Virus record (IMG/VR): IMGVR_UViG_3300027719_000014
Length of the DNA stretch: 39,455 nucleotides
Reading direction: 5' to 3' (one strand)
Origin: a virus
Shown here: positions 1 to 39,455 of the stretch, piece by piece
How the letters are laid out: every line of letters begins with the position of its first letter
How positions within the stretch are numbered: position 1 is the stretch's first letter
Position numbers and translations under genes: made by a program
The notes under the pieces: model-generated
The model's input: the letters and a program-made list of their open reading frames with translations, nothing else
The model's database searches: none
What the model was told of the DNA's origin: nothing

Positions 1-127
1 CAAGCGCGAGGATGTGGCAATTGCTCTTGGCGTTCCGATGACGAAGCTGTTTACCGAATCCGCCGCAGGTCTCGGCGGCGCGGGCGTGTCGTCTGGTGAT
101 GACCGTCGCCTGATCAGTGATACTGCC
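1..127. repeat. Terminal direct repeat, identical to 39329-39455 (circular-assembly overlap or short terminal redundancy)
   Basis: The same 127-nt string (caagcgcgaggatgtggcaattgc...ctgatcagtgatactgcc) is read at both window ends. The portal reading frame is continuous across the junction. Confidence 0.95.
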
Positions 128-727
128 CTGCCAGAGTTCCGCCTGATCTGCCAGGAACTAAATCGGCAGGTGTTTGGGCCGCTTGGTTTCCGAATTATTG
201 ATCGTCATGAAACAATGGAGGTGTTTCAGGAGAACAAGCAGACCGTTGCGACGTCGCTTTCATCGCTGACAACCGCGTTCCAGACCGCGCCAGAAATGGC
301 CATCATCCTTGCCCGTCATCTTGGCATGAAGCTATCTGAGGACGACGAGCAGAAGCTGATTGAGATTGCAACACGCAAGGCAGAGCAGAAACCAGATGAA
401 CCGCAGCCTGAACCTATTATTGACGACAACCAAGACGACAAAGATCCGCGCGCGCTGCAGATGCAAGACGATTTGGCAAAGTTCCGACGCAAGGCCATGA
501 AATCGCCCGGTAAAGTTGTGAAATTTGAGAGCGAGAACGTTCCGCAGGAAATGATAGCATCCATCATGTGTGAACTCGGTCAATGCAAAACCGAGGACGA
601 TGTCAAAAGCGTGTTTGACCGGCAGACAAGCCAGTCAGCTCAGCAGCCTATCGACGTAACCGAAGCGCACAGGCTGACAGAAGCATTGAACCGGGCGAAT
701 AGTTTGCTTGAGCGGGTGATGGCATGA
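2..727 (+). CDS. Portal protein, C-terminal part (bases 2-127 duplicate 39330-39455)
   Basis: Open frame from base 2 with no upstream stop, acidic C-terminal tail, and in frame with 38490..39455 across the junction. Confidence 0.8.
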   Translation, partial: KREDVAIALGVPMTKLFTESAAGLGGAGVSSGDDRRLISDTALPEFRLICQELNRQVFGPLGFRIIDRHETMEVFQENKQTVATSLSSLTTAFQTAPEMAIILARHLGMKLSEDDEQKLIEIATRKAEQKPDEPQPEPIIDDNQDDKDPRALQMQDDLAKFRRKAMKSPGKVVKFESENVPQEMIASIMCELGQCKTEDDVKSVFDRQTSQSAQQPIDVTEAHRLTEALNRANSLLERVMA

Positions 728-1422
728 ACTATGACGCTGCCTGGCTGATTGCTCGTGAGACACACAAGCGCGCCATGTTGTCGTATGTCGCTGCCGGTGG
801 CGTGAAAAGCATCAACCAGTTTGACCGGCAGTTGTGGACGACAGCCCGCGCATTCTTCACGGATGAGATTGATGCGTTTGGGTTTATCGATGCCTATACG
901 GCTGCCATAGATAACCAGCTCACCCGCGCATGGAACGATGGGGCGCGCGAGGTTGGCGTGGACCCGCGCGAGTTCGAGGATATTGACCTCTCCAAATTAC
1001 AGCTACTTATCCAGAATGAGAACGAGCATATCCTCGACCTAGCTCAGGCCATAGAGGACGCTCGCAACTCTGGTATGACAGATGCGGAATTTCGTGGAGA
1101 GTTTCGCGCCCGCATCGATCTGTGGGTCAATCGCTATAACGAAGTGGCAAACGACGCTCGTATTTATTTCGGCGGGCGCGAGAAATTAGAATGGATACTT
1201 GGCGCGACAGAACAGCATTGCATCACATGTGCGCGCCTGTCTGGAATTGTAGCCTATGCGTCAGAATGGGAAACGTCGGGTATCAAGCCGCAGAACCCGC
1301 CTAACCCTATTCTGGAATGTGGCGGCTGGCGTTGTGATTGTCAGCTTGCACCGACCACCAGGCGAAAGACGCCTGACGCGCTGGGCCGCCTGCTGGATAT
1401 TGCGGCATCAATGAATTTATGA
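724..1422 (+). CDS. Minor head / head-morphogenesis protein (SPP1 gp7 / Mu F-like)
   Basis: ATGA start-stop overlap with portal and synteny (gene after portal). The Cys-rich C-terminus (CITCARLSG...ECGGWRCDCQLAP) resembles the conserved end of MuF-type proteins. Confidence 0.55.
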   Translation: MNYDAAWLIARETHKRAMLSYVAAGGVKSINQFDRQLWTTARAFFTDEIDAFGFIDAYTAAIDNQLTRAWNDGAREVGVDPREFEDIDLSKLQLLIQNENEHILDLAQAIEDARNSGMTDAEFRGEFRARIDLWVNRYNEVANDARIYFGGREKLEWILGATEQHCITCARLSGIVAYASEWETSGIKPQNPPNPILECGGWRCDCQLAPTTRRKTPDALGRLLDIAASMNL

Positions 1423-1434
1423 AGGAGCCCAACT

Positions 1435-1791
1435 ATGCCTAAAGAAGAAATCGTATCAACCATGATTAGCGAGGCCATCAGCGTAACCGTCGCTGACAGC
1501 GGAACCGAATCAACTGTCGGCGCAATCGGCGGAATGACATTTCTCGGATTTACGCCTGACGCTGCCTGGGACACGCAGAATGTGACGTTCCAGAAGTTGG
1601 GCGCGGATGGAGCGTACCATACCATCTATGACCCTGACACCACCGCGGCGTATACAATCAGCGGCGTGGTTGCCAACGGATATTACCCAGTCAACCCGGT
1701 CTACTTCCTGGGCGTCACCAGCCTGAAACTCGTTTCTGCGTCTGCACAGTCTGGTGCAAGCGTGATCAACCTGACGCTTGTGCTGGTATAA
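1435..1791 (+). CDS. Hypothetical virion-module protein (118 aa, beta-rich)
   Basis: AAGGAG RBS upstream of the ATG; compact spacing in the head module; no motif recognised. Confidence 0.7.
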   Translation: MPKEEIVSTMISEAISVTVADSGTESTVGAIGGMTFLGFTPDAAWDTQNVTFQKLGADGAYHTIYDPDTTAAYTISGVVANGYYPVNPVYFLGVTSLKLVSASAQSGASVINLTLVLV

Positions 1792-1907
1792 ATGAATGAT
1801 CCCCGGCCCTGCCTTACTTTGTCTATTGGCGTCCGCCCCACGTTTCCGACAAGGCCGTTAGGTTATGGGGATCATCTTGCCAGCCAAAGCAACGGCGATT
1901 TGCGCCT

Positions 1908-1936
1908 ATGACTAACACGGTTGTTCTGGCTATAAT
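1908..1936 (+). promoter_or_regulatory. Candidate sigma70-type promoter (ATGACT-N17-TATAAT)
   Basis: -35-like hexamer at 1908-1913 and a perfect TATAAT at 1931-1936, in the 170-nt gap upstream of the 1963 gene. Confidence 0.35.
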
Positions 1937-1962
1937 ATATATAGCACGTAATCAGGTAACTT

Positions 1963-2526
1963 ATGTTAAATGACTTTATAGCAATTGAAGCCAAAGGAAT
2001 ACCGGAACTTATGGCGAAGCTGAAGAAGCTGCCGCCTGAGATTGCGACCATTGGCATCAATGAGGCCAACAAGTACCTGGTTGACGTTCTGCGCTCATAT
2101 CCGCCTCAGAAAAGCGTACCGCGCCGACAGGCGTATCCTCATTTGCGCACGACTTCGCCAACAGGAAAGGAAATCATCGGGTATAAATCGTGGGCGCAGT
2201 TCAAGCTCGTTATGGCGAAGGTCAACAATGGCGAGGTGCCATACACGCGTACGCAGGAATTCCGCCGCAACTGGAAGATCATCGGCGAAGGAAACGAGTC
2301 GATGATCGCGAATGAAACACCATACGGAAAGTTCCTGATGGATGACGAATTGCAATCCGGCGGAGCTCGTGCTATCGGGTGGAAAACACTCGCGCAAGTA
2401 TTGCAGACCAGCGGTGGCAAGGCCGGGAATGTAGCCGTGACTCGCGCTGTGCCTAAGTGGATGTGGGATAAATTCAGCGGCGCAGTAAAGAAGGCAGCTG
2501 CAAAAATAGGATTAGATATAAAGTGA
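1963..2526 (+). CDS. Hypothetical virion-module protein (187 aa)
   Basis: Longest ORF in this interval on the late-operon strand. The N-terminus (IPELMAKLKKLPPEIA) is faintly reminiscent of HK97 gp10-type proteins, but this is not assignable. Confidence 0.6.
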   Translation: MLNDFIAIEAKGIPELMAKLKKLPPEIATIGINEANKYLVDVLRSYPPQKSVPRRQAYPHLRTTSPTGKEIIGYKSWAQFKLVMAKVNNGEVPYTRTQEFRRNWKIIGEGNESMIANETPYGKFLMDDELQSGGARAIGWKTLAQVLQTSGGKAGNVAVTRAVPKWMWDKFSGAVKKAAAKIGLDIK

Positions 2527-2533
2527 GGGATCA

Positions 2534-2653
2534 ATGGCAAAGCAACAAGATAAATCAAATGTGTACCGTGAAGCATTGCAGAAAGTCATCGAAATGATCC
2601 AATCCGGCGTCCACGTCGAGAAGATCATAGCATTTATTCAATCTGTACTGTAA
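2534..2653 (+). CDS. Possible small ORF (39 aa, MAKQQDKSNVYREALQKVIEMIQSGVHVEKIIAFIQSVL)
   Basis: GAGGGA RBS 4 nt upstream of the ATG at 2534. It fills an otherwise empty gap and is below the ORF-track size cut-off. Confidence 0.3.
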   Translation: MAKQQDKSNVYREALQKVIEMIQSGVHVEKIIAFIQSVL

Positions 2654-2672
2654 GATTAGAAGGAGAGATATT

Positions 2673-2897
2673 ATGGCAAAAACAAAGAAAGCACCACTAT
2701 GCCCGGTCGATGGAGCAGAATTATGTGAGAGCGCAAAGCGAGAGGCGCTTGAGTTGATCGGTGATCCTATCATCGTAAAAGGCAAAGATGCGCTGCTGGC
2801 CGACATCCTTGAGGACATCGTAGACATGCTTTATACCGGCGTGGATCTGACGCGCGCCAACAATGCGCTGTCAAAAATCAGGACGCTGCGAGAATGA
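2673..2897 (+). CDS. Hypothetical protein (74 aa)
   Basis: AAGGAGA RBS; ATGA overlap with the downstream methyltransferase gene. Confidence 0.65.
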   Translation: MAKTKKAPLCPVDGAELCESAKREALELIGDPIIVKGKDALLADILEDIVDMLYTGVDLTRANNALSKIRTLRE

Positions 2898-3613
2898 CCT
2901 GCCCCTGGTGCGCCTCAACTGATACTGCGTTCTATTCCGACGTTATCACCGCCCCGTACTTCCCCGTTGACATCCACGGAGAGTTTATAAACTGCGCCAC
3001 GGTTACGCGCTACGAGAAATGCGCCGGCTGCGGACTAGTATTCCAGCCAGACCGCAAGCCTGATGCCTGGTATGACTGGTTCTATTCCAGCGGAACATAC
3101 CGAGCGACGCTGGGCATCAGTCAGGAAGTAATGGACGCCGACGAATATAAGCGCGCGCTTGATCTGGTTCCGGTTGTCATGCGGCACGTAGACGAATCGA
3201 ATATAAAAAAGCATCTTGATATTGGTGCATCGCGCGGGCTATTGCTGAAATACCTGAAACGTGAATTAAGATGCTTATCCAAAGGTTCCGACCCGTACAC
3301 CGATTACAGCCAGGCTGAATATGACGAATTCGACACGCCCGATCTTGTATCAGCTATCCACGTTTTAGAGCATGTAACGCACCCGCGCGATGAACTGCAA
3401 AAGTGGGCTGAACTCACAAGCCGGTATCTGCTTATTGAGGTCCCGGGCGAGAAGTGCAAGGGCGGCCCGCTTCGCTTTGCTCACCTATGGTATTTTCCTC
3501 CAGAGTTGTTGCGCGCAGAAATTGAACGGCTTGGCTTCAAGATTGTTGCCAGCGAAACAGAACCAGACACGAGGATACTTGCGGAAAAATTGGGTATTGA
3601 CACGCAGCCATAA
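2894..3613 (+). CDS. Class I SAM-dependent methyltransferase with N-terminal Cys4 zinc ribbon
   Basis: CPWC...CAGC zinc ribbon; motif I HLDIGASRGLL; SAIHVLEHVTHP motif typical of Methyltransf_23/C- or O-methyltransferases of sugar pathways. There are no DNA-MTase (D/N/S)PP(Y/F) or PC motifs. Confidence 0.7.
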   Translation: MTCPWCASTDTAFYSDVITAPYFPVDIHGEFINCATVTRYEKCAGCGLVFQPDRKPDAWYDWFYSSGTYRATLGISQEVMDADEYKRALDLVPVVMRHVDESNIKKHLDIGASRGLLLKYLKRELRCLSKGSDPYTDYSQAEYDEFDTPDLVSAIHVLEHVTHPRDELQKWAELTSRYLLIEVPGEKCKGGPLRFAHLWYFPPELLRAEIERLGFKIVASETEPDTRILAEKLGIDTQP

Positions 3614-3616
3614 AAG

Positions 3617-3625
3617 TGCTAATAT
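3617..3625 (+). promoter_or_regulatory. Candidate extended -10 promoter (TGcTAATAT)
   Basis: TGn + TAATAT immediately after the methyltransferase stop codon, at the start of a 190-nt non-coding gap. Confidence 0.3.
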
Positions 3626-3747
3626 GATTTAGAGCATGCGTTCATAGAATGCGTGTTCACACAATTTATGTGTCAGGATAAGCGCAGAGGCCGAAAGGCG
3701 CGCTAAAAGGGCACGAAGTAAATCTAATACACCAAAGGCTATGTAAA
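3626..3747 (+). ncRNA. Candidate structured leader / small RNA upstream of the capsid gene
   Basis: No ORF. GNRA-capped bulged hairpin at 3681-3704 (AGCGC-agag-GCC-GAAA-GGC-GCGCT). ACACC at 3729-3733 can pair with the terminator 5' arm (GGTGT 3750-3754). The region ends in the 3748-3780 terminator. Confidence 0.3.
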
Positions 3748-3780
3748 GCGGTGTGAGAGTAAATCTCACACCGCTTTTTT
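3748..3780 (+). terminator. Rho-independent terminator (11-bp stem, 5-nt loop, T6 tail)
   Basis: gcggtgtgaga-gtaaa-tctcacaccgc followed by tttttt. It lies only 23 nt upstream of the capsid-gene ATG. Confidence 0.8.
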
Positions 3781-3803
3781 GTTGCCTTAACCACGAGGTG
3801 AAC

Positions 3804-5552
3804 ATGGAAGATGAACAACTGGCATTTTATGGTGGAGCGGTAAAGGCACTCGGTGACGGCAAAGTCGGCGGGTATCTCGTCCGTTTCGGTGACCCAAAAG
3901 ACACCGATCTTGAGGGGGATTTCTTCTCGAAAGAAACTGATCTCGGGGTCTCGGATGCGGCAACCCTGCCAGTCTATTACCAGCACGGCCATGACGGACA
4001 AATGAAAGCGCGCCGGATTGGTAGAACCACCTGCAAGTATGATGATGTCGGTCTGTGGGCTGAAGCTCAACTCGAATTACGAGACGAATACGAGCAGATG
4101 ATTTATCAACTCGCAGCCGACGGGAAATTAGGCTGGTCGTCTGGCGCGGCTGGTCACCTGGTAGAGCGCGAGCAGGTAGGCAAGGCGTACCACATCAAAA
4201 CGTGGGTTATCGCAGAAGCCAGCCTGACGCCCACCCCGGCCGAACCGCGCAATAGCGCCGTACCTATCAAATCACTTTATGAAAATACCGCACAAACCGT
4301 CAGCGAAGCAGAGGCCGTGGAACCGGCGCAGAGCGACGAGCAACCGGCGGATAAACCAACCAACCAAAGCAAGGAGAACACAATGGATATTACCGAAGAG
4401 AAACTCAAGGAAATTGTTGACGGTGCGGTCACTAAGTCGCTTGATGAATTCAAGAAAACCCTACCCGCCCCTGACACCAGCGGCGTATCGGTCATTCACG
4501 ACGAAGCCGATACCCCGTTCAAAAGCGCAGGTGAGCAGTTCCTGGCTGTCAAAAAGGCAACCCTATCAATGGGCCAGACCATGCACCCGCGCCTGAAAGC
4601 GTTGAACGCGAAGGCCACCGGAGCTACTGAAGGCGTGCCGAGCGAAGGCGGGTACCTGCTCGACCCTACCATCAGCGCGGAAGTTATCAAGCCGATTCAC
4701 GAAACCGGCGTTTTCACCCAGTATGCCCGCAAGCTGCCGGTTGGCAACAACAGCAATTCAGGCTGGATCAACGGTGTGGATGAAACCAGTCGCGCGACCG
4801 GCTCGCGCTGGGGTGGCATTCGTGGTTATCGCCTGGCTGAAGGCGCTGCCATCACCGCAAGCAAGCCGCAGTTCAAGCGCATCAACTGGGAACTGAAAAA
4901 GTACGCCATTCTGTGCTACGCAACCGAAGAACTCATGCAGGACGCGGCCATGTTCAACGAAGTTCTGCGCGTCGGTTCAATGGAAGAAATCAATTTCATG
5001 GCGAACGACGACCTGGTGAACGGCACCGGAATCGGTGGCCCGCTGGGCGTGCTGAACAGCCCCGCTCGTATCTTTGTGGCCCGCGATACCGCCAGCAAGG
5101 TTCTGCACGTTGATCTCGTCACCATGTGGCAGCGTATGCTTCCTCGCTTCCGCAGCAACGCCGTCTGGTTCATCAACTCGGAAGTTGAGCCGCAACTGGA
5201 TCAGATTTACTTCACCGGCACGACCAGCGTTCTCTCGCCGTACGTAACCTACACCCCCGAAGGCGTGATGAAGATCAAGGGCCGCCCGGTTGTGGTGACT
5301 GAATTCAACCCGGCCCTGAACGCCGCTGGCGACATCCTGCTGGCCGACTTCAGCCAGTACCTGTACTGGGATAAGACCGCTCAGGCTGCCACCTCTATGC
5401 ACGTAGCTTTCACCACCGACGAGCAGGCGTTCCGCATTACATATCGCTGCGACGGCCAGACCGTTGACTCATCGCCCATCACCCCCTACAAGGGCACCAA
5501 CACCCAGTCGGCTTTCGTTACGCTCGGAGCTGCCACCACCGCGGCCGCGTAA
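3804..5552 (+). CDS. Prohead serine protease (HK97 gp4 / S78-like) fused in frame to HK97-fold major capsid protein
   Basis: GAGGTG RBS 3 nt upstream of the ATG at 3804. The N-terminal domain has YYQHGHD and GWSSGAAG (His/Ser) motifs and ends ASLTPTPAEPRN. An acidic/coiled linker follows. The C-terminal about 390 aa (GGYLLDP...) is typical of HK97-family capsid proteins. There is an internal in-frame AAGGAG-N6-ATG at 4371-4385. Confidence 0.8.
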   Translation: MEDEQLAFYGGAVKALGDGKVGGYLVRFGDPKDTDLEGDFFSKETDLGVSDAATLPVYYQHGHDGQMKARRIGRTTCKYDDVGLWAEAQLELRDEYEQMIYQLAADGKLGWSSGAAGHLVEREQVGKAYHIKTWVIAEASLTPTPAEPRNSAVPIKSLYENTAQTVSEAEAVEPAQSDEQPADKPTNQSKENTMDITEEKLKEIVDGAVTKSLDEFKKTLPAPDTSGVSVIHDEADTPFKSAGEQFLAVKKATLSMGQTMHPRLKALNAKATGATEGVPSEGGYLLDPTISAEVIKPIHETGVFTQYARKLPVGNNSNSGWINGVDETSRATGSRWGGIRGYRLAEGAAITASKPQFKRINWELKKYAILCYATEELMQDAAMFNEVLRVGSMEEINFMANDDLVNGTGIGGPLGVLNSPARIFVARDTASKVLHVDLVTMWQRMLPRFRSNAVWFINSEVEPQLDQIYFTGTTSVLSPYVTYTPEGVMKIKGRPVVVTEFNPALNAAGDILLADFSQYLYWDKTAQAATSMHVAFTTDEQAFRITYRCDGQTVDSSPITPYKGTNTQSAFVTLGAATTAAA

Positions 5553-5619
5553 CAGTGACTAACAGGCAAGCCCCGGTCAAGGCAATCGGCCGGGGCATAG
5601 ACACAGAAAGGAATACACC

Positions 5620-6120
5620 ATGATCGGAAGATTTGGACAGATCAACCAACTCGTACCAGTGCTGGCCCCGGTTGACACCGCGGCTACTGCCATCTGGACC
5701 AACCCCGTGCGAATGCGCGGTATTCATCGCGGAACCTTCGGGGTGCAGTTTGGAGTTATCACCGCAGCTTCGGCTGATCAGGCCGTCACCGTGACGCTGT
5801 ACGCGGCTACGAGCGCGGCCACCACGGGCGCTACTGCAATCGCTGGTAAATATCGTCTGAGCGCGGCCGTCGGAGACACCGAAGCCCCCGGCGCTATTAC
5901 AGCCTTTACGTCTGCCGGTATCAGCATCGCCACGACAGACGACGGCAAGCTGCTGCTCATTGATGTTGACCCGGCTCTCATGGCCGCGGTTTCCGATGGA
6001 CAGTATGCTCTCGTGAAGATCACCCCTGATGCCGGTGGAACCGTAACCCTGGTGAGCGCGTTCTTCGAGGGCGAACCGCGCTACGCGCAGAATAGCCCGC
6101 TGGCTACTCACGCGACCTAA
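5620..6120 (+). CDS. Hypothetical head-module protein, Ala/Thr-rich (decoration-protein candidate)
   Basis: AAAGGA RBS; lies immediately after the capsid gene; 166 aa, beta-rich; function not recognisable. Confidence 0.65.
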   Translation: MIGRFGQINQLVPVLAPVDTAATAIWTNPVRMRGIHRGTFGVQFGVITAASADQAVTVTLYAATSAATTGATAIAGKYRLSAAVGDTEAPGAITAFTSAGISIATTDDGKLLLIDVDPALMAAVSDGQYALVKITPDAGGTVTLVSAFFEGEPRYAQNSPLATHAT

Positions 6121-6163
6121 TAAAGTTGGTTATGGCGGCTTCTCTCCCCGCCTTTACCCGATG

Positions 6164-6193
6164 CCGGGGCGATGACTCAAAAGATCGCCCCGG
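6164..6193 (+). promoter_or_regulatory. Stable 10-bp hairpin (ccggggcgat...atcgccccgg), preceded by a GGCGG/CCGCC-TTT hairpin at 6134-6155
   Basis: Perfect inverted repeat in the gap after the head genes. No strong U-tract, so it may be an attenuator or an mRNA-stabilising element. Confidence 0.4.
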
Positions 6194-6236
6194 ATCAAAA
6201 ACGGAGAGAACAACCAAACACTTTTGGAGAGAGTGA

Positions 6237-7334
6237 ATGAAAAAACTTGCAATTGTAGGATCTGGATTACTGACACGGGAACTTGCCCCGTTTGGCGATA
6301 ACCAATTCGACATCTGGGTATTCAACGAAGCCCCCATGAGTCCCTGGTGTAAACGCTGGACAGCCTCATTTCAACTACATAACTCTGACATCTACGCGGG
6401 GCCTAATCTCAAACAGGCTGAGTACTGGAAATGGTTGCAGGCCAAACACGGCAAGCCGGTCTACATGCAGGAATATGACGAGCGTGTACCGGATTGTGTT
6501 GTTTATCCGGTAGAAGCGATCCTACAACTTACAGGAAAGCGATATCTCGGGATGTCACCGTGCTTTGCTGTCGCTCTGGCATTGCTGCAAGGCTACGAAC
6601 ACATCGAGATTTACGGGATTGAACTCTCGTCAACAGAATACCAGTTCGGCGCTGACAGTTGGCGGTTTTGGATCGGGTATGCAATCGGTAGATTGGGCGC
6701 TGATCATGTAATCATCAAATCGGGCCAACACTTATTCGAGACGGCGCTTTATGGCTACGATGGCGCGGCGCAATTAGACCATAAGTACTTCGAGGATCGC
6801 GCGCGCTACCTGGATAACTCATGGCTTGCAAAGGATAAAGTGTGCCGCAACTTATTCAAAAACATTGAGCGCCTGATTGAGAAGTATGAAGCCGAAAAAC
6901 TGCCAGAACAGATACAGATTTACCAGGACGCGGTATTCGAGTTGGGGCAGTTAGCTGGCGCACTTGGCGAGGCAGAGAAATACTGCGATACCAACGGCTC
7001 CAATGCCGACCGCAACGAATATGAGCAATCCGCCGCGAAGATCCGCACAGAAGGCCAGGCCAAACAGGTCGAGATGGAGCGTTACGCCGGTAAGTGCGAA
7101 TACGTTTGGAATGCCTGGCGGCAGTCAAAAAGTAATCCGGCGTTCCGCCAACAGGCTCAGTCACAGTTGCTCAACATGATCGTATCAATGGCGAAATCAG
7201 CGCAGGAAGCCGGTATATGTCACGGAGTTTATACCGAGAATGTTGGATACATGCAGAAGCATGACGAAATGGTACAGGCGAACGGCGGATACATGGCGCA
7301 GCATCCGATACCTTACCCGGAGATGGTAAAATGA
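6237..7334 (+). CDS. Putative glycosyltransferase-like protein (DUF115/MptE/Maf- or GT42 CstII-like Rossmann N-domain + alpha-helical C-domain)
   Basis: GGAGAG RBS. N-terminus KLAIVGSGLL...FDIWVFNEAP and later GMSPCFAVALALLQGYEHIEIYGIEL match the pattern of Maf/DUF115 and CstII-type sugar transferases (xxIxGxGxS...D-hh-xxN...GxSxxxxAhxhAxxhGxxxIxhxGxD). The assignment rests on motifs only. Confidence 0.4.
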   Translation: MKKLAIVGSGLLTRELAPFGDNQFDIWVFNEAPMSPWCKRWTASFQLHNSDIYAGPNLKQAEYWKWLQAKHGKPVYMQEYDERVPDCVVYPVEAILQLTGKRYLGMSPCFAVALALLQGYEHIEIYGIELSSTEYQFGADSWRFWIGYAIGRLGADHVIIKSGQHLFETALYGYDGAAQLDHKYFEDRARYLDNSWLAKDKVCRNLFKNIERLIEKYEAEKLPEQIQIYQDAVFELGQLAGALGEAEKYCDTNGSNADRNEYEQSAAKIRTEGQAKQVEMERYAGKCEYVWNAWRQSKSNPAFRQQAQSQLLNMIVSMAKSAQEAGICHGVYTENVGYMQKHDEMVQANGGYMAQHPIPYPEMVK

Positions 7335-7948
7335 CTATTACGAATGGCTATGGCGACCTAAACACATTTATCGATCGGGCAGTGATGACAGACGCGCCTC
7401 CAACTGATTCGGCCAGAGACGCGGTTATTGAGGCAATCATCCAGGCTGTTAGCCGTCAGATCGACTCCTATTGTTTTCGCAGGTTCTTCGTAAATTCGGC
7501 CGATGAGGTGCGATACTTCACGCCTGAAAATTACAGTCTCGTTTTTACAGACGACATTCAATCCATCACCACGCTGAAAACAGACGAGGACGCCGACGGC
7601 ACCTATGAGGTGACATGGGCCGCAACCGATTACAGGACATTCCCATTCAACCGCGTTGTAAATTATTCACCGATTACATACATCAAGCTGAAGCCGAACG
7701 GGAATTACGTATTCCCGATGGTAGAACAATCCACGGAGATTACCGGAAAATTTGGTTATTGCACCCTGGCAAACGTACCAGACCAGATCAAAGAAGCCTG
7801 CTACATCCAGGCTAACCGCATTTATGCTCGTCAGAAATCACCGTTCGGGATTGTTGGATCGGCTGAACTTGGAACGTTGCAAGCAATCTCAAAGCTCGAT
7901 GCAGATGTGATGGAAATGATCAGGCCGTTCAGAAAGCTGGTGGTCTGA
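7331..7948 (+). CDS. Head-tail connector / adaptor protein (gp6-like)
   Basis: ATGA overlap. The N-terminus (YGDLNTFIDRAVM...AVIEAIIQAVSRQIDSYCFRRF) is the typical signature of phage head-tail adaptor proteins. Synteny agrees. Confidence 0.6.
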   Translation: MTITNGYGDLNTFIDRAVMTDAPPTDSARDAVIEAIIQAVSRQIDSYCFRRFFVNSADEVRYFTPENYSLVFTDDIQSITTLKTDEDADGTYEVTWAATDYRTFPFNRVVNYSPITYIKLKPNGNYVFPMVEQSTEITGKFGYCTLANVPDQIKEACYIQANRIYARQKSPFGIVGSAELGTLQAISKLDADVMEMIRPFRKLVV

Positions 7949-8367
7949 TGGCTATTTACGATGTGATTACTGCCGCGCAAACGCTCGTCAAGGCCGGCGT
8001 GAGCAAGATCGGGAGCGCACCTGTGTACCCGACTTTTTCTGTGCCTGCCGACGTGCTCGTTTGTGAAGCTATGCCAACCAACGTCAGAATTTCGTCGCAG
8101 TCGTCAGGCATGAAGCTAACGTTATTTGATTTGCGGATGGAGCTTGTCAGGCCGCTCGCATCGAACCGGGAGGCAATTGGATACCTCCTTTCTACCCTTC
8201 CTGAAGCAGTCGCTGAAATCTTTCTCGACAACCCTACCATCTCAGGAACATGCAGCACGTGGGAAGGTGAGATTACAGCGCAACCAGCCACCGCAGAAAT
8301 TGCCGGGATTACCGTAATCGGTTGGATCATTACCGTGCCAAACGTAAAAATCAACGGAACGCACTAA
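7948..8367 (+). CDS. Head-tail joining / tail-completion protein candidate (139 aa)
   Basis: TGATG overlap with the adaptor gene; position between adaptor and major tail protein. Confidence 0.5.
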   Translation: MAIYDVITAAQTLVKAGVSKIGSAPVYPTFSVPADVLVCEAMPTNVRISSQSSGMKLTLFDLRMELVRPLASNREAIGYLLSTLPEAVAEIFLDNPTISGTCSTWEGEITAQPATAEIAGITVIGWIITVPNVKINGTH

Positions 8368-8388
8368 CGATAGAAAGCGAGAATAACA

Positions 8389-9384
8389 ATGGGAATCAAA
8401 AAGTTACGTAAATTGCAGATTGGTGCAGAGGGTACCGCTGGTACAGCGGTACCAGCAACCAGTGTATACCGTGCTGAGGACTGCGTGCTGGCCGACATGC
8501 GCGAGGTTGTGCATCCATCCGAGGATATCGGTATTGTCATCGGAACCGACCGCGCCTATGTGCCTTATCTATCTGGCGGACTGTCAATGTCGGCGCACCC
8601 GGCCACATTTGAGCAGACGGGTTACATTCTGTCGGCTGGTATCCAGGATTCAGCAGCCACGGCGGACGGCAGCGGATACGTGTATCTGCACACCATGCCG
8701 ACCACGGCTGTGAACACGACCAAGACGTACACGCTTGAAGGTGGAGACGACCAGGAAGCCGAACGCCTGGAATACGCTTATGTCAAATCATTTAGTCTGT
8801 CTGGAAAGTCAAAAGAAGCCTTGCAGCTGTCGGCTGAGTGGGGCGGACGCCAGATCGCTCTGAACGCGTTCACGGCCACCGCCTCAATTCCGAACGTTGA
8901 AGAGATACTATTCCAGAAATGCAAACTCTACATCGACGCCGTAACCACGCACCCGGCTACAACTCAGAAGGCGCTGTCAATGCTATCGTTTGCGCTGTCT
9001 GTTAACACCGGCTGGTCAGAAAACTACACTGGAGACGGCAACCTATATTTCTCGAACCTGCGCTTTGATGGTGACGCATTCGAGATGCTGCTCGACGTAA
9101 CATTCGAGCATAACTCCGTTGCTGCCGCAGAGAAGGTAGCATGGCGCGCCGGAACAGCTCGTTCAATCAAGCTGCTATGCGAAGGGTCCGCGCTGTTGAC
9201 CCCTGGAACATACAGCTACAAAAGCCTGGTCGTCAATCTGCTCGGTAAGTGGGAAAAGTTCACGGAGCTGGACAGTATTGACGGGAACGATATTGTCACC
9301 GGGACACTGCGCTGCCGGTATGACCCGACCGCCGCGAGCGCAGGTTCAATAATTATTGTGAATGACCTGGCCGCGCTGGCTTAG
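8389..9384 (+). CDS. Major tail (tube) protein candidate
   Basis: Sits immediately upstream of the frameshifted chaperone pair and tape measure, which is conserved siphovirus synteny; 331 aa. Confidence 0.6.
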   Translation: MGIKKLRKLQIGAEGTAGTAVPATSVYRAEDCVLADMREVVHPSEDIGIVIGTDRAYVPYLSGGLSMSAHPATFEQTGYILSAGIQDSAATADGSGYVYLHTMPTTAVNTTKTYTLEGGDDQEAERLEYAYVKSFSLSGKSKEALQLSAEWGGRQIALNAFTATASIPNVEEILFQKCKLYIDAVTTHPATTQKALSMLSFALSVNTGWSENYTGDGNLYFSNLRFDGDAFEMLLDVTFEHNSVAAAEKVAWRAGTARSIKLLCEGSALLTPGTYSYKSLVVNLLGKWEKFTELDSIDGNDIVTGTLRCRYDPTAASAGSIIIVNDLAALA

Positions 9385-9403
9385 TGAATAAAGGAGAGAA
9401 ACG

Positions 9404-9661
9404 ATGCTGAAGATCAATGAAGATATAAGGCTGGTGAACACCTCGAAGTTTTCTGTTCTATGGTCAAAAATCAGAGAGACGGGCACCATATCCCCACGCA
9501 TCAACGAATTAATCCTGAAGGCAGGCATCGAAAGCGGTATCGCGGTTGGCGGAACCGTTGAAGATGTTGACGGCATGAAAACCTCAAAGGTTGTAGCACT
9601 GTCAAACGATGTGATGAAAGCATTTGTATCTGAACTAAGACCGGCGAATGACCCAAACTGA
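9404..9661 (+). CDS. Tail assembly chaperone (gpG-like)
   Basis: AAGGAGAG RBS; 85 aa; slippery heptamer one codon before its stop; lies upstream of the tape measure gene. Confidence 0.75.
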   Translation: MLKINEDIRLVNTSKFSVLWSKIRETGTISPRINELILKAGIESGIAVGGTVEDVDGMKTSKVVALSNDVMKAFVSELRPANDPN

Positions 9662-9936
9662 TAAAGGCGGCCGCGAATTACGCTTATGGCGAATGCGAGC
9701 CGCCCGAAGAACTTGTACTTGCACTCAGGTGCAAAAAATACCATTGCCTTCCAATGAGTATTCCGCTCGTGGAACATCCTGATTGGTTGCTTGAAAGAAT
9801 GAATGTCGCGGAAAACGTGTATAGCGCAATGAGTTTGTATAGAAGCACTCCACCCGGGCAAGAAGCGGAATTTGCCAAACAGTATCCAGACGCATGGAAG
9901 ATTTATCAGGTCGCAAGGAATGTGATCAATGGCTAA
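9404..9936 (+). CDS. Tail assembly chaperone frameshift product (gpGT-like; 9404..9658 joined to 9658..9936 by a -1 shift)
   Basis: The -1 frame is open from 9652 to 9936 with no start codon or RBS until 9754. The product would be 177 aa and ends overlapping the tape-measure start. Confidence 0.65.
9652..9658 (+). promoter_or_regulatory. -1 programmed ribosomal frameshift slippery site C CCA AAC (X XXY YYZ)
   Basis: The heptamer is in the correct register of the gpG frame. A 7-nt spacer is followed by a GC-rich irregular hairpin at 9666-9704 (GGCGGC...GCCGCC). Confidence 0.65.
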
Positions 9937-11197
9937 TGTCATAGAGATAGTCCTAAGAACAATAAATGAGGCGAACTCCGGTATCGAGAGCGCCACAAAA
10001 GAACTTGACGACCTCGAAAAGCAAACCAAGTCCTCTCAAAAAAGGCAGGAAGAATTTGCAAAGGGCGCGGCGCTGGCCGGGACTATTCTTGTTGGAGTTG
10101 GCGCGGCAGTCAAAGACATAACCGACACGTATGTCGAATACGCAAACCAGGTACGGGATCTGAACCAGCTTACAGGCGCACAAGCTGAAGAAGCGAGCCG
10201 GTTAATTCAAGTATCGGACGATGCGCAGGTAAGTTATGAGCAACTTTCGCGGTCGCTTGAATATGCCGTGAGAAATGGTATTGATCCGTCAGTAAAATCG
10301 CTGGCTGATTTATCCGATCAGTATCTTGCGCTTGAGCCTGGTCTGGATAGGTCATCATTCCTGATGGACACATTCGGCCGCTCTGGCATGGATATGGCGA
10401 ATATTATGGAACAGGGGTCAGCCGCCATATACGAGCAATCCAACCAGATCAACACAAAACTAATCCTTGATGACAAGGCTATCGAAAAATCTGTCGAACT
10501 TGCGGCCGCCCAGGATGACCTTGAGGATAGCTTGCTTGCGGTAAAACTGGCTCTCGGAGAATACCTTGTACCTCTGCTGAAACAAGCAGCCGACGGATTT
10601 TTGCTGGTGCTTACCTATAACTACAAACTAAAAACAGCATTTGAACAACACGCGGATGAGGTCATTACAACTTCATCTAGTTATGCAGACTACAAGGCGG
10701 AAATAGAGCGAACCGCAAAAGTAGCCAATATGTATATCGACACCCAGGGCAATCTTAGGGACGGTCAAGGGCGTATATGGGAAATGAACTATCTGCTTAC
10801 GGAAAGCGAATACGCGGTAGAGCAGCAGGTCAAGAAATCGACTGAAGCGATCCTGGCCGAAAACGCAGCCGTAGCAAAGCGGAAAAGTTCCAGCATTACG
10901 ATTGCAACAAATTACACATCGAACCACATATCGGCGTCAGATCCAACCCGTACATATGCCCTGGCTGGTGGATACGCAGACGGTGGAGATTTCGTAGTTC
11001 CGCCAGGATACCCGAACGACAGCTATCCGCTGCGCGTTGAAAGCGGAGAGCGCGTCAGGATAACACCAGCCGGGCAGTCTGGCGGAGGCGGCGGCAATGT
11101 AACCATTGTTTACGCTCCCCAGGCATCTTTCGCTTCACAGGAAGAACTCAAGCGCAACTTGGTACCGCTTGTGCGCCAGGTAATGAGGGGCGCATGA
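9929..11197 (+). CDS. Tail tape measure protein (422 aa)
   Basis: Coiled-coil N-terminus, hydrophobic GAALAGTILVGVGAAV segment, and a region typical of TP901-type TMP cores (LTGAQAEEASRLIQVSDDAQVSYEQLSRSLEYAVRNGI). Synteny agrees. Confidence 0.75.
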   Translation: MANVIEIVLRTINEANSGIESATKELDDLEKQTKSSQKRQEEFAKGAALAGTILVGVGAAVKDITDTYVEYANQVRDLNQLTGAQAEEASRLIQVSDDAQVSYEQLSRSLEYAVRNGIDPSVKSLADLSDQYLALEPGLDRSSFLMDTFGRSGMDMANIMEQGSAAIYEQSNQINTKLILDDKAIEKSVELAAAQDDLEDSLLAVKLALGEYLVPLLKQAADGFLLVLTYNYKLKTAFEQHADEVITTSSSYADYKAEIERTAKVANMYIDTQGNLRDGQGRIWEMNYLLTESEYAVEQQVKKSTEAILAENAAVAKRKSSSITIATNYTSNHISASDPTRTYALAGGYADGGDFVVPPGYPNDSYPLRVESGERVRITPAGQSGGGGGNVTIVYAPQASFASQEELKRNLVPLVRQVMRGA

Positions 11198-12705
11198 AAT
11201 ACGGCAACGGAATCCTTTACGGCAGCGGTACTCTCTACGGCGCAACGGCCTATGATTACCCGCGCGTATTTTGGGCTGTCATGATCGATTGGAGCGGCAA
11301 CGGAAGCTATTCAGATGAGGTCAATAACGCCCGCTACTGCAAAGGCATGACAATCGAGCGGGGGCGAGACTTCTTCTTGAATTCCGATTCTACTGGCTAC
11401 GAACCTGTCGCAGAGGGAACCGCATATATCACGCTCGACAATTACGATGGCAGATACGACCCGTACAACACGCTCAGCCCGCTTTACCCGAACATTATCC
11501 CAGGGAAGCAGCTGTATATCTATGTGAAAAACGGTTCTACGGGCGTGGATTATGACCTGTACACCGGCTACATTGACGACATTCAGCCAGACACCACAAA
11601 TGACACCGTAACGATCACGGCCGTGGATCTCGTGCGTCAGATGAAAGAGCAAAATATCAACGTTGCGGTCGAGACATCGATCACAATCACGAACGCGATG
11701 GAGGCCATTCTTGATGAAGCCGGAATAACCTCTTACGCCATCGACTCAGACCTGACCGCCATACCGTATTGGTGGGTGACGACTAAGACGCCATTTGATG
11801 CCGCACAGGAAATATGCGATTCCACTCTCGGAACGTTCTTTATCGCAGCCGACGGCCGGCCAAAATACTATAACCGTTCGCGGTCCGTGTCGTCTGTGAT
11901 CAGCCCGACACAATCAGAACTGCTGCGCGATATTGGACTTAAACAGCCGTGGGAAATTGTCAGGAATGCAATAGAGGTAAACATCAATACGCGCGTCGTG
12001 CAGGCGTCTGGCGTGATTTGGACGCTGCGAGATAAGCCGTATGTTGCCGCGGGTGCATCCCTTGAGGTGTGGGGAAGCTACTCATATAACAACGCAGCCT
12101 GCCCGGCCGTGAATGTAGCAACTCCATCTGCAACGGCTGACTACACGATGAACACGGTCAGCGACGGCAGCGGAACGAATCTGACGGCCAACTTTTCGGT
12201 AACCATTACAGACTTCGGCGGCACCGTAAAGGTGACGATTGCAAACGGCGGAGGTACTGGCGGGTACGCGACACTCCTGCAGGTCCAGGGGCAGGCAATC
12301 ACAACGCCAGACCCGACAGTCGTAAAGCGTACATCAACTGCGAGCATCGCAAAGTATAAGACCCGCAAGTTCAACCTGGACAGCGATTGGCTGCAAACTA
12401 CCAGCATAGGCGAGACCGTGGCTGACGTTATCATTGATTTGCATTCCGAGGCGCGCAAATTCCCGATTATCAAAATTCAGGCGCGCCCCGAGCTACAATT
12501 TGCGGTAGATCTGTTTGACCGTATTTCGCTTGATATTGCGAAATATGGTATAACAGGCGCGTTCCGAGTTGGCAAGATTCAGCACGAGTGGCTTAGAGAG
12601 AACGGGCAGGAAGTATTGACAACCATGCATCTTGAGCCGGTAGTAAATAGCACCCCAACCAGCGGCAGCACATTGCCGTGGACATTACCAGTAACAATTT
12701 CGTGA
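11194..12705 (+). CDS. Minor tail / distal tail-tip protein
   Basis: ATGA overlap with the TMP gene; 503 aa; first gene after the TMP. Confidence 0.55.
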   Translation: MKYGNGILYGSGTLYGATAYDYPRVFWAVMIDWSGNGSYSDEVNNARYCKGMTIERGRDFFLNSDSTGYEPVAEGTAYITLDNYDGRYDPYNTLSPLYPNIIPGKQLYIYVKNGSTGVDYDLYTGYIDDIQPDTTNDTVTITAVDLVRQMKEQNINVAVETSITITNAMEAILDEAGITSYAIDSDLTAIPYWWVTTKTPFDAAQEICDSTLGTFFIAADGRPKYYNRSRSVSSVISPTQSELLRDIGLKQPWEIVRNAIEVNINTRVVQASGVIWTLRDKPYVAAGASLEVWGSYSYNNAACPAVNVATPSATADYTMNTVSDGSGTNLTANFSVTITDFGGTVKVTIANGGGTGGYATLLQVQGQAITTPDPTVVKRTSTASIAKYKTRKFNLDSDWLQTTSIGETVADVIIDLHSEARKFPIIKIQARPELQFAVDLFDRISLDIAKYGITGAFRVGKIQHEWLRENGQEVLTTMHLEPVVNSTPTSGSTLPWTLPVTIS

Positions 12706-12712
12706 GGATAAT

Positions 12713-13306
12713 ATGGCTGATTATGTAGAAGTTCCAGATTTCACAACCGGTGATAACGTTACGGCTGATAACCTTGACGTTTATCTTAGGGGGAATTTCA
12801 AATCTGTTTACGATGCACTGGTGGCTGGGCGACCGATCCGGTTCGATACTACCGCAAAACACCTTGAGGTATTGCCGGTTACATACGCGAAGTATGTGCT
12901 ATCTGGGAACCTAACGCTCACAAAAAATGCCTACACGACTGTCAACCAGTGGACTGCCGAACATGACGCGAATGGCTGGCTTTCCGCGAATACCAATATA
13001 ACGCCGGGAGCCGGAAAGTATCGAGTATCGGCACAAATCTATTTTTCTGGAATTGAAAACGGAAAAACATTTTACCCAAATCTTCAGAAGCACAGCGGCG
13101 GGGCCGACGCTCTTGTTAGTTATTACTTACAAAGAAATTCTAGCGGCGGAACAGTAGAGGCATACGGAATCTTGCCACCGGTAATTATTGAACTTGCAGC
13201 CGGGGATTATCTTTGGCTAAAGATATATAACGGGAACGCGGTATCGGACTCTGTAATGTATGCCTACGCTGACCGCAATTTCCTAAATATAGAAAAGTTA
13301 TACTGA
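12713..13306 (+). CDS. Tail fibre / receptor-binding protein candidate (197 aa)
   Basis: GAGGAT RBS. The N-terminus (VEVPDFTTGDNVTADNLDVYLRGNFKSVYDAL) is typical of fibre proteins. The C-terminal half is a beta-sandwich-like segment (GKYRVSAQIYFSG...GDYLWLKIYNG) reminiscent of C1q/TNF-like heads. Confidence 0.45.
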   Translation: MADYVEVPDFTTGDNVTADNLDVYLRGNFKSVYDALVAGRPIRFDTTAKHLEVLPVTYAKYVLSGNLTLTKNAYTTVNQWTAEHDANGWLSANTNITPGAGKYRVSAQIYFSGIENGKTFYPNLQKHSGGADALVSYYLQRNSSGGTVEAYGILPPVIIELAAGDYLWLKIYNGNAVSDSVMYAYADRNFLNIEKLY

Positions 13307-13376
13307 TCGCTGTAAAAGCGAAGTAAAAAACGCGTAAACATTTTAGTATTGCGCCAAAATGGTATATGATTAAAGT

Positions 13377-13802
13377 ATGAAAAGAATTATTGCAACTTCC
13401 ATAATACTCTTTGCGGTCATTATCGCAGTAGCATTCGATAACAGTATCGGCGGCTTTGAGTTTTACGGGATCATATACTGCAAATCTGATACGGCTTGCG
13501 TACACGAACGAGGCCACGCGCTTGACACTAAACTCGGAATTCCGAGTTTATCCTATGAATTCAGACATGCCGTAACGGAATACACCAATAGTGCGTTACT
13601 TACCGGGCACAGAACGGAATATTCAGATACTATCATGGTATTTCCGGGCGTCAATCAGCCCAAGACAATGAACGGGTTTGCTTCACAGATACAAGGCGGT
13701 TGGGGTGGTTACACAGAATTGTATGCTACAATCTATGAGATAGCAGACGGTGATATTGACAGCATACCGGCAGAACTACAACAGTTTTACAGAGGAGACT
13801 AA
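13377..13802 (+). CDS. Small membrane-anchored/secreted HExxH protein (putative zinc metallopeptidase-like moron)
   Basis: N-terminal hydrophobic segment MKRIIATSIILFAVIIAVAF; HERGH (HExxH) motif. The gene is AT-rich, preceded by a 70-nt gap with TGgTATATG (13360-13368), and has only a weak RBS. Confidence 0.5.
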   Translation: MKRIIATSIILFAVIIAVAFDNSIGGFEFYGIIYCKSDTACVHERGHALDTKLGIPSLSYEFRHAVTEYTNSALLTGHRTEYSDTIMVFPGVNQPKTMNGFASQIQGGWGGYTELYATIYEIADGDIDSIPAELQQFYRGD

Positions 13803-14519
13803 ATGACAGCATCATTTCCAAGTACAGTAAAATCATTTACAGATAAAGTCGATGCAGTTGATGACGTAATGGCGGCTGATGTCAATTCGGCATATGCTGA
13901 AATAACGGCAGTTGAGACTGAATTATTGTCGCTTACTACCATCGGCGCGACCTCGGCCGCGGTCACAGCGGGAACAGCAACGAATAAGGCTATCACGCCA
14001 AAGTCGTTGGCAGATGCTGGGATAACTGCAATATCTGCTGCAAGCACTACTTCTCAGGGCATCATAGAAATAGCTACTAACGCGGAAGCAATTGCGATGG
14101 CTGATACCGAACGAGCCGTTACCCCAGAAAATCTCAAATATGCTTACAAAGTTCCAATTATGGGTAACTCAGGTGGCGCAACCATCGCTGGTGGACAGAC
14201 GAGATATTGTGGGGTGGGCGCAATAAACGCCACAGAATCGTATGTTTATGTCCCTGTTCCATTCGCGTGCGTAATCCGCAATCTATATGTTTATTCGGAC
14301 GGTTCTCCTGGCGCAGGGCAAACATACACGGCCACGCTCAGGAAAACGATAGCAAACACCGCTATTACCTGCCAAATCGTAGCAGGGTCAAATGCCGCGA
14401 ACGATACAACACATAGCGTTTCGTTCAACGCCGGGGATAGATGGGCTATTATGATTGTTTCAAGCGCTACCGCCGTCACAACCTCCATAGCATTTTCCTT
14501 CGAAATTGATCTCATATAA
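13803..14519 (+). CDS. Tail fibre protein
   Basis: GAGGAG RBS. Motifs GTATNKAITPKSL and GIIEIATNAEAIAMADTERAVTPENLKY resemble the conserved phage tail-fibre repeat. Confidence 0.6.
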   Translation: MTASFPSTVKSFTDKVDAVDDVMAADVNSAYAEITAVETELLSLTTIGATSAAVTAGTATNKAITPKSLADAGITAISAASTTSQGIIEIATNAEAIAMADTERAVTPENLKYAYKVPIMGNSGGATIAGGQTRYCGVGAINATESYVYVPVPFACVIRNLYVYSDGSPGAGQTYTATLRKTIANTAITCQIVAGSNAANDTTHSVSFNAGDRWAIMIVSSATAVTTSIAFSFEIDLI

Positions 14520-14555
14520 TGGCAACCACCACCAGACGCGAAATATAGGAGAGTT

Positions 14556-15434
14556 ATGAACACAGTCTTTGTAAACCGCATCAATAATGTCGACCCGAAA
14601 AAATACATGGAAGACGCCAAAACTTACGGTATCAGCGAACTGGTGTACGTCGTCTGCGAAGAGACTAACACACGCATGAACCTCAAGGCCGCTGACGAAT
14701 ACTCGGATAAGTGGATTACAAAACCGATGGAGCTCGCGCCCGCTGGCCTGACTGTCGGCATGGCTCACAAGATCGGCAATAAGATCGCGTCGGCTACTCA
14801 GGCGCGCGCATTCGCTGACCGCGCAGCCGAACATGCAAGCCATAGCCACATGGGGGCGCTGTATGCTATGTTCTCACCCGCGTCAACTGTGTCGGCCGGC
14901 GGCGGGGATGCTTACGTAAAGTACATCCGTGATCATTTCCCTAAGCTAAAGCTTGTGTACGTTGGCCCCGGCAGCATTCCATGCGCTGGTGCGCAGGCCG
15001 TCATTGAGGCGTCCGACAAGATGATCTTATCGACCGCTCTGGATTGGAACGGTGCGTATCACGGCTCGTTCGTAGCTCACCAGAATATGAACAAGGTTGC
15101 AAAGATTGCCCCGATGATCTGCCTACGGTCTGCGACTGAATTCGGATACACCGCCCCGGCGAAAAAGAAGCACGCCGCGCAGGCGATTGAGTTCTACAAG
15201 GCAGCCATGCGCAGCGACTGCTGGACGGTCGGAATCTGGAACCACGAAATGATTGCGTACGTAGATAAGCTCATGCTGTCGCTGATTTGGACGCGCGAGA
15301 CCGCGCCGGTTGTAATCGAACCAATTCAGGTTGATGATGTAGAGACTGTGACCATGCAGGACATCACCGATCCAGAAGAACAGCACAAGTACCTATGGGC
15401 CGACTTTTTGAAGCGTAACGGAATATCGCAATAG
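14556..15434 (+). CDS. Hypothetical protein (292 aa), last gene of the tail block
   Basis: AGGAGAG RBS; no recognisable motif. Confidence 0.65.
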   Translation: MNTVFVNRINNVDPKKYMEDAKTYGISELVYVVCEETNTRMNLKAADEYSDKWITKPMELAPAGLTVGMAHKIGNKIASATQARAFADRAAEHASHSHMGALYAMFSPASTVSAGGGDAYVKYIRDHFPKLKLVYVGPGSIPCAGAQAVIEASDKMILSTALDWNGAYHGSFVAHQNMNKVAKIAPMICLRSATEFGYTAPAKKKHAAQAIEFYKAAMRSDCWTVGIWNHEMIAYVDKLMLSLIWTRETAPVVIEPIQVDDVETVTMQDITDPEEQHKYLWADFLKRNGISQ

Positions 15435-15563
15435 TGGCAATGTCAGCCGGCTCATACCCGCATGACGTACCCCCATATATGGCGGTTGTAATGCTGGCCT
15501 GAATGATATATACTGAATGGGGCTGACATACGGTCAGTTTCATTTATGAATGGAGGGCATGCA

Positions 15564-15824
15564 ATGGATAACGATCATACGTATTGGTATTTACCAGAGT
15601 TTATTGATGCGTTCAAAAAGCAGTTGGTAGACGATGAGAAACGATGGGGCTTTACGTGGCTGAGTAGAACTCGCAAGGGTCAGGAAGAACGAACCATCAA
15701 AAGCATCAACGGCAAATTCGACAAGTATTTGATTGCTGGTCAGCCTATCGAGTGGCTGAAAATTATCGGTGATTGCTTTATTTGTTGGGTGCGCGAAAAC
15801 CACAAAGAGAGATGGCCGGAATGA
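15564..15824 (+). CDS. Hypothetical protein (86 aa)
   Basis: GGAGGG RBS precedes the ATG at 15564; the ORF-track start at 15546 lacks one. ATGA overlap with the endolysin gene. Confidence 0.6.
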   Translation: MDNDHTYWYLPEFIDAFKKQLVDDEKRWGFTWLSRTRKGQEERTIKSINGKFDKYLIAGQPIEWLKIIGDCFICWVRENHKERWPE

Positions 15825-16603
15825 CAGATTATCCGATCATCATCGACCTGTGGGAAGAGAACGCAAAATTTGATGAACAAACAGCGAAAGACGCTGGTAT
15901 TCTCGGAGTTGTCATCCGACTAAACGATATGGGCGGCGGCCATCACATCGACACGAACGCACACAACCAATGGAATCAGTCGTCAATCTTCCCTGTTCGG
16001 GCGTGGTACTTCGTGTACAACCCGTGGGTGAAGGGGGCAGTCAACGCTAAGTGGTTCCTTGACAACTTCCTTGTATGCGACGGTAAAACTATGTTCCTTG
16101 ACGTAGAGGTAAAGAAAACTGGCTATTCGTCTAAGGAATATGCCAACCAGGTAGAGGACTGCATCCGCATCCTGAAAGAATCCGGGTGGAAAGTGGTTAT
16201 CTATACCGGTTCGTGGTTCCTGTCTTATCTAAACCGCTGGCCGAAAGACGTTGATTATTGGTGGGCGCGATACCCTGACGCGGCAAAACCGACAGCGAAC
16301 ACATGGCCTGAGTTGGTGCAAAAAGTTCGGGCGCTGAACTGGACGCCAGACCTTATCAACGGAAAAAATGTTTCACCTGGCGAAGTAAAACTATGGCAGG
16401 TGTCCGATAAGTGGTCGCCTCCTGGATGCTACGGCCACGCCATTGATGCGAATATCTTCAATGGGACTGAACAAGAATGTTTGAGCTTCTTCGGTGTGTC
16501 TCAAAACACTCCCATTCCAGAGCCGACGATAGAGCATTGGTACGATGGCATGTCAGACCACGATATATTGATGGACTTGCTCACCGGGGTACATAATTTA
16601 TGA
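15821..16603 (+). CDS. Endolysin, GH25-type muramidase
   Basis: The pattern D-x-W/E...GVVIRLND...AWYFVY...FLDVE...VVIYTG...YWWARY...LWQVSD...IDANIFNGT follows the GH25 (Chalaropsis-type lysozyme) motif order. The start is chosen at the ATGA overlap. Confidence 0.7.
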   Translation: MTDYPIIIDLWEENAKFDEQTAKDAGILGVVIRLNDMGGGHHIDTNAHNQWNQSSIFPVRAWYFVYNPWVKGAVNAKWFLDNFLVCDGKTMFLDVEVKKTGYSSKEYANQVEDCIRILKESGWKVVIYTGSWFLSYLNRWPKDVDYWWARYPDAAKPTANTWPELVQKVRALNWTPDLINGKNVSPGEVKLWQVSDKWSPPGCYGHAIDANIFNGTEQECLSFFGVSQNTPIPEPTIEHWYDGMSDHDILMDLLTGVHNL

Positions 16604-17469
16604 GGACATTATGGGTATCTGAGAGCGACACACACGGCGGCAACAAATTCGGGCTTATGAACCCAGCAGTAGAATTGGACGAAATTGACGTAGGGGAAGA
16701 TGGAGAAGAAGAGGTAGTAGGAACGTACACACCAACATTGACACAGGCGCAAAAGGAACTATGGGCGCTGCGAGAAACAAACATGACCACGCTCCAATCC
16801 ATCGCGGCCAACTACGATAAGGTTATTTATAGCCATAACGGTGACGTAACACAGGGTATAAAGCACCCGGCGGCTCTGGTGTCCACCAGGCAAGCGGATC
16901 AAATCAGCATAGCGGTCAGCAACATGGTTCCGTTGATGGAACTGCCAGAGACAAAAACCGTCAGGTTCGCGTCCGGTACGGAAGCACATAATTTTGGTCA
17001 GGCAACGTCTGATATACTTGTAGAAAAGCTATTGTCGGCAATGTATCCTGAGAAGAATATCAAGGTAAGAAATCACGGCTTTGCAACTCTCGAAGATGGA
17101 TTTACGGTTGACTACGGACACCACGGCCCGCATCCTGGTACTCGCTCGTGGCTCATGGGCAATGTTGCAAGATTCTATCTTCGTGATATTATGATGAATA
17201 GAATAGCAGCCGGGTTGCGTCCTCCCGACTTGGTAATTCGCTCCCACTTTCACACTCCAATTTGGGAAACATTGCGGTACGGCGGGTTTACAAGCCACAT
17301 CGTTATTACACCGTCAATGTGCATGGTGGACGATCACACATTACAGGCAGTCAGATCACCGGAAAGTGTCACGTGTGGCATGATGGCGTTCGACATTTAC
17401 GACGGCAAACTGATTGATTTGTACCAGTACACGAAATCATTTAGCATGTTGCAAGAGGAAAAACTATGA
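16600..17469 (+). CDS. Calcineurin-like metallophosphoesterase
   Basis: Motifs SDTHGG (DxH), NGDVTQG (GD), GTEAHN (GNH-like), DYGHHG and RSHFH (GHxH-like), in canonical order. Confidence 0.7.
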   Translation: MRTLWVSESDTHGGNKFGLMNPAVELDEIDVGEDGEEEVVGTYTPTLTQAQKELWALRETNMTTLQSIAANYDKVIYSHNGDVTQGIKHPAALVSTRQADQISIAVSNMVPLMELPETKTVRFASGTEAHNFGQATSDILVEKLLSAMYPEKNIKVRNHGFATLEDGFTVDYGHHGPHPGTRSWLMGNVARFYLRDIMMNRIAAGLRPPDLVIRSHFHTPIWETLRYGGFTSHIVITPSMCMVDDHTLQAVRSPESVTCGMMAFDIYDGKLIDLYQYTKSFSMLQEEKL

Positions 17470-17702
17470 CAATCCGAGACGAACTTGACGAACTATTCAC
17501 AGAACTCGACAAAGAAATTCTCCCGCAGTTAGAAGACGGCGACATTACCCGCAAGATGTTGGCCGAGGAAAAGCGCGTGTCTGAAAATACAATCAAGCGT
17601 ATCATGAAAAAATTGGTAAAGTCAGGCGAATGGGTTGAGGTAATAAAGCGGGATAAATACGGCCCGGTTACCACTTACAGAAAGGCGGTGCATGATGAAT
17701 AA
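17466..17702 (+). CDS. Small winged-helix/HTH DNA-binding protein candidate
   Basis: 78 aa. ITRKMLAEEKRVSENTIKRIMKKLVKSGEWVEV is a helix-turn-helix plus wing pattern. ATGA overlap with the upstream gene. Confidence 0.5.
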   Translation: MTIRDELDELFTELDKEILPQLEDGDITRKMLAEEKRVSENTIKRIMKKLVKSGEWVEVIKRDKYGPVTTYRKAVHDE

Positions 17703-19038
17703 AAAGGCGATGCTTGTGACAGGAGTGCTGGGGGGAGGAGGGGGAGAAAATGTTATTTTATTTGATCAGTTTACCGGAGTAGATGATACTAGCCTTGACG
17801 CCCATATAATATTACCAATTAATAAAGTATCTGCGTCATGGGTGGAAGCAAACGGTGATCTAAAGATTAAATCTGGATATTTGACAGGCGTTTCATCAAC
17901 AACTTCCCCATATAGTATTGCAACCATAGACGCCGGAAGAGTAAATTATAAAATACAAGCCAAAATAAATTTAGCGGCTACTGTTTCAAATGAAAACGCC
18001 GGGGTTATTGTCAGATACGCAACCGGGCCAACGTTTTATTTGATCTGTTTTAATACTGGGTATTTTAGAATTTACGAATATGCTGCTGGGCACACAGAAA
18101 GAGCGGTTGTTGCTCATACATTTTCAAACAATACAGATTATTTACTTACAGTGATTGTCTCTGATAATAAAATAATTGCAACCGTAGACGGAGTTTCTTT
18201 GGTGTATGCCAATGCTACCAGAAACCCGTCATCAACAATTGTTGGTGCGAGAATTCAGGTATTATCACAAAAGGAAGATGACTTCAAAGTCATCTACCCC
18301 TTTCGCATGAACCAACCAATAGCTCTTGGGGATGTTTATCTTATTTTAGGTCAGTCAAACGCCGAGGGAGTTGGAACAAACAATCAAGCATATACCGGAA
18401 CAGGGGCAGCTTATTTGTTTGCTAATAATTACGCAATCAGGCAAATGGCTGACCCAACAGACAGTAACAGCCAACAAGTAGATTCTGTGTCATCGGACGC
18501 CGATGCCGCTGGAAGCTATTGGCCTATACTTGCATCATATATATCGAATAACACAGGAAGGGTTGTAACGTTTATTCCATGCGCAAAAGGCGGTTCTACT
18601 ATATTTCAATGGCAACCAGGCGCTAACCATGAAGATAGAACAACATTGATTGGATCGGCAATTTATAGAGCTAAATTAGTAGCATCTCTTGGCGGTAATT
18701 TGAGAGGTGCATTATGGCATCAAGGAGAGGGAGATGCCGCAAATAGTATTTCTCAAGAGGATTATAATAATTATCTTGACATTGTAGCTGATACACTGCG
18801 CTCCGATCTTGGGATACCACTTGTTCCATGCAAATTACAAAACTGCACAGGTCGAGATGAAACAAATGTAAATGCAGCAATCGCTGAGGCGTGGGTCGAT
18901 AATGAAAATGTTTTACAGGGGCCTGATTTTACGGACATTACTCCTTCCGAAGATGGTTTACACTTCAAAACGGACGAAGAACAGGCCACTGCTGGATTAC
19001 GATGGTGGAATGAAATTAGTATTCACTTTTATTCATAA
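17692..19038 (+). CDS. LamG/ConA-like domain fused to SGNH/SASA-type carbohydrate O-acetylesterase
   Basis: The C-terminal half has LILGQSNAEG (GQSN catalytic Ser block), ALWHQGEGDA and EDGLHF (Asp/His block), typical of sialate-O-acetylesterase (SASA/CE6-like) domains. The N-terminal about 190 aa has a LamG-like pattern (GVIVRYATGPTFYLICF...). The gene is visibly more AT-rich than its neighbours. Confidence 0.65.
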   Translation: MMNKKAMLVTGVLGGGGGENVILFDQFTGVDDTSLDAHIILPINKVSASWVEANGDLKIKSGYLTGVSSTTSPYSIATIDAGRVNYKIQAKINLAATVSNENAGVIVRYATGPTFYLICFNTGYFRIYEYAAGHTERAVVAHTFSNNTDYLLTVIVSDNKIIATVDGVSLVYANATRNPSSTIVGARIQVLSQKEDDFKVIYPFRMNQPIALGDVYLILGQSNAEGVGTNNQAYTGTGAAYLFANNYAIRQMADPTDSNSQQVDSVSSDADAAGSYWPILASYISNNTGRVVTFIPCAKGGSTIFQWQPGANHEDRTTLIGSAIYRAKLVASLGGNLRGALWHQGEGDAANSISQEDYNNYLDIVADTLRSDLGIPLVPCKLQNCTGRDETNVNAAIAEAWVDNENVLQGPDFTDITPSEDGLHFKTDEEQATAGLRWWNEISIHFYS

Positions 19039-19054
19039 CTTCAAGACACACAAT

Positions 19055-19077
19055 AAACCCGCCTCATCAGCGGGTTT
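19055..19077. terminator. Bidirectional rho-independent terminator between the convergent late and early-left operons
   Basis: aaacccgc-ctcatca-gcgggttt, with an A-tract before and a T-rich tract after, so it is usable on both strands. Confidence 0.75.
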
Positions 19078-19209
19078 CTCTTCCACCGTTCCTGTTGAAA
19101 TCGCGATATTCTACCGATTGCGTTGAATTGTCATTCCGTGATGGTAAGTAGACACGGATTGTCTATTATCCTTCGCAACCGTCAAGATTTGTTTGACGGT
19201 TCGCGGTGA

Positions 19210-19548
19210 TTATCTCTCGCCGGTAAACAGCCACTTGCGCCACTTTTTGAATCGGTTATCCAATTCTGTGACGGCGTTGTCCAGCAGGTTATCTGTTGGC
19301 ATATCTCTATACGTCATCAGGTGTATTTCGTGCGTTTCAACATTTCCGATGGTTGCGGAGATGCGAAATATTTTGTCAAAACACGGGTGTTCATTTGGCC
19401 GTCTCTCTGTTTTTATTTCGACCGTATGGATACCGCCGCAATCCAATGCTTTGAACAGCCCGTCAGCGAATTCTTGTCGCATCGCATTGATAATGTATTC
19501 ATCTGGAACGCGACCCGCTACTATTTTCTCGAGAACTAATTGCTGCAT
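19210..19548 (-). CDS. Hypothetical protein (112 aa)
   Basis: AAAGGTGAG RBS; last gene of the leftward operon; followed by a hairpin at 19174-19205. Confidence 0.65.
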   Translation of the reverse strand: MQQLVLEKIVAGRVPDEYIINAMRQEFADGLFKALDCGGIHTVEIKTERRPNEHPCFDKIFRISATIGNVETHEIHLMTYRDMPTDNLLDNAVTELDNRFKKWRKWLFTGER

Positions 19549-19661
19549 TTCTCACCTTTCTTGTGTAATTTCGTCAACCGACTGATCAATTTGCACGCCC
19601 ACCACCACGGCGTTATAGCCAGGCCGACGGCCATAGCGAACCAGTACCAGCGGGCAGGCAT
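19536..19661 (-). CDS. Possible small membrane protein (41 aa, MPARWYWFAMAVGLAITPWWWACKLISRL...)
   Basis: Trp-rich hydrophobic segment. The start is uncertain: the ORF track extends to 19808 but that overlaps the upstream gene, and no clear RBS is present. Confidence 0.3.
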   Translation of the reverse strand: MPARWYWFAMAVGLAITPWWWACKLISRLTKLHKKGEKCSN

Positions 19662-19707
19662 GACGTAGCCGGGGCGGGTGTCTATCGAGTTCACAAAACG
19701 CCCACGT

Positions 19708-19992
19708 TCATTTCGGCTCCTGTACTCGCGTTCCGACCAACACGGTCTTTGCAAATGCACGCCTATCGTTGTCGTCGCTTTCGCCAGCAATAAGCAATTC
19801 CGTAACAAGATAATCTAGCTTATCTTCCGCTTTCTTTCTCGCCTCGACCTCTTCCGCGTACATGGCGAGGAGACGGGCGCTTAGCTTACGCGTTCGTGCG
19901 CTGCTCTTTCCCTTATCTTGATCGAAGGCGCACCATGCGGAAAATTGATTAACCAACTTCTCAAACTCGTCCAGCTTCTCAAACTCGTTCAT
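19708..19992 (-). CDS. Hypothetical protein (94 aa, coiled-coil)
   Basis: Start taken at the ATGA overlap with the upstream gene (MNEFEKLDEFEKL...) rather than the track start at 20028. Confidence 0.55.
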   Translation of the reverse strand: MNEFEKLDEFEKLVNQFSAWCAFDQDKGKSSARTRKLSARLLAMYAEEVEARKKAEDKLDYLVTELLIAGESDDNDRRAFAKTVLVGTRVQEPK

Positions 19993-20315
19993 TCTCCGCC
20001 GCCTTTCAGCGCGTTGCCGATGATGCAATCAGGAGCGTGGTGGTCAGTTTCCAAATTACCGCACGACAAGCATCCGCGAATTATTTTGTACTGTTTGTCT
20101 TGCGGATCATCATTGATCCAGTACATAGTGGAGTGTCCTGACCACTCTAGTTCCTTCAGCGCCTCGCGAAGTTTTGCGTTTTCGGCGCGGAGTTGGTCTT
20201 CGACGGTAATAATCTGGCACATAATACCGCCGCATCGTTGGCATTCGTATGATTGCGGATCGTGTTCTGTTCGTCCGCATACATCGCACTGATAATCGCC
20301 TTTCAATTCACTCAT
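19989..20315 (-). CDS. Zinc-ribbon protein with C-terminal LEW-CxxC-H..C module
   Basis: AGGAGG RBS. N-terminal CDVC...CQRC; coiled coil; C-terminus LKELEWSG...CLSCGNLETDHHAPDCIIGNAL. Confidence 0.7.
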   Translation of the reverse strand: MSELKGDYQCDVCGRTEHDPQSYECQRCGGIMCQIITVEDQLRAENAKLREALKELEWSGHSTMYWINDDPQDKQYKIIRGCLSCGNLETDHHAPDCIIGNALKGGGE

Positions 20316-20465
20316 CGCATCCTCCTAATCAAAAAGCCGCCTCCAACCTATATACCGATTCTTGCTTAGGGATTCGGGCGTGTGGTTGGAAACGGCTCTT
20401 TGACTGGTATAAAAACACCCTGAAATCCCTAAGCAGTTATATTATAGCTCGCTGTAATACCTTTG

Positions 20466-20861
20466 TCAACTACCAATATTTAGCGCCTTATCCAGGGCGC
20501 AATCCGGCGCGTGCTTTCCTCCAGACTGCGGCATTTCGCAGATGTAGCAGCCCGGCACAAGCTCGTGCTTTTCATTGCGGACTGTATCGCACCACTCGAG
20601 CGTTTTTAGGACGGCGCGGAGTTGGTCAATTGGGGCTTGCGGCACGTTGTCGAAATCAAGCCATGATTTGTGATATGTCCACCCGCCAGACCAAGCGTCT
20701 TTGCCAATTTCTATGTAGAAATCATTGCCACATGGTAAGGCAACATTATCAACATCTATAACCGTTCCTGCAAGTTTGCTCATTTCGTCATTGAATACGA
20801 ACGGAACATCCCAACCGGTTACGACCGTACCTACTGGCATATCGCGCACTTTTGCTCTCAC
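20466..20861 (-). CDS. Hypothetical protein with C-terminal LEW-CxxC-H..C module
   Basis: GTG start with a GGAAGGAAGG RBS. C-terminus LKTLEWCD...CYICEMPQSGGKHAPDCALDKAL. Confidence 0.65.
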   Translation of the reverse strand: MRAKVRDMPVGTVVTGWDVPFVFNDEMSKLAGTVIDVDNVALPCGNDFYIEIGKDAWSGGWTYHKSWLDFDNVPQAPIDQLRAVLKTLEWCDTVRNEKHELVPGCYICEMPQSGGKHAPDCALDKALNIGS

Positions 20862-20864
20862 TTC

Positions 20865-21041
20865 TCACCTTCCTTCCACATGGCGTACCAGCTTCTTGTT
20901 GTCCGCTTTCACGGCTTTTGCGTCCAACCCGCGGCGGTAGCAATCCACGGCGCAGGACGCGCACGACTTGCCTAGCGAGTACACCACGGCTAGGCACTCT
21001 CGCTCTGGCGTCGGCGGTTGTGTTACGGTACACAGATTCAT
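20865..21041 (-). CDS. Possible small Cys-rich protein (58 aa, MNLCTVTQPPTPERECLAVVYSLGKSCASCAVDCYRRG...)
   Basis: ATGA overlap with the stop of 21038..21691 and a GAGGAAA RBS. It fills the gap exactly and is below the track cut-off. Confidence 0.45.
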   Translation of the reverse strand: MNLCTVTQPPTPERECLAVVYSLGKSCASCAVDCYRRGLDAKAVKADNKKLVRHVEGR

Positions 21042-21691
21042 GCTTTCCTCTCAATCTCTGTGAGCCACACCCAGGGCGAATCCTCGTATGGCATTGGATA
21101 CGTATCGTTCCAGAATATTTTGAATACTTCTTTGCGCGGGTGATCAAGTGTTTTTAGATCAGCAAGATTGTCGCAATACATTCCAGCTTCTATTGCGTCG
21201 AATTCGTCAACGTCCTGCACCCGCATGACGCGAGTGTTGCCGACTACGCCGGACAAACGCGACGCCCAGCGCGGCATGATTACTGAACTAATCCACGGCG
21301 AAGCCTCTGACCCGTCCTTGTTGAATTTATATCCGCCATCTTCGTCGCACGCCATTACGTTTGGATTACTCGCTGAATACCAAACGCATGATTGATCTTC
21401 GTTGCCATCTGGCGTATAAACCAACATGCCGTTGTCGTCTCTTTTGCGCGTCCACGTCTCGCGCCCCCACCAGTCGGAACCTGGAGCGCCGAAAGGCGAA
21501 TACTTTTCGATAAGTCGCGCAGTGGAAACGTCAGACCAAATTCCGTAATGCTTCGATCTGAAATACCAGTCAGAGCCGGGAACATTGGTGCATTCTCTAA
21601 ATTCTGTCAGCTTCACCGGCCTGATCAACAGCACCCGCCCCTTGCCGAGCAGGGCGCGTACCTCGTGGTCGCGCAGGTTGATTGCGTTCAT
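21038..21691 (-). CDS. Hypothetical protein, ASCH/PUA-like phage protein family candidate
   Basis: The pattern LRDHEVRALLGKGRVLLIRPVK...PWISSVIMPRWASRL...VQDVDEFDAIEAG is common in phage ASCH-like proteins. ATGA overlap with the upstream gene. Confidence 0.45.
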   Translation of the reverse strand: MNAINLRDHEVRALLGKGRVLLIRPVKLTEFRECTNVPGSDWYFRSKHYGIWSDVSTARLIEKYSPFGAPGSDWWGRETWTRKRDDNGMLVYTPDGNEDQSCVWYSASNPNVMACDEDGGYKFNKDGSEASPWISSVIMPRWASRLSGVVGNTRVMRVQDVDEFDAIEAGMYCDNLADLKTLDHPRKEVFKIFWNDTYPMPYEDSPWVWLTEIERKA

Positions 21692-21876
21692 TCTTCCTCG
21701 ACTTTCTCAAAACGGTCGGCGCTGTAGTCGCATGACATGCAAACATCATCGTGGATTACAACGCGGTTCAGCATTGGAATAACTTGGGTTACAAGATATT
21801 CTCTACCAACCGCAATATCCTCGTACCAGTATTTCTTATCCACACACCTCACCTTGTCGCCAGCTTTCAGTTCCAT
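21688..21876 (-). CDS. Hypothetical protein (62 aa)
   Basis: AAGGTG RBS; tight packing in the operon. Confidence 0.55.
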   Translation of the reverse strand: MELKAGDKVRCVDKKYWYEDIAVGREYLVTQVIPMLNRVVIHDDVCMSCDYSADRFEKVEEE

Positions 21877-22070
21877 CGTTCACCTTCTTTCATTAGCGCA
21901 TAGTCTATGTCGGAAACCGGTTCGAAATATTGAAGATGTGCGAACAGGAAAGCAATAAATTCATTTCCTCTAAATAGGCACGTGTCGTCAACAACTTCAA
22001 ATAGCTCTCCTGCTTTTGCGCTCTTATCTGGATAATCTTTGATACAGACGGCCCAATGGTATTCAGTCAT
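21867..22070 (-). CDS. Hypothetical protein (67 aa)
   Basis: Start moved to MTEYHW (GAAGGT RBS, 2 nt after the upstream stop) rather than 22109. Confidence 0.5.
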   Translation of the reverse strand: MTEYHWAVCIKDYPDKSAKAGELFEVVDDTCLFRGNEFIAFLFAHLQYFEPVSDIDYALMKEGERWN

Positions 22071-22072
22071 CG

Positions 22073-22267
22073 TTAACCTTCTTCTTCCTCTGGGTTTCTG
22101 TCTTGCCATTCTTTCAGGCAGTCCATTCCGCGAAGATTGCAGACGTAGGTTTCGTCCTCAACTTCTTTCATGTCGCCCAGGTCGCGGACTTCGCCGCAAA
22201 TAGCGCACACCGCATGATAAATTCCGTCTGGTGGTTCGCGGGTATCCTCGATGTCTCGGTCGTTCAT
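22073..22267 (-). CDS. Hypothetical small Cys-containing acidic protein (64 aa)
   Basis: AGGAGA RBS; CAIC...C...C. Confidence 0.55.
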   Translation of the reverse strand: MNDRDIEDTREPPDGIYHAVCAICGEVRDLGDMKEVEDETYVCNLRGMDCLKEWQDRNPEEEEG

Positions 22268-22309
22268 CGCGTCTCTCCTATGCGTGAAATATTCGCATCC
22301 CGTTAGCGG

Positions 22310-22720
22310 TTACTTCGTGTTGCGGATTACTACGTCAAATCCACCGTAACAACCGTTATGCTCGTTGTGCGTTTCGAGCGTAAATGTTCCCCTGCTTGTA
22401 TTCACAAGCAAAAATTGTACTTCATCATGATCGCCGTATTCGTCGGGAACATCTGGCGCTTCTCTCAGTTCGCACCCCAAGAATATCGCTCCATTGAATT
22501 CTTCCGGCTTGTCGTCGGTACGAATGTAGCGACTTTCACAACACGATTGATCATCATCCCATATTTTTATACCCGTTTTGTCTGTAAACATAAGTATCAA
22601 AACGTTGTCGTCAATCTTCGCACTTTCAATTACCTTGTTGATGGCGGCTAAGTGAGCTTTAACTGTTTCTTCGTTGCCACACAAATAGTTAATCATTACT
22701 CCCATTCCTGGTTGCCCCAT
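22310..22720 (-). CDS. Hypothetical protein (136 aa)
   Basis: AGGAGA RBS 9 nt upstream of the start; no motif recognised. Confidence 0.6.
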   Translation of the reverse strand: MGQPGMGVMINYLCGNEETVKAHLAAINKVIESAKIDDNVLILMFTDKTGIKIWDDDQSCCESRYIRTDDKPEEFNGAIFLGCELREAPDVPDEYGDHDEVQFLLVNTSRGTFTLETHNEHNGCYGGFDVVIRNTK

Positions 22721-22770
22721 TTCATTCTCTCCTACCGGTGATCGGCTCCACCGGAAGAGGGTTAGATGTG

Positions 22771-23955
22771 TTACAGATCCATTTCTTGCTGACCGGCGTC
22801 CTTCAACGATTCCGGCCAGATGCTTAGCAATTCTTTCTTTGCCATTTCGTCAATGACATATTCGCCGCTGCCGTTGTCTGCCTTGACCGGCTTCAACCAA
22901 TCCAGCAGAGCCTTGACGACAGTTCCGTCTAAATCTTTCAGGCTGTCTTTTCCGAACATATACTTGATGCACGAGTGACGGATCTTATCAGCGTCCGCAT
23001 TACCAGCGAACGGAAGTTCCAACATGGACGCAAGCAATCCGATTTGTTGCGGACTTACTTCTACAACGCCATTATACGTTGCGGCTTTCTTATAAAGCAA
23101 CTCGCGTAGATGTTCTGGCGTAAATGGGCGCGTCGGTTTCTCTTGGACCTGGTCCACAACTTCCGCCGGTATCGCATCCGCGCTGGCTTTTACCGCATCG
23201 ATAAGCGGCGTGGGGGTGGTGGGCGGTGTGTGTACCGTTGGCTTGCTTTCTGGCCGGGGGGTGGTGGGCACGTGGTAATCTTCATCCGCAAAATCTTCCA
23301 TATCCTGCGTGAAGTATTCGCTCGTTCCGGTAGCGATCAGGGTGGCTGCAACAAGTGCGCGTTTCTGCGCCATTTTAAGGATAGTATTGACGGATTCTGC
23401 TACATCTGGATTTGCAATCTGCCCGACGTCCTGCGATTCGATCAGCTTGTCGCCGTTCGCAAATTTTGCACCACAGCCACCTTTATTCTTGAAACACAAC
23501 CAGCCTCCGCCGTATTCTTCCTTGCCCTTGATGATCGCTTCTGCGCCACACTTCGGGCATTTACGGCCAGACTTGCGATAACGGTATTTCTTCTCCCACG
23601 AGTTGCAGGAACCGTCAGCCGATGCGATGCGCTGATCACCGTGGAACAGAACACACTTGATGCGGTAGTAGAAGAACGGCTCTCCGTTGTGGTTCGAACC
23701 CGTCCAATCTTCCACGGTCTGTACGTCAAGGAACTCTGGCGAAAGACCGAAGAAACTGGTCATTTTCTCGGCGCCCGGCTTTAGCAGCGTTTTCTTGTCT
23801 GTGCCGGGGATGGCTCCAAAGTCAACGCCCTCGCGCAGAATACTTTTGACGAACTCGTGTTTTACGCCGTAGGCTTTCTGAATGTCAGCCAAAGCCATAA
23901 CCGGCATAAGTGAGTTCTGCTGCTGGTACACTACAATTCCATTATCGTCTGTCAT
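22771..23955 (-). CDS. Single-strand annealing / recombination protein candidate (RecT/Redbeta-like core) with inserted Cys4 zinc ribbon
   Basis: GGAGGA RBS. VDFGAIPGTDKKTLLKPGAEKM and NTILKMAQKRALVAATLIATG resemble conserved blocks of phage annealing proteins (compare the Bet MLRHKAMIQCARLAF block). CPKCGAEAI...CFKNKGGCGAKF lies between them. The C-terminal tail is Pro/Thr-rich. Confidence 0.45.
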   Translation of the reverse strand: MTDDNGIVVYQQQNSLMPVMALADIQKAYGVKHEFVKSILREGVDFGAIPGTDKKTLLKPGAEKMTSFFGLSPEFLDVQTVEDWTGSNHNGEPFFYYRIKCVLFHGDQRIASADGSCNSWEKKYRYRKSGRKCPKCGAEAIIKGKEEYGGGWLCFKNKGGCGAKFANGDKLIESQDVGQIANPDVAESVNTILKMAQKRALVAATLIATGTSEYFTQDMEDFADEDYHVPTTPRPESKPTVHTPPTTPTPLIDAVKASADAIPAEVVDQVQEKPTRPFTPEHLRELLYKKAATYNGVVEVSPQQIGLLASMLELPFAGNADADKIRHSCIKYMFGKDSLKDLDGTVVKALLDWLKPVKADNGSGEYVIDEMAKKELLSIWPESLKDAGQQEMDL

Positions 23956-24125
23956 TTTTCATCCTCCACTATATGATCTTGCAGGATATTCCCGCAAGTT
24001 ACGCAGCGCACAAACGGATCATCTTCTTCGTGCGTGATCGGACTGCCATCTTCGCCAATTCCCAACGTGACTTCGTGCGGGTCGCTGACGATCTCGGTCG
24101 TCTCGTGTTGGCAATTAGCGGTCAT
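23952..24125 (-). CDS. Hypothetical small acidic Cys-containing protein (57 aa)
   Basis: Start moved to MTANCQHE to reduce the overlap with the upstream gene; C...CVTC. Confidence 0.45.
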   Translation of the reverse strand: MTANCQHETTEIVSDPHEVTLGIGEDGSPITHEEDDPFVRCVTCGNILQDHIVEDEK

Positions 24126-24453
24126 CGTCGTCACCCCACCCATTCGGATTGGCAACAGTTCTGGGATCGCCTGTACAGGCATCTGGTGGGTTCTCGGCCG
24201 TATCCCAACCGTTCTTGTCTATCACGGCTTGCATCTGTTCGCGGATGTTGTCGAATTGCGGGTGGCTGACCGATACAGGATCGCCGCCGATGCTGGTGTA
24301 TACCGTGTCCTGGGGAGCCTTGATCTTGCGGTTATGGTTCACCTCGAACAGTAGCCACGAATCGCAACTGCCTTCGCTGGAATACATTACTTCGGCAAAT
24401 GCCCGCGTCCACGGGTAGTCAGTCGTACCATGAAGATCGTCATAAATTGCCAT
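24115..24453 (-). CDS. Hypothetical acidic protein (112 aa)
   Basis: GGAGGC RBS; early position in the leftward operon. Confidence 0.6.
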   Translation of the reverse strand: MAIYDDLHGTTDYPWTRAFAEVMYSSEGSCDSWLLFEVNHNRKIKAPQDTVYTSIGGDPVSVSHPQFDNIREQMQAVIDKNGWDTAENPPDACTGDPRTVANPNGWGDDDDR

Positions 24454-24465
24454 TGGTTGCCTCCG

Positions 24466-24627
24466 TTACTTTTTGATAAACCAGAATGCGCCACCGATCA
24501 CAATGAATCCACCCCACAGCATACGGGCGTAGTCATTTTGAAATGATCCAATGACCATGTTTGCCAATCAGTACGATCCAAGAAATGATCCGATGCTTGT
24601 GGTTAGAATTGTTTTTAGTAGTTTCAT
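24466..24627 (-). CDS. Small hydrophobic peptide(s): MKLLKTILTTSIGSFLGSY-TGA-LANMVIGSFQNDYARMLWGGFIVIGGAFWFIKK
   Basis: GGAGGA RBS before the ATG at 24627. A 19-codon ORF stops at the TGA at 24568-24570. The same frame stays open for 33 more codons to the TAA at 24466. Confidence 0.3.
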
Positions 24628-24655
24628 TTCCATTCCTCCGATAAATTTGATTTGC

Positions 24656-24682
24656 TTTATAGTAGCACGACTTGCGCGTCAA
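24656..24682 (-). promoter_or_regulatory. Candidate leftward early promoter (TTGACG-N15-TATAAA on the minus strand)
   Basis: Minus-strand -35 at 24682-24677 and -10 at 24661-24656, about 30 nt upstream of the first leftward RBS. The spacer is short (15 nt). Confidence 0.35.
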
Positions 24683-24686
24683 AGAA

Positions 24687-24707
24687 AGTGACATTCGTCT
24701 TAAGTTT
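24687..24707 (-). repeat. 21-nt element aaacttaagacgaatgtcact (minus-strand orientation), inverted copy of 30829-30849
   Basis: Exact reverse-complement match read by eye. Weaker similarity continues for about 35 nt into the promoter-like sequence. Confidence 0.9.
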
Positions 24708-24779
24708 CGCAGTAATTTGGCACTTGCTTGTGACAACCGAAAGTCGTAAACTGTTTATAGGTGGATGGCAGCGCGAAAA

Positions 24780-25013
24780 CAGCTACGGCTGGCGTAAAGC
24801 GGAACCCGGCTCCACGGTGGTGGGAGTGGCCTTACTGGTTTCATCTTCGCTCCCACCACCAAAGATAATCCGCCGACTGTGGCGGACGGAAGAAGCGGTT
24901 ACCCACGAAGCATCGGGAACGCCGGACGCAACCGGCACGACGATGGCGGTAAAGCAATGACCGCTTATAAGGATAACTGGCGTACACAGAAGCATTGTAC
25001 GGCCGCCATCGTC
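24780..25013 (+). ncRNA. Candidate structured RNA / long 5' leader (GC-rich island between the divergent early operons)
   Basis: Perfect 11-bp helices at 24816-24826/24850-24860 and 24939-24949/25003-25013. UACG-capped hairpin at 24780-24791; further hairpins at 24869-24886, 24921-24936 and 24981-25001. No RBS-preceded ORF. Confidence 0.35.
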
Positions 25014-25058
25014 CCACTAAGCAGCACAATTACTATCAAAAGCTATCAGGAGGAAAAT

Positions 25059-25295
25059 ATGCAAATTTGCCAGAGTGACACTAATCCGAATACCTGGCTT
25101 GCGGTCGTTCGCCCAGGCGAGGAGCTTGTTGTCGCGTTCGAAGGCCGTGACGGTCGCGTAGTTACAGACTTCCGCAACGGCGAAGCCAAGTGCACGACAT
25201 TTGGTGACAGCCGGTTAGACATGGACGCGAACGAGATCACGACTTTCTTCAACTATCCGATTGAGGCTGAATTTCAGGAGAAGGTGACGGCATGA
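25059..25295 (+). CDS. Hypothetical protein (78 aa), first gene of the rightward early operon
   Basis: AGGAGG at 25048-25053, 5 nt before the ATG. The track's longer GTG-started version (24879) runs through the structured island. Confidence 0.65.
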   Translation: MQICQSDTNPNTWLAVVRPGEELVVAFEGRDGRVVTDFRNGEAKCTTFGDSRLDMDANEITTFFNYPIEAEFQEKVTA

Positions 25296-25420
25296 CAGAC
25301 AAATCCGCTGATCCCAGCATAGAACGATTTCCGGTCTATTTTGACGGAGCAGGCGACAAGGGAAACAAGTGGGATCAATTCGATTATGTAGTTTGGATTT
25401 CCAGGAAGGTGACGGCATGA
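25292..25420 (+). CDS. Possible small protein (42 aa)
   Basis: ATGA overlaps at both ends; RBS GGAGAAGGTGA; below the track cut-off. Confidence 0.4.
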   Translation: MTDKSADPSIERFPVYFDGAGDKGNKWDQFDYVVWISRKVTA

Positions 25421-25929
25421 TCAACGCCAAAATTGATTATAAGAAGAACGAGAAGTTTGACAACTTATACACACCAGAACGGGCGGTAAAGCCATTATTG
25501 AACTATGTACACACCGGTTTGAAAATTTGGGAATGCTGCGATCACACCGGCGATAGCAACATATCAAAAGTGTTACGAGATTACGGGTGCGAGGTTATTA
25601 CAAGTGACATTAGATCTGGCTTTGACTTCCTGACGGATACTCAAACGCAGGACTTTGACATTATCGTCACCAACCCGCCATATTCGCTCAAGGATAAATT
25701 TCTACAGCGATGCTATGAATACGGAAAACCGTTCGCGCTACTTTTGCCGCTGACCGCGCTTGAGGGTATTCAGCGGTCAAAGATGTTTCAGAAGTATGGA
25801 ATATCAGTTATCGTCTTGGATCGCCGTATAGACTTCACCGGTAAGAAAGCGTGCTGGTTCAATGTTTCATGGTTTACTCATGGAATAGTTGGAGATTATC
25901 AACTTTATTTTGAAGAGGTATTCGCATGA
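25417..25929 (+). CDS. DNA N6-adenine methyltransferase (small NPPY-type)
   Basis: IIVTNPPYS (motif IV) and IWECCDHTGDSNI (AdoMet-binding-like). The start is taken at the ATGA overlap (MINAKIDY...). Confidence 0.6.
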   Translation: MINAKIDYKKNEKFDNLYTPERAVKPLLNYVHTGLKIWECCDHTGDSNISKVLRDYGCEVITSDIRSGFDFLTDTQTQDFDIIVTNPPYSLKDKFLQRCYEYGKPFALLLPLTALEGIQRSKMFQKYGISVIVLDRRIDFTGKKACWFNVSWFTHGIVGDYQLYFEEVFA

Positions 25930-26540
25930 AAGTGCTCGTTGCGTGTGAGTACTCTGGAATCGTTCGTGACGCCTTTATCGCGCATGGTCACGACGCTATG
26001 AGTTGCGACCTGCTGCCAACGGAGCGACCCGGCCCACATTACCAGGGTGACGTAATGGACATTATCAACGACGGATGGGATCTGATGATCGGACATCCGC
26101 CATGCACGTATTTGAGTTACGCCGGCATAGCACACTGGAACAAACCCGGCAGACTACAGAAACGCCTTGATGCCTTGAATTTCTTCGCAATGTTGTGGTT
26201 GGCTCCAATAGATAAAATCTGTCTTGAGAATCCGAAAGGATGTGCAAGCCCGACAATCGCAAAATATACGCAGGAAATCCAACCATATTATTTTGGTGAT
26301 AGACAATTCAAAACTACCTGGCTATGGTTGAAAAATTTACCGCCATTGGTTCATTCTCGATGCGATACATTTTTCGAAACTCAAACGCACACAGAGAGGC
26401 CGGAACCAATATCCGTTGATGATACCGAACGGAAGAAAAAGAGATATTTCACGGATGCTCATACGCGCGATCCATACGAACGCGCAAAGACCTTCCCCGG
26501 AATCGCGGAAGCAATGGCGTCTCAATGGTCGCTGCTATGA
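25926..26540 (+). CDS. Short C5-cytosine-methyltransferase-like protein
   Basis: VLVACEYSG (motif I-like), IGHPPCTYLSYAG (PC catalytic motif IV-like) and CLENPKG (ENV-like). At 204 aa it lacks a normal target-recognition domain. Confidence 0.45.
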   Translation: MKVLVACEYSGIVRDAFIAHGHDAMSCDLLPTERPGPHYQGDVMDIINDGWDLMIGHPPCTYLSYAGIAHWNKPGRLQKRLDALNFFAMLWLAPIDKICLENPKGCASPTIAKYTQEIQPYYFGDRQFKTTWLWLKNLPPLVHSRCDTFFETQTHTERPEPISVDDTERKKKRYFTDAHTRDPYERAKTFPGIAEAMASQWSLL

Positions 26541-26638
26541 AATTCACCCGATCCCGCACGACGTGGCCTGAGTACGCGCTATACGCCATGATAATTATTT
26601 ACGTGATTTTTACGGCAGTTTCTATCATTTTCGGATAA
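26537..26638 (+). CDS. Possible small membrane protein (33 aa)
   Basis: ATGA overlap with the upstream gene; hydrophobic YALYAMIIIYVIFTAVSIIF; no independent RBS. Confidence 0.35.
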   Translation: MKFTRSRTTWPEYALYAMIIIYVIFTAVSIIFG

Positions 26639-26642
26639 GGTG

Positions 26643-26651
26643 TGCTATACT
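26643..26651 (+). promoter_or_regulatory. Candidate extended -10 promoter (TGcTATACT)
   Basis: TGn + TATACT in the 136-nt gap upstream of the 26775 methyltransferase gene. Confidence 0.35.
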
Positions 26652-26774
26652 GTAAACGTCACAGGAAGTAGTTTTTTTATCAGCCAATAACCTAATGAAT
26701 TACTCCCGCGCGAACTGCTTTCCTGTGACAAGAAAAGTTGCTGACGCCGGGAGTTTTCTTATCTAAGGATCATT

Positions 26775-27710
26775 ATGACAGCAAAGCTAATGCAAGGTGA
26801 CTGCTTACAAGTTTTGAGGACGCTTGATGATAAATCAGTAAACTGTATCGTCACATCACCGCCATACTACGGACTACGCGATTATGGTGTAGCTGGCCAG
26901 ATCGGACTAGAACCTACACCCGATGAGTACACCGCGAAGCTCGTAGAGGTATTTCACGAGGCAAGGCGGGTACTGCGCTACACCGGTACACTCTGGTTAA
27001 ATTTGGGCGATAGTTATGCTGGTTCGTCTGGGTCAAAAAATGGCAATCTAAAGCCCAAAGACCTTATTGGCATTCCCTGGCGCGTGGCATTCGCATTACA
27101 GGCGGATGGTTTTTATCTGCGCTCTGACATTATTTGGGCGAAACCTAATCCAATGCCGGAAAGCGTAACCGACCGCCCTACAAAAAGCCATGAGTATATT
27201 TTCTTGCTGTCAAAATCGGAGCGGTATTACTACGACAACGAAGCGATAAAAGAGCCGTGCGTTTGGTCCTCAGTTGAACGTCTCGGACAGAATATCGAAA
27301 AACAAAATGGATCGTCGCGTGTTCCAGGTAAATCCAACGGGAATATGAAAGCCGTTTGTTCTGGCAAAGATTGGAATCCGTCAATGGCGGGCGGTGCGGT
27401 TGGAATAGAAAACCGAAAACATCTACCGTATCCGATGGCAAATAAGCGCGACGTATGGACTGTAACCACAAAGCCGTATAAAGAAGCACACTTTGCAACA
27501 TTTCCGCCAGATCTGATTGAGCCGTGTATTCTGGCAGGTTGTCCGGTTGGCGGAACCGTGCTCGACCCATTCAATGGGTCCGGAACGACGGGGGCAGTAT
27601 CCATCAAACATCACCGGAATTACATTGGGATTGAACTTAACGAAAAGTACATAAAGTTATCAGAACGAAGATTCGGCAAAGTACAGCCAACGCTAGTCGA
27701 GGTGGAATAA
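26775..27710 (+). CDS. DNA methyltransferase, N4-cytosine/N6-adenine beta class (N6_N4_Mtase family)
   Basis: IVTSPPYYGLRDYG (SPPY motif IV) is N-terminal and VLDPFNGSGTTG (motif I) is C-terminal, which is the beta-class order. Typical IIWAKPNPMPES block. Confidence 0.8.
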   Translation: MTAKLMQGDCLQVLRTLDDKSVNCIVTSPPYYGLRDYGVAGQIGLEPTPDEYTAKLVEVFHEARRVLRYTGTLWLNLGDSYAGSSGSKNGNLKPKDLIGIPWRVAFALQADGFYLRSDIIWAKPNPMPESVTDRPTKSHEYIFLLSKSERYYYDNEAIKEPCVWSSVERLGQNIEKQNGSSRVPGKSNGNMKAVCSGKDWNPSMAGGAVGIENRKHLPYPMANKRDVWTVTTKPYKEAHFATFPPDLIEPCILAGCPVGGTVLDPFNGSGTTGAVSIKHHRNYIGIELNEKYIKLSERRFGKVQPTLVEVE

Positions 27711-28567
27711 TGGCCGGTTATCGCCAGGTTCACACGCAGTTTTGGAAAGACGAATACATTATCGAACTTGAACCGCTTGAGCGATATTTGTATCTATACT
27801 TCTTCACGAATGAGTTATCATCAATATCCGGAATATACAAACTTCCTCTCAAGGTTATCGTCAATGAAACCGGATTAGAAAAAGTATTTGTGCAGGAAGC
27901 CATAGCCAAGTTTCAGAATGATAAAAAGATAGCTTACGGCGATTCGGTGGTGTGGGTTGTGAACATGGAAAAGTATCACCACAACGCCAGCGACCGGACG
28001 CAAAAGAAAGTGACGGCGGACGTTGATCTTATCTCTGATTGTGGCGTAAAGAGGATGTATCTATACCATAAAGAAACCGGAATATACAGTATCGATACAG
28101 TATCTATACCATGCACACAAAGAGAAAGCAAAAAAGAAATCGAAAGCGAAAAACCATCGCCTGACGGCGAGAAAGTGGAGGATGATTTGAGAACAGCAGA
28201 CGATATTCGCAGAGGCATTGCAGAACGAGCAGCAGCTAAAGCACAGGCCGATCAATTCAAGCCTGCTCAGGTTGCGGACGTATTCGAGAAATGGCCGGTG
28301 GACGTTATCGACTTCTGCCGCGAGTTCTCGCGCATCCGCGGGATCAAGCCAACTGTGTCACAGAAAACAGATTGGATACAGGGTGCGCGTGAGTGCATCG
28401 GGCTGAATATGCGACCGCCGGATATAAACGGTGTGGTGCACTGGATGGTAGACAAAGAGCGCGATTGTCCGCGCCCAGGATCGCTAATCAAAGCGTGGCA
28501 GGAAATATCAGCGAAAAAGCCAGCGCAACCGGCACAACAAGAACGACCGGTACAAAGGAGAGCGTGA
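27710..28567 (+). CDS. Replication initiation / replisome-organiser-like protein
   Basis: The N-terminus (HTQFWKDEYIIELEPLERYLYLYFFTNELSSISGIYKLPLKVI) matches the pattern of phage replisome-organiser/DnaD-like N-domains. It lies upstream of the helicase. Confidence 0.5.
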   Translation: MAGYRQVHTQFWKDEYIIELEPLERYLYLYFFTNELSSISGIYKLPLKVIVNETGLEKVFVQEAIAKFQNDKKIAYGDSVVWVVNMEKYHHNASDRTQKKVTADVDLISDCGVKRMYLYHKETGIYSIDTVSIPCTQRESKKEIESEKPSPDGEKVEDDLRTADDIRRGIAERAAAKAQADQFKPAQVADVFEKWPVDVIDFCREFSRIRGIKPTVSQKTDWIQGARECIGLNMRPPDINGVVHWMVDKERDCPRPGSLIKAWQEISAKKPAQPAQQERPVQRRA

Positions 28568-28568
28568 G

Positions 28569-29405
28569 ATGGGCGAAAAAACTGGAATTGCATGGACAGA
28601 TCACAGCTTCAATCCGTGGGTTGGATGTACTAAAGTATCAGCCGGATGCGCGAATTGCTACGCAGAACGAGAAAACGCCCGTTTTGGGTGGAATAAGAAC
28701 GGTTGGGGCGATAACGCTCCACGCATCCGCACGAGTGAAAACAACTGGAAGCAGCCTATCAAATGGGCGAAGCAAGCGGTCAAGGATGGTGTTACCCGGC
28801 GCGTGTTCTGCGCGAGCCTGGCAGACGTGTTTGATCCGCTCGTACCGGCAGAGTGGCGCACCGATCTGTGGAGCCTGATGCTGGAGTGTGGCGAATGGCA
28901 TGGCGGCCTCGAATGGCTGATCCTGACAAAGCGGCCAGAGAACATATTCCAGATGTTGCCGCTGAATTGGCAAGCGGAACCGCCTGATTACGTGCGTATT
29001 GGCGTGACGGTTGAAAATAAATACTCGCTAAAGCGTGTAGATAAACTATTGTCAGTTTGGCAAGGAAAGAACTTTGTAAGCTACGAGCCAGCGCTTGCGC
29101 GTGTTGATTTTAGTTATCACCTAGACGGTTGCCCAGTAAGTGATAAGGTTTCAGATTTTGGTTCCAGCCACGACTATATTATGGTCCCTACAACCAATCA
29201 AATCGGCTGGATGATCTGTGGTTGCGAAAGCGGCCCAGGCGCTCGACCGATGAATCCTGATTGGGCGCGATCCGTTCTGGATAAGTGTATCGCCGCCGAT
29301 GTTCCTTTCCTGCTAAAACAAATGGTCATTGACGGTAAACTTGTACGAGAGCCAGAGCTTGACGGCAAACAGTGGTTACAATTTCCAAAGGAGAGCGTGA
29401 GATGA
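28569..29405 (+). CDS. Phage Gp37/Gp68 family protein (DUF5131)
   Basis: The hallmark N-terminus TGIAWTDHSFNPWVGCTKVSAGCANCYAE and the later CASLADVFD and GCESGPGARPM blocks. Confidence 0.8.
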   Translation: MGEKTGIAWTDHSFNPWVGCTKVSAGCANCYAERENARFGWNKNGWGDNAPRIRTSENNWKQPIKWAKQAVKDGVTRRVFCASLADVFDPLVPAEWRTDLWSLMLECGEWHGGLEWLILTKRPENIFQMLPLNWQAEPPDYVRIGVTVENKYSLKRVDKLLSVWQGKNFVSYEPALARVDFSYHLDGCPVSDKVSDFGSSHDYIMVPTTNQIGWMICGCESGPGARPMNPDWARSVLDKCIAADVPFLLKQMVIDGKLVREPELDGKQWLQFPKESVR

Positions 29406-29824
29406 AAGTAAAAATTTTGCACACGGATTATCCGGACACGATAAAAATCGGCGATATTAAAGATGCGGTAAGCGATGGTGTCAAATTTTTGGTAGACCAC
29501 GTTTATTCTAATGGTGGTAGAAATGTTCTCATGTTTAATCCGGACGAAGTAGAAGTTTTGTCAGATCAGCAACCCGACCCGCAGCCAGAACCGGCGCAGT
29601 CAGACTGGATGGCGGTGAGCGAATGTCACTATGTAAATTTAGTCTCGAAGCTGACCGTGTGGTTTGGCGAAAGACGGCTTTTATGCGACGACGGCGGTTC
29701 GAAGTTGACACACATTTGCGAGATTTATTCAGATCCAGACGTCACTACTTGCAATACGTGCGCTACCGGCACCTACGCCGACGCATGGGCGAAACTTGTG
29801 GGCCACACATGGGAGGTGAAATAA
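29402..29824 (+). CDS. Hypothetical protein (140 aa)
   Basis: Start at the ATGA overlap (MKVKILH...); no motif recognised. Confidence 0.6.
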   Translation: MKVKILHTDYPDTIKIGDIKDAVSDGVKFLVDHVYSNGGRNVLMFNPDEVEVLSDQQPDPQPEPAQSDWMAVSECHYVNLVSKLTVWFGERRLLCDDGGSKLTHICEIYSDPDVTTCNTCATGTYADAWAKLVGHTWEVK

Positions 29825-30030
29825 TGGCTATAAGTTTTGACGGAATACCGTGTCCTAAGTGCGGCCGCAAAGGATTGCATTTGCGAGCACATCCACACGC
29901 CACTGGTTTCCACGATGTTACAAAGGCAGAGTGTCGTTTTTGCCATGAGATATTTAACAATAACGACACTATGGATCAATACGTGCACAAGGTTCGCCTG
30001 GATGATTGCAACAAAATGGAGGTGAAATGA
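29824..30030 (+). CDS. Small zinc-ribbon protein (68 aa)
   Basis: GGAGGTGAAAT RBS; CPKC...CRFC. Confidence 0.6.
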   Translation: MAISFDGIPCPKCGRKGLHLRAHPHATGFHDVTKAECRFCHEIFNNNDTMDQYVHKVRLDDCNKMEVK

Positions 30031-30398
30031 TGGAACCGAAAGAAATGGGTAGCAAGCAATTAGTGTTTGAGTTTAGAGAGGCTTGTTATGGGCTTGACAT
30101 AACAGAGGATAAAAACATCGAAACCGAACTCCTCTTGCGCCTATCCGAACGCGACGCGCTGAATGCAGAAAACGCCGCGCTGAAAGAGGCTGCGCGGTGG
30201 ATCGACATTGAGGATACGTTGCCGGAATTAGGTCAAGAAGTCTTGGCGTATGGTGAATACGGAATTGATATTTATTTATTCGATGTTGAACATGGAATAT
30301 ATGGTCTTCCGGGGCACTTTATTAAGGGAGATTGCTGCTACTGTGATGATCTTGCATACTGGATGCCTTTACCGCAACCGCCGGAGGTGACGAAATGA
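30027..30398 (+). CDS. DUF551-like phage protein
   Basis: GGAGGTGAAAT RBS. The C-terminal YWMPLPQPPE hallmark and preceding WIDIEDTLPELGQEVLAY are typical of DUF551. Confidence 0.6.
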   Translation: MMEPKEMGSKQLVFEFREACYGLDITEDKNIETELLLRLSERDALNAENAALKEAARWIDIEDTLPELGQEVLAYGEYGIDIYLFDVEHGIYGLPGHFIKGDCCYCDDLAYWMPLPQPPEVTK

Positions 30399-30820
30399 AA
30401 GCTCGATACATTGGCAATCCTAATCTGACCGTTGGCAAGGTGTACGAGGTCAATGTTGATCCAGACAACAAATACCTATACGATTTACTTCCAGACGGCG
30501 AAGGTAATTGTTTGACGTGTGTCTCAATGGATCACTTCGAGATAATTCCAGAGGAGCCAGAATATCACTGGTGCGTGTGCGTCAGCGATGTAATTATTCT
30601 TCCTCAAAACTACAAATATAAAAAAGGCGATGTATTAGAAATAAAATATCCAACTAGCGGTTTTCCGTATATTTACGACGAAAAAGCCAATAGCAAATAT
30701 GGCAATGGTTCTGGCGTGGTATGTTTTATAAACAGCGAGATTTGCAGAAATAGATTCCGTCTCCTGACCGATGCGGAGTACGCCGAACTTGCCGCGCAAC
30801 CTGACGAATGGATGGTGTAG
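30395..30820 (+). CDS. Hypothetical protein (141 aa)
   Basis: ATGA overlap with the upstream gene; GGAGGTGA RBS. Confidence 0.6.
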   Translation: MKARYIGNPNLTVGKVYEVNVDPDNKYLYDLLPDGEGNCLTCVSMDHFEIIPEEPEYHWCVCVSDVIILPQNYKYKKGDVLEIKYPTSGFPYIYDEKANSKYGNGSGVVCFINSEICRNRFRLLTDAEYAELAAQPDEWMV

Positions 30821-30828
30821 CAAAGCGC

Positions 30829-30849
30829 AAACTTAAGACGAATGTCACT
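30829..30849 (+). repeat. 21-nt element aaacttaagacgaatgtcact, inverted copy of 24687-24707
   Basis: Exact match to the reverse complement of 24687-24707. It is followed by TATACT (30850-30855) and lies 50 nt upstream of the 30899 start. Confidence 0.9.
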
Positions 30850-30898
30850 ATACTTTGTCGGCGATAGTCGTCATAATTAAAGTAAATCGGAGGATAAA

Positions 30899-31198
30899 AT
30901 GAGCGAAGAATTGAAACCATGTCCGTTTTGCAACGATGCATTATCTGTAGACTGTGTATGCGAGGGAACCGACTTGATGGCTATGTCGAGAGAGGCATGG
31001 AACACTCGCCCTATTGAAGATGCCTTATCCGCACAAGTTGCAGAACTGACCGCGAAGGTCGAGCGCATGACGGCGCTGCTGAAACGGTTGGAGTGGAATG
31101 GAGATCCCTGGATTGATGACTACTGTTACGTGTGCCACAAGCTGAAATCGTTCGGGCATACCGATGAATGCGAACTCGGAAAGGAACTGAGGCCGTGA
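30899..31198 (+). CDS. Lar-like (restriction-alleviation family) zinc-ribbon protein with C-terminal LEW-CxxC-H..C module
   Basis: GGAGGA RBS. N-terminal ELKPCPFC...REAWNTRP resembles the Lar family signature. C-terminus LKRLEWNGD...CYVCHKLKSFGHTDECELGKEL. Confidence 0.5.
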   Translation: MSEELKPCPFCNDALSVDCVCEGTDLMAMSREAWNTRPIEDALSAQVAELTAKVERMTALLKRLEWNGDPWIDDYCYVCHKLKSFGHTDECELGKELRP

Positions 31199-32535
31199 CC
31201 GACCCCATCCTGCCGCATAACCGCGAGGCCGAAGAATCGCTGCTCGGGTCGATATTGATCGCGCCGGAGAAGATGTCCGAGGTTGTCAATGTTGTATCAG
31301 CGGACGACTTTTTCATTCACAGCAACCGGTACGTTTGGGAATCGTTCTTGCGGCTAAACGACAAGCGGATAAACATTGACATCGTTACCGTCTCAAGCGA
31401 CATGCAGAACAACGGTAAGCTGATGGAATGCGGCGGTCAATCGTACATAACGATGCTTTCAAATCGCGTCCCATCAGCTCTGAATGCGGACGAATATGCT
31501 GGTATAGTGGCTGGTGACGGAATGCGGCGCCGGGTGATTGCAGCTCTTGGCGAAGCGGCTCGGAAAGCCTACGATCTCACGAACGAATTTGACACCGGAG
31601 AGTTAATGACCGAGTTGTCACAGATGCAAAAGGTAACATCGCGCCGGACGTTGCGGGAGAACGTCGAGGAGTGGGAAAAGCAATACGCAGAATGGATACT
31701 CAACCCGCGTGAAATCTCAGGCATATCGACCGGGCTAACTAACCTTGATGCAATGACCGAGGGATTAGAGATTGGTACATCCACCCTGCTCGTTGGGATG
31801 CCAGGATTGGGTAAATCAACTCTTGCGGATCAAATAGCGTTCAGTATGGCAGGCAGGGGCATTCAATCAATAATCTACACCCTGGAAATATCAGATGTAA
31901 TGATCCTGAACCGGTATATTAGTTTGAAGTCGGGCGTCAAGGCATTTTACATCAAACGCGGTCAGGTAAGCTATGATGAACAGGTCAAGATAGAACAGGT
32001 CAAGAATGAATTCCTTGAAGGTAAATATGCACTGGCTATCGTTCCTGATCCAAAACTTACGACACAGAAAATACGCTCCGATATTCTACGGCGTAGGATG
32101 GACGGTGAGGATGTAAAATTTATCGTAGTGGATTACAGCAAGAAACTGCGCGATCCTTCCTTGCGAGGCGAAGAAGAACTCGACCGCCAGGCGCGGGCAA
32201 TAAATAATATCGTTATCATCGCACAGGAATTGAAGGTAGCGGCACTCATTGTCCACACGCTGAACAAAAATAAAGACGTTGCCGGGCGCATGGACGCGCA
32301 GTATGATCCAGACAACATCCTGATTATGACATCCGCCGGCGACGATCCACGAGATAAAAGCCGGGTAAAATTGGAGGCAGAAAAACTGCGAGACGTATCT
32401 ACCGCTACTTTTTGCGCGTATCTGAAACACGATCCAGACTTCCCGTTTTTTCACGAGGACGAGGCGAAGTCATCCGGTGTCGAGCAGACGCGGCAGATAT
32501 TGGGCAGGACGTACCAACCAGAGATGGAGGATTGA
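31195..32535 (+). CDS. dnaB: Replicative DNA helicase, DnaB-like
   Basis: The N-terminus LPHNREAEESLLGSILI...DFF...NRYVWESF is the DnaB N-domain signature. Walker A GMPGLGKST. GTGA overlap start at 31195. Confidence 0.85.
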   Translation: MTDPILPHNREAEESLLGSILIAPEKMSEVVNVVSADDFFIHSNRYVWESFLRLNDKRINIDIVTVSSDMQNNGKLMECGGQSYITMLSNRVPSALNADEYAGIVAGDGMRRRVIAALGEAARKAYDLTNEFDTGELMTELSQMQKVTSRRTLRENVEEWEKQYAEWILNPREISGISTGLTNLDAMTEGLEIGTSTLLVGMPGLGKSTLADQIAFSMAGRGIQSIIYTLEISDVMILNRYISLKSGVKAFYIKRGQVSYDEQVKIEQVKNEFLEGKYALAIVPDPKLTTQKIRSDILRRRMDGEDVKFIVVDYSKKLRDPSLRGEEELDRQARAINNIVIIAQELKVAALIVHTLNKNKDVAGRMDAQYDPDNILIMTSAGDDPRDKSRVKLEAEKLRDVSTATFCAYLKHDPDFPFFHEDEAKSSGVEQTRQILGRTYQPEMED

Positions 32536-32538
32536 CGA

Positions 32539-32715
32539 ATGAAATTGCTTATAGGAATGCTCGGTATTGTTGTCATCGTTGCCGCGTTTTGGCTGTGGTC
32601 AATGGGTCGAATGGCCGCGCGTGGAGATGAGATGAATCGCAAGATACAAGATCAGCTTGACATGGAGCGCGAGGAAGATCCCTACTACGTGGAGATAAAA
32701 GACGATGAGAGCTAA
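32539..32715 (+). CDS. Possible small membrane protein (58 aa)
   Basis: GGAGGA RBS; N-terminal TM segment LLIGMLGIVVIVAAFWLW and an acidic tail; below the track cut-off. Confidence 0.5.
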   Translation: MKLLIGMLGIVVIVAAFWLWSMGRMAARGDEMNRKIQDQLDMEREEDPYYVEIKDDES

Positions 32716-33019
32716 ACGCAAGGATGGAAACCAGCGAGACATCGAAGAGGCGCTGACCAAAGCCGGGTACTACTGGTTTGACACGCACGATCTTGGCAAT
32801 GGCTTTCCAGATATGGTGGCGGTCAGTAAGTCGTGCGTCACCGTCCTATTCGAGGTGAAGATGCCTGGAGAAAAACTGACACCGGCGGAAATACGCTTCT
32901 TTGAAAATTTTACCGGTGCGCTTTATATCGTAAATTGCGCAGATCAAGCACTAAAAATACTATCAAAGTATGACGCCGGTGTGGTTTACAACACACTTGC
33001 AGATGCGTTCGGAATATAA
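32705..33019 (+). CDS. VRR-NUC / PD-(D/E)xK nuclease (Holliday-junction-resolvase-like)
   Basis: GFPDMVAV...VLFEVKMPGEKLTPAEIRFF matches the PD...E-x-K catalytic pattern and the VRR-NUC layout. Confidence 0.6.
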   Translation: MRAKRKDGNQRDIEEALTKAGYYWFDTHDLGNGFPDMVAVSKSCVTVLFEVKMPGEKLTPAEIRFFENFTGALYIVNCADQALKILSKYDAGVVYNTLADAFGI

Positions 33020-33029
33020 CGGAGTAGCC

Positions 33030-33476
33030 ATGATTGCCACATCGAAATTTGAAGAAGATTACGCGGATGTCGTAGAGGTGCGCAGAGGGAATGACCCGCT
33101 TGATGTTGATTTTTCGTGCGCAACTTTTGAAATTGTACGCGACGTGTTGTCTCAGGACGACGGCGGCTTTCGGCCAGGGTCGCGGTTCAAAAAGGATCAC
33201 ATGCGCCGGATGCTTATGGACAAATCAATTGACCCACGGGCCATGGTCAGGAACCTAAGAACGGGCGAGGTAAAACAGGTAGTACAATTCAAGCTGACAA
33301 CGCCAGACCGCAACTATGACAAGAAAAAAATAGCTGACGAAGAAATACCAAAGATGCAGGCGCTATTCAGGAGCGGATTTACTCAGGCAAGAATTGCGCG
33401 GATGTACGGGATCAGTTCCGCGCAAACCAGCAGAATCATAAACGGAAAAAGAGGAGCATCATGTATCAGCAATTAA
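33030..33476 (+). CDS. Hypothetical protein with C-terminal helix-turn-helix
   Basis: GGAG RBS before the ATG at 33030. C-terminus LFRSGFTQARIARMYGISSAQTSRIINGKR. Confidence 0.55.
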   Translation: MIATSKFEEDYADVVEVRRGNDPLDVDFSCATFEIVRDVLSQDDGGFRPGSRFKKDHMRRMLMDKSIDPRAMVRNLRTGEVKQVVQFKLTTPDRNYDKKKIADEEIPKMQALFRSGFTQARIARMYGISSAQTSRIINGKRGASCISN

Positions 33477-33859
33477 TTTTAGTAGGAAATTTGGGCAAAG
33501 ACCCGCAAATGTCTTACACTCCATCCGGCCAGGCCGTCACATCGTTTTCTATGGCAACCAGCCGCAAGTACACGAAGGATAACTCGACTGTAGAAGAGAC
33601 TACATGGTTTCGCGTGTCAGTATGGGGCAAACAGGCCGAGGCGTGCAATACCTACCTGCGCAAGGGCAGTAAGGTGCTGGTAGAAGGACGCCTGCAAGCT
33701 GACCCCGCTACTCACGGCCCGCGCACGTTCACGAGGAAGGATGGAACTACCGGAGCTACATTCGAGGTGACGGCGGAAACGGTGCGGTTCCTGGATTCGA
33801 AGTTGTCGGGAGAGACACAGGCGCAGGTTACGGCTGGCGACGATGAGATTCCATTCTGA
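33461..33859 (+). CDS. ssb: Single-stranded DNA-binding protein
   Basis: OB-fold signature LILVGNLGKDPQMSYTPSGQAVTSFSMA...TWFRVSVWGKQAE...YLRKGSKVLVEGRL and an acidic C-terminal tip DDEIPF. Confidence 0.9.
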   Translation: MYQQLILVGNLGKDPQMSYTPSGQAVTSFSMATSRKYTKDNSTVEETTWFRVSVWGKQAEACNTYLRKGSKVLVEGRLQADPATHGPRTFTRKDGTTGATFEVTAETVRFLDSKLSGETQAQVTAGDDEIPF

Positions 33860-33862
33860 TAG

Positions 33863-33890
33863 TTGACAAGTAGCGAACAGTCGCTATAAT
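33863..33890 (+). promoter_or_regulatory. Consensus sigma70 promoter TTGACA-N16-TATAAT
   Basis: Both hexamers are perfect. It sits 3 nt after the ssb stop and about 100 nt upstream of the first tRNA. Confidence 0.7.
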
Positions 33891-33994
33891 GAAATTATGT
33901 ATGCTAGTTTCATCACCAGCGCCCTGGCTCGGTAAACAGGTAAAAATTGCGACAGGGTAATGTCTTCGGGAACACGAGGCTAACCGAAGAACAA

Positions 33995-34067
33995 GCCTCA
34001 TTAGCTCAACGGACAGAGCGAATCGGTTCTAACGATAGTGTTGGTGGTTCGAATCCACTATGAGGCT
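33995..34067 (+). tRNA. tRNA-Arg (anticodon UCU)
   Basis: Hand-folded cloverleaf: acceptor GCCTCAT/ATGAGGC, D arm GCTC-AACGGACA-GAGC, anticodon loop GTTCTAA, T arm GGTGG-TTCGAAT-CCACT. There is a 27:43 A-A mismatch and no encoded CCA. Confidence 0.85.
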
Positions 34068-34070
34068 CAT

Positions 34071-34143
34071 GCCACATTAGCTCATCTGGTAGAGCGGAGA
34101 TTTTGTAAATCTATGGTGGATTGTTCGAGACAATCATGTGGCT
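34071..34143 (+). tRNA. tRNA-Thr (anticodon UGU)
   Basis: Acceptor GCCACAT/ATGTGGC, D arm GCTC-ATCTGGTA-GAGC, anticodon loop TTTGTAA, T arm GATTG-TTCGAGA-CAATC. No encoded CCA. Confidence 0.85.
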
Positions 34144-34621
34144 CACGCCGTGGTGCAAGTAGCACAGCCTATACGGTAGGCGGATGAGCGTTTGAATCGC
34201 TCAGGCTAATGAACATATCGAAAATTGAACAGTTGATCGGCGGCGTGGACGGGGACACGCGGATAGGCCCTCAAAATTACGCTTGCTTTGGTCTACTGCG
34301 ATCCAGAGGGACAGCAAACCAATAAACCGGGTTCAAACCCCGGCCGATCAAATAGAATATAATGCCGAAGCTATGAAGCGCGTAGTCGCGTGGAGCACGG
34401 CTTATAGATTAGGCTGGTTACGTGGAGCGCGTTGGTATGCCGTTCAATCCGGTTCGCCATGGTAGCAGTGACCTGAGCCAGCCTTCCATGCGGGTGGAAG
34501 GTAAGATATCTTACCAGACCCATAATCTGGAATAACACAGTCTGATTCTGTGACCCGCAACATTACTGGCGAAGCCTCTACTCGACTCTGAGAACGGCTC
34601 AACTGTCGCCAGTCGTACAGT
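34144..34621 (+). ncRNA. Candidate large structured non-coding RNA (or array of tRNA-like/degenerate tRNA modules) co-transcribed with the tRNAs
   Basis: Three further T-arm-like hairpins (34186-34202, 34327-34343, 34439-34453). An 8-bp acceptor-like closure at 34233-34240/34344-34351. Anticodon-arm-sized hairpins at 34514-34530 and 34536-34552, and a long hairpin at 34565-34613. No RBS-preceded ORF. The region is bounded by a consensus promoter and a strong terminator. Confidence 0.45.
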
Positions 34622-34663
34622 AAAACAGCTTTCCAGTTGATCGCGGAAGGCTGTTTTATTTTT
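34622..34663 (+). terminator. Strong rho-independent terminator (13-bp stem incl. one G-U, 10-nt loop, T-rich tail)
   Basis: aaaacagctttcc-agttgatcgc-ggaaggctgtttt followed by atttttg. Confidence 0.8.
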
Positions 34664-34757
34664 GCAATATGATGCAACAACTTATCAACTTTGTTTACTT
34701 CTCGCAACGCAATGTAAACTAAGTAGCCACTTTTGTATACTTTCGTGGATTTGCTAC

Positions 34758-34786
34758 TTGTAATGCAGTGTGTTGCGTGATACAAT
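34758..34786 (+). promoter_or_regulatory. Candidate promoter TTGTAA-N17-(TGa)TACAAT
   Basis: Extended -10 TGaTACAAT at 34778-34786 and a -35-like hexamer at 34758-34763, 50 nt upstream of the 34837 gene. Confidence 0.45.
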
Positions 34787-34836
34787 CCTCGTAGAGCGCA
34801 TGGGCGCATAATCTAATTTAATCCATTGGAGGGTAT

Positions 34837-35160
34837 ATGACTGATTTTGTTCTAACTCCTGAATTACTCGCGGCTATCGTCGGTATCGTATTGTCTCTTG
34901 CATTCTCGTACATCCCTAATCTGAATACGGCTTTTGCCGGGCTTACCGCCGAAGTCAAGCGCCTTGTTATGGCCGGGCTATTGCTTGCTGTGGCCGGAAT
35001 GGTAATGGCTCTCGGATGCTACGGGATCTTGTCGTCGGGGATTGCGTGCGACCAAGGCGGCGCTATCCAGCTCGTGTCTATTTTTATTTCAGCGATGATC
35101 GCCAACCAGGGCGCATACGCACTGACCCCTCAGACTCAAGCTGTAAAAGATGCGAAGTAA
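34837..35160 (+). CDS. Membrane protein with about 3 TM segments (holin-like candidate)
   Basis: GGAGGG RBS; hydrophobic stretches LLAAIVGIVLSLAFSYI, LVMAGLLLAVAGMVMALGCYGIL and IQLVSIFISAMIA; 107 aa. Confidence 0.5.
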   Translation: MTDFVLTPELLAAIVGIVLSLAFSYIPNLNTAFAGLTAEVKRLVMAGLLLAVAGMVMALGCYGILSSGIACDQGGAIQLVSIFISAMIANQGAYALTPQTQAVKDAK

Positions 35161-35163
35161 ACT

Positions 35164-35535
35164 ATGGCGGGCATATCAGAACGCTCCGCAGCAGAACGTG
35201 TAACAAATGCCGATTTAGCCCTTCTTTTGGGGGGGATTGACACGCGCCTCACAGTTATCGAAGGGACGACCGGCCGGCTTGACAAAGCTATCAACGGCAA
35301 CGGAAAGCCGGGCTTATTGGAAGATTACAGATGCTTACAGGTTGACTTCAATAATCACATCAAAGAGGCAAAAGATCAAAAGGAACGCGCAGACGCTGAT
35401 AAAAAGACCGCCATTGACAAAAGGGAGAAATTCTCTGCCAGGACTTGGGCGATTGTAATGGCGGTTATCGGCGCGTTCATCACGCAGACGGTCGGCCTCG
35501 TAATACTGTTTATCAGGACTGGTGCAATCAAGTGA
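35164..35535 (+). CDS. Coiled-coil protein with C-terminal TM anchor (XhlA-like / lysis-accessory candidate)
   Basis: N-terminal coiled region, central NGNGKPGLLED, C-terminal WAIVMAVIGAFITQTVGLVILFI. Confidence 0.45.
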   Translation: MAGISERSAAERVTNADLALLLGGIDTRLTVIEGTTGRLDKAINGNGKPGLLEDYRCLQVDFNNHIKEAKDQKERADADKKTAIDKREKFSARTWAIVMAVIGAFITQTVGLVILFIRTGAIK

Positions 35536-36758
35536 GCGAATCTATTACATGGACTAACTGCCAGGTAAGACTTGGCGAACTCAAAGAATGGGAAGGCAAC
35601 CCGGCCGAGATTGGCAAAGAAGCAGCCGGTCGCCTTGTTGAATCATTCAATGAGTTCGGGCAGGTCCAGGCGCTGGCGATCGATCCTGATAACCGGCTGA
35701 TAGATGGACACCAGCGATTATCCGTATGGCTGCATAAATTCGGCGCTGATATGCTCGTGGATTGCCGCCAGTCATCTCGTTTGCTTACCGACAAGGAACG
35801 CCAGAAGATAGCAGTATACCTGCGCTCCGCCGCGGTCGGTCGATACAATTGGGATATTATTGCAAATTGGGATACCGGCGATCTGAAGGAATGGGGATTT
35901 GATAGCCATACCCTGGATGATTGGAATACAGATGTTCGTGCGCTGTCGAATTTCTTGGAAAGTAGCAAGCCAGATCAGGCAGACGCAGAACCGCAAATTG
36001 ACCGCGCCGCTGAACTCAATGAGAAGTGGCAGGTAAAGACTGGCGACTTATGGCAGATAGGCGAACACCGGTTATTGTGTGGGGATTCGACTGTTTTGAG
36101 CGACGTTGAAAAATTAATATTCGGAAATAAAGTATTCGTATTTAGCGATCCCACTTATGGAATTGACGTTGTTTCTGGATCAAAGGTTGGTGGAGCCGCC
36201 TCCACCAAATTCGGCAAAGTTGGGGTGGAAAATTGGGTAGATTCACATGAGTATCCAGAGATTATCGGTGATGATAGCACGGATACGGCGCGTAATTTCT
36301 ATGCTGTTTGTACCTCATTGAGAATAACTGATTTTATTCTATGGGGCGGAAATTACTTCACTGATTTTCTTAGTCCGTCTCGTTGTTGGCTGGTGTGGGA
36401 TAAGCAAAACACTGGGAACTTCGCCGATGTTGAATTGGCGTGGACTTCATTCGATAAAAGCGCAAAGAAATACGAGTGGTTATGGAATGGGCTAAGCAGA
36501 GAAGGTAATAGGAAAGACGAGCTGACTAGCCGTGTTCATCCTACCCAAAAACCCGTTGGACTTACTCAAGAAATAATGAATGACTTTCCAGCCGATATTT
36601 ATTATGATGGCTTTCTCGGTAGCGGTTCTTTTATGGTTGCCGCTCACAATGTAGGCAAGAAGATGTATGGCATTGAAAAAAGCGTTGACTACTGCGCTGT
36701 CATACTCGAACGCATGGCGACTGCGTTTCCAGAATTAGAAATCACAAAGATACTGTGA
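35532..36758 (+). CDS. ParB-like nuclease domain fused to an N6_N4-family DNA methyltransferase
   Basis: GTGA overlap start. N-terminal ALAIDPDNRLIDGHQRL (ParB/Srx-like). C-terminal VFSDPTYG (DPPY-like), VHPTQKPVGL and DGFLGSGSFMVAAHNVGKKMYGIEKS (motif I). Confidence 0.75.
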   Translation: MSESITWTNCQVRLGELKEWEGNPAEIGKEAAGRLVESFNEFGQVQALAIDPDNRLIDGHQRLSVWLHKFGADMLVDCRQSSRLLTDKERQKIAVYLRSAAVGRYNWDIIANWDTGDLKEWGFDSHTLDDWNTDVRALSNFLESSKPDQADAEPQIDRAAELNEKWQVKTGDLWQIGEHRLLCGDSTVLSDVEKLIFGNKVFVFSDPTYGIDVVSGSKVGGAASTKFGKVGVENWVDSHEYPEIIGDDSTDTARNFYAVCTSLRITDFILWGGNYFTDFLSPSRCWLVWDKQNTGNFADVELAWTSFDKSAKKYEWLWNGLSREGNRKDELTSRVHPTQKPVGLTQEIMNDFPADIYYDGFLGSGSFMVAAHNVGKKMYGIEKSVDYCAVILERMATAFPELEITKIL

Positions 36759-36774
36759 ATTAACAGAGATAAAA

Positions 36775-37113
36775 ATGGCAAACCCAAGTTCACTCAAACC
36801 ATTCGTAAAAGGCGACCCTCGCATAAATCGCAAGGGGCGCCCTAAGACGTTTGACGCGCTTCGGGAACTGGCTCAGTCTATTGCGCACGAAGAAGCACAG
36901 AATGCCGGAAAGCCTATTGTCCTGAATGGACACGTGGTGACGGTTACAGAAGCTATCCTGCGCTCATGGGCGTCAAGCAAAGATCCACGGCTGCAACAGG
37001 CTTTTGTTTCGTACGCGTTCGGGAAGCCGAAAGATGAAATAGATGCATACGTTCACGGTCAATTGACGTGGGGAGAATTTATCAAGGGGAACAATGACAC
37101 TCCCAACCCCTAA
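36775..37113 (+). CDS. Small terminase subunit candidate (DUF5681-like N-terminus)
   Basis: NPSSLKPFVKGDPRINRKGRPK resembles the conserved N-terminus of small proteins that precede TerL; it overlaps the TerL start. Confidence 0.5.
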   Translation: MANPSSLKPFVKGDPRINRKGRPKTFDALRELAQSIAHEEAQNAGKPIVLNGHVVTVTEAILRSWASSKDPRLQQAFVSYAFGKPKDEIDAYVHGQLTWGEFIKGNNDTPNP

Positions 37114-38479
37114 AGAAGTTCTGTTTGACCCAGAGAAGTTTTCTGAACACTTCTTGTATATTCTTGACAAGGATAAGAGCTTAGTACACTTCCGATGGAA
37201 CCGGGCGCAGCGCCATTTTTCATCACATCGAACCGGTCGGGATCTGATATTGAAAGCGCGACAACTTGGATTTAGCACACTTGTTCAGGGCGAAATGTTC
37301 CGGAGAGAAGTAACGTCAACCAGGGCGGCAATGACACTGGCGCACGATGACGAGACAACGCAGAAGCTGCGCCGCATGGCTGACCGGTTTTGGGAAAACT
37401 GTAAATTTGGTAACGTGCAACCACTGCGAAAGTATAGCAACGCTACGCTGACGACATACCCTGAATTCGACAGCGAGGCAACTATTGCAACTGCCGGGAA
37501 TAAAGAGGCCGGGCGCGGTGGAACTTACACAGACTTTCACGGTAGCGAGGTTGCGTTCTGGAAAGATGCCGAGAAGTTGGTAGCTGGGGCAATGCAAGGC
37601 GGTAGCCCTGATGTCGTGCTAGAATCCACTCCGAATGGTACGCAAGGCTGGTTCTACGAAAAGTGCATGGAGGCGCTTGACGGTAACAGTATCTGGACGC
37701 TGCATTTTTACCCGTGGTGGTGGGATGATGGTTACAGAACGGCATTAGAACCGGGCGAAGAAATACAGTACACCGATGAAGAAAGCGTACTAGTAAAAAA
37801 GCATAACTTGCAACCCGATCAAATCAAGTGGCGCAGGAACAAGAGACGGGAACTCGGGCGATTGTTTATTCAGGAATACCCCGAAGATCCCCGCACTTGT
37901 TTTCTCACTTCTGGCAATAGTTATTTTGGTGACTTGTCCATTCCGCTTGAGGACGTATTCACGGCTCCGCTTGATGCAACCTATCAGGAAGGGCACCAAT
38001 ACCGCGCCGGGTTAGACTTTGGAAAGCAGCAAGATTATCTTTCATTATCCGTGTTTGACTTTACAGACCGCGTACAGGTGGACTTGTTGCACATCAATCA
38101 ATTAGCGTGGGGAGAAATGCGGCGGCGCTGTCACGAGAAGTATAATCAATGGCAATTGCCGTACATTGTGGCAGAATCAAACTCAATGGGCGATACCAAC
38201 ATTGAGGCAATGATTGAAATGGGAATGAGCATATTTCCATTCAACACCACGAATGAAAGCAAGGCGCTTGTTTGCCAGAACCTACATGAAGGATTGGACA
38301 CAGGATTCAAATTGCAACCATACGAAGTACAGCGGCACGAATTCCAAACATTTGTAAGTACTCAATTACCGTCCGGATTGTGGCGATACGCAGCCGAAGG
38401 AACTGGGCATGACGATACCGTTATCAGCGGAGCGCTGGCTTATGATGCGCCGAATCACAATCCGTGGCTATTTATGTAA
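37094..38479 (+). CDS. terL: Terminase large subunit
   Basis: ATPase motifs ILKARQLGFSTL (Walker A-like) and TDFHGSEVAFW (Walker B-like). C-terminal RNase-H-like nuclease blocks AGLDFGKQQDY and GHDDTVISGALA. 461 aa, directly upstream of portal. Confidence 0.85.
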   Translation: MTLPTPKEVLFDPEKFSEHFLYILDKDKSLVHFRWNRAQRHFSSHRTGRDLILKARQLGFSTLVQGEMFRREVTSTRAAMTLAHDDETTQKLRRMADRFWENCKFGNVQPLRKYSNATLTTYPEFDSEATIATAGNKEAGRGGTYTDFHGSEVAFWKDAEKLVAGAMQGGSPDVVLESTPNGTQGWFYEKCMEALDGNSIWTLHFYPWWWDDGYRTALEPGEEIQYTDEESVLVKKHNLQPDQIKWRRNKRRELGRLFIQEYPEDPRTCFLTSGNSYFGDLSIPLEDVFTAPLDATYQEGHQYRAGLDFGKQQDYLSLSVFDFTDRVQVDLLHINQLAWGEMRRRCHEKYNQWQLPYIVAESNSMGDTNIEAMIEMGMSIFPFNTTNESKALVCQNLHEGLDTGFKLQPYEVQRHEFQTFVSTQLPSGLWRYAAEGTGHDDTVISGALAYDAPNHNPWLFM

Positions 38480-38489
38480 AGGTGAAACC

Positions 38490-39455
38490 ATGAGCAAACG
38501 AGACTATAAACTGATCAAGATCGACGGAGAAAAAGCAGTTACCCTGTGGGGTGATGAAGGCTGGGTAACGAGCGACCAGCAGCCGAACCGTGATAGCGCC
38601 ACATTCCTGGCTGGGCGCGTTGCTATCGTATTCAGGGCAATGGATGTGCGTGCAAATGCCGTAGCCTCCATCCCATTTGACATCATCCGCATGTCTGATG
38701 GCAGCGTGTATGACACGTCGACCGACTACAAAAACCAACTGGGCTTTCTTCCAAACCCCGGCGAGCTGTTCAAGAAATTGGAAATGTCGCTCACCCTGTA
38801 CGGAAAAGCATACATCTATGACAGCGAGAACGCTCGCAACTATCCTGGCGTGTTCCGCTACATTCTGCCGACCACCACCACCTACGACGCGCAAAAGGAT
38901 TTATTTACTCGCAGGGTTGAAGCAACTGGTGGGGCGTCGCTTGACAAGCCGTACCAGCCGGCCGCCATGCGCGACGGCAAACTGACGAAGGGCGAGAAAA
39001 TCGTTTTTGTGTGGCAACCCGATCCAGACGTTGAACACGGTCCGCCGATGAAGTCACCAGGTGGAGCCGCGCTTGCTGCCATGGGCGTACTGTTCAATCT
39101 GGATTACTCGGTTGCGCGTTTCTTCAAAAACGGTATGCTTCACACGCAGGTATTTGCCGTCAAGGGCGGTATGTCGCCAGAGCAAAAGGGCGAATTTGAA
39201 GAGCGAATGAACACGCTCCGCGGCGTGTGGAATTCTTTCAAGGGCCTGTTCATCAACGCTGAAGAATTTAAACCGGTTGATCTTGGCGGAGGCATCGAAG
39301 AACTCGAGAACGTTCCGCTTACAAAAGACAAGCGCGAGGATGTGGCAATTGCTCTTGGCGTTCCGATGACGAAGCTGTTTACCGAATCCGCCGCAGGTCT
39401 CGGCGGCGCGGGCGTGTCGTCTGGTGATGACCGTCGCCTGATCAGTGATACTGCC
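38490..39455 (+). CDS. Portal protein, N-terminal 322 codons (runs off the window end and continues at base 128 in the circular molecule)
   Basis: ATG at 38490, 11 nt after the terminase stop. The frame is open to the window end and in frame with 128..727 after removing the 127-bp repeat, giving a 521-aa product. Its position directly after TerL and its size are typical of HK97/SPP1-type portals. Confidence 0.8.
   Translation, partial: MSKRDYKLIKIDGEKAVTLWGDEGWVTSDQQPNRDSATFLAGRVAIVFRAMDVRANAVASIPFDIIRMSDGSVYDTSTDYKNQLGFLPNPGELFKKLEMSLTLYGKAYIYDSENARNYPGVFRYILPTTTTYDAQKDLFTRRVEATGGASLDKPYQPAAMRDGKLTKGEKIVFVWQPDPDVEHGPPMKSPGGAALAAMGVLFNLDYSVARFFKNGMLHTQVFAVKGGMSPEQKGEFEERMNTLRGVWNSFKGLFINAEEFKPVDLGGGIEELENVPLTKDKREDVAIALGVPMTKLFTESAAGLGGAGVSSGDDRRLISDTA
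39329..39455. repeat. Second copy of the 127-bp terminal direct repeat
   Basis: Identical to bases 1-127. Confidence 0.95.

Follow-up and report, generated by a model that had tools for sequence, protein, structure and literature searches.

A sialic-acid-transferase-like protein encoded in the head module of a group of uncultured tailed phages

Introduction

Why would a tailed phage place enzyme-like genes on both sides of its capsid gene, and could their products act on the head that this module builds? This question is raised by a stretch of 39,455 nt (the window, meaning the whole of the DNA analysed) from an uncultured tailed phage. It belongs to a large, uncultured, siphophage-like group, for which the MAG bin labels are Binatia, Chloroflexia, Verrucomicrobiota and Pseudomonadota. 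There, the capsid gene and the gene of a 166-aa protein (p166) are bracketed by a methyltransferase gene and by the gene of a 365-aa protein, here called GT42L. An earlier note on this DNA had tentatively read the two outer genes as a virion glycosylation and methylation cassette.

Organization of the head module

All features described here lie on the + strand. The methyltransferase gene (2894..3613) encodes 239 aa, beginning with MTCPWCAS and containing KCAGCG. It is followed by the major capsid gene (3804..5552; 582 aa from the ATG, in an ORF opening at the GTG at 3753), whose product ends in ...TNTQSAFVTLGAATTAAA, by the gene of p166 (5620..6120), an Ala/Thr/Ser-rich protein including TSAATTGATAIAG, and by the GT42L gene (6237..7334), whose product includes KLAIVGSG, FDIWVFNEAP and GMSPCFAVALALLQGYEHIEIYGIEL. 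A head-tail adaptor gene (7331..7948; phrog_442, 1.3e-11), a conserved neighbour in the head modules of relatives among the fetched loci, forms the downstream edge of the module. In an ORF check, the four genes and the motifs quoted from them were all found where the earlier note had placed them. Gene starts overlap neighbouring stops at 2894 against 2897 for the methyltransferase and at 7331 against 7334 between adaptor and GT42L, and these overlaps with structural genes fit co-translation. With 189 full-length GT42L homologues (E <= 1e-3), and with p166 and the capsid gene beside GT42L in about 150 loci, these are real genes and not chance ORFs. The window encodes neither a donor-synthesis gene nor flagellar genes.

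Between the methyltransferase and capsid genes lies a terminator-like hairpin (3745..3777), a perfect 14-bp stem followed by a U-run. Its free energy is -33.7 kcal/mol (z = -6.0), and none of 200 shuffled sequences folds equally well. Its role is uncertain: it could close the upstream operon or act as a 5′ element in the mRNA for the capsid protein.

The capsid protein matches Pfam Phage_capsid (1.1e-34), TIGR01554 (1.7e-49) and, weakly, Peptidase_S78 (3e-4). It joins an S78-protease-like N-domain (residues 21-163) to an HK97-fold domain (residues 282-563). Its small Ser/Thr/Ala-rich C-terminal tail, of the form GS.T.SPFV.L(G/T/A)(S/A)A(T/S), is conserved in the 70 relatives inspected, of 79 distinct tails, and could be a candidate acceptor.

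For p166, no match was obtained in Pfam, in the PDB or among named PHROGs. Judged by its sequence pattern, it is probably beta-rich, and it probably serves the head as a surface or decoration protein. Ser/Thr residues are conserved at positions 59, 64, 68, 81, 94 and 97. Between near-identical phages, p166 evolves far faster than the capsid protein (70% against 98.7% identity). The divergence of the GT42L C-domain tracks that of p166 best (rho 0.60), a correlation confounded by physical linkage. p166 may be the prime candidate for acceptor or partner of GT42L.

The methyltransferase

The earlier note had described the first gene product as a Zn-ribbon class I SAM methyltransferase, and this description holds. 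It matches Pfam Methyltransf_23 (3.3e-11, 43.6 bits for a cut-off of 27), with a ribbon at about residues 1-50 and the methyltransferase domain at about residues 100-225. Among 38 homologues, the ribbon cysteines C3, C6, C43 and C46, the motif I residues D109, G111 and G115 (D109-x-G111...G115), and H156, L158, E159 and H160 of the HVLEH motif are invariant or nearly so. The acidic residue after strand 2 (‘KGSDP’) is also present, so that family model, motif I, acidic residue and HVLEH segment all agree with the class. Nearly all of the 117 homologues fall within this phage group.

The attribution to sugar methyltransferases stands for one part only. The best PDB profile matches, 3cc8 and 3dli, are uncharacterised methyltransferases. 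The only PDB match covering both ribbon and methyltransferase domain is the D-mycarose 3-C-methyltransferase 4rv9, of which residues 10-250 align to residues 6-231 of the phage protein (E 3e-9). The nucleotide-sugar 3-C-methyltransferases TcaB9 and MtmC (PDB 3ndi, 4rv9) likewise have an N-terminal Cys4 zinc module followed by a class I SAM domain. Yet these enzymes reach ~416-426 aa, whereas the phage protein stops at residue 239, lacks the C-terminal sugar-nucleotide domain, shows no other Pfam domain and has generic Methyltransf_23 proteins as closest matches.

Fold and conservation of GT42L

GT42L matches no family in Pfam, PHROG or NCBIfam, and no glycosyltransferase model. It belongs to a family of 4071 clusters at 50% identity. 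The AlphaFold model divides it into a Rossmann-like alpha/beta N-domain (residues 1-182, 6237..6782; pLDDT 90.2, pTM 0.87) and a C-domain (residues 183-365, 6783..7334) of four long helices (182-215, 219-251, 259-295 and 301-348, with high pLDDT). In a Foldseek search of the PDB, the N-domain has as top match 9c08_A (E 1.2e-3, probability 1.0, TM 0.54), named CMP-Neu5Ac--lipooligosaccharide alpha 2-3 sialyltransferase, the next matches being thiamine pyrophosphokinases and SteA. The structural similarity is moderate (TM ~0.5) and common to non-transferases such as thiamine and pterin pyrophosphokinases. BFVD matches are uncharacterised phage proteins (TM up to 0.80), together with the MptE-like A0A6J7XC21 (E 5.9e-4, TM 0.51) and the DUF115 protein A0A5B8IGA8 (E 2.2e-3, TM 0.55). 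As modelled, the N-domain does have a fold of the GT42 / DUF115-MptE / thiamine-pyrophosphokinase type, and it is the predicted nucleotide-sugar binding and catalytic domain.

Conservation differs strongly between the two domains. Mean pairwise identity is 47.5% in the N-domain, about equally conserved as the capsid protein, against 29% in the C-domain. Invariant in the close family are G8, R14, N30, E31, R40, Q46, H48, S131, E134 and Y135; G127 is nearly so, and is invariant across the broad family. In the secondary structure of the model, the invariant polar residues sit at strand ends. The structure search with the C-domain returned only unspecific helical-bundle matches. This domain is absent from short family members, which are N-domain-only versions also found within head-tail modules, and is proposed to serve in acceptor binding or oligomerisation.

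Relationship to GT42 and DUF115/Maf transferases

CstII is the top PDB sequence-profile match of GT42L, with two collinear motifs. Alignment of GT42L to GT42 by hhalign gives 71.5% probability over 124 columns and 88% over the TSG...GID..Y motif, and at these probabilities (71.5-88%) it pairs GT42L and CstII residues G8/G8, N30/N31, E31/Q32, S107/S132, G127/G152, E129/D154 and Y135/Y162. CstII binds CMP-sugar through the motifs G8-N9-G10, N31-Q32, T131-S132-G133, G152-x-D154, Y156 and Y162. Several of these motifs are represented among the pairs; Tyr156 falls in a gap of the hhalign alignment and has no aligned GT42L counterpart. Like the GT42 enzymes (Campylobacter CstII/Cst-I, Pasteurella PmST3), GT42L has a single Rossmann-like alpha/beta domain of the GT-A variant type with, in collinear arrangement, I-x-G-x-G after strand 1, (C/F)-N-(Q/E) after strand 2 and T/S-x-x-Y-M...A-L-G-Y-x-x-I-x-x-x-G-(I/V)-(D/E), then a conserved Tyr.

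Other GT42 hallmarks were not found in GT42L. This concerns the lid as well as the catalytic His188, invariant in the GT42 alignment: the hhalign alignments end at GT42L residue 137 without an aligned counterpart, and beyond this residue GT42L contains no invariant His, H48 being the sole one. Where GT42 enzymes carry a membrane-association/oligomerisation tail, the C-terminal part of GT42L is a four-helix bundle. GT42L has no match to Pfam PF06002 CST-I even at E <= 10, and only two of 50 diverse relatives match it (6.6e-4). By the sequence model of the family, GT42L is not a member of GT42.

The Maf/DUF115 flagellin nonulosonic-acid transferases share with GT42L the fold superfamily and a catalytic domain flanked by a helical region. 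PF01973, however, matches neither GT42L even at E <= 10 nor any of 50 close relatives, and no Maf-described entry occurs among the top 50 PDB fold matches of the N-domain. Flagellar context is lacking in the window, and by the sequence model GT42L is not a member of DUF115/Maf either. The Maf/DUF115/GT42-like claim of the earlier note therefore survives for the N-domain fold, as seen with Foldseek, BFVD, the CstII profile and hhalign, and fails for membership by the sequence models of these families. The profile and structure comparison that it had proposed puts GT42L in no named family and a GT42 sialyltransferase first among solved structures matching the N-domain. GT42L thus resembles a sialic-acid transferase, and was previously unannotated.

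GT42L is core and its glycan-enzyme neighbours are interchangeable

The gene order is capsid-p166-GT42L-adaptor or capsid-p166-adaptor-GT42L, in loci fetched via GT42L and independently via p166. p166 adjoins the capsid gene in about 80 of the 91 loci fetched through GT42L. Among the 60 new loci of a p166-based scan, GT42L is present wherever there is enough downstream DNA. Across 107 distinct related head modules, GT42L belongs to the core, as a partner of capsid gene and p166.

Other genes are accessory and interchangeable: the Zn-ribbon methyltransferase, GT2, other methyltransferases, DUF115/MptE-like and radical-SAM proteins, and a NeuA-type CMP-sialic-acid synthetase. Of the 107 modules, 48 have one or more additional glycan-type enzymes, and several accessory genes overlap the GT42L stop codon. 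GT2 and Methyltransf_24 genes lie between p166 and GT42L in relatives. In one group of loci (L116, L117, L134, L149, L152), a canonical MptE-like gene starts on the GT42L stop codon and is followed by GT2 genes, and in L113 and L130 Methyltransf_24 plus GT2 come within ~15 nt after GT42L. Upstream of its capsid gene, L091 has genes for radical SAM, methyltransferase, MptE-like and GT2 proteins; its canonical PF01973 gene (35.9 bits for a cut-off of 34.6) has homologues adjoining GT42L in several relatives. Since separate canonical DUF115 genes stand beside GT42L in some relatives, the two families are distinct. Finally, in one relative a NeuA-type CMP-N-acylneuraminate synthetase gene (PF02348 1e-25, PDB NeuA 7e-35) follows the portal gene. 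The capsid protein of this phage is 98.7% identical to that of a phage with GT42L, MptE and GT2, a link that concerns one phage lineage, whose contigs end before the GT42L position.

The methyltransferase is present in eight of 33 slot-spanning loci (three of the 33 having been fetched via the methyltransferase itself), always directly upstream of the capsid gene. Occupying a variable slot, it counts as an accessory (tailoring) gene, and the idea of a cassette co-inherited with the core GT42L had to be abandoned. The link to sugar chemistry made in the earlier note, on the other hand, is much strengthened by the GT2, DUF115, methyltransferase, radical-SAM and NeuA-type genes in the head modules of relatives. 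A strictly core gene would equally fit a morphogenetic role.

Discussion

We regard as fairly probable that head proteins are glycosylated by a phage system, with a new GT42/DUF115-like transferase and with the methyltransferase as tailoring enzyme. GT42L would be the core enzyme of this sugar-modification system built into the head module. Its N-domain, a distant relative of GT42 and DUF115/Maf-type transferases, would bind an activated sugar from the host pool, most likely a CMP-activated ulosonic acid (sialic-acid-like sugar or Kdo), and the four-helix C-domain would hold the acceptor. Transfer would take place in the cytoplasm, during assembly or ahead of it, and the sugar would go onto Ser/Thr residues of a head protein exposed at the surface, with the co-inherited p166 as first candidate and the C-terminal tail of the capsid protein as second. 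The Zn-ribbon SAM methyltransferase could be an optional tailoring enzyme, methylating the sugar or its nucleotide precursor. Relatives would use the same slots for other enzymes with a tailoring or extending role: GT2, Methyltransf_24, canonical DUF115, radical SAM and CMP-nonulosonate synthetase.

Several other readings have to be weighed. The fold and the glycan-enzyme neighbours indicate sugar chemistry, not the acceptor, so GT42L might be a real sugar/nucleotide enzyme whose target is phage DNA, a small molecule or a precursor of the host envelope, its location among head genes serving only late expression. The only deposited phage genome with a member of the GT42L family has this gene upstream of the small terminase gene and not beside the capsid gene. 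Microcystis phage Mvi-Yong1342-1 encodes a member of the family. We find this improbable: GT42L adjoins the capsid gene and p166 and is strictly co-inherited with both, structural genes overlap it at its start and stop, and the short family members also reside in head-tail modules. DNA-modifying transferases are usually located elsewhere, with replication genes, and a host-surface change from a late operon would bring no obvious benefit. It is quite unlikely that the N-domain, though it shares the fold and depends on a nucleotide, is an enzyme other than a glycosyltransferase, for instance a pyrophosphokinase-like or group-transfer enzyme modifying a head protein or making a cofactor. Thiamine pyrophosphokinases and SteA score almost equal to the sialyltransferase in the structure search, the pterin pyrophosphokinase MptE belongs to the fold family and the GT42 catalytic His is without counterpart; nevertheless, sequence-level signals favour GT42 over pyrophosphokinases, the genes in tight linkage encode glycosyltransferases, sugar-type methyltransferases and a CMP-sugar synthetase, and no thiamine or folate genes are nearby.

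A non-catalytic role, as scaffold, p166 assembly chaperone or head-completion protein retaining an old enzyme fold, is hardly more persuasive. A core gene among structural genes, with a long helical C-domain like that of scaffolding proteins, might well suggest it, and the enzyme call comes from no family model. But the most conserved residues are polar, at strand ends and aligned with GT42 donor-binding motifs; the N-domain is conserved like the capsid protein whereas the helical part varies freely; N-domain-only versions exist; and in relatives GT42L is translationally coupled to bona fide glycan enzymes. For the methyltransferase taken alone, a substrate unrelated to sugars, either a protein (capsid, p166, host), nucleic acid or a small molecule, is a possibility that we hold doubtful. 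The family is generic, the top PDB matches have no characterised function, and the protein has nothing corresponding to the sugar-binding C-domain of TcaB9/MtmC-type enzymes; methylation of phage tail proteins is also known, as mentioned in PMC13445384. However, the sole match over ribbon and catalytic domain is a sugar C-methyltransferase, and relatives have GT2, DUF115, NeuA-type and other sugar-type genes in this slot. Nucleic acid is further disfavoured by the absence of DNA-methyltransferase families from this protein, the window having separate N6_N4 DNA methylases.

The system favoured here, head-protein glycosylation around GT42L, can be set beside known ones. It differs from GT42 in being phage-encoded within a head module and in its proposed acceptor, a protein and not lipo-oligosaccharide. 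The proposed chemistry, O-linkage of a sugar to Ser/Thr in an abundant surface protein synthesised in the cytoplasm, is that of Maf. Flagellin glycosylation islands contain DUF115, CMP-nonulosonate synthetase, methyltransferase and GT2 genes, and the gene company of GT42L relatives resembles them. Virion glycosylation is known from mycobacteriophages Che8, Corndog and Myrna, whose own transferases modify the capsid and tail-tube proteins (Freeman et al. 2023, as cited in PMC12363180 and PMC11256854), and in Che8-like phages glycosyltransferase genes are described near the genome 3′ end (PMC11256854). As in the present group, related phages differ in which glycosyl- and methyltransferase genes they carry. 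Their glycosyltransferases are accessory, whereas GT42L is core and in the head module, a distinction drawn from gene position and status. This phage group probably sugar-coats its heads, as has so far been shown only for a few mycobacteriophages.

Head genes of the window

The window carries a tailed-phage genome of ~39.5 kb known from metagenomes only. None of 50,697 deposited phage records matched it at the DNA level, and nine contigs (six of them 20-50 kb long) from several samples encode the same 365-aa protein. On the + strand, the end of the portal gene (14-727) is followed by minor head genes, a 239-aa methyltransferase (2894-3613, Methyltransf_23), the capsid gene (ATG at 3804, end at 5552), an Ala/Thr/Ser-rich 166-aa protein, hereafter p166 (5620-6120), the 365-aa protein, hereafter GT42L (6237-7334), and a head-tail adaptor (7331-7948). 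Start codons at 2894 and 7331 overlap the stop codon of the gene before. All motifs quoted in the earlier note were found in the window.

The capsid gene encodes a weak S78-protease-like N-domain (residues 21-163) fused to an HK97-type capsid domain (282-563); in relatives the protein ranges from ~390 to 785 aa and the gene is sometimes split in two. A hairpin at 3745-3777 (+), with a perfect 14-bp stem and a U-run (-33.7 kcal/mol, z = -6.0), lies 27 nt 5' of the capsid start codon. It could act as a terminator or attenuator between the capsid gene and the operon before it, or stabilise the mRNA as a 5' element. A promoter-like TTGACA-17-TAATAT is present at 3597-3625, within the end of the methyltransferase gene. 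Among the minor head genes, 724-1422 encodes a lineage-conserved 232-aa protein with a Cys-rich C-terminus (CITC...ECGGWRCDC) and no family match.

GT42L and the GT42 fold group

Neither GT42L and its close relatives nor p166 match any family in Pfam, PHROGs or NCBIfam. The GT42L family is nevertheless large in metagenomes: 189 full-length homologues were collected at E <= 1e-3, and an N-domain profile retrieved 4071 clusters at 50% identity (2440 at E <= 1e-10) from a library of 1.84 billion proteins. Short members reduced to the N-domain likewise lie within head-tail modules.

AlphaFold predicts for full GT42L (pLDDT 90.9) an alpha/beta N-domain (residues 1-180) followed by four long helices (182-348). 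In structure searches this model retrieved unspecific helical bundles only, so the N-domain was modelled alone (pLDDT 90.2, pTM 0.87). Its best match among solved structures is a Pasteurella multocida sialyltransferase (9c08; E 1.2e-3, probability 1.0, TM 0.54), followed by thiamine pyrophosphokinases and SteA. Its matches in a set of predicted viral structures include uncharacterised phage proteins (TM up to 0.80), along with proteins annotated as MptE-like or DUF115.

Profile comparisons point in the same direction. Two of 50 diverse family members match Pfam CST-I at 6.6e-4, and the family profile places CstII entries on top of the PDB, with two collinear motifs. With hhalign, the weak result obtained against a single CstII sequence (43%) became a 71.5% probability over 124 columns when a GT42 alignment was built in its place, and 88% over the segment TSG...GYxxIxxxG(I/V)(D/E)...Y. 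The aligned pairs (window/CstII) are G8/G8, N30/N31, E31/Q32, S107/S132, G127/G152, E129/D154 and Y135/Y162. No counterpart exists in GT42L for the catalytic His188 and Tyr156 of GT42. The family has invariant residues of its own, R14, R40, Q46 and H48, situated at strand ends in the secondary structure of the model; in Rossmann-like enzymes ligands are usually bound at strand ends. We conclude that GT42L represents a new family of the GT42 / DUF115-MptE / pyrophosphokinase fold group, closest to GT42. The earlier proposal of a CstII- or DUF115-like transferase thus holds for the fold, and not for membership: GT42L falls outside GT42, DUF115 and Maf.

Gene order in relatives

Through GT42L we fetched 91 loci, and a separate p166-based scan gave 60 new ones; window proteins were mapped on all of them. 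The order is either capsid-p166-GT42L-adaptor or capsid-p166-adaptor-GT42L. Since GT42L is present in every p166-fetched locus with enough downstream DNA, its gene counts as core, together with those of the capsid and p166. Two GT42L copies occur in some relatives (L006, L065, L079, L137). In L137 one of them precedes the capsid gene and lies next to a 210-aa ORF without Pfam match, whose 'HIPKCGG' motif recalls sulfotransferases. A scan of 185,579 species genomes yielded four MAG contigs of inconsistent taxonomy, so that no host can be named for the window phage.

In protein searches a single deposited phage encodes a GT42L family member and none encodes p166. This phage is Microcystis phage Mvi-Yong1342-1 (PP496355.1), whose gene (11908-12711 in our locus L092) is upstream of the small terminase gene. 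Its product, XAN61349.1, was deposited as a 'type 11 methyltransferase'; it displays no methyltransferase motifs and matches the family profile at 3e-49. It is a clear GT42-like family member and the sole cultured-phage handle on the family. A small Ala/Ser-rich ORF upstream of it was considered as a p166 relative, and no relationship was detectable (E = 4).

Glycan-type genes in variable slots

In relatives, sugar-type genes occupy the variable slots of the head module. The portal-capsid slot holds GT2 genes in L001, L017 and L033, or Methyltransf_24. In L091 it contains a radical SAM/SPASM protein, a methyltransferase, a canonical MptE-like protein (PF01973, above cut-off), a GT-like protein and a GT2, and in L145 and L158-L160 a NeuA-type cytidylyltransferase (PF02348, 1.2e-25). 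The best PDB matches of the latter are CMP-N-acetylneuraminate synthetases (7e-35 to 2e-25), CMP-Kdo synthetases reaching just ~1e-10. The contigs of this NeuA-bearing phage stop ~600 nt past the adaptor gene, short of showing GT42L.

The slot between p166 and GT42L is occupied by a GT2 + Methyltransf_24 pair in seven loci (L049-L051, L062-L064, L068), or alternatively by large fibre-like proteins. Large Ala/Ser/Thr/Gly-rich proteins without family match are encoded there in L012 (7793-9649), L075 (7969-9603, with internal repeats), L033 (8932-9831), L040 (1681-2580) and L071 (2212-2922); these are possible head fibres or additional decoration proteins, and would add to the candidate acceptors. 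The position directly after GT42L is taken in L116, L117, L134, L149 and L152 by a canonical MptE-like gene whose start lies on the GT42L stop codon, with GT2 genes next; in L087 the overlap is larger. Elsewhere Methyltransf_24 + GT2 stand there, ahead of the tail-tube gene, within ~15 nt of GT42L in L113 and L130. Altogether, at least one extra glycan-type enzyme is present in 48 of 107 distinct head modules (15 of the 34 fully spanned).

The methyltransferase (2894-3613), above the Pfam cut-off for Methyltransf_23, belongs to this variable content. It occurs in 8 of the 33 loci spanning its slot, 3 of these 8 having been fetched via the methyltransferase itself, and always directly upstream of the capsid gene. 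An alignment of 38 homologues shows conservation of the four N-terminal ribbon Cys, of motif I and of the HVLEH segment. The family profile matches mainly generic methyltransferases in the PDB. An enzyme directed at protein is a less likely alternative to one acting on sugars. In favour of the latter, the sole match covering both ribbon and catalytic domain is D-mycarose 3-C-methyltransferase (4rv9; E 3e-9, query 6-231), TcaB9 coming next at ~1e-3. In contrast to these enzymes, the phage protein is devoid of the third, sugar-nucleotide-binding domain. The sugar-methyltransferase architecture claimed earlier is therefore a lead and not a membership, and the protein is best seen as one among several optional tailoring enzymes. 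DNA-modification genes are separate from it, being located elsewhere in the window: two N6_N4 DNA methylases (26775-27710, 35445-36758), a weak EcoRI/Eco57I-methylase-like ORF (25369-25929) and a DUF5131 protein (28569-29405).

Discussion

The best reading of these data is a role of GT42L in sugar transfer, given its fold, its enzyme-like conservation and its close, recurrent linkage to genes of bona fide glycan enzymes, some of whose start codons overlap its stop codon. The constant position in the head module and the helical C-domain would also suit a purely structural protein, against which stand the invariant residues of the N-domain. The pyrophosphokinases and SteA among the structural matches, together with the missing GT42 catalytic residues, would be compatible with a non-transferase enzyme sharing the fold; the recurrent glycan-type neighbours argue rather for sugar transfer. 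As GT42L is fixed beside the capsid and p166 genes within the late structural operon, the acceptor of such a transfer is most likely a head protein, and a target outside the virion is less likely.

We favour p166 as acceptor. It is co-inherited with GT42L, holds many conserved Ser/Thr and evolves much faster than its neighbours: between NeuA-bearing L160 and L116 (GT42L, MptE and GT2) it is 70% identical, despite 98.7% for the capsid protein and 97.6% for the adaptors. Its divergence also tracks that of the GT42L C-domain most closely (rho 0.60, vs 0.36 for the capsid); this correlation is weak evidence, the pairs not being independent and adjacent genes having a common recombination history. 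Tandem p166 copies exist in some relatives (L017, L142). The conserved Ser/Thr/Ala tail of the capsid protein is the alternative candidate.

The donor may be a CMP-activated ulosonic acid, as suggested by the kinship with GT42, by neighbouring DUF115 genes and by the NeuA-type gene. The window itself contains no donor-synthesis gene. A weak GtrA_DPMS_TM match (3.9e-4), probably due to a hydrophobic 107-aa ORF (34837-35160), was not counted as evidence; this ORF and the one after it (35164-35535), whose C-terminus has a hydrophobic stretch, resemble a pair of holins more than a sugar flippase. A 448-aa protein encoded downstream of the GH25 lysozyme gene (17692-19038 for the protein) carries a SASA domain (sialate O-acetylesterase family, PF03629, 9e-26) and is possibly an esterase that modifies the receptor. 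Display of O-acetylated sialic-acid-like sugars by the host, if it occurs, would mean that a CMP-nonulosonate pool is at hand.

To our knowledge, phage virion glycosylation has so far been shown for a few mycobacteriophages only. The enzyme here would differ from the known phage transferases in belonging to a GT42/DUF115-like family, and GT42L is core in the head module, not accessory, with a modular glycan island within that module. In Che8, Corndog and Myrna, virions are glycosylated by phage-encoded enzymes and the sugars shield particles from antibodies, according to PMC12363180, and PMC11256854 places the transferase genes of Che8-like phages near the 3' end of the genome. Full-text literature searches on DUF115 with phage, and on nonulosonic acids with bacteriophage virions, returned nothing comparable. 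Our results suggest a second, apparently unrelated phage virion glycosylation system, new in its different and unannotated enzyme family, its core gene and its glycan island inside the head module.

In its fullest form, which we put forward as a tentative and rather doubtful proposal, an unannotated sialyltransferase-related family, core in head morphogenesis of a widespread uncultured phage group, would seed a modular 'glycan island' (GT2, DUF115, methyltransferases, radical SAM, CMP-nonulosonate synthetase) putting CMP-derived acidic sugars on heads, either sialic-acid-like nonulosonic acids or Kdo, obtained from the host pool or supplied to it. If the second glycosylation system is confirmed, GT42L would define a new protein-glycosylation transferase family, possibly using sialic-acid-like sugars, and a genomic marker to predict glycosylated phages in metagenomes. 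It would also provide parts to engineer glycan-coated capsids and a means to test the influence of surface sugars on phage stability, adsorption, immune recognition and binding to mucus or particles. Should the proposal be true as a whole, 'sialylated' capsids would be a common feature of environmental phages.

Follow-up and report, generated by a model that had tools for sequence, protein, structure and literature searches.

A putative tRNA operon of an uncultivated phage with two canonical tRNAs and a distal stretch of tRNA-like modules

The question raised by the locus considered here is what a phage may transcribe from a region that is framed by its own promoter and terminator, begins with two evident tRNA genes and continues with some 480 nt of sequence rich in hairpins that recall tRNA arms. 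The region occupies positions 33863-34663 of the window, by which we mean the whole analysed stretch of 39,455 nucleotides (IMG/VR virus record IMGVR_UViG_3300027719_000014). An initial annotation, made from the letters of the DNA, offered three explanations for the distal part: a large ornate RNA comparable to GOLLD or ROOL, an array of tRNA mimics acting against anticodon nucleases, or simply decayed tRNA genes. Here, we addressed which of these explanations is compatible with the modular composition of the unit, with the behavior of its elements in tRNA and RNA family searches, and with its distribution among related phages.

Borders and flanks of the unit

The unit opens with a sigma-70 promoter TTGACA-16-TATAAT (33863-33890, plus strand, as for all features below unless stated otherwise), which coincides with the consensus in 12 of 12 positions just as had been claimed; from 19000 to 38900 only one further 12/12 site occurs. 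The perfect palindrome TAGCGA-ACAG-TCGCTA (33871-33886) within the promoter spacer is unique in the window and may represent an operator. From the inferred transcription start a leader of about 98 nt (33897-33994) extends to the first tRNA, possessing neither special structure (fold z = -0.23) nor any tRNA-like call by ARAGORN at relaxed thresholds. The two genes that follow, tRNA-Arg(UCU) (33995-34068) and tRNA-Thr(UGU) (34071-34144), had been described as clean and indeed are canonical, both being called by ARAGORN at default settings and scoring 54.8 and 51.6 bits, respectively, with the Rfam tRNA model RF00005, whose gathering threshold is 29 bits. The former shares 89% identity over 57 nt with the tRNA-Arg(UCU) of another phage (L108), and CCA is encoded in neither of them. 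The phage makes heavy use of the codons that the two tRNAs read, AGA/AGG and ACA: in the ORFs of the window AGA and AGG together account for 23% of Arg codons and ACA for 27% of Thr codons (ATA constitutes 22% of Ile codons), and codon compensation is a plausible role for both.

At the opposite end of the unit, a 49-nt bulged hairpin (34565-34613, hairpin G) separates the last tRNA-like module, F, from the terminator and was recovered in the form proposed for it earlier (fold z = -2.76). The intrinsic terminator (34622-34663) also agrees with the initial annotation, comprising a stem of 13 pairs, one of them G-U, a 10-nt loop and the T-run of the tail TTTTATTTTT, with a folding energy of -20.7 kcal/mol and z = -6.0; it was missed by the consensus scan because its loop exceeds the limit of 8 nt adopted there. 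The element CAGCCTTCC (34479-34487, inverted repeat I12) nearly repeats the 5′ arm of the terminator and is perfectly complementary to the 3′ arm, and forcing the long-range helix 34479-34487/34645-34653 costs only 1.6 kcal/mol. This element could act as an alternative closing helix, or else it could be a recombination scar. Its assignment as an antiterminator was considered and rejected: the partner is the same 3′ arm that stands next to the U-run, and such pairing therefore would not prevent termination.

The unit lies between replication genes (DnaB, VRR-NUC, an HTH protein and SSB) on the upstream side and the late operon (small membrane protein, methyltransferase and terminase) on the downstream one. 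Its boundary is marked by a promoter-like site lying already outside the RNA unit, TTGTAA-17-TACAAT with an extended TG (34758-34786), which precedes the first late gene (34837-35160); the sequence GCTACTTG at this late promoter is retained at the equivalent place in L026 and L027. The first of them, whose counterpart of that late gene is the closest one (73% identity), displays at the same place a promoter, a canonical tRNA-Met(CAU), a structured hairpin domain, a terminator and a late promoter, including a closed structured domain at the position corresponding to hairpin G. It is the single exception among the relatives anchored by proteins (see below), as its layout is common with that of the window unit while the sequence is different. 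The terminator hairpin behind the tRNA-Met of L026 matches the DUF3800-VIII motif (RF03075; Weinberg et al. 2017, PMC5737381) with 48.3 bits at a cut-off of 40.2. The outer stem of this hairpin resembles the stem of the window terminator, but the latter is devoid of the inner hairpin and gives no match to the family at E<=10.

Tandem tRNA-like modules

At default stringency ARAGORN calls only the two canonical tRNAs. In the relaxed search suggested in the initial annotation, three further cloverleaves, designated C, E and F, appear below the default threshold in tandem on the same strand within 476 nt, and in shuffled controls the mean number of calls is 0.2, with three or more found in 2 of 500. 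F becomes visible at 94% of the threshold, where 1.7 false positives per Mb occur, C at 88% (27 per Mb) and E at 82% (266 per Mb). Rfam RF00005 reported none of the modules C-F at E<=10, regardless of whether queries of 951, 83 or 133 nt were used.

In module C (34145-34210; called at thresholds of 88% or lower, fold z = -1.95), the D hairpin is short, the anticodon hairpin carries the loop AUACGGU, and the T arm, GAGCG-TTTGAAT-CGCTC (34186-34202), is perfect and present as claimed. The module has no acceptor stem, and the conserved bases engaged in tertiary contacts are missing (the T loop reads UUUGAAU and there is no GG). The loop core, U-ACG-G, is that of phage tRNA-Arg(ACG) genes, and by its sequence module C is a probable relic of such a gene. 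The picture is less favorable for module E (34389-34462), a very weak cloverleaf full of mismatches with the T-loop-like TTCAATC. The third T-loop element that had been singled out there does not rise above chance level, having a fold z of +0.06 and an ARAGORN call at thresholds of 82% or below, and the module may be a heavily decayed tRNA or nothing. The same applies to the 10-mer repeat CAGTTGATCG, proposed as a feature of note and dropped here: its occurrence fits chance, as about 0.3 are expected in 800 nt by our own estimate.

Module D (34233-34352) is a tRNA-like element of 119 nt. Both structural claims made for it hold, namely the 8-bp helix 34233-34240/34344-34351 (inverted repeat I10) and the canonical T arm CCGGG-TTCAAAC-CCCGG (34327-34343). 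Together with the D arm GCGTG-GACGGGGA-CACGC they form perfect stems (8/8 for the acceptor-like one, 5/5 and 5/5 for the others), supplemented by a D-loop GG and the canonical T loop TTCAAAC. The middle part of 67 nt is poor in structure, and the fold centroid retains only the acceptor, D and T parts. None of the Rfam models matches this module; an identity of 12 nt with the anticodon arm of a phage tRNA-Pro(UGG) (E = 0.06) is a weak hint. Interpretation of D as a spliced tRNA-Pro(UGG) was tried, and deletion of two inserts of about 20 nt did produce a default ARAGORN call, a result voided by the control, where some double deletion within shuffled D middles led to a tRNA call in 99 of 100 cases. 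The idea of a mini-tmRNA, with GACGGGGA as the D-loop-like part and an ORF ending with TAA right before the T arm, was ruled out as well: neither ARAGORN nor Rfam finds a tmRNA in D, no tag-like peptide is encoded, and the G3-U70 pair is absent, the acceptor carrying G3-C70. The resemblance of D to tmRNA and YrlA consists in the “top half” built of acceptor and T arm and in the insert, unlike tRNA, that replaces the anticodon arm, but the tmRNA search of ARAGORN and the Rfam models of tmRNA and YrlA detect nothing in it. Across the whole unit no tmRNA is called by ARAGORN, relaxed settings included, or matched by Rfam; the sole YrlA (RF02553) match, with 26 bits against a cut-off of 69, falls where the two real tRNAs adjoin, and no Rsr-like protein was encountered among the 39 ORFs scanned.

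Module F (34489-34561) is a complete non-canonical cloverleaf, putatively of the tRNA-Met(CAU) class. What had been described as two separate mimics of anticodon arms (34514-34552) turned out to be the anticodon arm and the T arm of this single structure, which was overlooked because two of its arms were read as independent hairpins. Within its 73 nt, F combines a perfect 7-bp acceptor TGCGGGT/ACCCGCA, the discriminator A and the anticodon loop CCCAUAA (C33); 21 of 21 pairs are standard with no G-U among them, and it is the only module having the geometry of a true cloverleaf (7-bp acceptor, 5-bp/7-nt anticodon and T arms, about 73 nt). The cloverleaf is both the MFE and the centroid structure, its z value of -3.98 is better than those of both real tRNAs, no other call of the 94% level exists in the window, and the mitochondrial mode of ARAGORN recognizes F by default. 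Unpaired positions behave differently from the paired ones. The bases expected for tertiary contacts are replaced (G8, a D loop lacking GG, C33 and the T loop UCUGAUU), so that in the alignment to the tRNA-Met model F is devoid of U8, G18/G19, U33, U55 and C56, and it departs from the class consensus at about 8 of the 20 unpaired positions that are normally conserved. The Rfam tRNA model does not detect this module even at E<=10 with an 83-nt query. From the preservation of all pairs on the background of many changes at normally conserved unpaired positions, we infer that the fold of F is under selection.

The class assignment was approached with the pattern TGCGG..CNCATAA..CCGCAACAT, derived from module F and the tRNA of L026, which in IMG/VR matched 19 sites, 18 of them in tRNA-Met(CAT) genes called by ARAGORN. 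With a model built from these 18 phage genes, F itself being excluded, module F scores 54.4 bits (E = 4e-11), although the genes were retrieved by a pattern originating from F; a non-tRNA control carrying only the pattern reaches 8.6 bits. Of the 18 training sequences, 17 exceed the value of 54.4 bits, which is comparable to the scores of unrelated canonical tRNAs from the same arrays. The link between F and tRNA-Met is thus partly circular because the comparison set was collected with the F-derived pattern, and this also concerns the shared ends UGCGG.../...CCGCA, the discriminator A and the CAU within a CNCAUAA loop. The class as a whole (18 IMG/VR genes from L092-L110, plus that of L026) is distinguished by U1-A72 and has an acceptor resembling that of bacterial initiator tRNA-fMet; 5 of 7 acceptor pairs and A73 are common to F and the E. 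coli initiator tRNA. Besides the ends, the discriminator and the anticodon, F agrees with the class in length and cloverleaf shape, and one class member, L093, likewise is undetected by the Rfam tRNA model. C33 also occurs in the class, namely in two of the 18 genes (L093 and L097), which are otherwise ordinary. Unlike the class, F has no GG in the D loop, UCUGAUU in place of UUCRANY, G8 instead of U8, and an anticodon stem without GGG/CCC.

Decay, mimicry or a single large RNA

We consider it probable, at about 0.6, that the 800 bases form a phage tRNA operon, a self-contained cassette of the “moron” type, whose distal 480 nt or so are made up of tRNA-derived modules at varied stages of decay or divergence. 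Host RNA polymerase would start at the consensus sigma-70 promoter and stop at the intrinsic terminator, giving a primary transcript of about 770 nt. As follows from general tRNA biology, RNase P together with 3′ trimming and CCA-adding enzymes of the host would then release tRNA-Arg(UCU) and tRNA-Thr(UGU). Module F would be released as a stable tRNA-like molecule, which could be a Met-type tRNA of unorthodox make or else one that does not decode, and modules C and E would be spacer debris. The fallback explanations of the initial annotation, decayed tRNA genes or tRNA mimics, come closer to the evidence than its main proposal, in view of the three relaxed ARAGORN calls, the Arg(ACG)-type loop of C and the tRNA-Met signature of F.

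A stricter version, in which everything behind tRNA-Thr is non-functional debris, C-F are decaying pseudogenes and only the two canonical tRNAs matter, is possible and to be taken seriously, the odds being nevertheless against it. The lack of an acceptor stem in C, the chance level of E, the unstructured middle of D, as well as the lack of U8, G18/G19, U33, U55 and C56 in F and its invisibility to the Rfam tRNA model agree with it, and the region is missing from all related phages examined, as dispensable sequence would be. What this version hardly accommodates is the contrast inside module F, where every pair is standard without a single G-U in spite of the changes at about 8 of 20 conserved unpaired positions: neutral decay at this rate should break some of the stems, and the chance of none being broken is below 1e-3 by a rough estimate. 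Module F, moreover, is the most stably folded of all modules, and D retains its three perfect stems and canonical T loop.

A further reading takes these modules as deliberate imitations. It is unlikely, in our judgment, that F and possibly D are selected non-decoding look-alikes, cut out by RNase P and CCA-tailed, which counter host defences that cleave initiator or other tRNAs, whether as decoys or as substitutes resistant to the nucleases; in that event the adaptive changes of F would be C33 in its loop, the alteration of the anticodon stem and the re-wiring of the elbow. A broader formulation, where D and F, perhaps with C, are stable tRNA-shaped mimics that do not decode and that soak up or resist tRNA-targeting nucleases of host defence, such as VapC-type initiator-tRNA nucleases or anticodon nucleases, or sequester tRNA-binding enzymes, is improbable. 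Many tRNA-binding enzymes read the acceptor, the T arm and the D arm, and it is exactly these elements that D holds. F combines the retained signature of tRNA-Met (acceptor, A73 and CAU) with an altered anticodon loop and stem, and C33 recurs in the two phage genes mentioned above. Anticodon-loop changes by which phage tRNAs evade anticodon nucleases have been documented (PMC10264068), as has neutralization of PARIS and retron effectors by phage tRNAs (PMC11464382, PMC11555353). No defence or counter-defence gene, however, was found adjoining the unit, and the broken modules C and E that accompany D and F fit decay at least as well.

The distal 480 nt as one large ornate RNA, analogous to GOLLD or ROOL and bearing T-loop motifs only incidentally, is a reading already largely refuted and very improbable. 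It draws on the phage context, the non-coding, highly structured appearance and the nearby tRNA genes, which GOLLD and ROOL often adjoin in phages (PMC5737381 and general knowledge), on the fact that a distal stretch of 521 nt folds more stably than its shuffled versions (z = -3.6), and on the long-range helix 34479-34487/34645-34653 that could enclose F and hairpin G. Fold stability, however, is accounted for by separate local modules of tRNA size, and long-range pairs of the whole-region MFE structure are missing from the centroid. Rfam searches over the whole window at the gathering threshold and over 33850-34800 at E<=10 gave no match to GOLLD, ROOL or another large RNA, tRNA being the only significant family at E<=10. 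The search for homologues pointed in the same direction, since at least 20 related phages lack the region, an outcome that the initial annotation itself had listed as speaking against its proposal. Relatives found through SSB, a 107-aa late protein and TerL in IMG/VR, GTDB and a collection of 5.8 billion proteins carry identical copies or have no such RNA; over the unit L001-L004 and L112 are 100% identical. With no homologous region in relatives and no variation among natural copies, a single multi-domain fold backed by covariation was not obtained. BLAST of the unit to phages in GenBank, to plasmids and to E. coli genomes returned nothing beyond generic tRNA-Arg similarity, IMG/VR pattern scans (the 3′ end of D, the loops of F, the 3′ end of tRNA-Arg, and tRNA-Thr) revealed no homologues, and the pattern of the Arg-Thr junction had no match in JGI metagenomes. 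A further scan with the D 3′ end gave one chance match inside a coding region.

Least credible of all is a small protein encoded by the region: a 38-aa ORF (34209-34325) and an antisense one of 121 aa (34444-34809), the latter annotated by automatic gene callers on some contigs, do exist, and the weak ribosome-binding site of the former corrects the earlier statement that no ORF is preceded by such a site, but a good site is found for neither, the 38-aa ORF overlaps the acceptor and D arm of module D, the antisense ORF has no PHROG family and no relatives among 1.84 billion representative proteins (a self-match and one spurious weak match), and no conserved protein was found on either strand of the unit.

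Relation to phage tRNA clusters and implications

The tRNA region of phage T4 comprises eight tRNAs and two functionally uncharacterized stable RNAs, C and D. With this cluster and those of the IMG/VR contigs L092-L110 the window unit shares head-to-tail tRNAs on a single strand within one precursor, a set that includes Arg(UCU), Thr(UGU) and a tRNA with the CAU anticodon, additional stable RNA sequence of non-tRNA nature in the transcript, and presumed processing by host RNase P. It differs from them in that just two of about six modules are canonical, in having its own consensus promoter and terminator, and in its setting, a 39-kb phage and not a large lytic one, where it immediately precedes the late operon.

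The main value of the analysis lies in clarification: what appeared to be an exotic ornate RNA is probably a phage tRNA cassette whose genes have decayed or diverged to different degrees. A perfectly paired cloverleaf of 73 nt with the tRNA-Met signature escapes Rfam/Infernal and default ARAGORN, and a similarly invisible tRNA-Met is present in at least one other uncultivated phage contig (L093). Since standard finders miss both, phage tRNAs are probably undercounted at present. In viral metagenomes, U1-A72 appears to be a common feature of phage tRNA-Met genes, sometimes combined with C33, and this may bear on the ways in which phages cope with defences cutting initiator tRNA. If F or D are functional mimics, they would provide a further case of the interplay between phage tRNAs and tRNA nucleases.

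Position and borders of the transcription unit

The segment 33863-34663 is a tRNA operon of the phage: its promoter and terminator enclose two canonical tRNAs and, behind these, tRNA-derived modules that are degenerate or non-canonical. It is placed between the replication module, with genes for DnaB (31168-32535), a VRR-NUC protein (32705-33019), an HTH protein and SSB (33461-33859), and the late operon, which begins with a 107-aa membrane protein (34837-35160) followed by a ParB-methyltransferase (35445-36758) and the large terminase TerL (37094-38479). The ~39-kb phage genome comes from metagenomes only (JGI 3300004154 and 3300004151, Logan SRR10466941 and SRR10466901), and no close relative was found among GenBank phages. 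No integrase was detected among the window ORFs scanned; four DNA-methyltransferase-like proteins are encoded (25369-25929, 25926-26540, 26775-27710 and the ParB fusion).

The borders and leading genes proposed in the initial annotation are correct: the promoter TTGACA-16-TATAAT (33863-33890) matches consensus at 12/12 positions, the terminator hairpin (34622-34657) is followed by TTTTATTTTT (-20.7 kcal/mol, fold z = -6.0), ARAGORN and Rfam concur on tRNA-Arg(UCU) (33995-34068, 54.8 bits) and tRNA-Thr(UGU) (34071-34144, 51.6 bits), and every hairpin it named is present in the sequence where it had been placed. In the window ORFs AGA and AGG account for 23% of Arg codons, ACA for 27% of Thr codons and ATA for 22% of Ile codons. 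A 121-aa antisense ORF called in the region by some pipelines belongs to no PHROG family; against 1.84 billion representative proteins it matched itself and otherwise gave a single weak, spurious hit. A 38-aa sense ORF, MNISKIEQLIGGVDGDTRIGPQNYACFGLLRSRGTANQ (34209-34325), has a weak ribosome-binding site and overlaps module D (see below), its TAA stop lying directly 5′ of the T arm of D.

Several potential control signals accompany the unit. The 8-mer CAAGTAGC, a candidate regulator binding site, has only three copies in the whole 39-kb window, and these fall within a single kilobase: just past the -35 element of the tRNA promoter (33867), in module C (34156) and, inverted on the minus strand, at the -35 element of the late promoter (34753); GCTACTTG is retained at the late promoters of two relatives (L026 and L027). 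Just upstream of module F, CAGCCTTCC (34479-34487) is a near-copy of the terminator 5′ arm (34626-34634) and can pair perfectly with the 3′ arm (34645-34653); the long-range helix so formed, which would enclose modules F and G, is less stable than the local terminator by only 1.6 kcal/mol. Elsewhere, on the minus strand, a second perfect 12/12 sigma-70 promoter (TTGACA-17-TATAAT, 20469-20441) precedes a ~115-nt leader, the two together spanning 20469-20316. The leader has no Rfam match; in it, CTTAGGGATT and GAATCCCTAAG form a long-range helix, and there is a hairpin of terminator type with a U-run, both immediately upstream of the RBS and start codon ATG for a Cys-rich protein of 108 aa (19989-20315). 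The leader may act by attenuation or antitermination.

tRNA-like modules of the distal part

The leading proposal for the ~480 nt behind tRNA-Thr, a large ornate RNA resembling GOLLD or ROOL, is not supported and was rejected: although a 521-nt stretch folds more stably than its shuffles (z = -3.6), the long-range pairs of its MFE structure are missing from the centroid, which retains local hairpins only, and at E<=10 Rfam gave no match of any weight to GOLLD, ROOL, tmRNA, RNase P or a riboswitch over 33850-34800. At gathering thresholds the 4227 Rfam families returned only the two tRNAs, and a YrlA match (26 bits, cut-off 69) fell on the junction of these.

ARAGORN at lowered thresholds, a check suggested earlier, adds three tandem cloverleaves on the same strand: "Arg(ACG)" (34138-34210, module C), "Leu(GAG)" (34389-34462, module E) and "Met(CAT)" (34489-34561, module F). 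Among 500 dinucleotide shuffles of a 476-nt stretch the mean was 0.2 calls, with at least three calls in 2 of 500. At the threshold where each module first appears, 2.3 Mb of shuffled window sequence yielded 1.7 (F), 27 (C) and 266 (E) false positives per Mb, which makes the call clearly significant for F and moderately so for C, but not for E taken alone. With a fold z of +0.06, E does not rise above chance.

Module F forms one cloverleaf, so that the two hairpins initially read as separate anticodon-arm mimics are real but constitute its anticodon arm (CCAGA-CCCATAA-TCTGG) and T arm (CACAG-TCTGATT-CTGTG). Its acceptor stem is a perfect 7 bp (TGCGGGT/ACCCGCA) followed by discriminator A, and in isolation the cloverleaf is both MFE and centroid (z = -3.98, better than both genuine tRNAs). 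Five of the seven acceptor pairs and A73 are common to the E. coli initiator tRNA, whose sequence was verified. F departs from canonical tRNA at the elbow (G8, D loop without GG, T loop UCUGAUU instead of UUCRANY) and at the U-turn (C33), because of which the Rfam tRNA model, run on 83 nt, leaves it unreported even at E<=10.

L026, which of all relatives is closest to the window in the first late gene (73% protein identity), carries at the equivalent place a canonical tRNA-Met(CAU) (47.5 bits; its anticodon stem has three G-C pairs), which has 5′ TGCGG and 3′ CCGCA-A-CAT in common with F. A gapped pattern built from these common features matched 19 sites in IMG/VR, 18 of them ARAGORN-called tRNA-Met(CAT) genes, mostly in phage tRNA arrays; two of the 18 (L093, L097) have the C33 loop CCCATAA of F. 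A covariance model of these 18 sequences, F excluded, matches F over its full length with zero non-standard pairs at 54.4 bits (E = 4e-11), a score to be read knowing that the set was retrieved using F's own ends, that 17 of 18 members score higher and that unrelated canonical tRNAs of the same arrays score similarly; the single non-tRNA pattern match reached 8.6 bits. Of 20 unpaired positions that are normally conserved, F differs at about 8, yet all of its 21 pairs are standard, from which we infer that selection has maintained its secondary structure.

In IMG/VR loci L092-L110, phage tRNA-Met(CAU) genes have U1 paired to A72 and an initiator-like acceptor UGCGGGG, and such genes seem to be common in viral metagenomes. 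In L093, ARAGORN calls tRNA-Met and tRNA-Trp and the Rfam tRNA model reports neither at E<=5, the tRNA-Trp giving only a 20.6-bit tRNA-Sec match.

Module D (34233-34352) combines an 8-bp acceptor-like helix abutting a canonical T arm (TTCAAAC) with a D arm whose loop includes GG; we estimate a probability of ~1e-3 that a fixed site has, by chance, a perfect 8-bp partner close enough to pair with. The 67-nt middle is poorly structured and open in the centroid. D matches no Rfam family; a 12-nt identity to a phage tRNA-Pro(UGG) anticodon arm reaches only E = 0.06, and "splicing" D into tRNA-Pro proved uninformative once controls were applied. Module C (34145-34210) looks like a tRNA relic, having three well-formed hairpins, one of them a perfect T arm, and the loop core U-ACG-G of phage tRNA-Arg(ACG) genes; it has no acceptor stem, the ARAGORN version using the 3′ strand of tRNA-Thr. 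Module G (34565-34613) folds stably into a hairpin with bulges (z = -2.8).

Distribution among related phages

Natural copies are all clonal: L001-L004 are 100% identical to the window across 6.0-8.4 kb each, and L112 has 1 SNP in 3.6 kb and none inside the unit. Conservation in related phages was not borne out, since the relatives examined through SSB (30-64% identity), the late protein (57-65%) and TerL (47-68%, 27 loci and one Gammaproteobacteria MAG) have neither tRNAs nor similarity to the region, L026 alone departing from this, and only in part. In most late-gene relatives the first late gene is preceded by just ~100 nt; the unit is thus a lineage-specific insertion at the early/late boundary.

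In L026 the position of G is taken by a closed structured domain, after which come CGTA and a related terminator. CAGCCTTCC may be the insertion scar of an F-G-terminator module, which would match this layout. The terminator hairpin behind the L026 tRNA-Met (2256-2319) matches Rfam DUF3800-VIII (48.3 bits, threshold 40.2), a motif described by Weinberg et al. (2017) whose function is unknown; the 2.9-kb contig shows no DUF3800 gene. In the relatives L029 and L031 a strong promoter directly precedes the first late gene, about 190 nt before it, with a terminator hairpin no more than tens of bases further on, an arrangement that suggests antitermination control of late genes in the phage group.

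Putative processing and role

By general tRNA biology, host RNase P would cut the ~770-nt transcript at each acceptor/T-arm stack, 3′ ends would be trimmed and, since no CCA is encoded, CCA would be added to the released tRNAs. The expected products are tRNA-Arg, tRNA-Thr, an F RNA of 73 nt and possibly a D RNA of 119 nt, with C and E presumably discarded as spacers. Evasion of tRNA-targeting defences by phage tRNAs is documented (PMC10264068, PMC11464382, PMC11555353). F itself may decode AUG, serve in initiation, or act as a nuclease-resistant variant or a decoy. The remaining interest of the operon lies in F, and less so in D, as well-formed tRNA look-alikes missed by standard tools.
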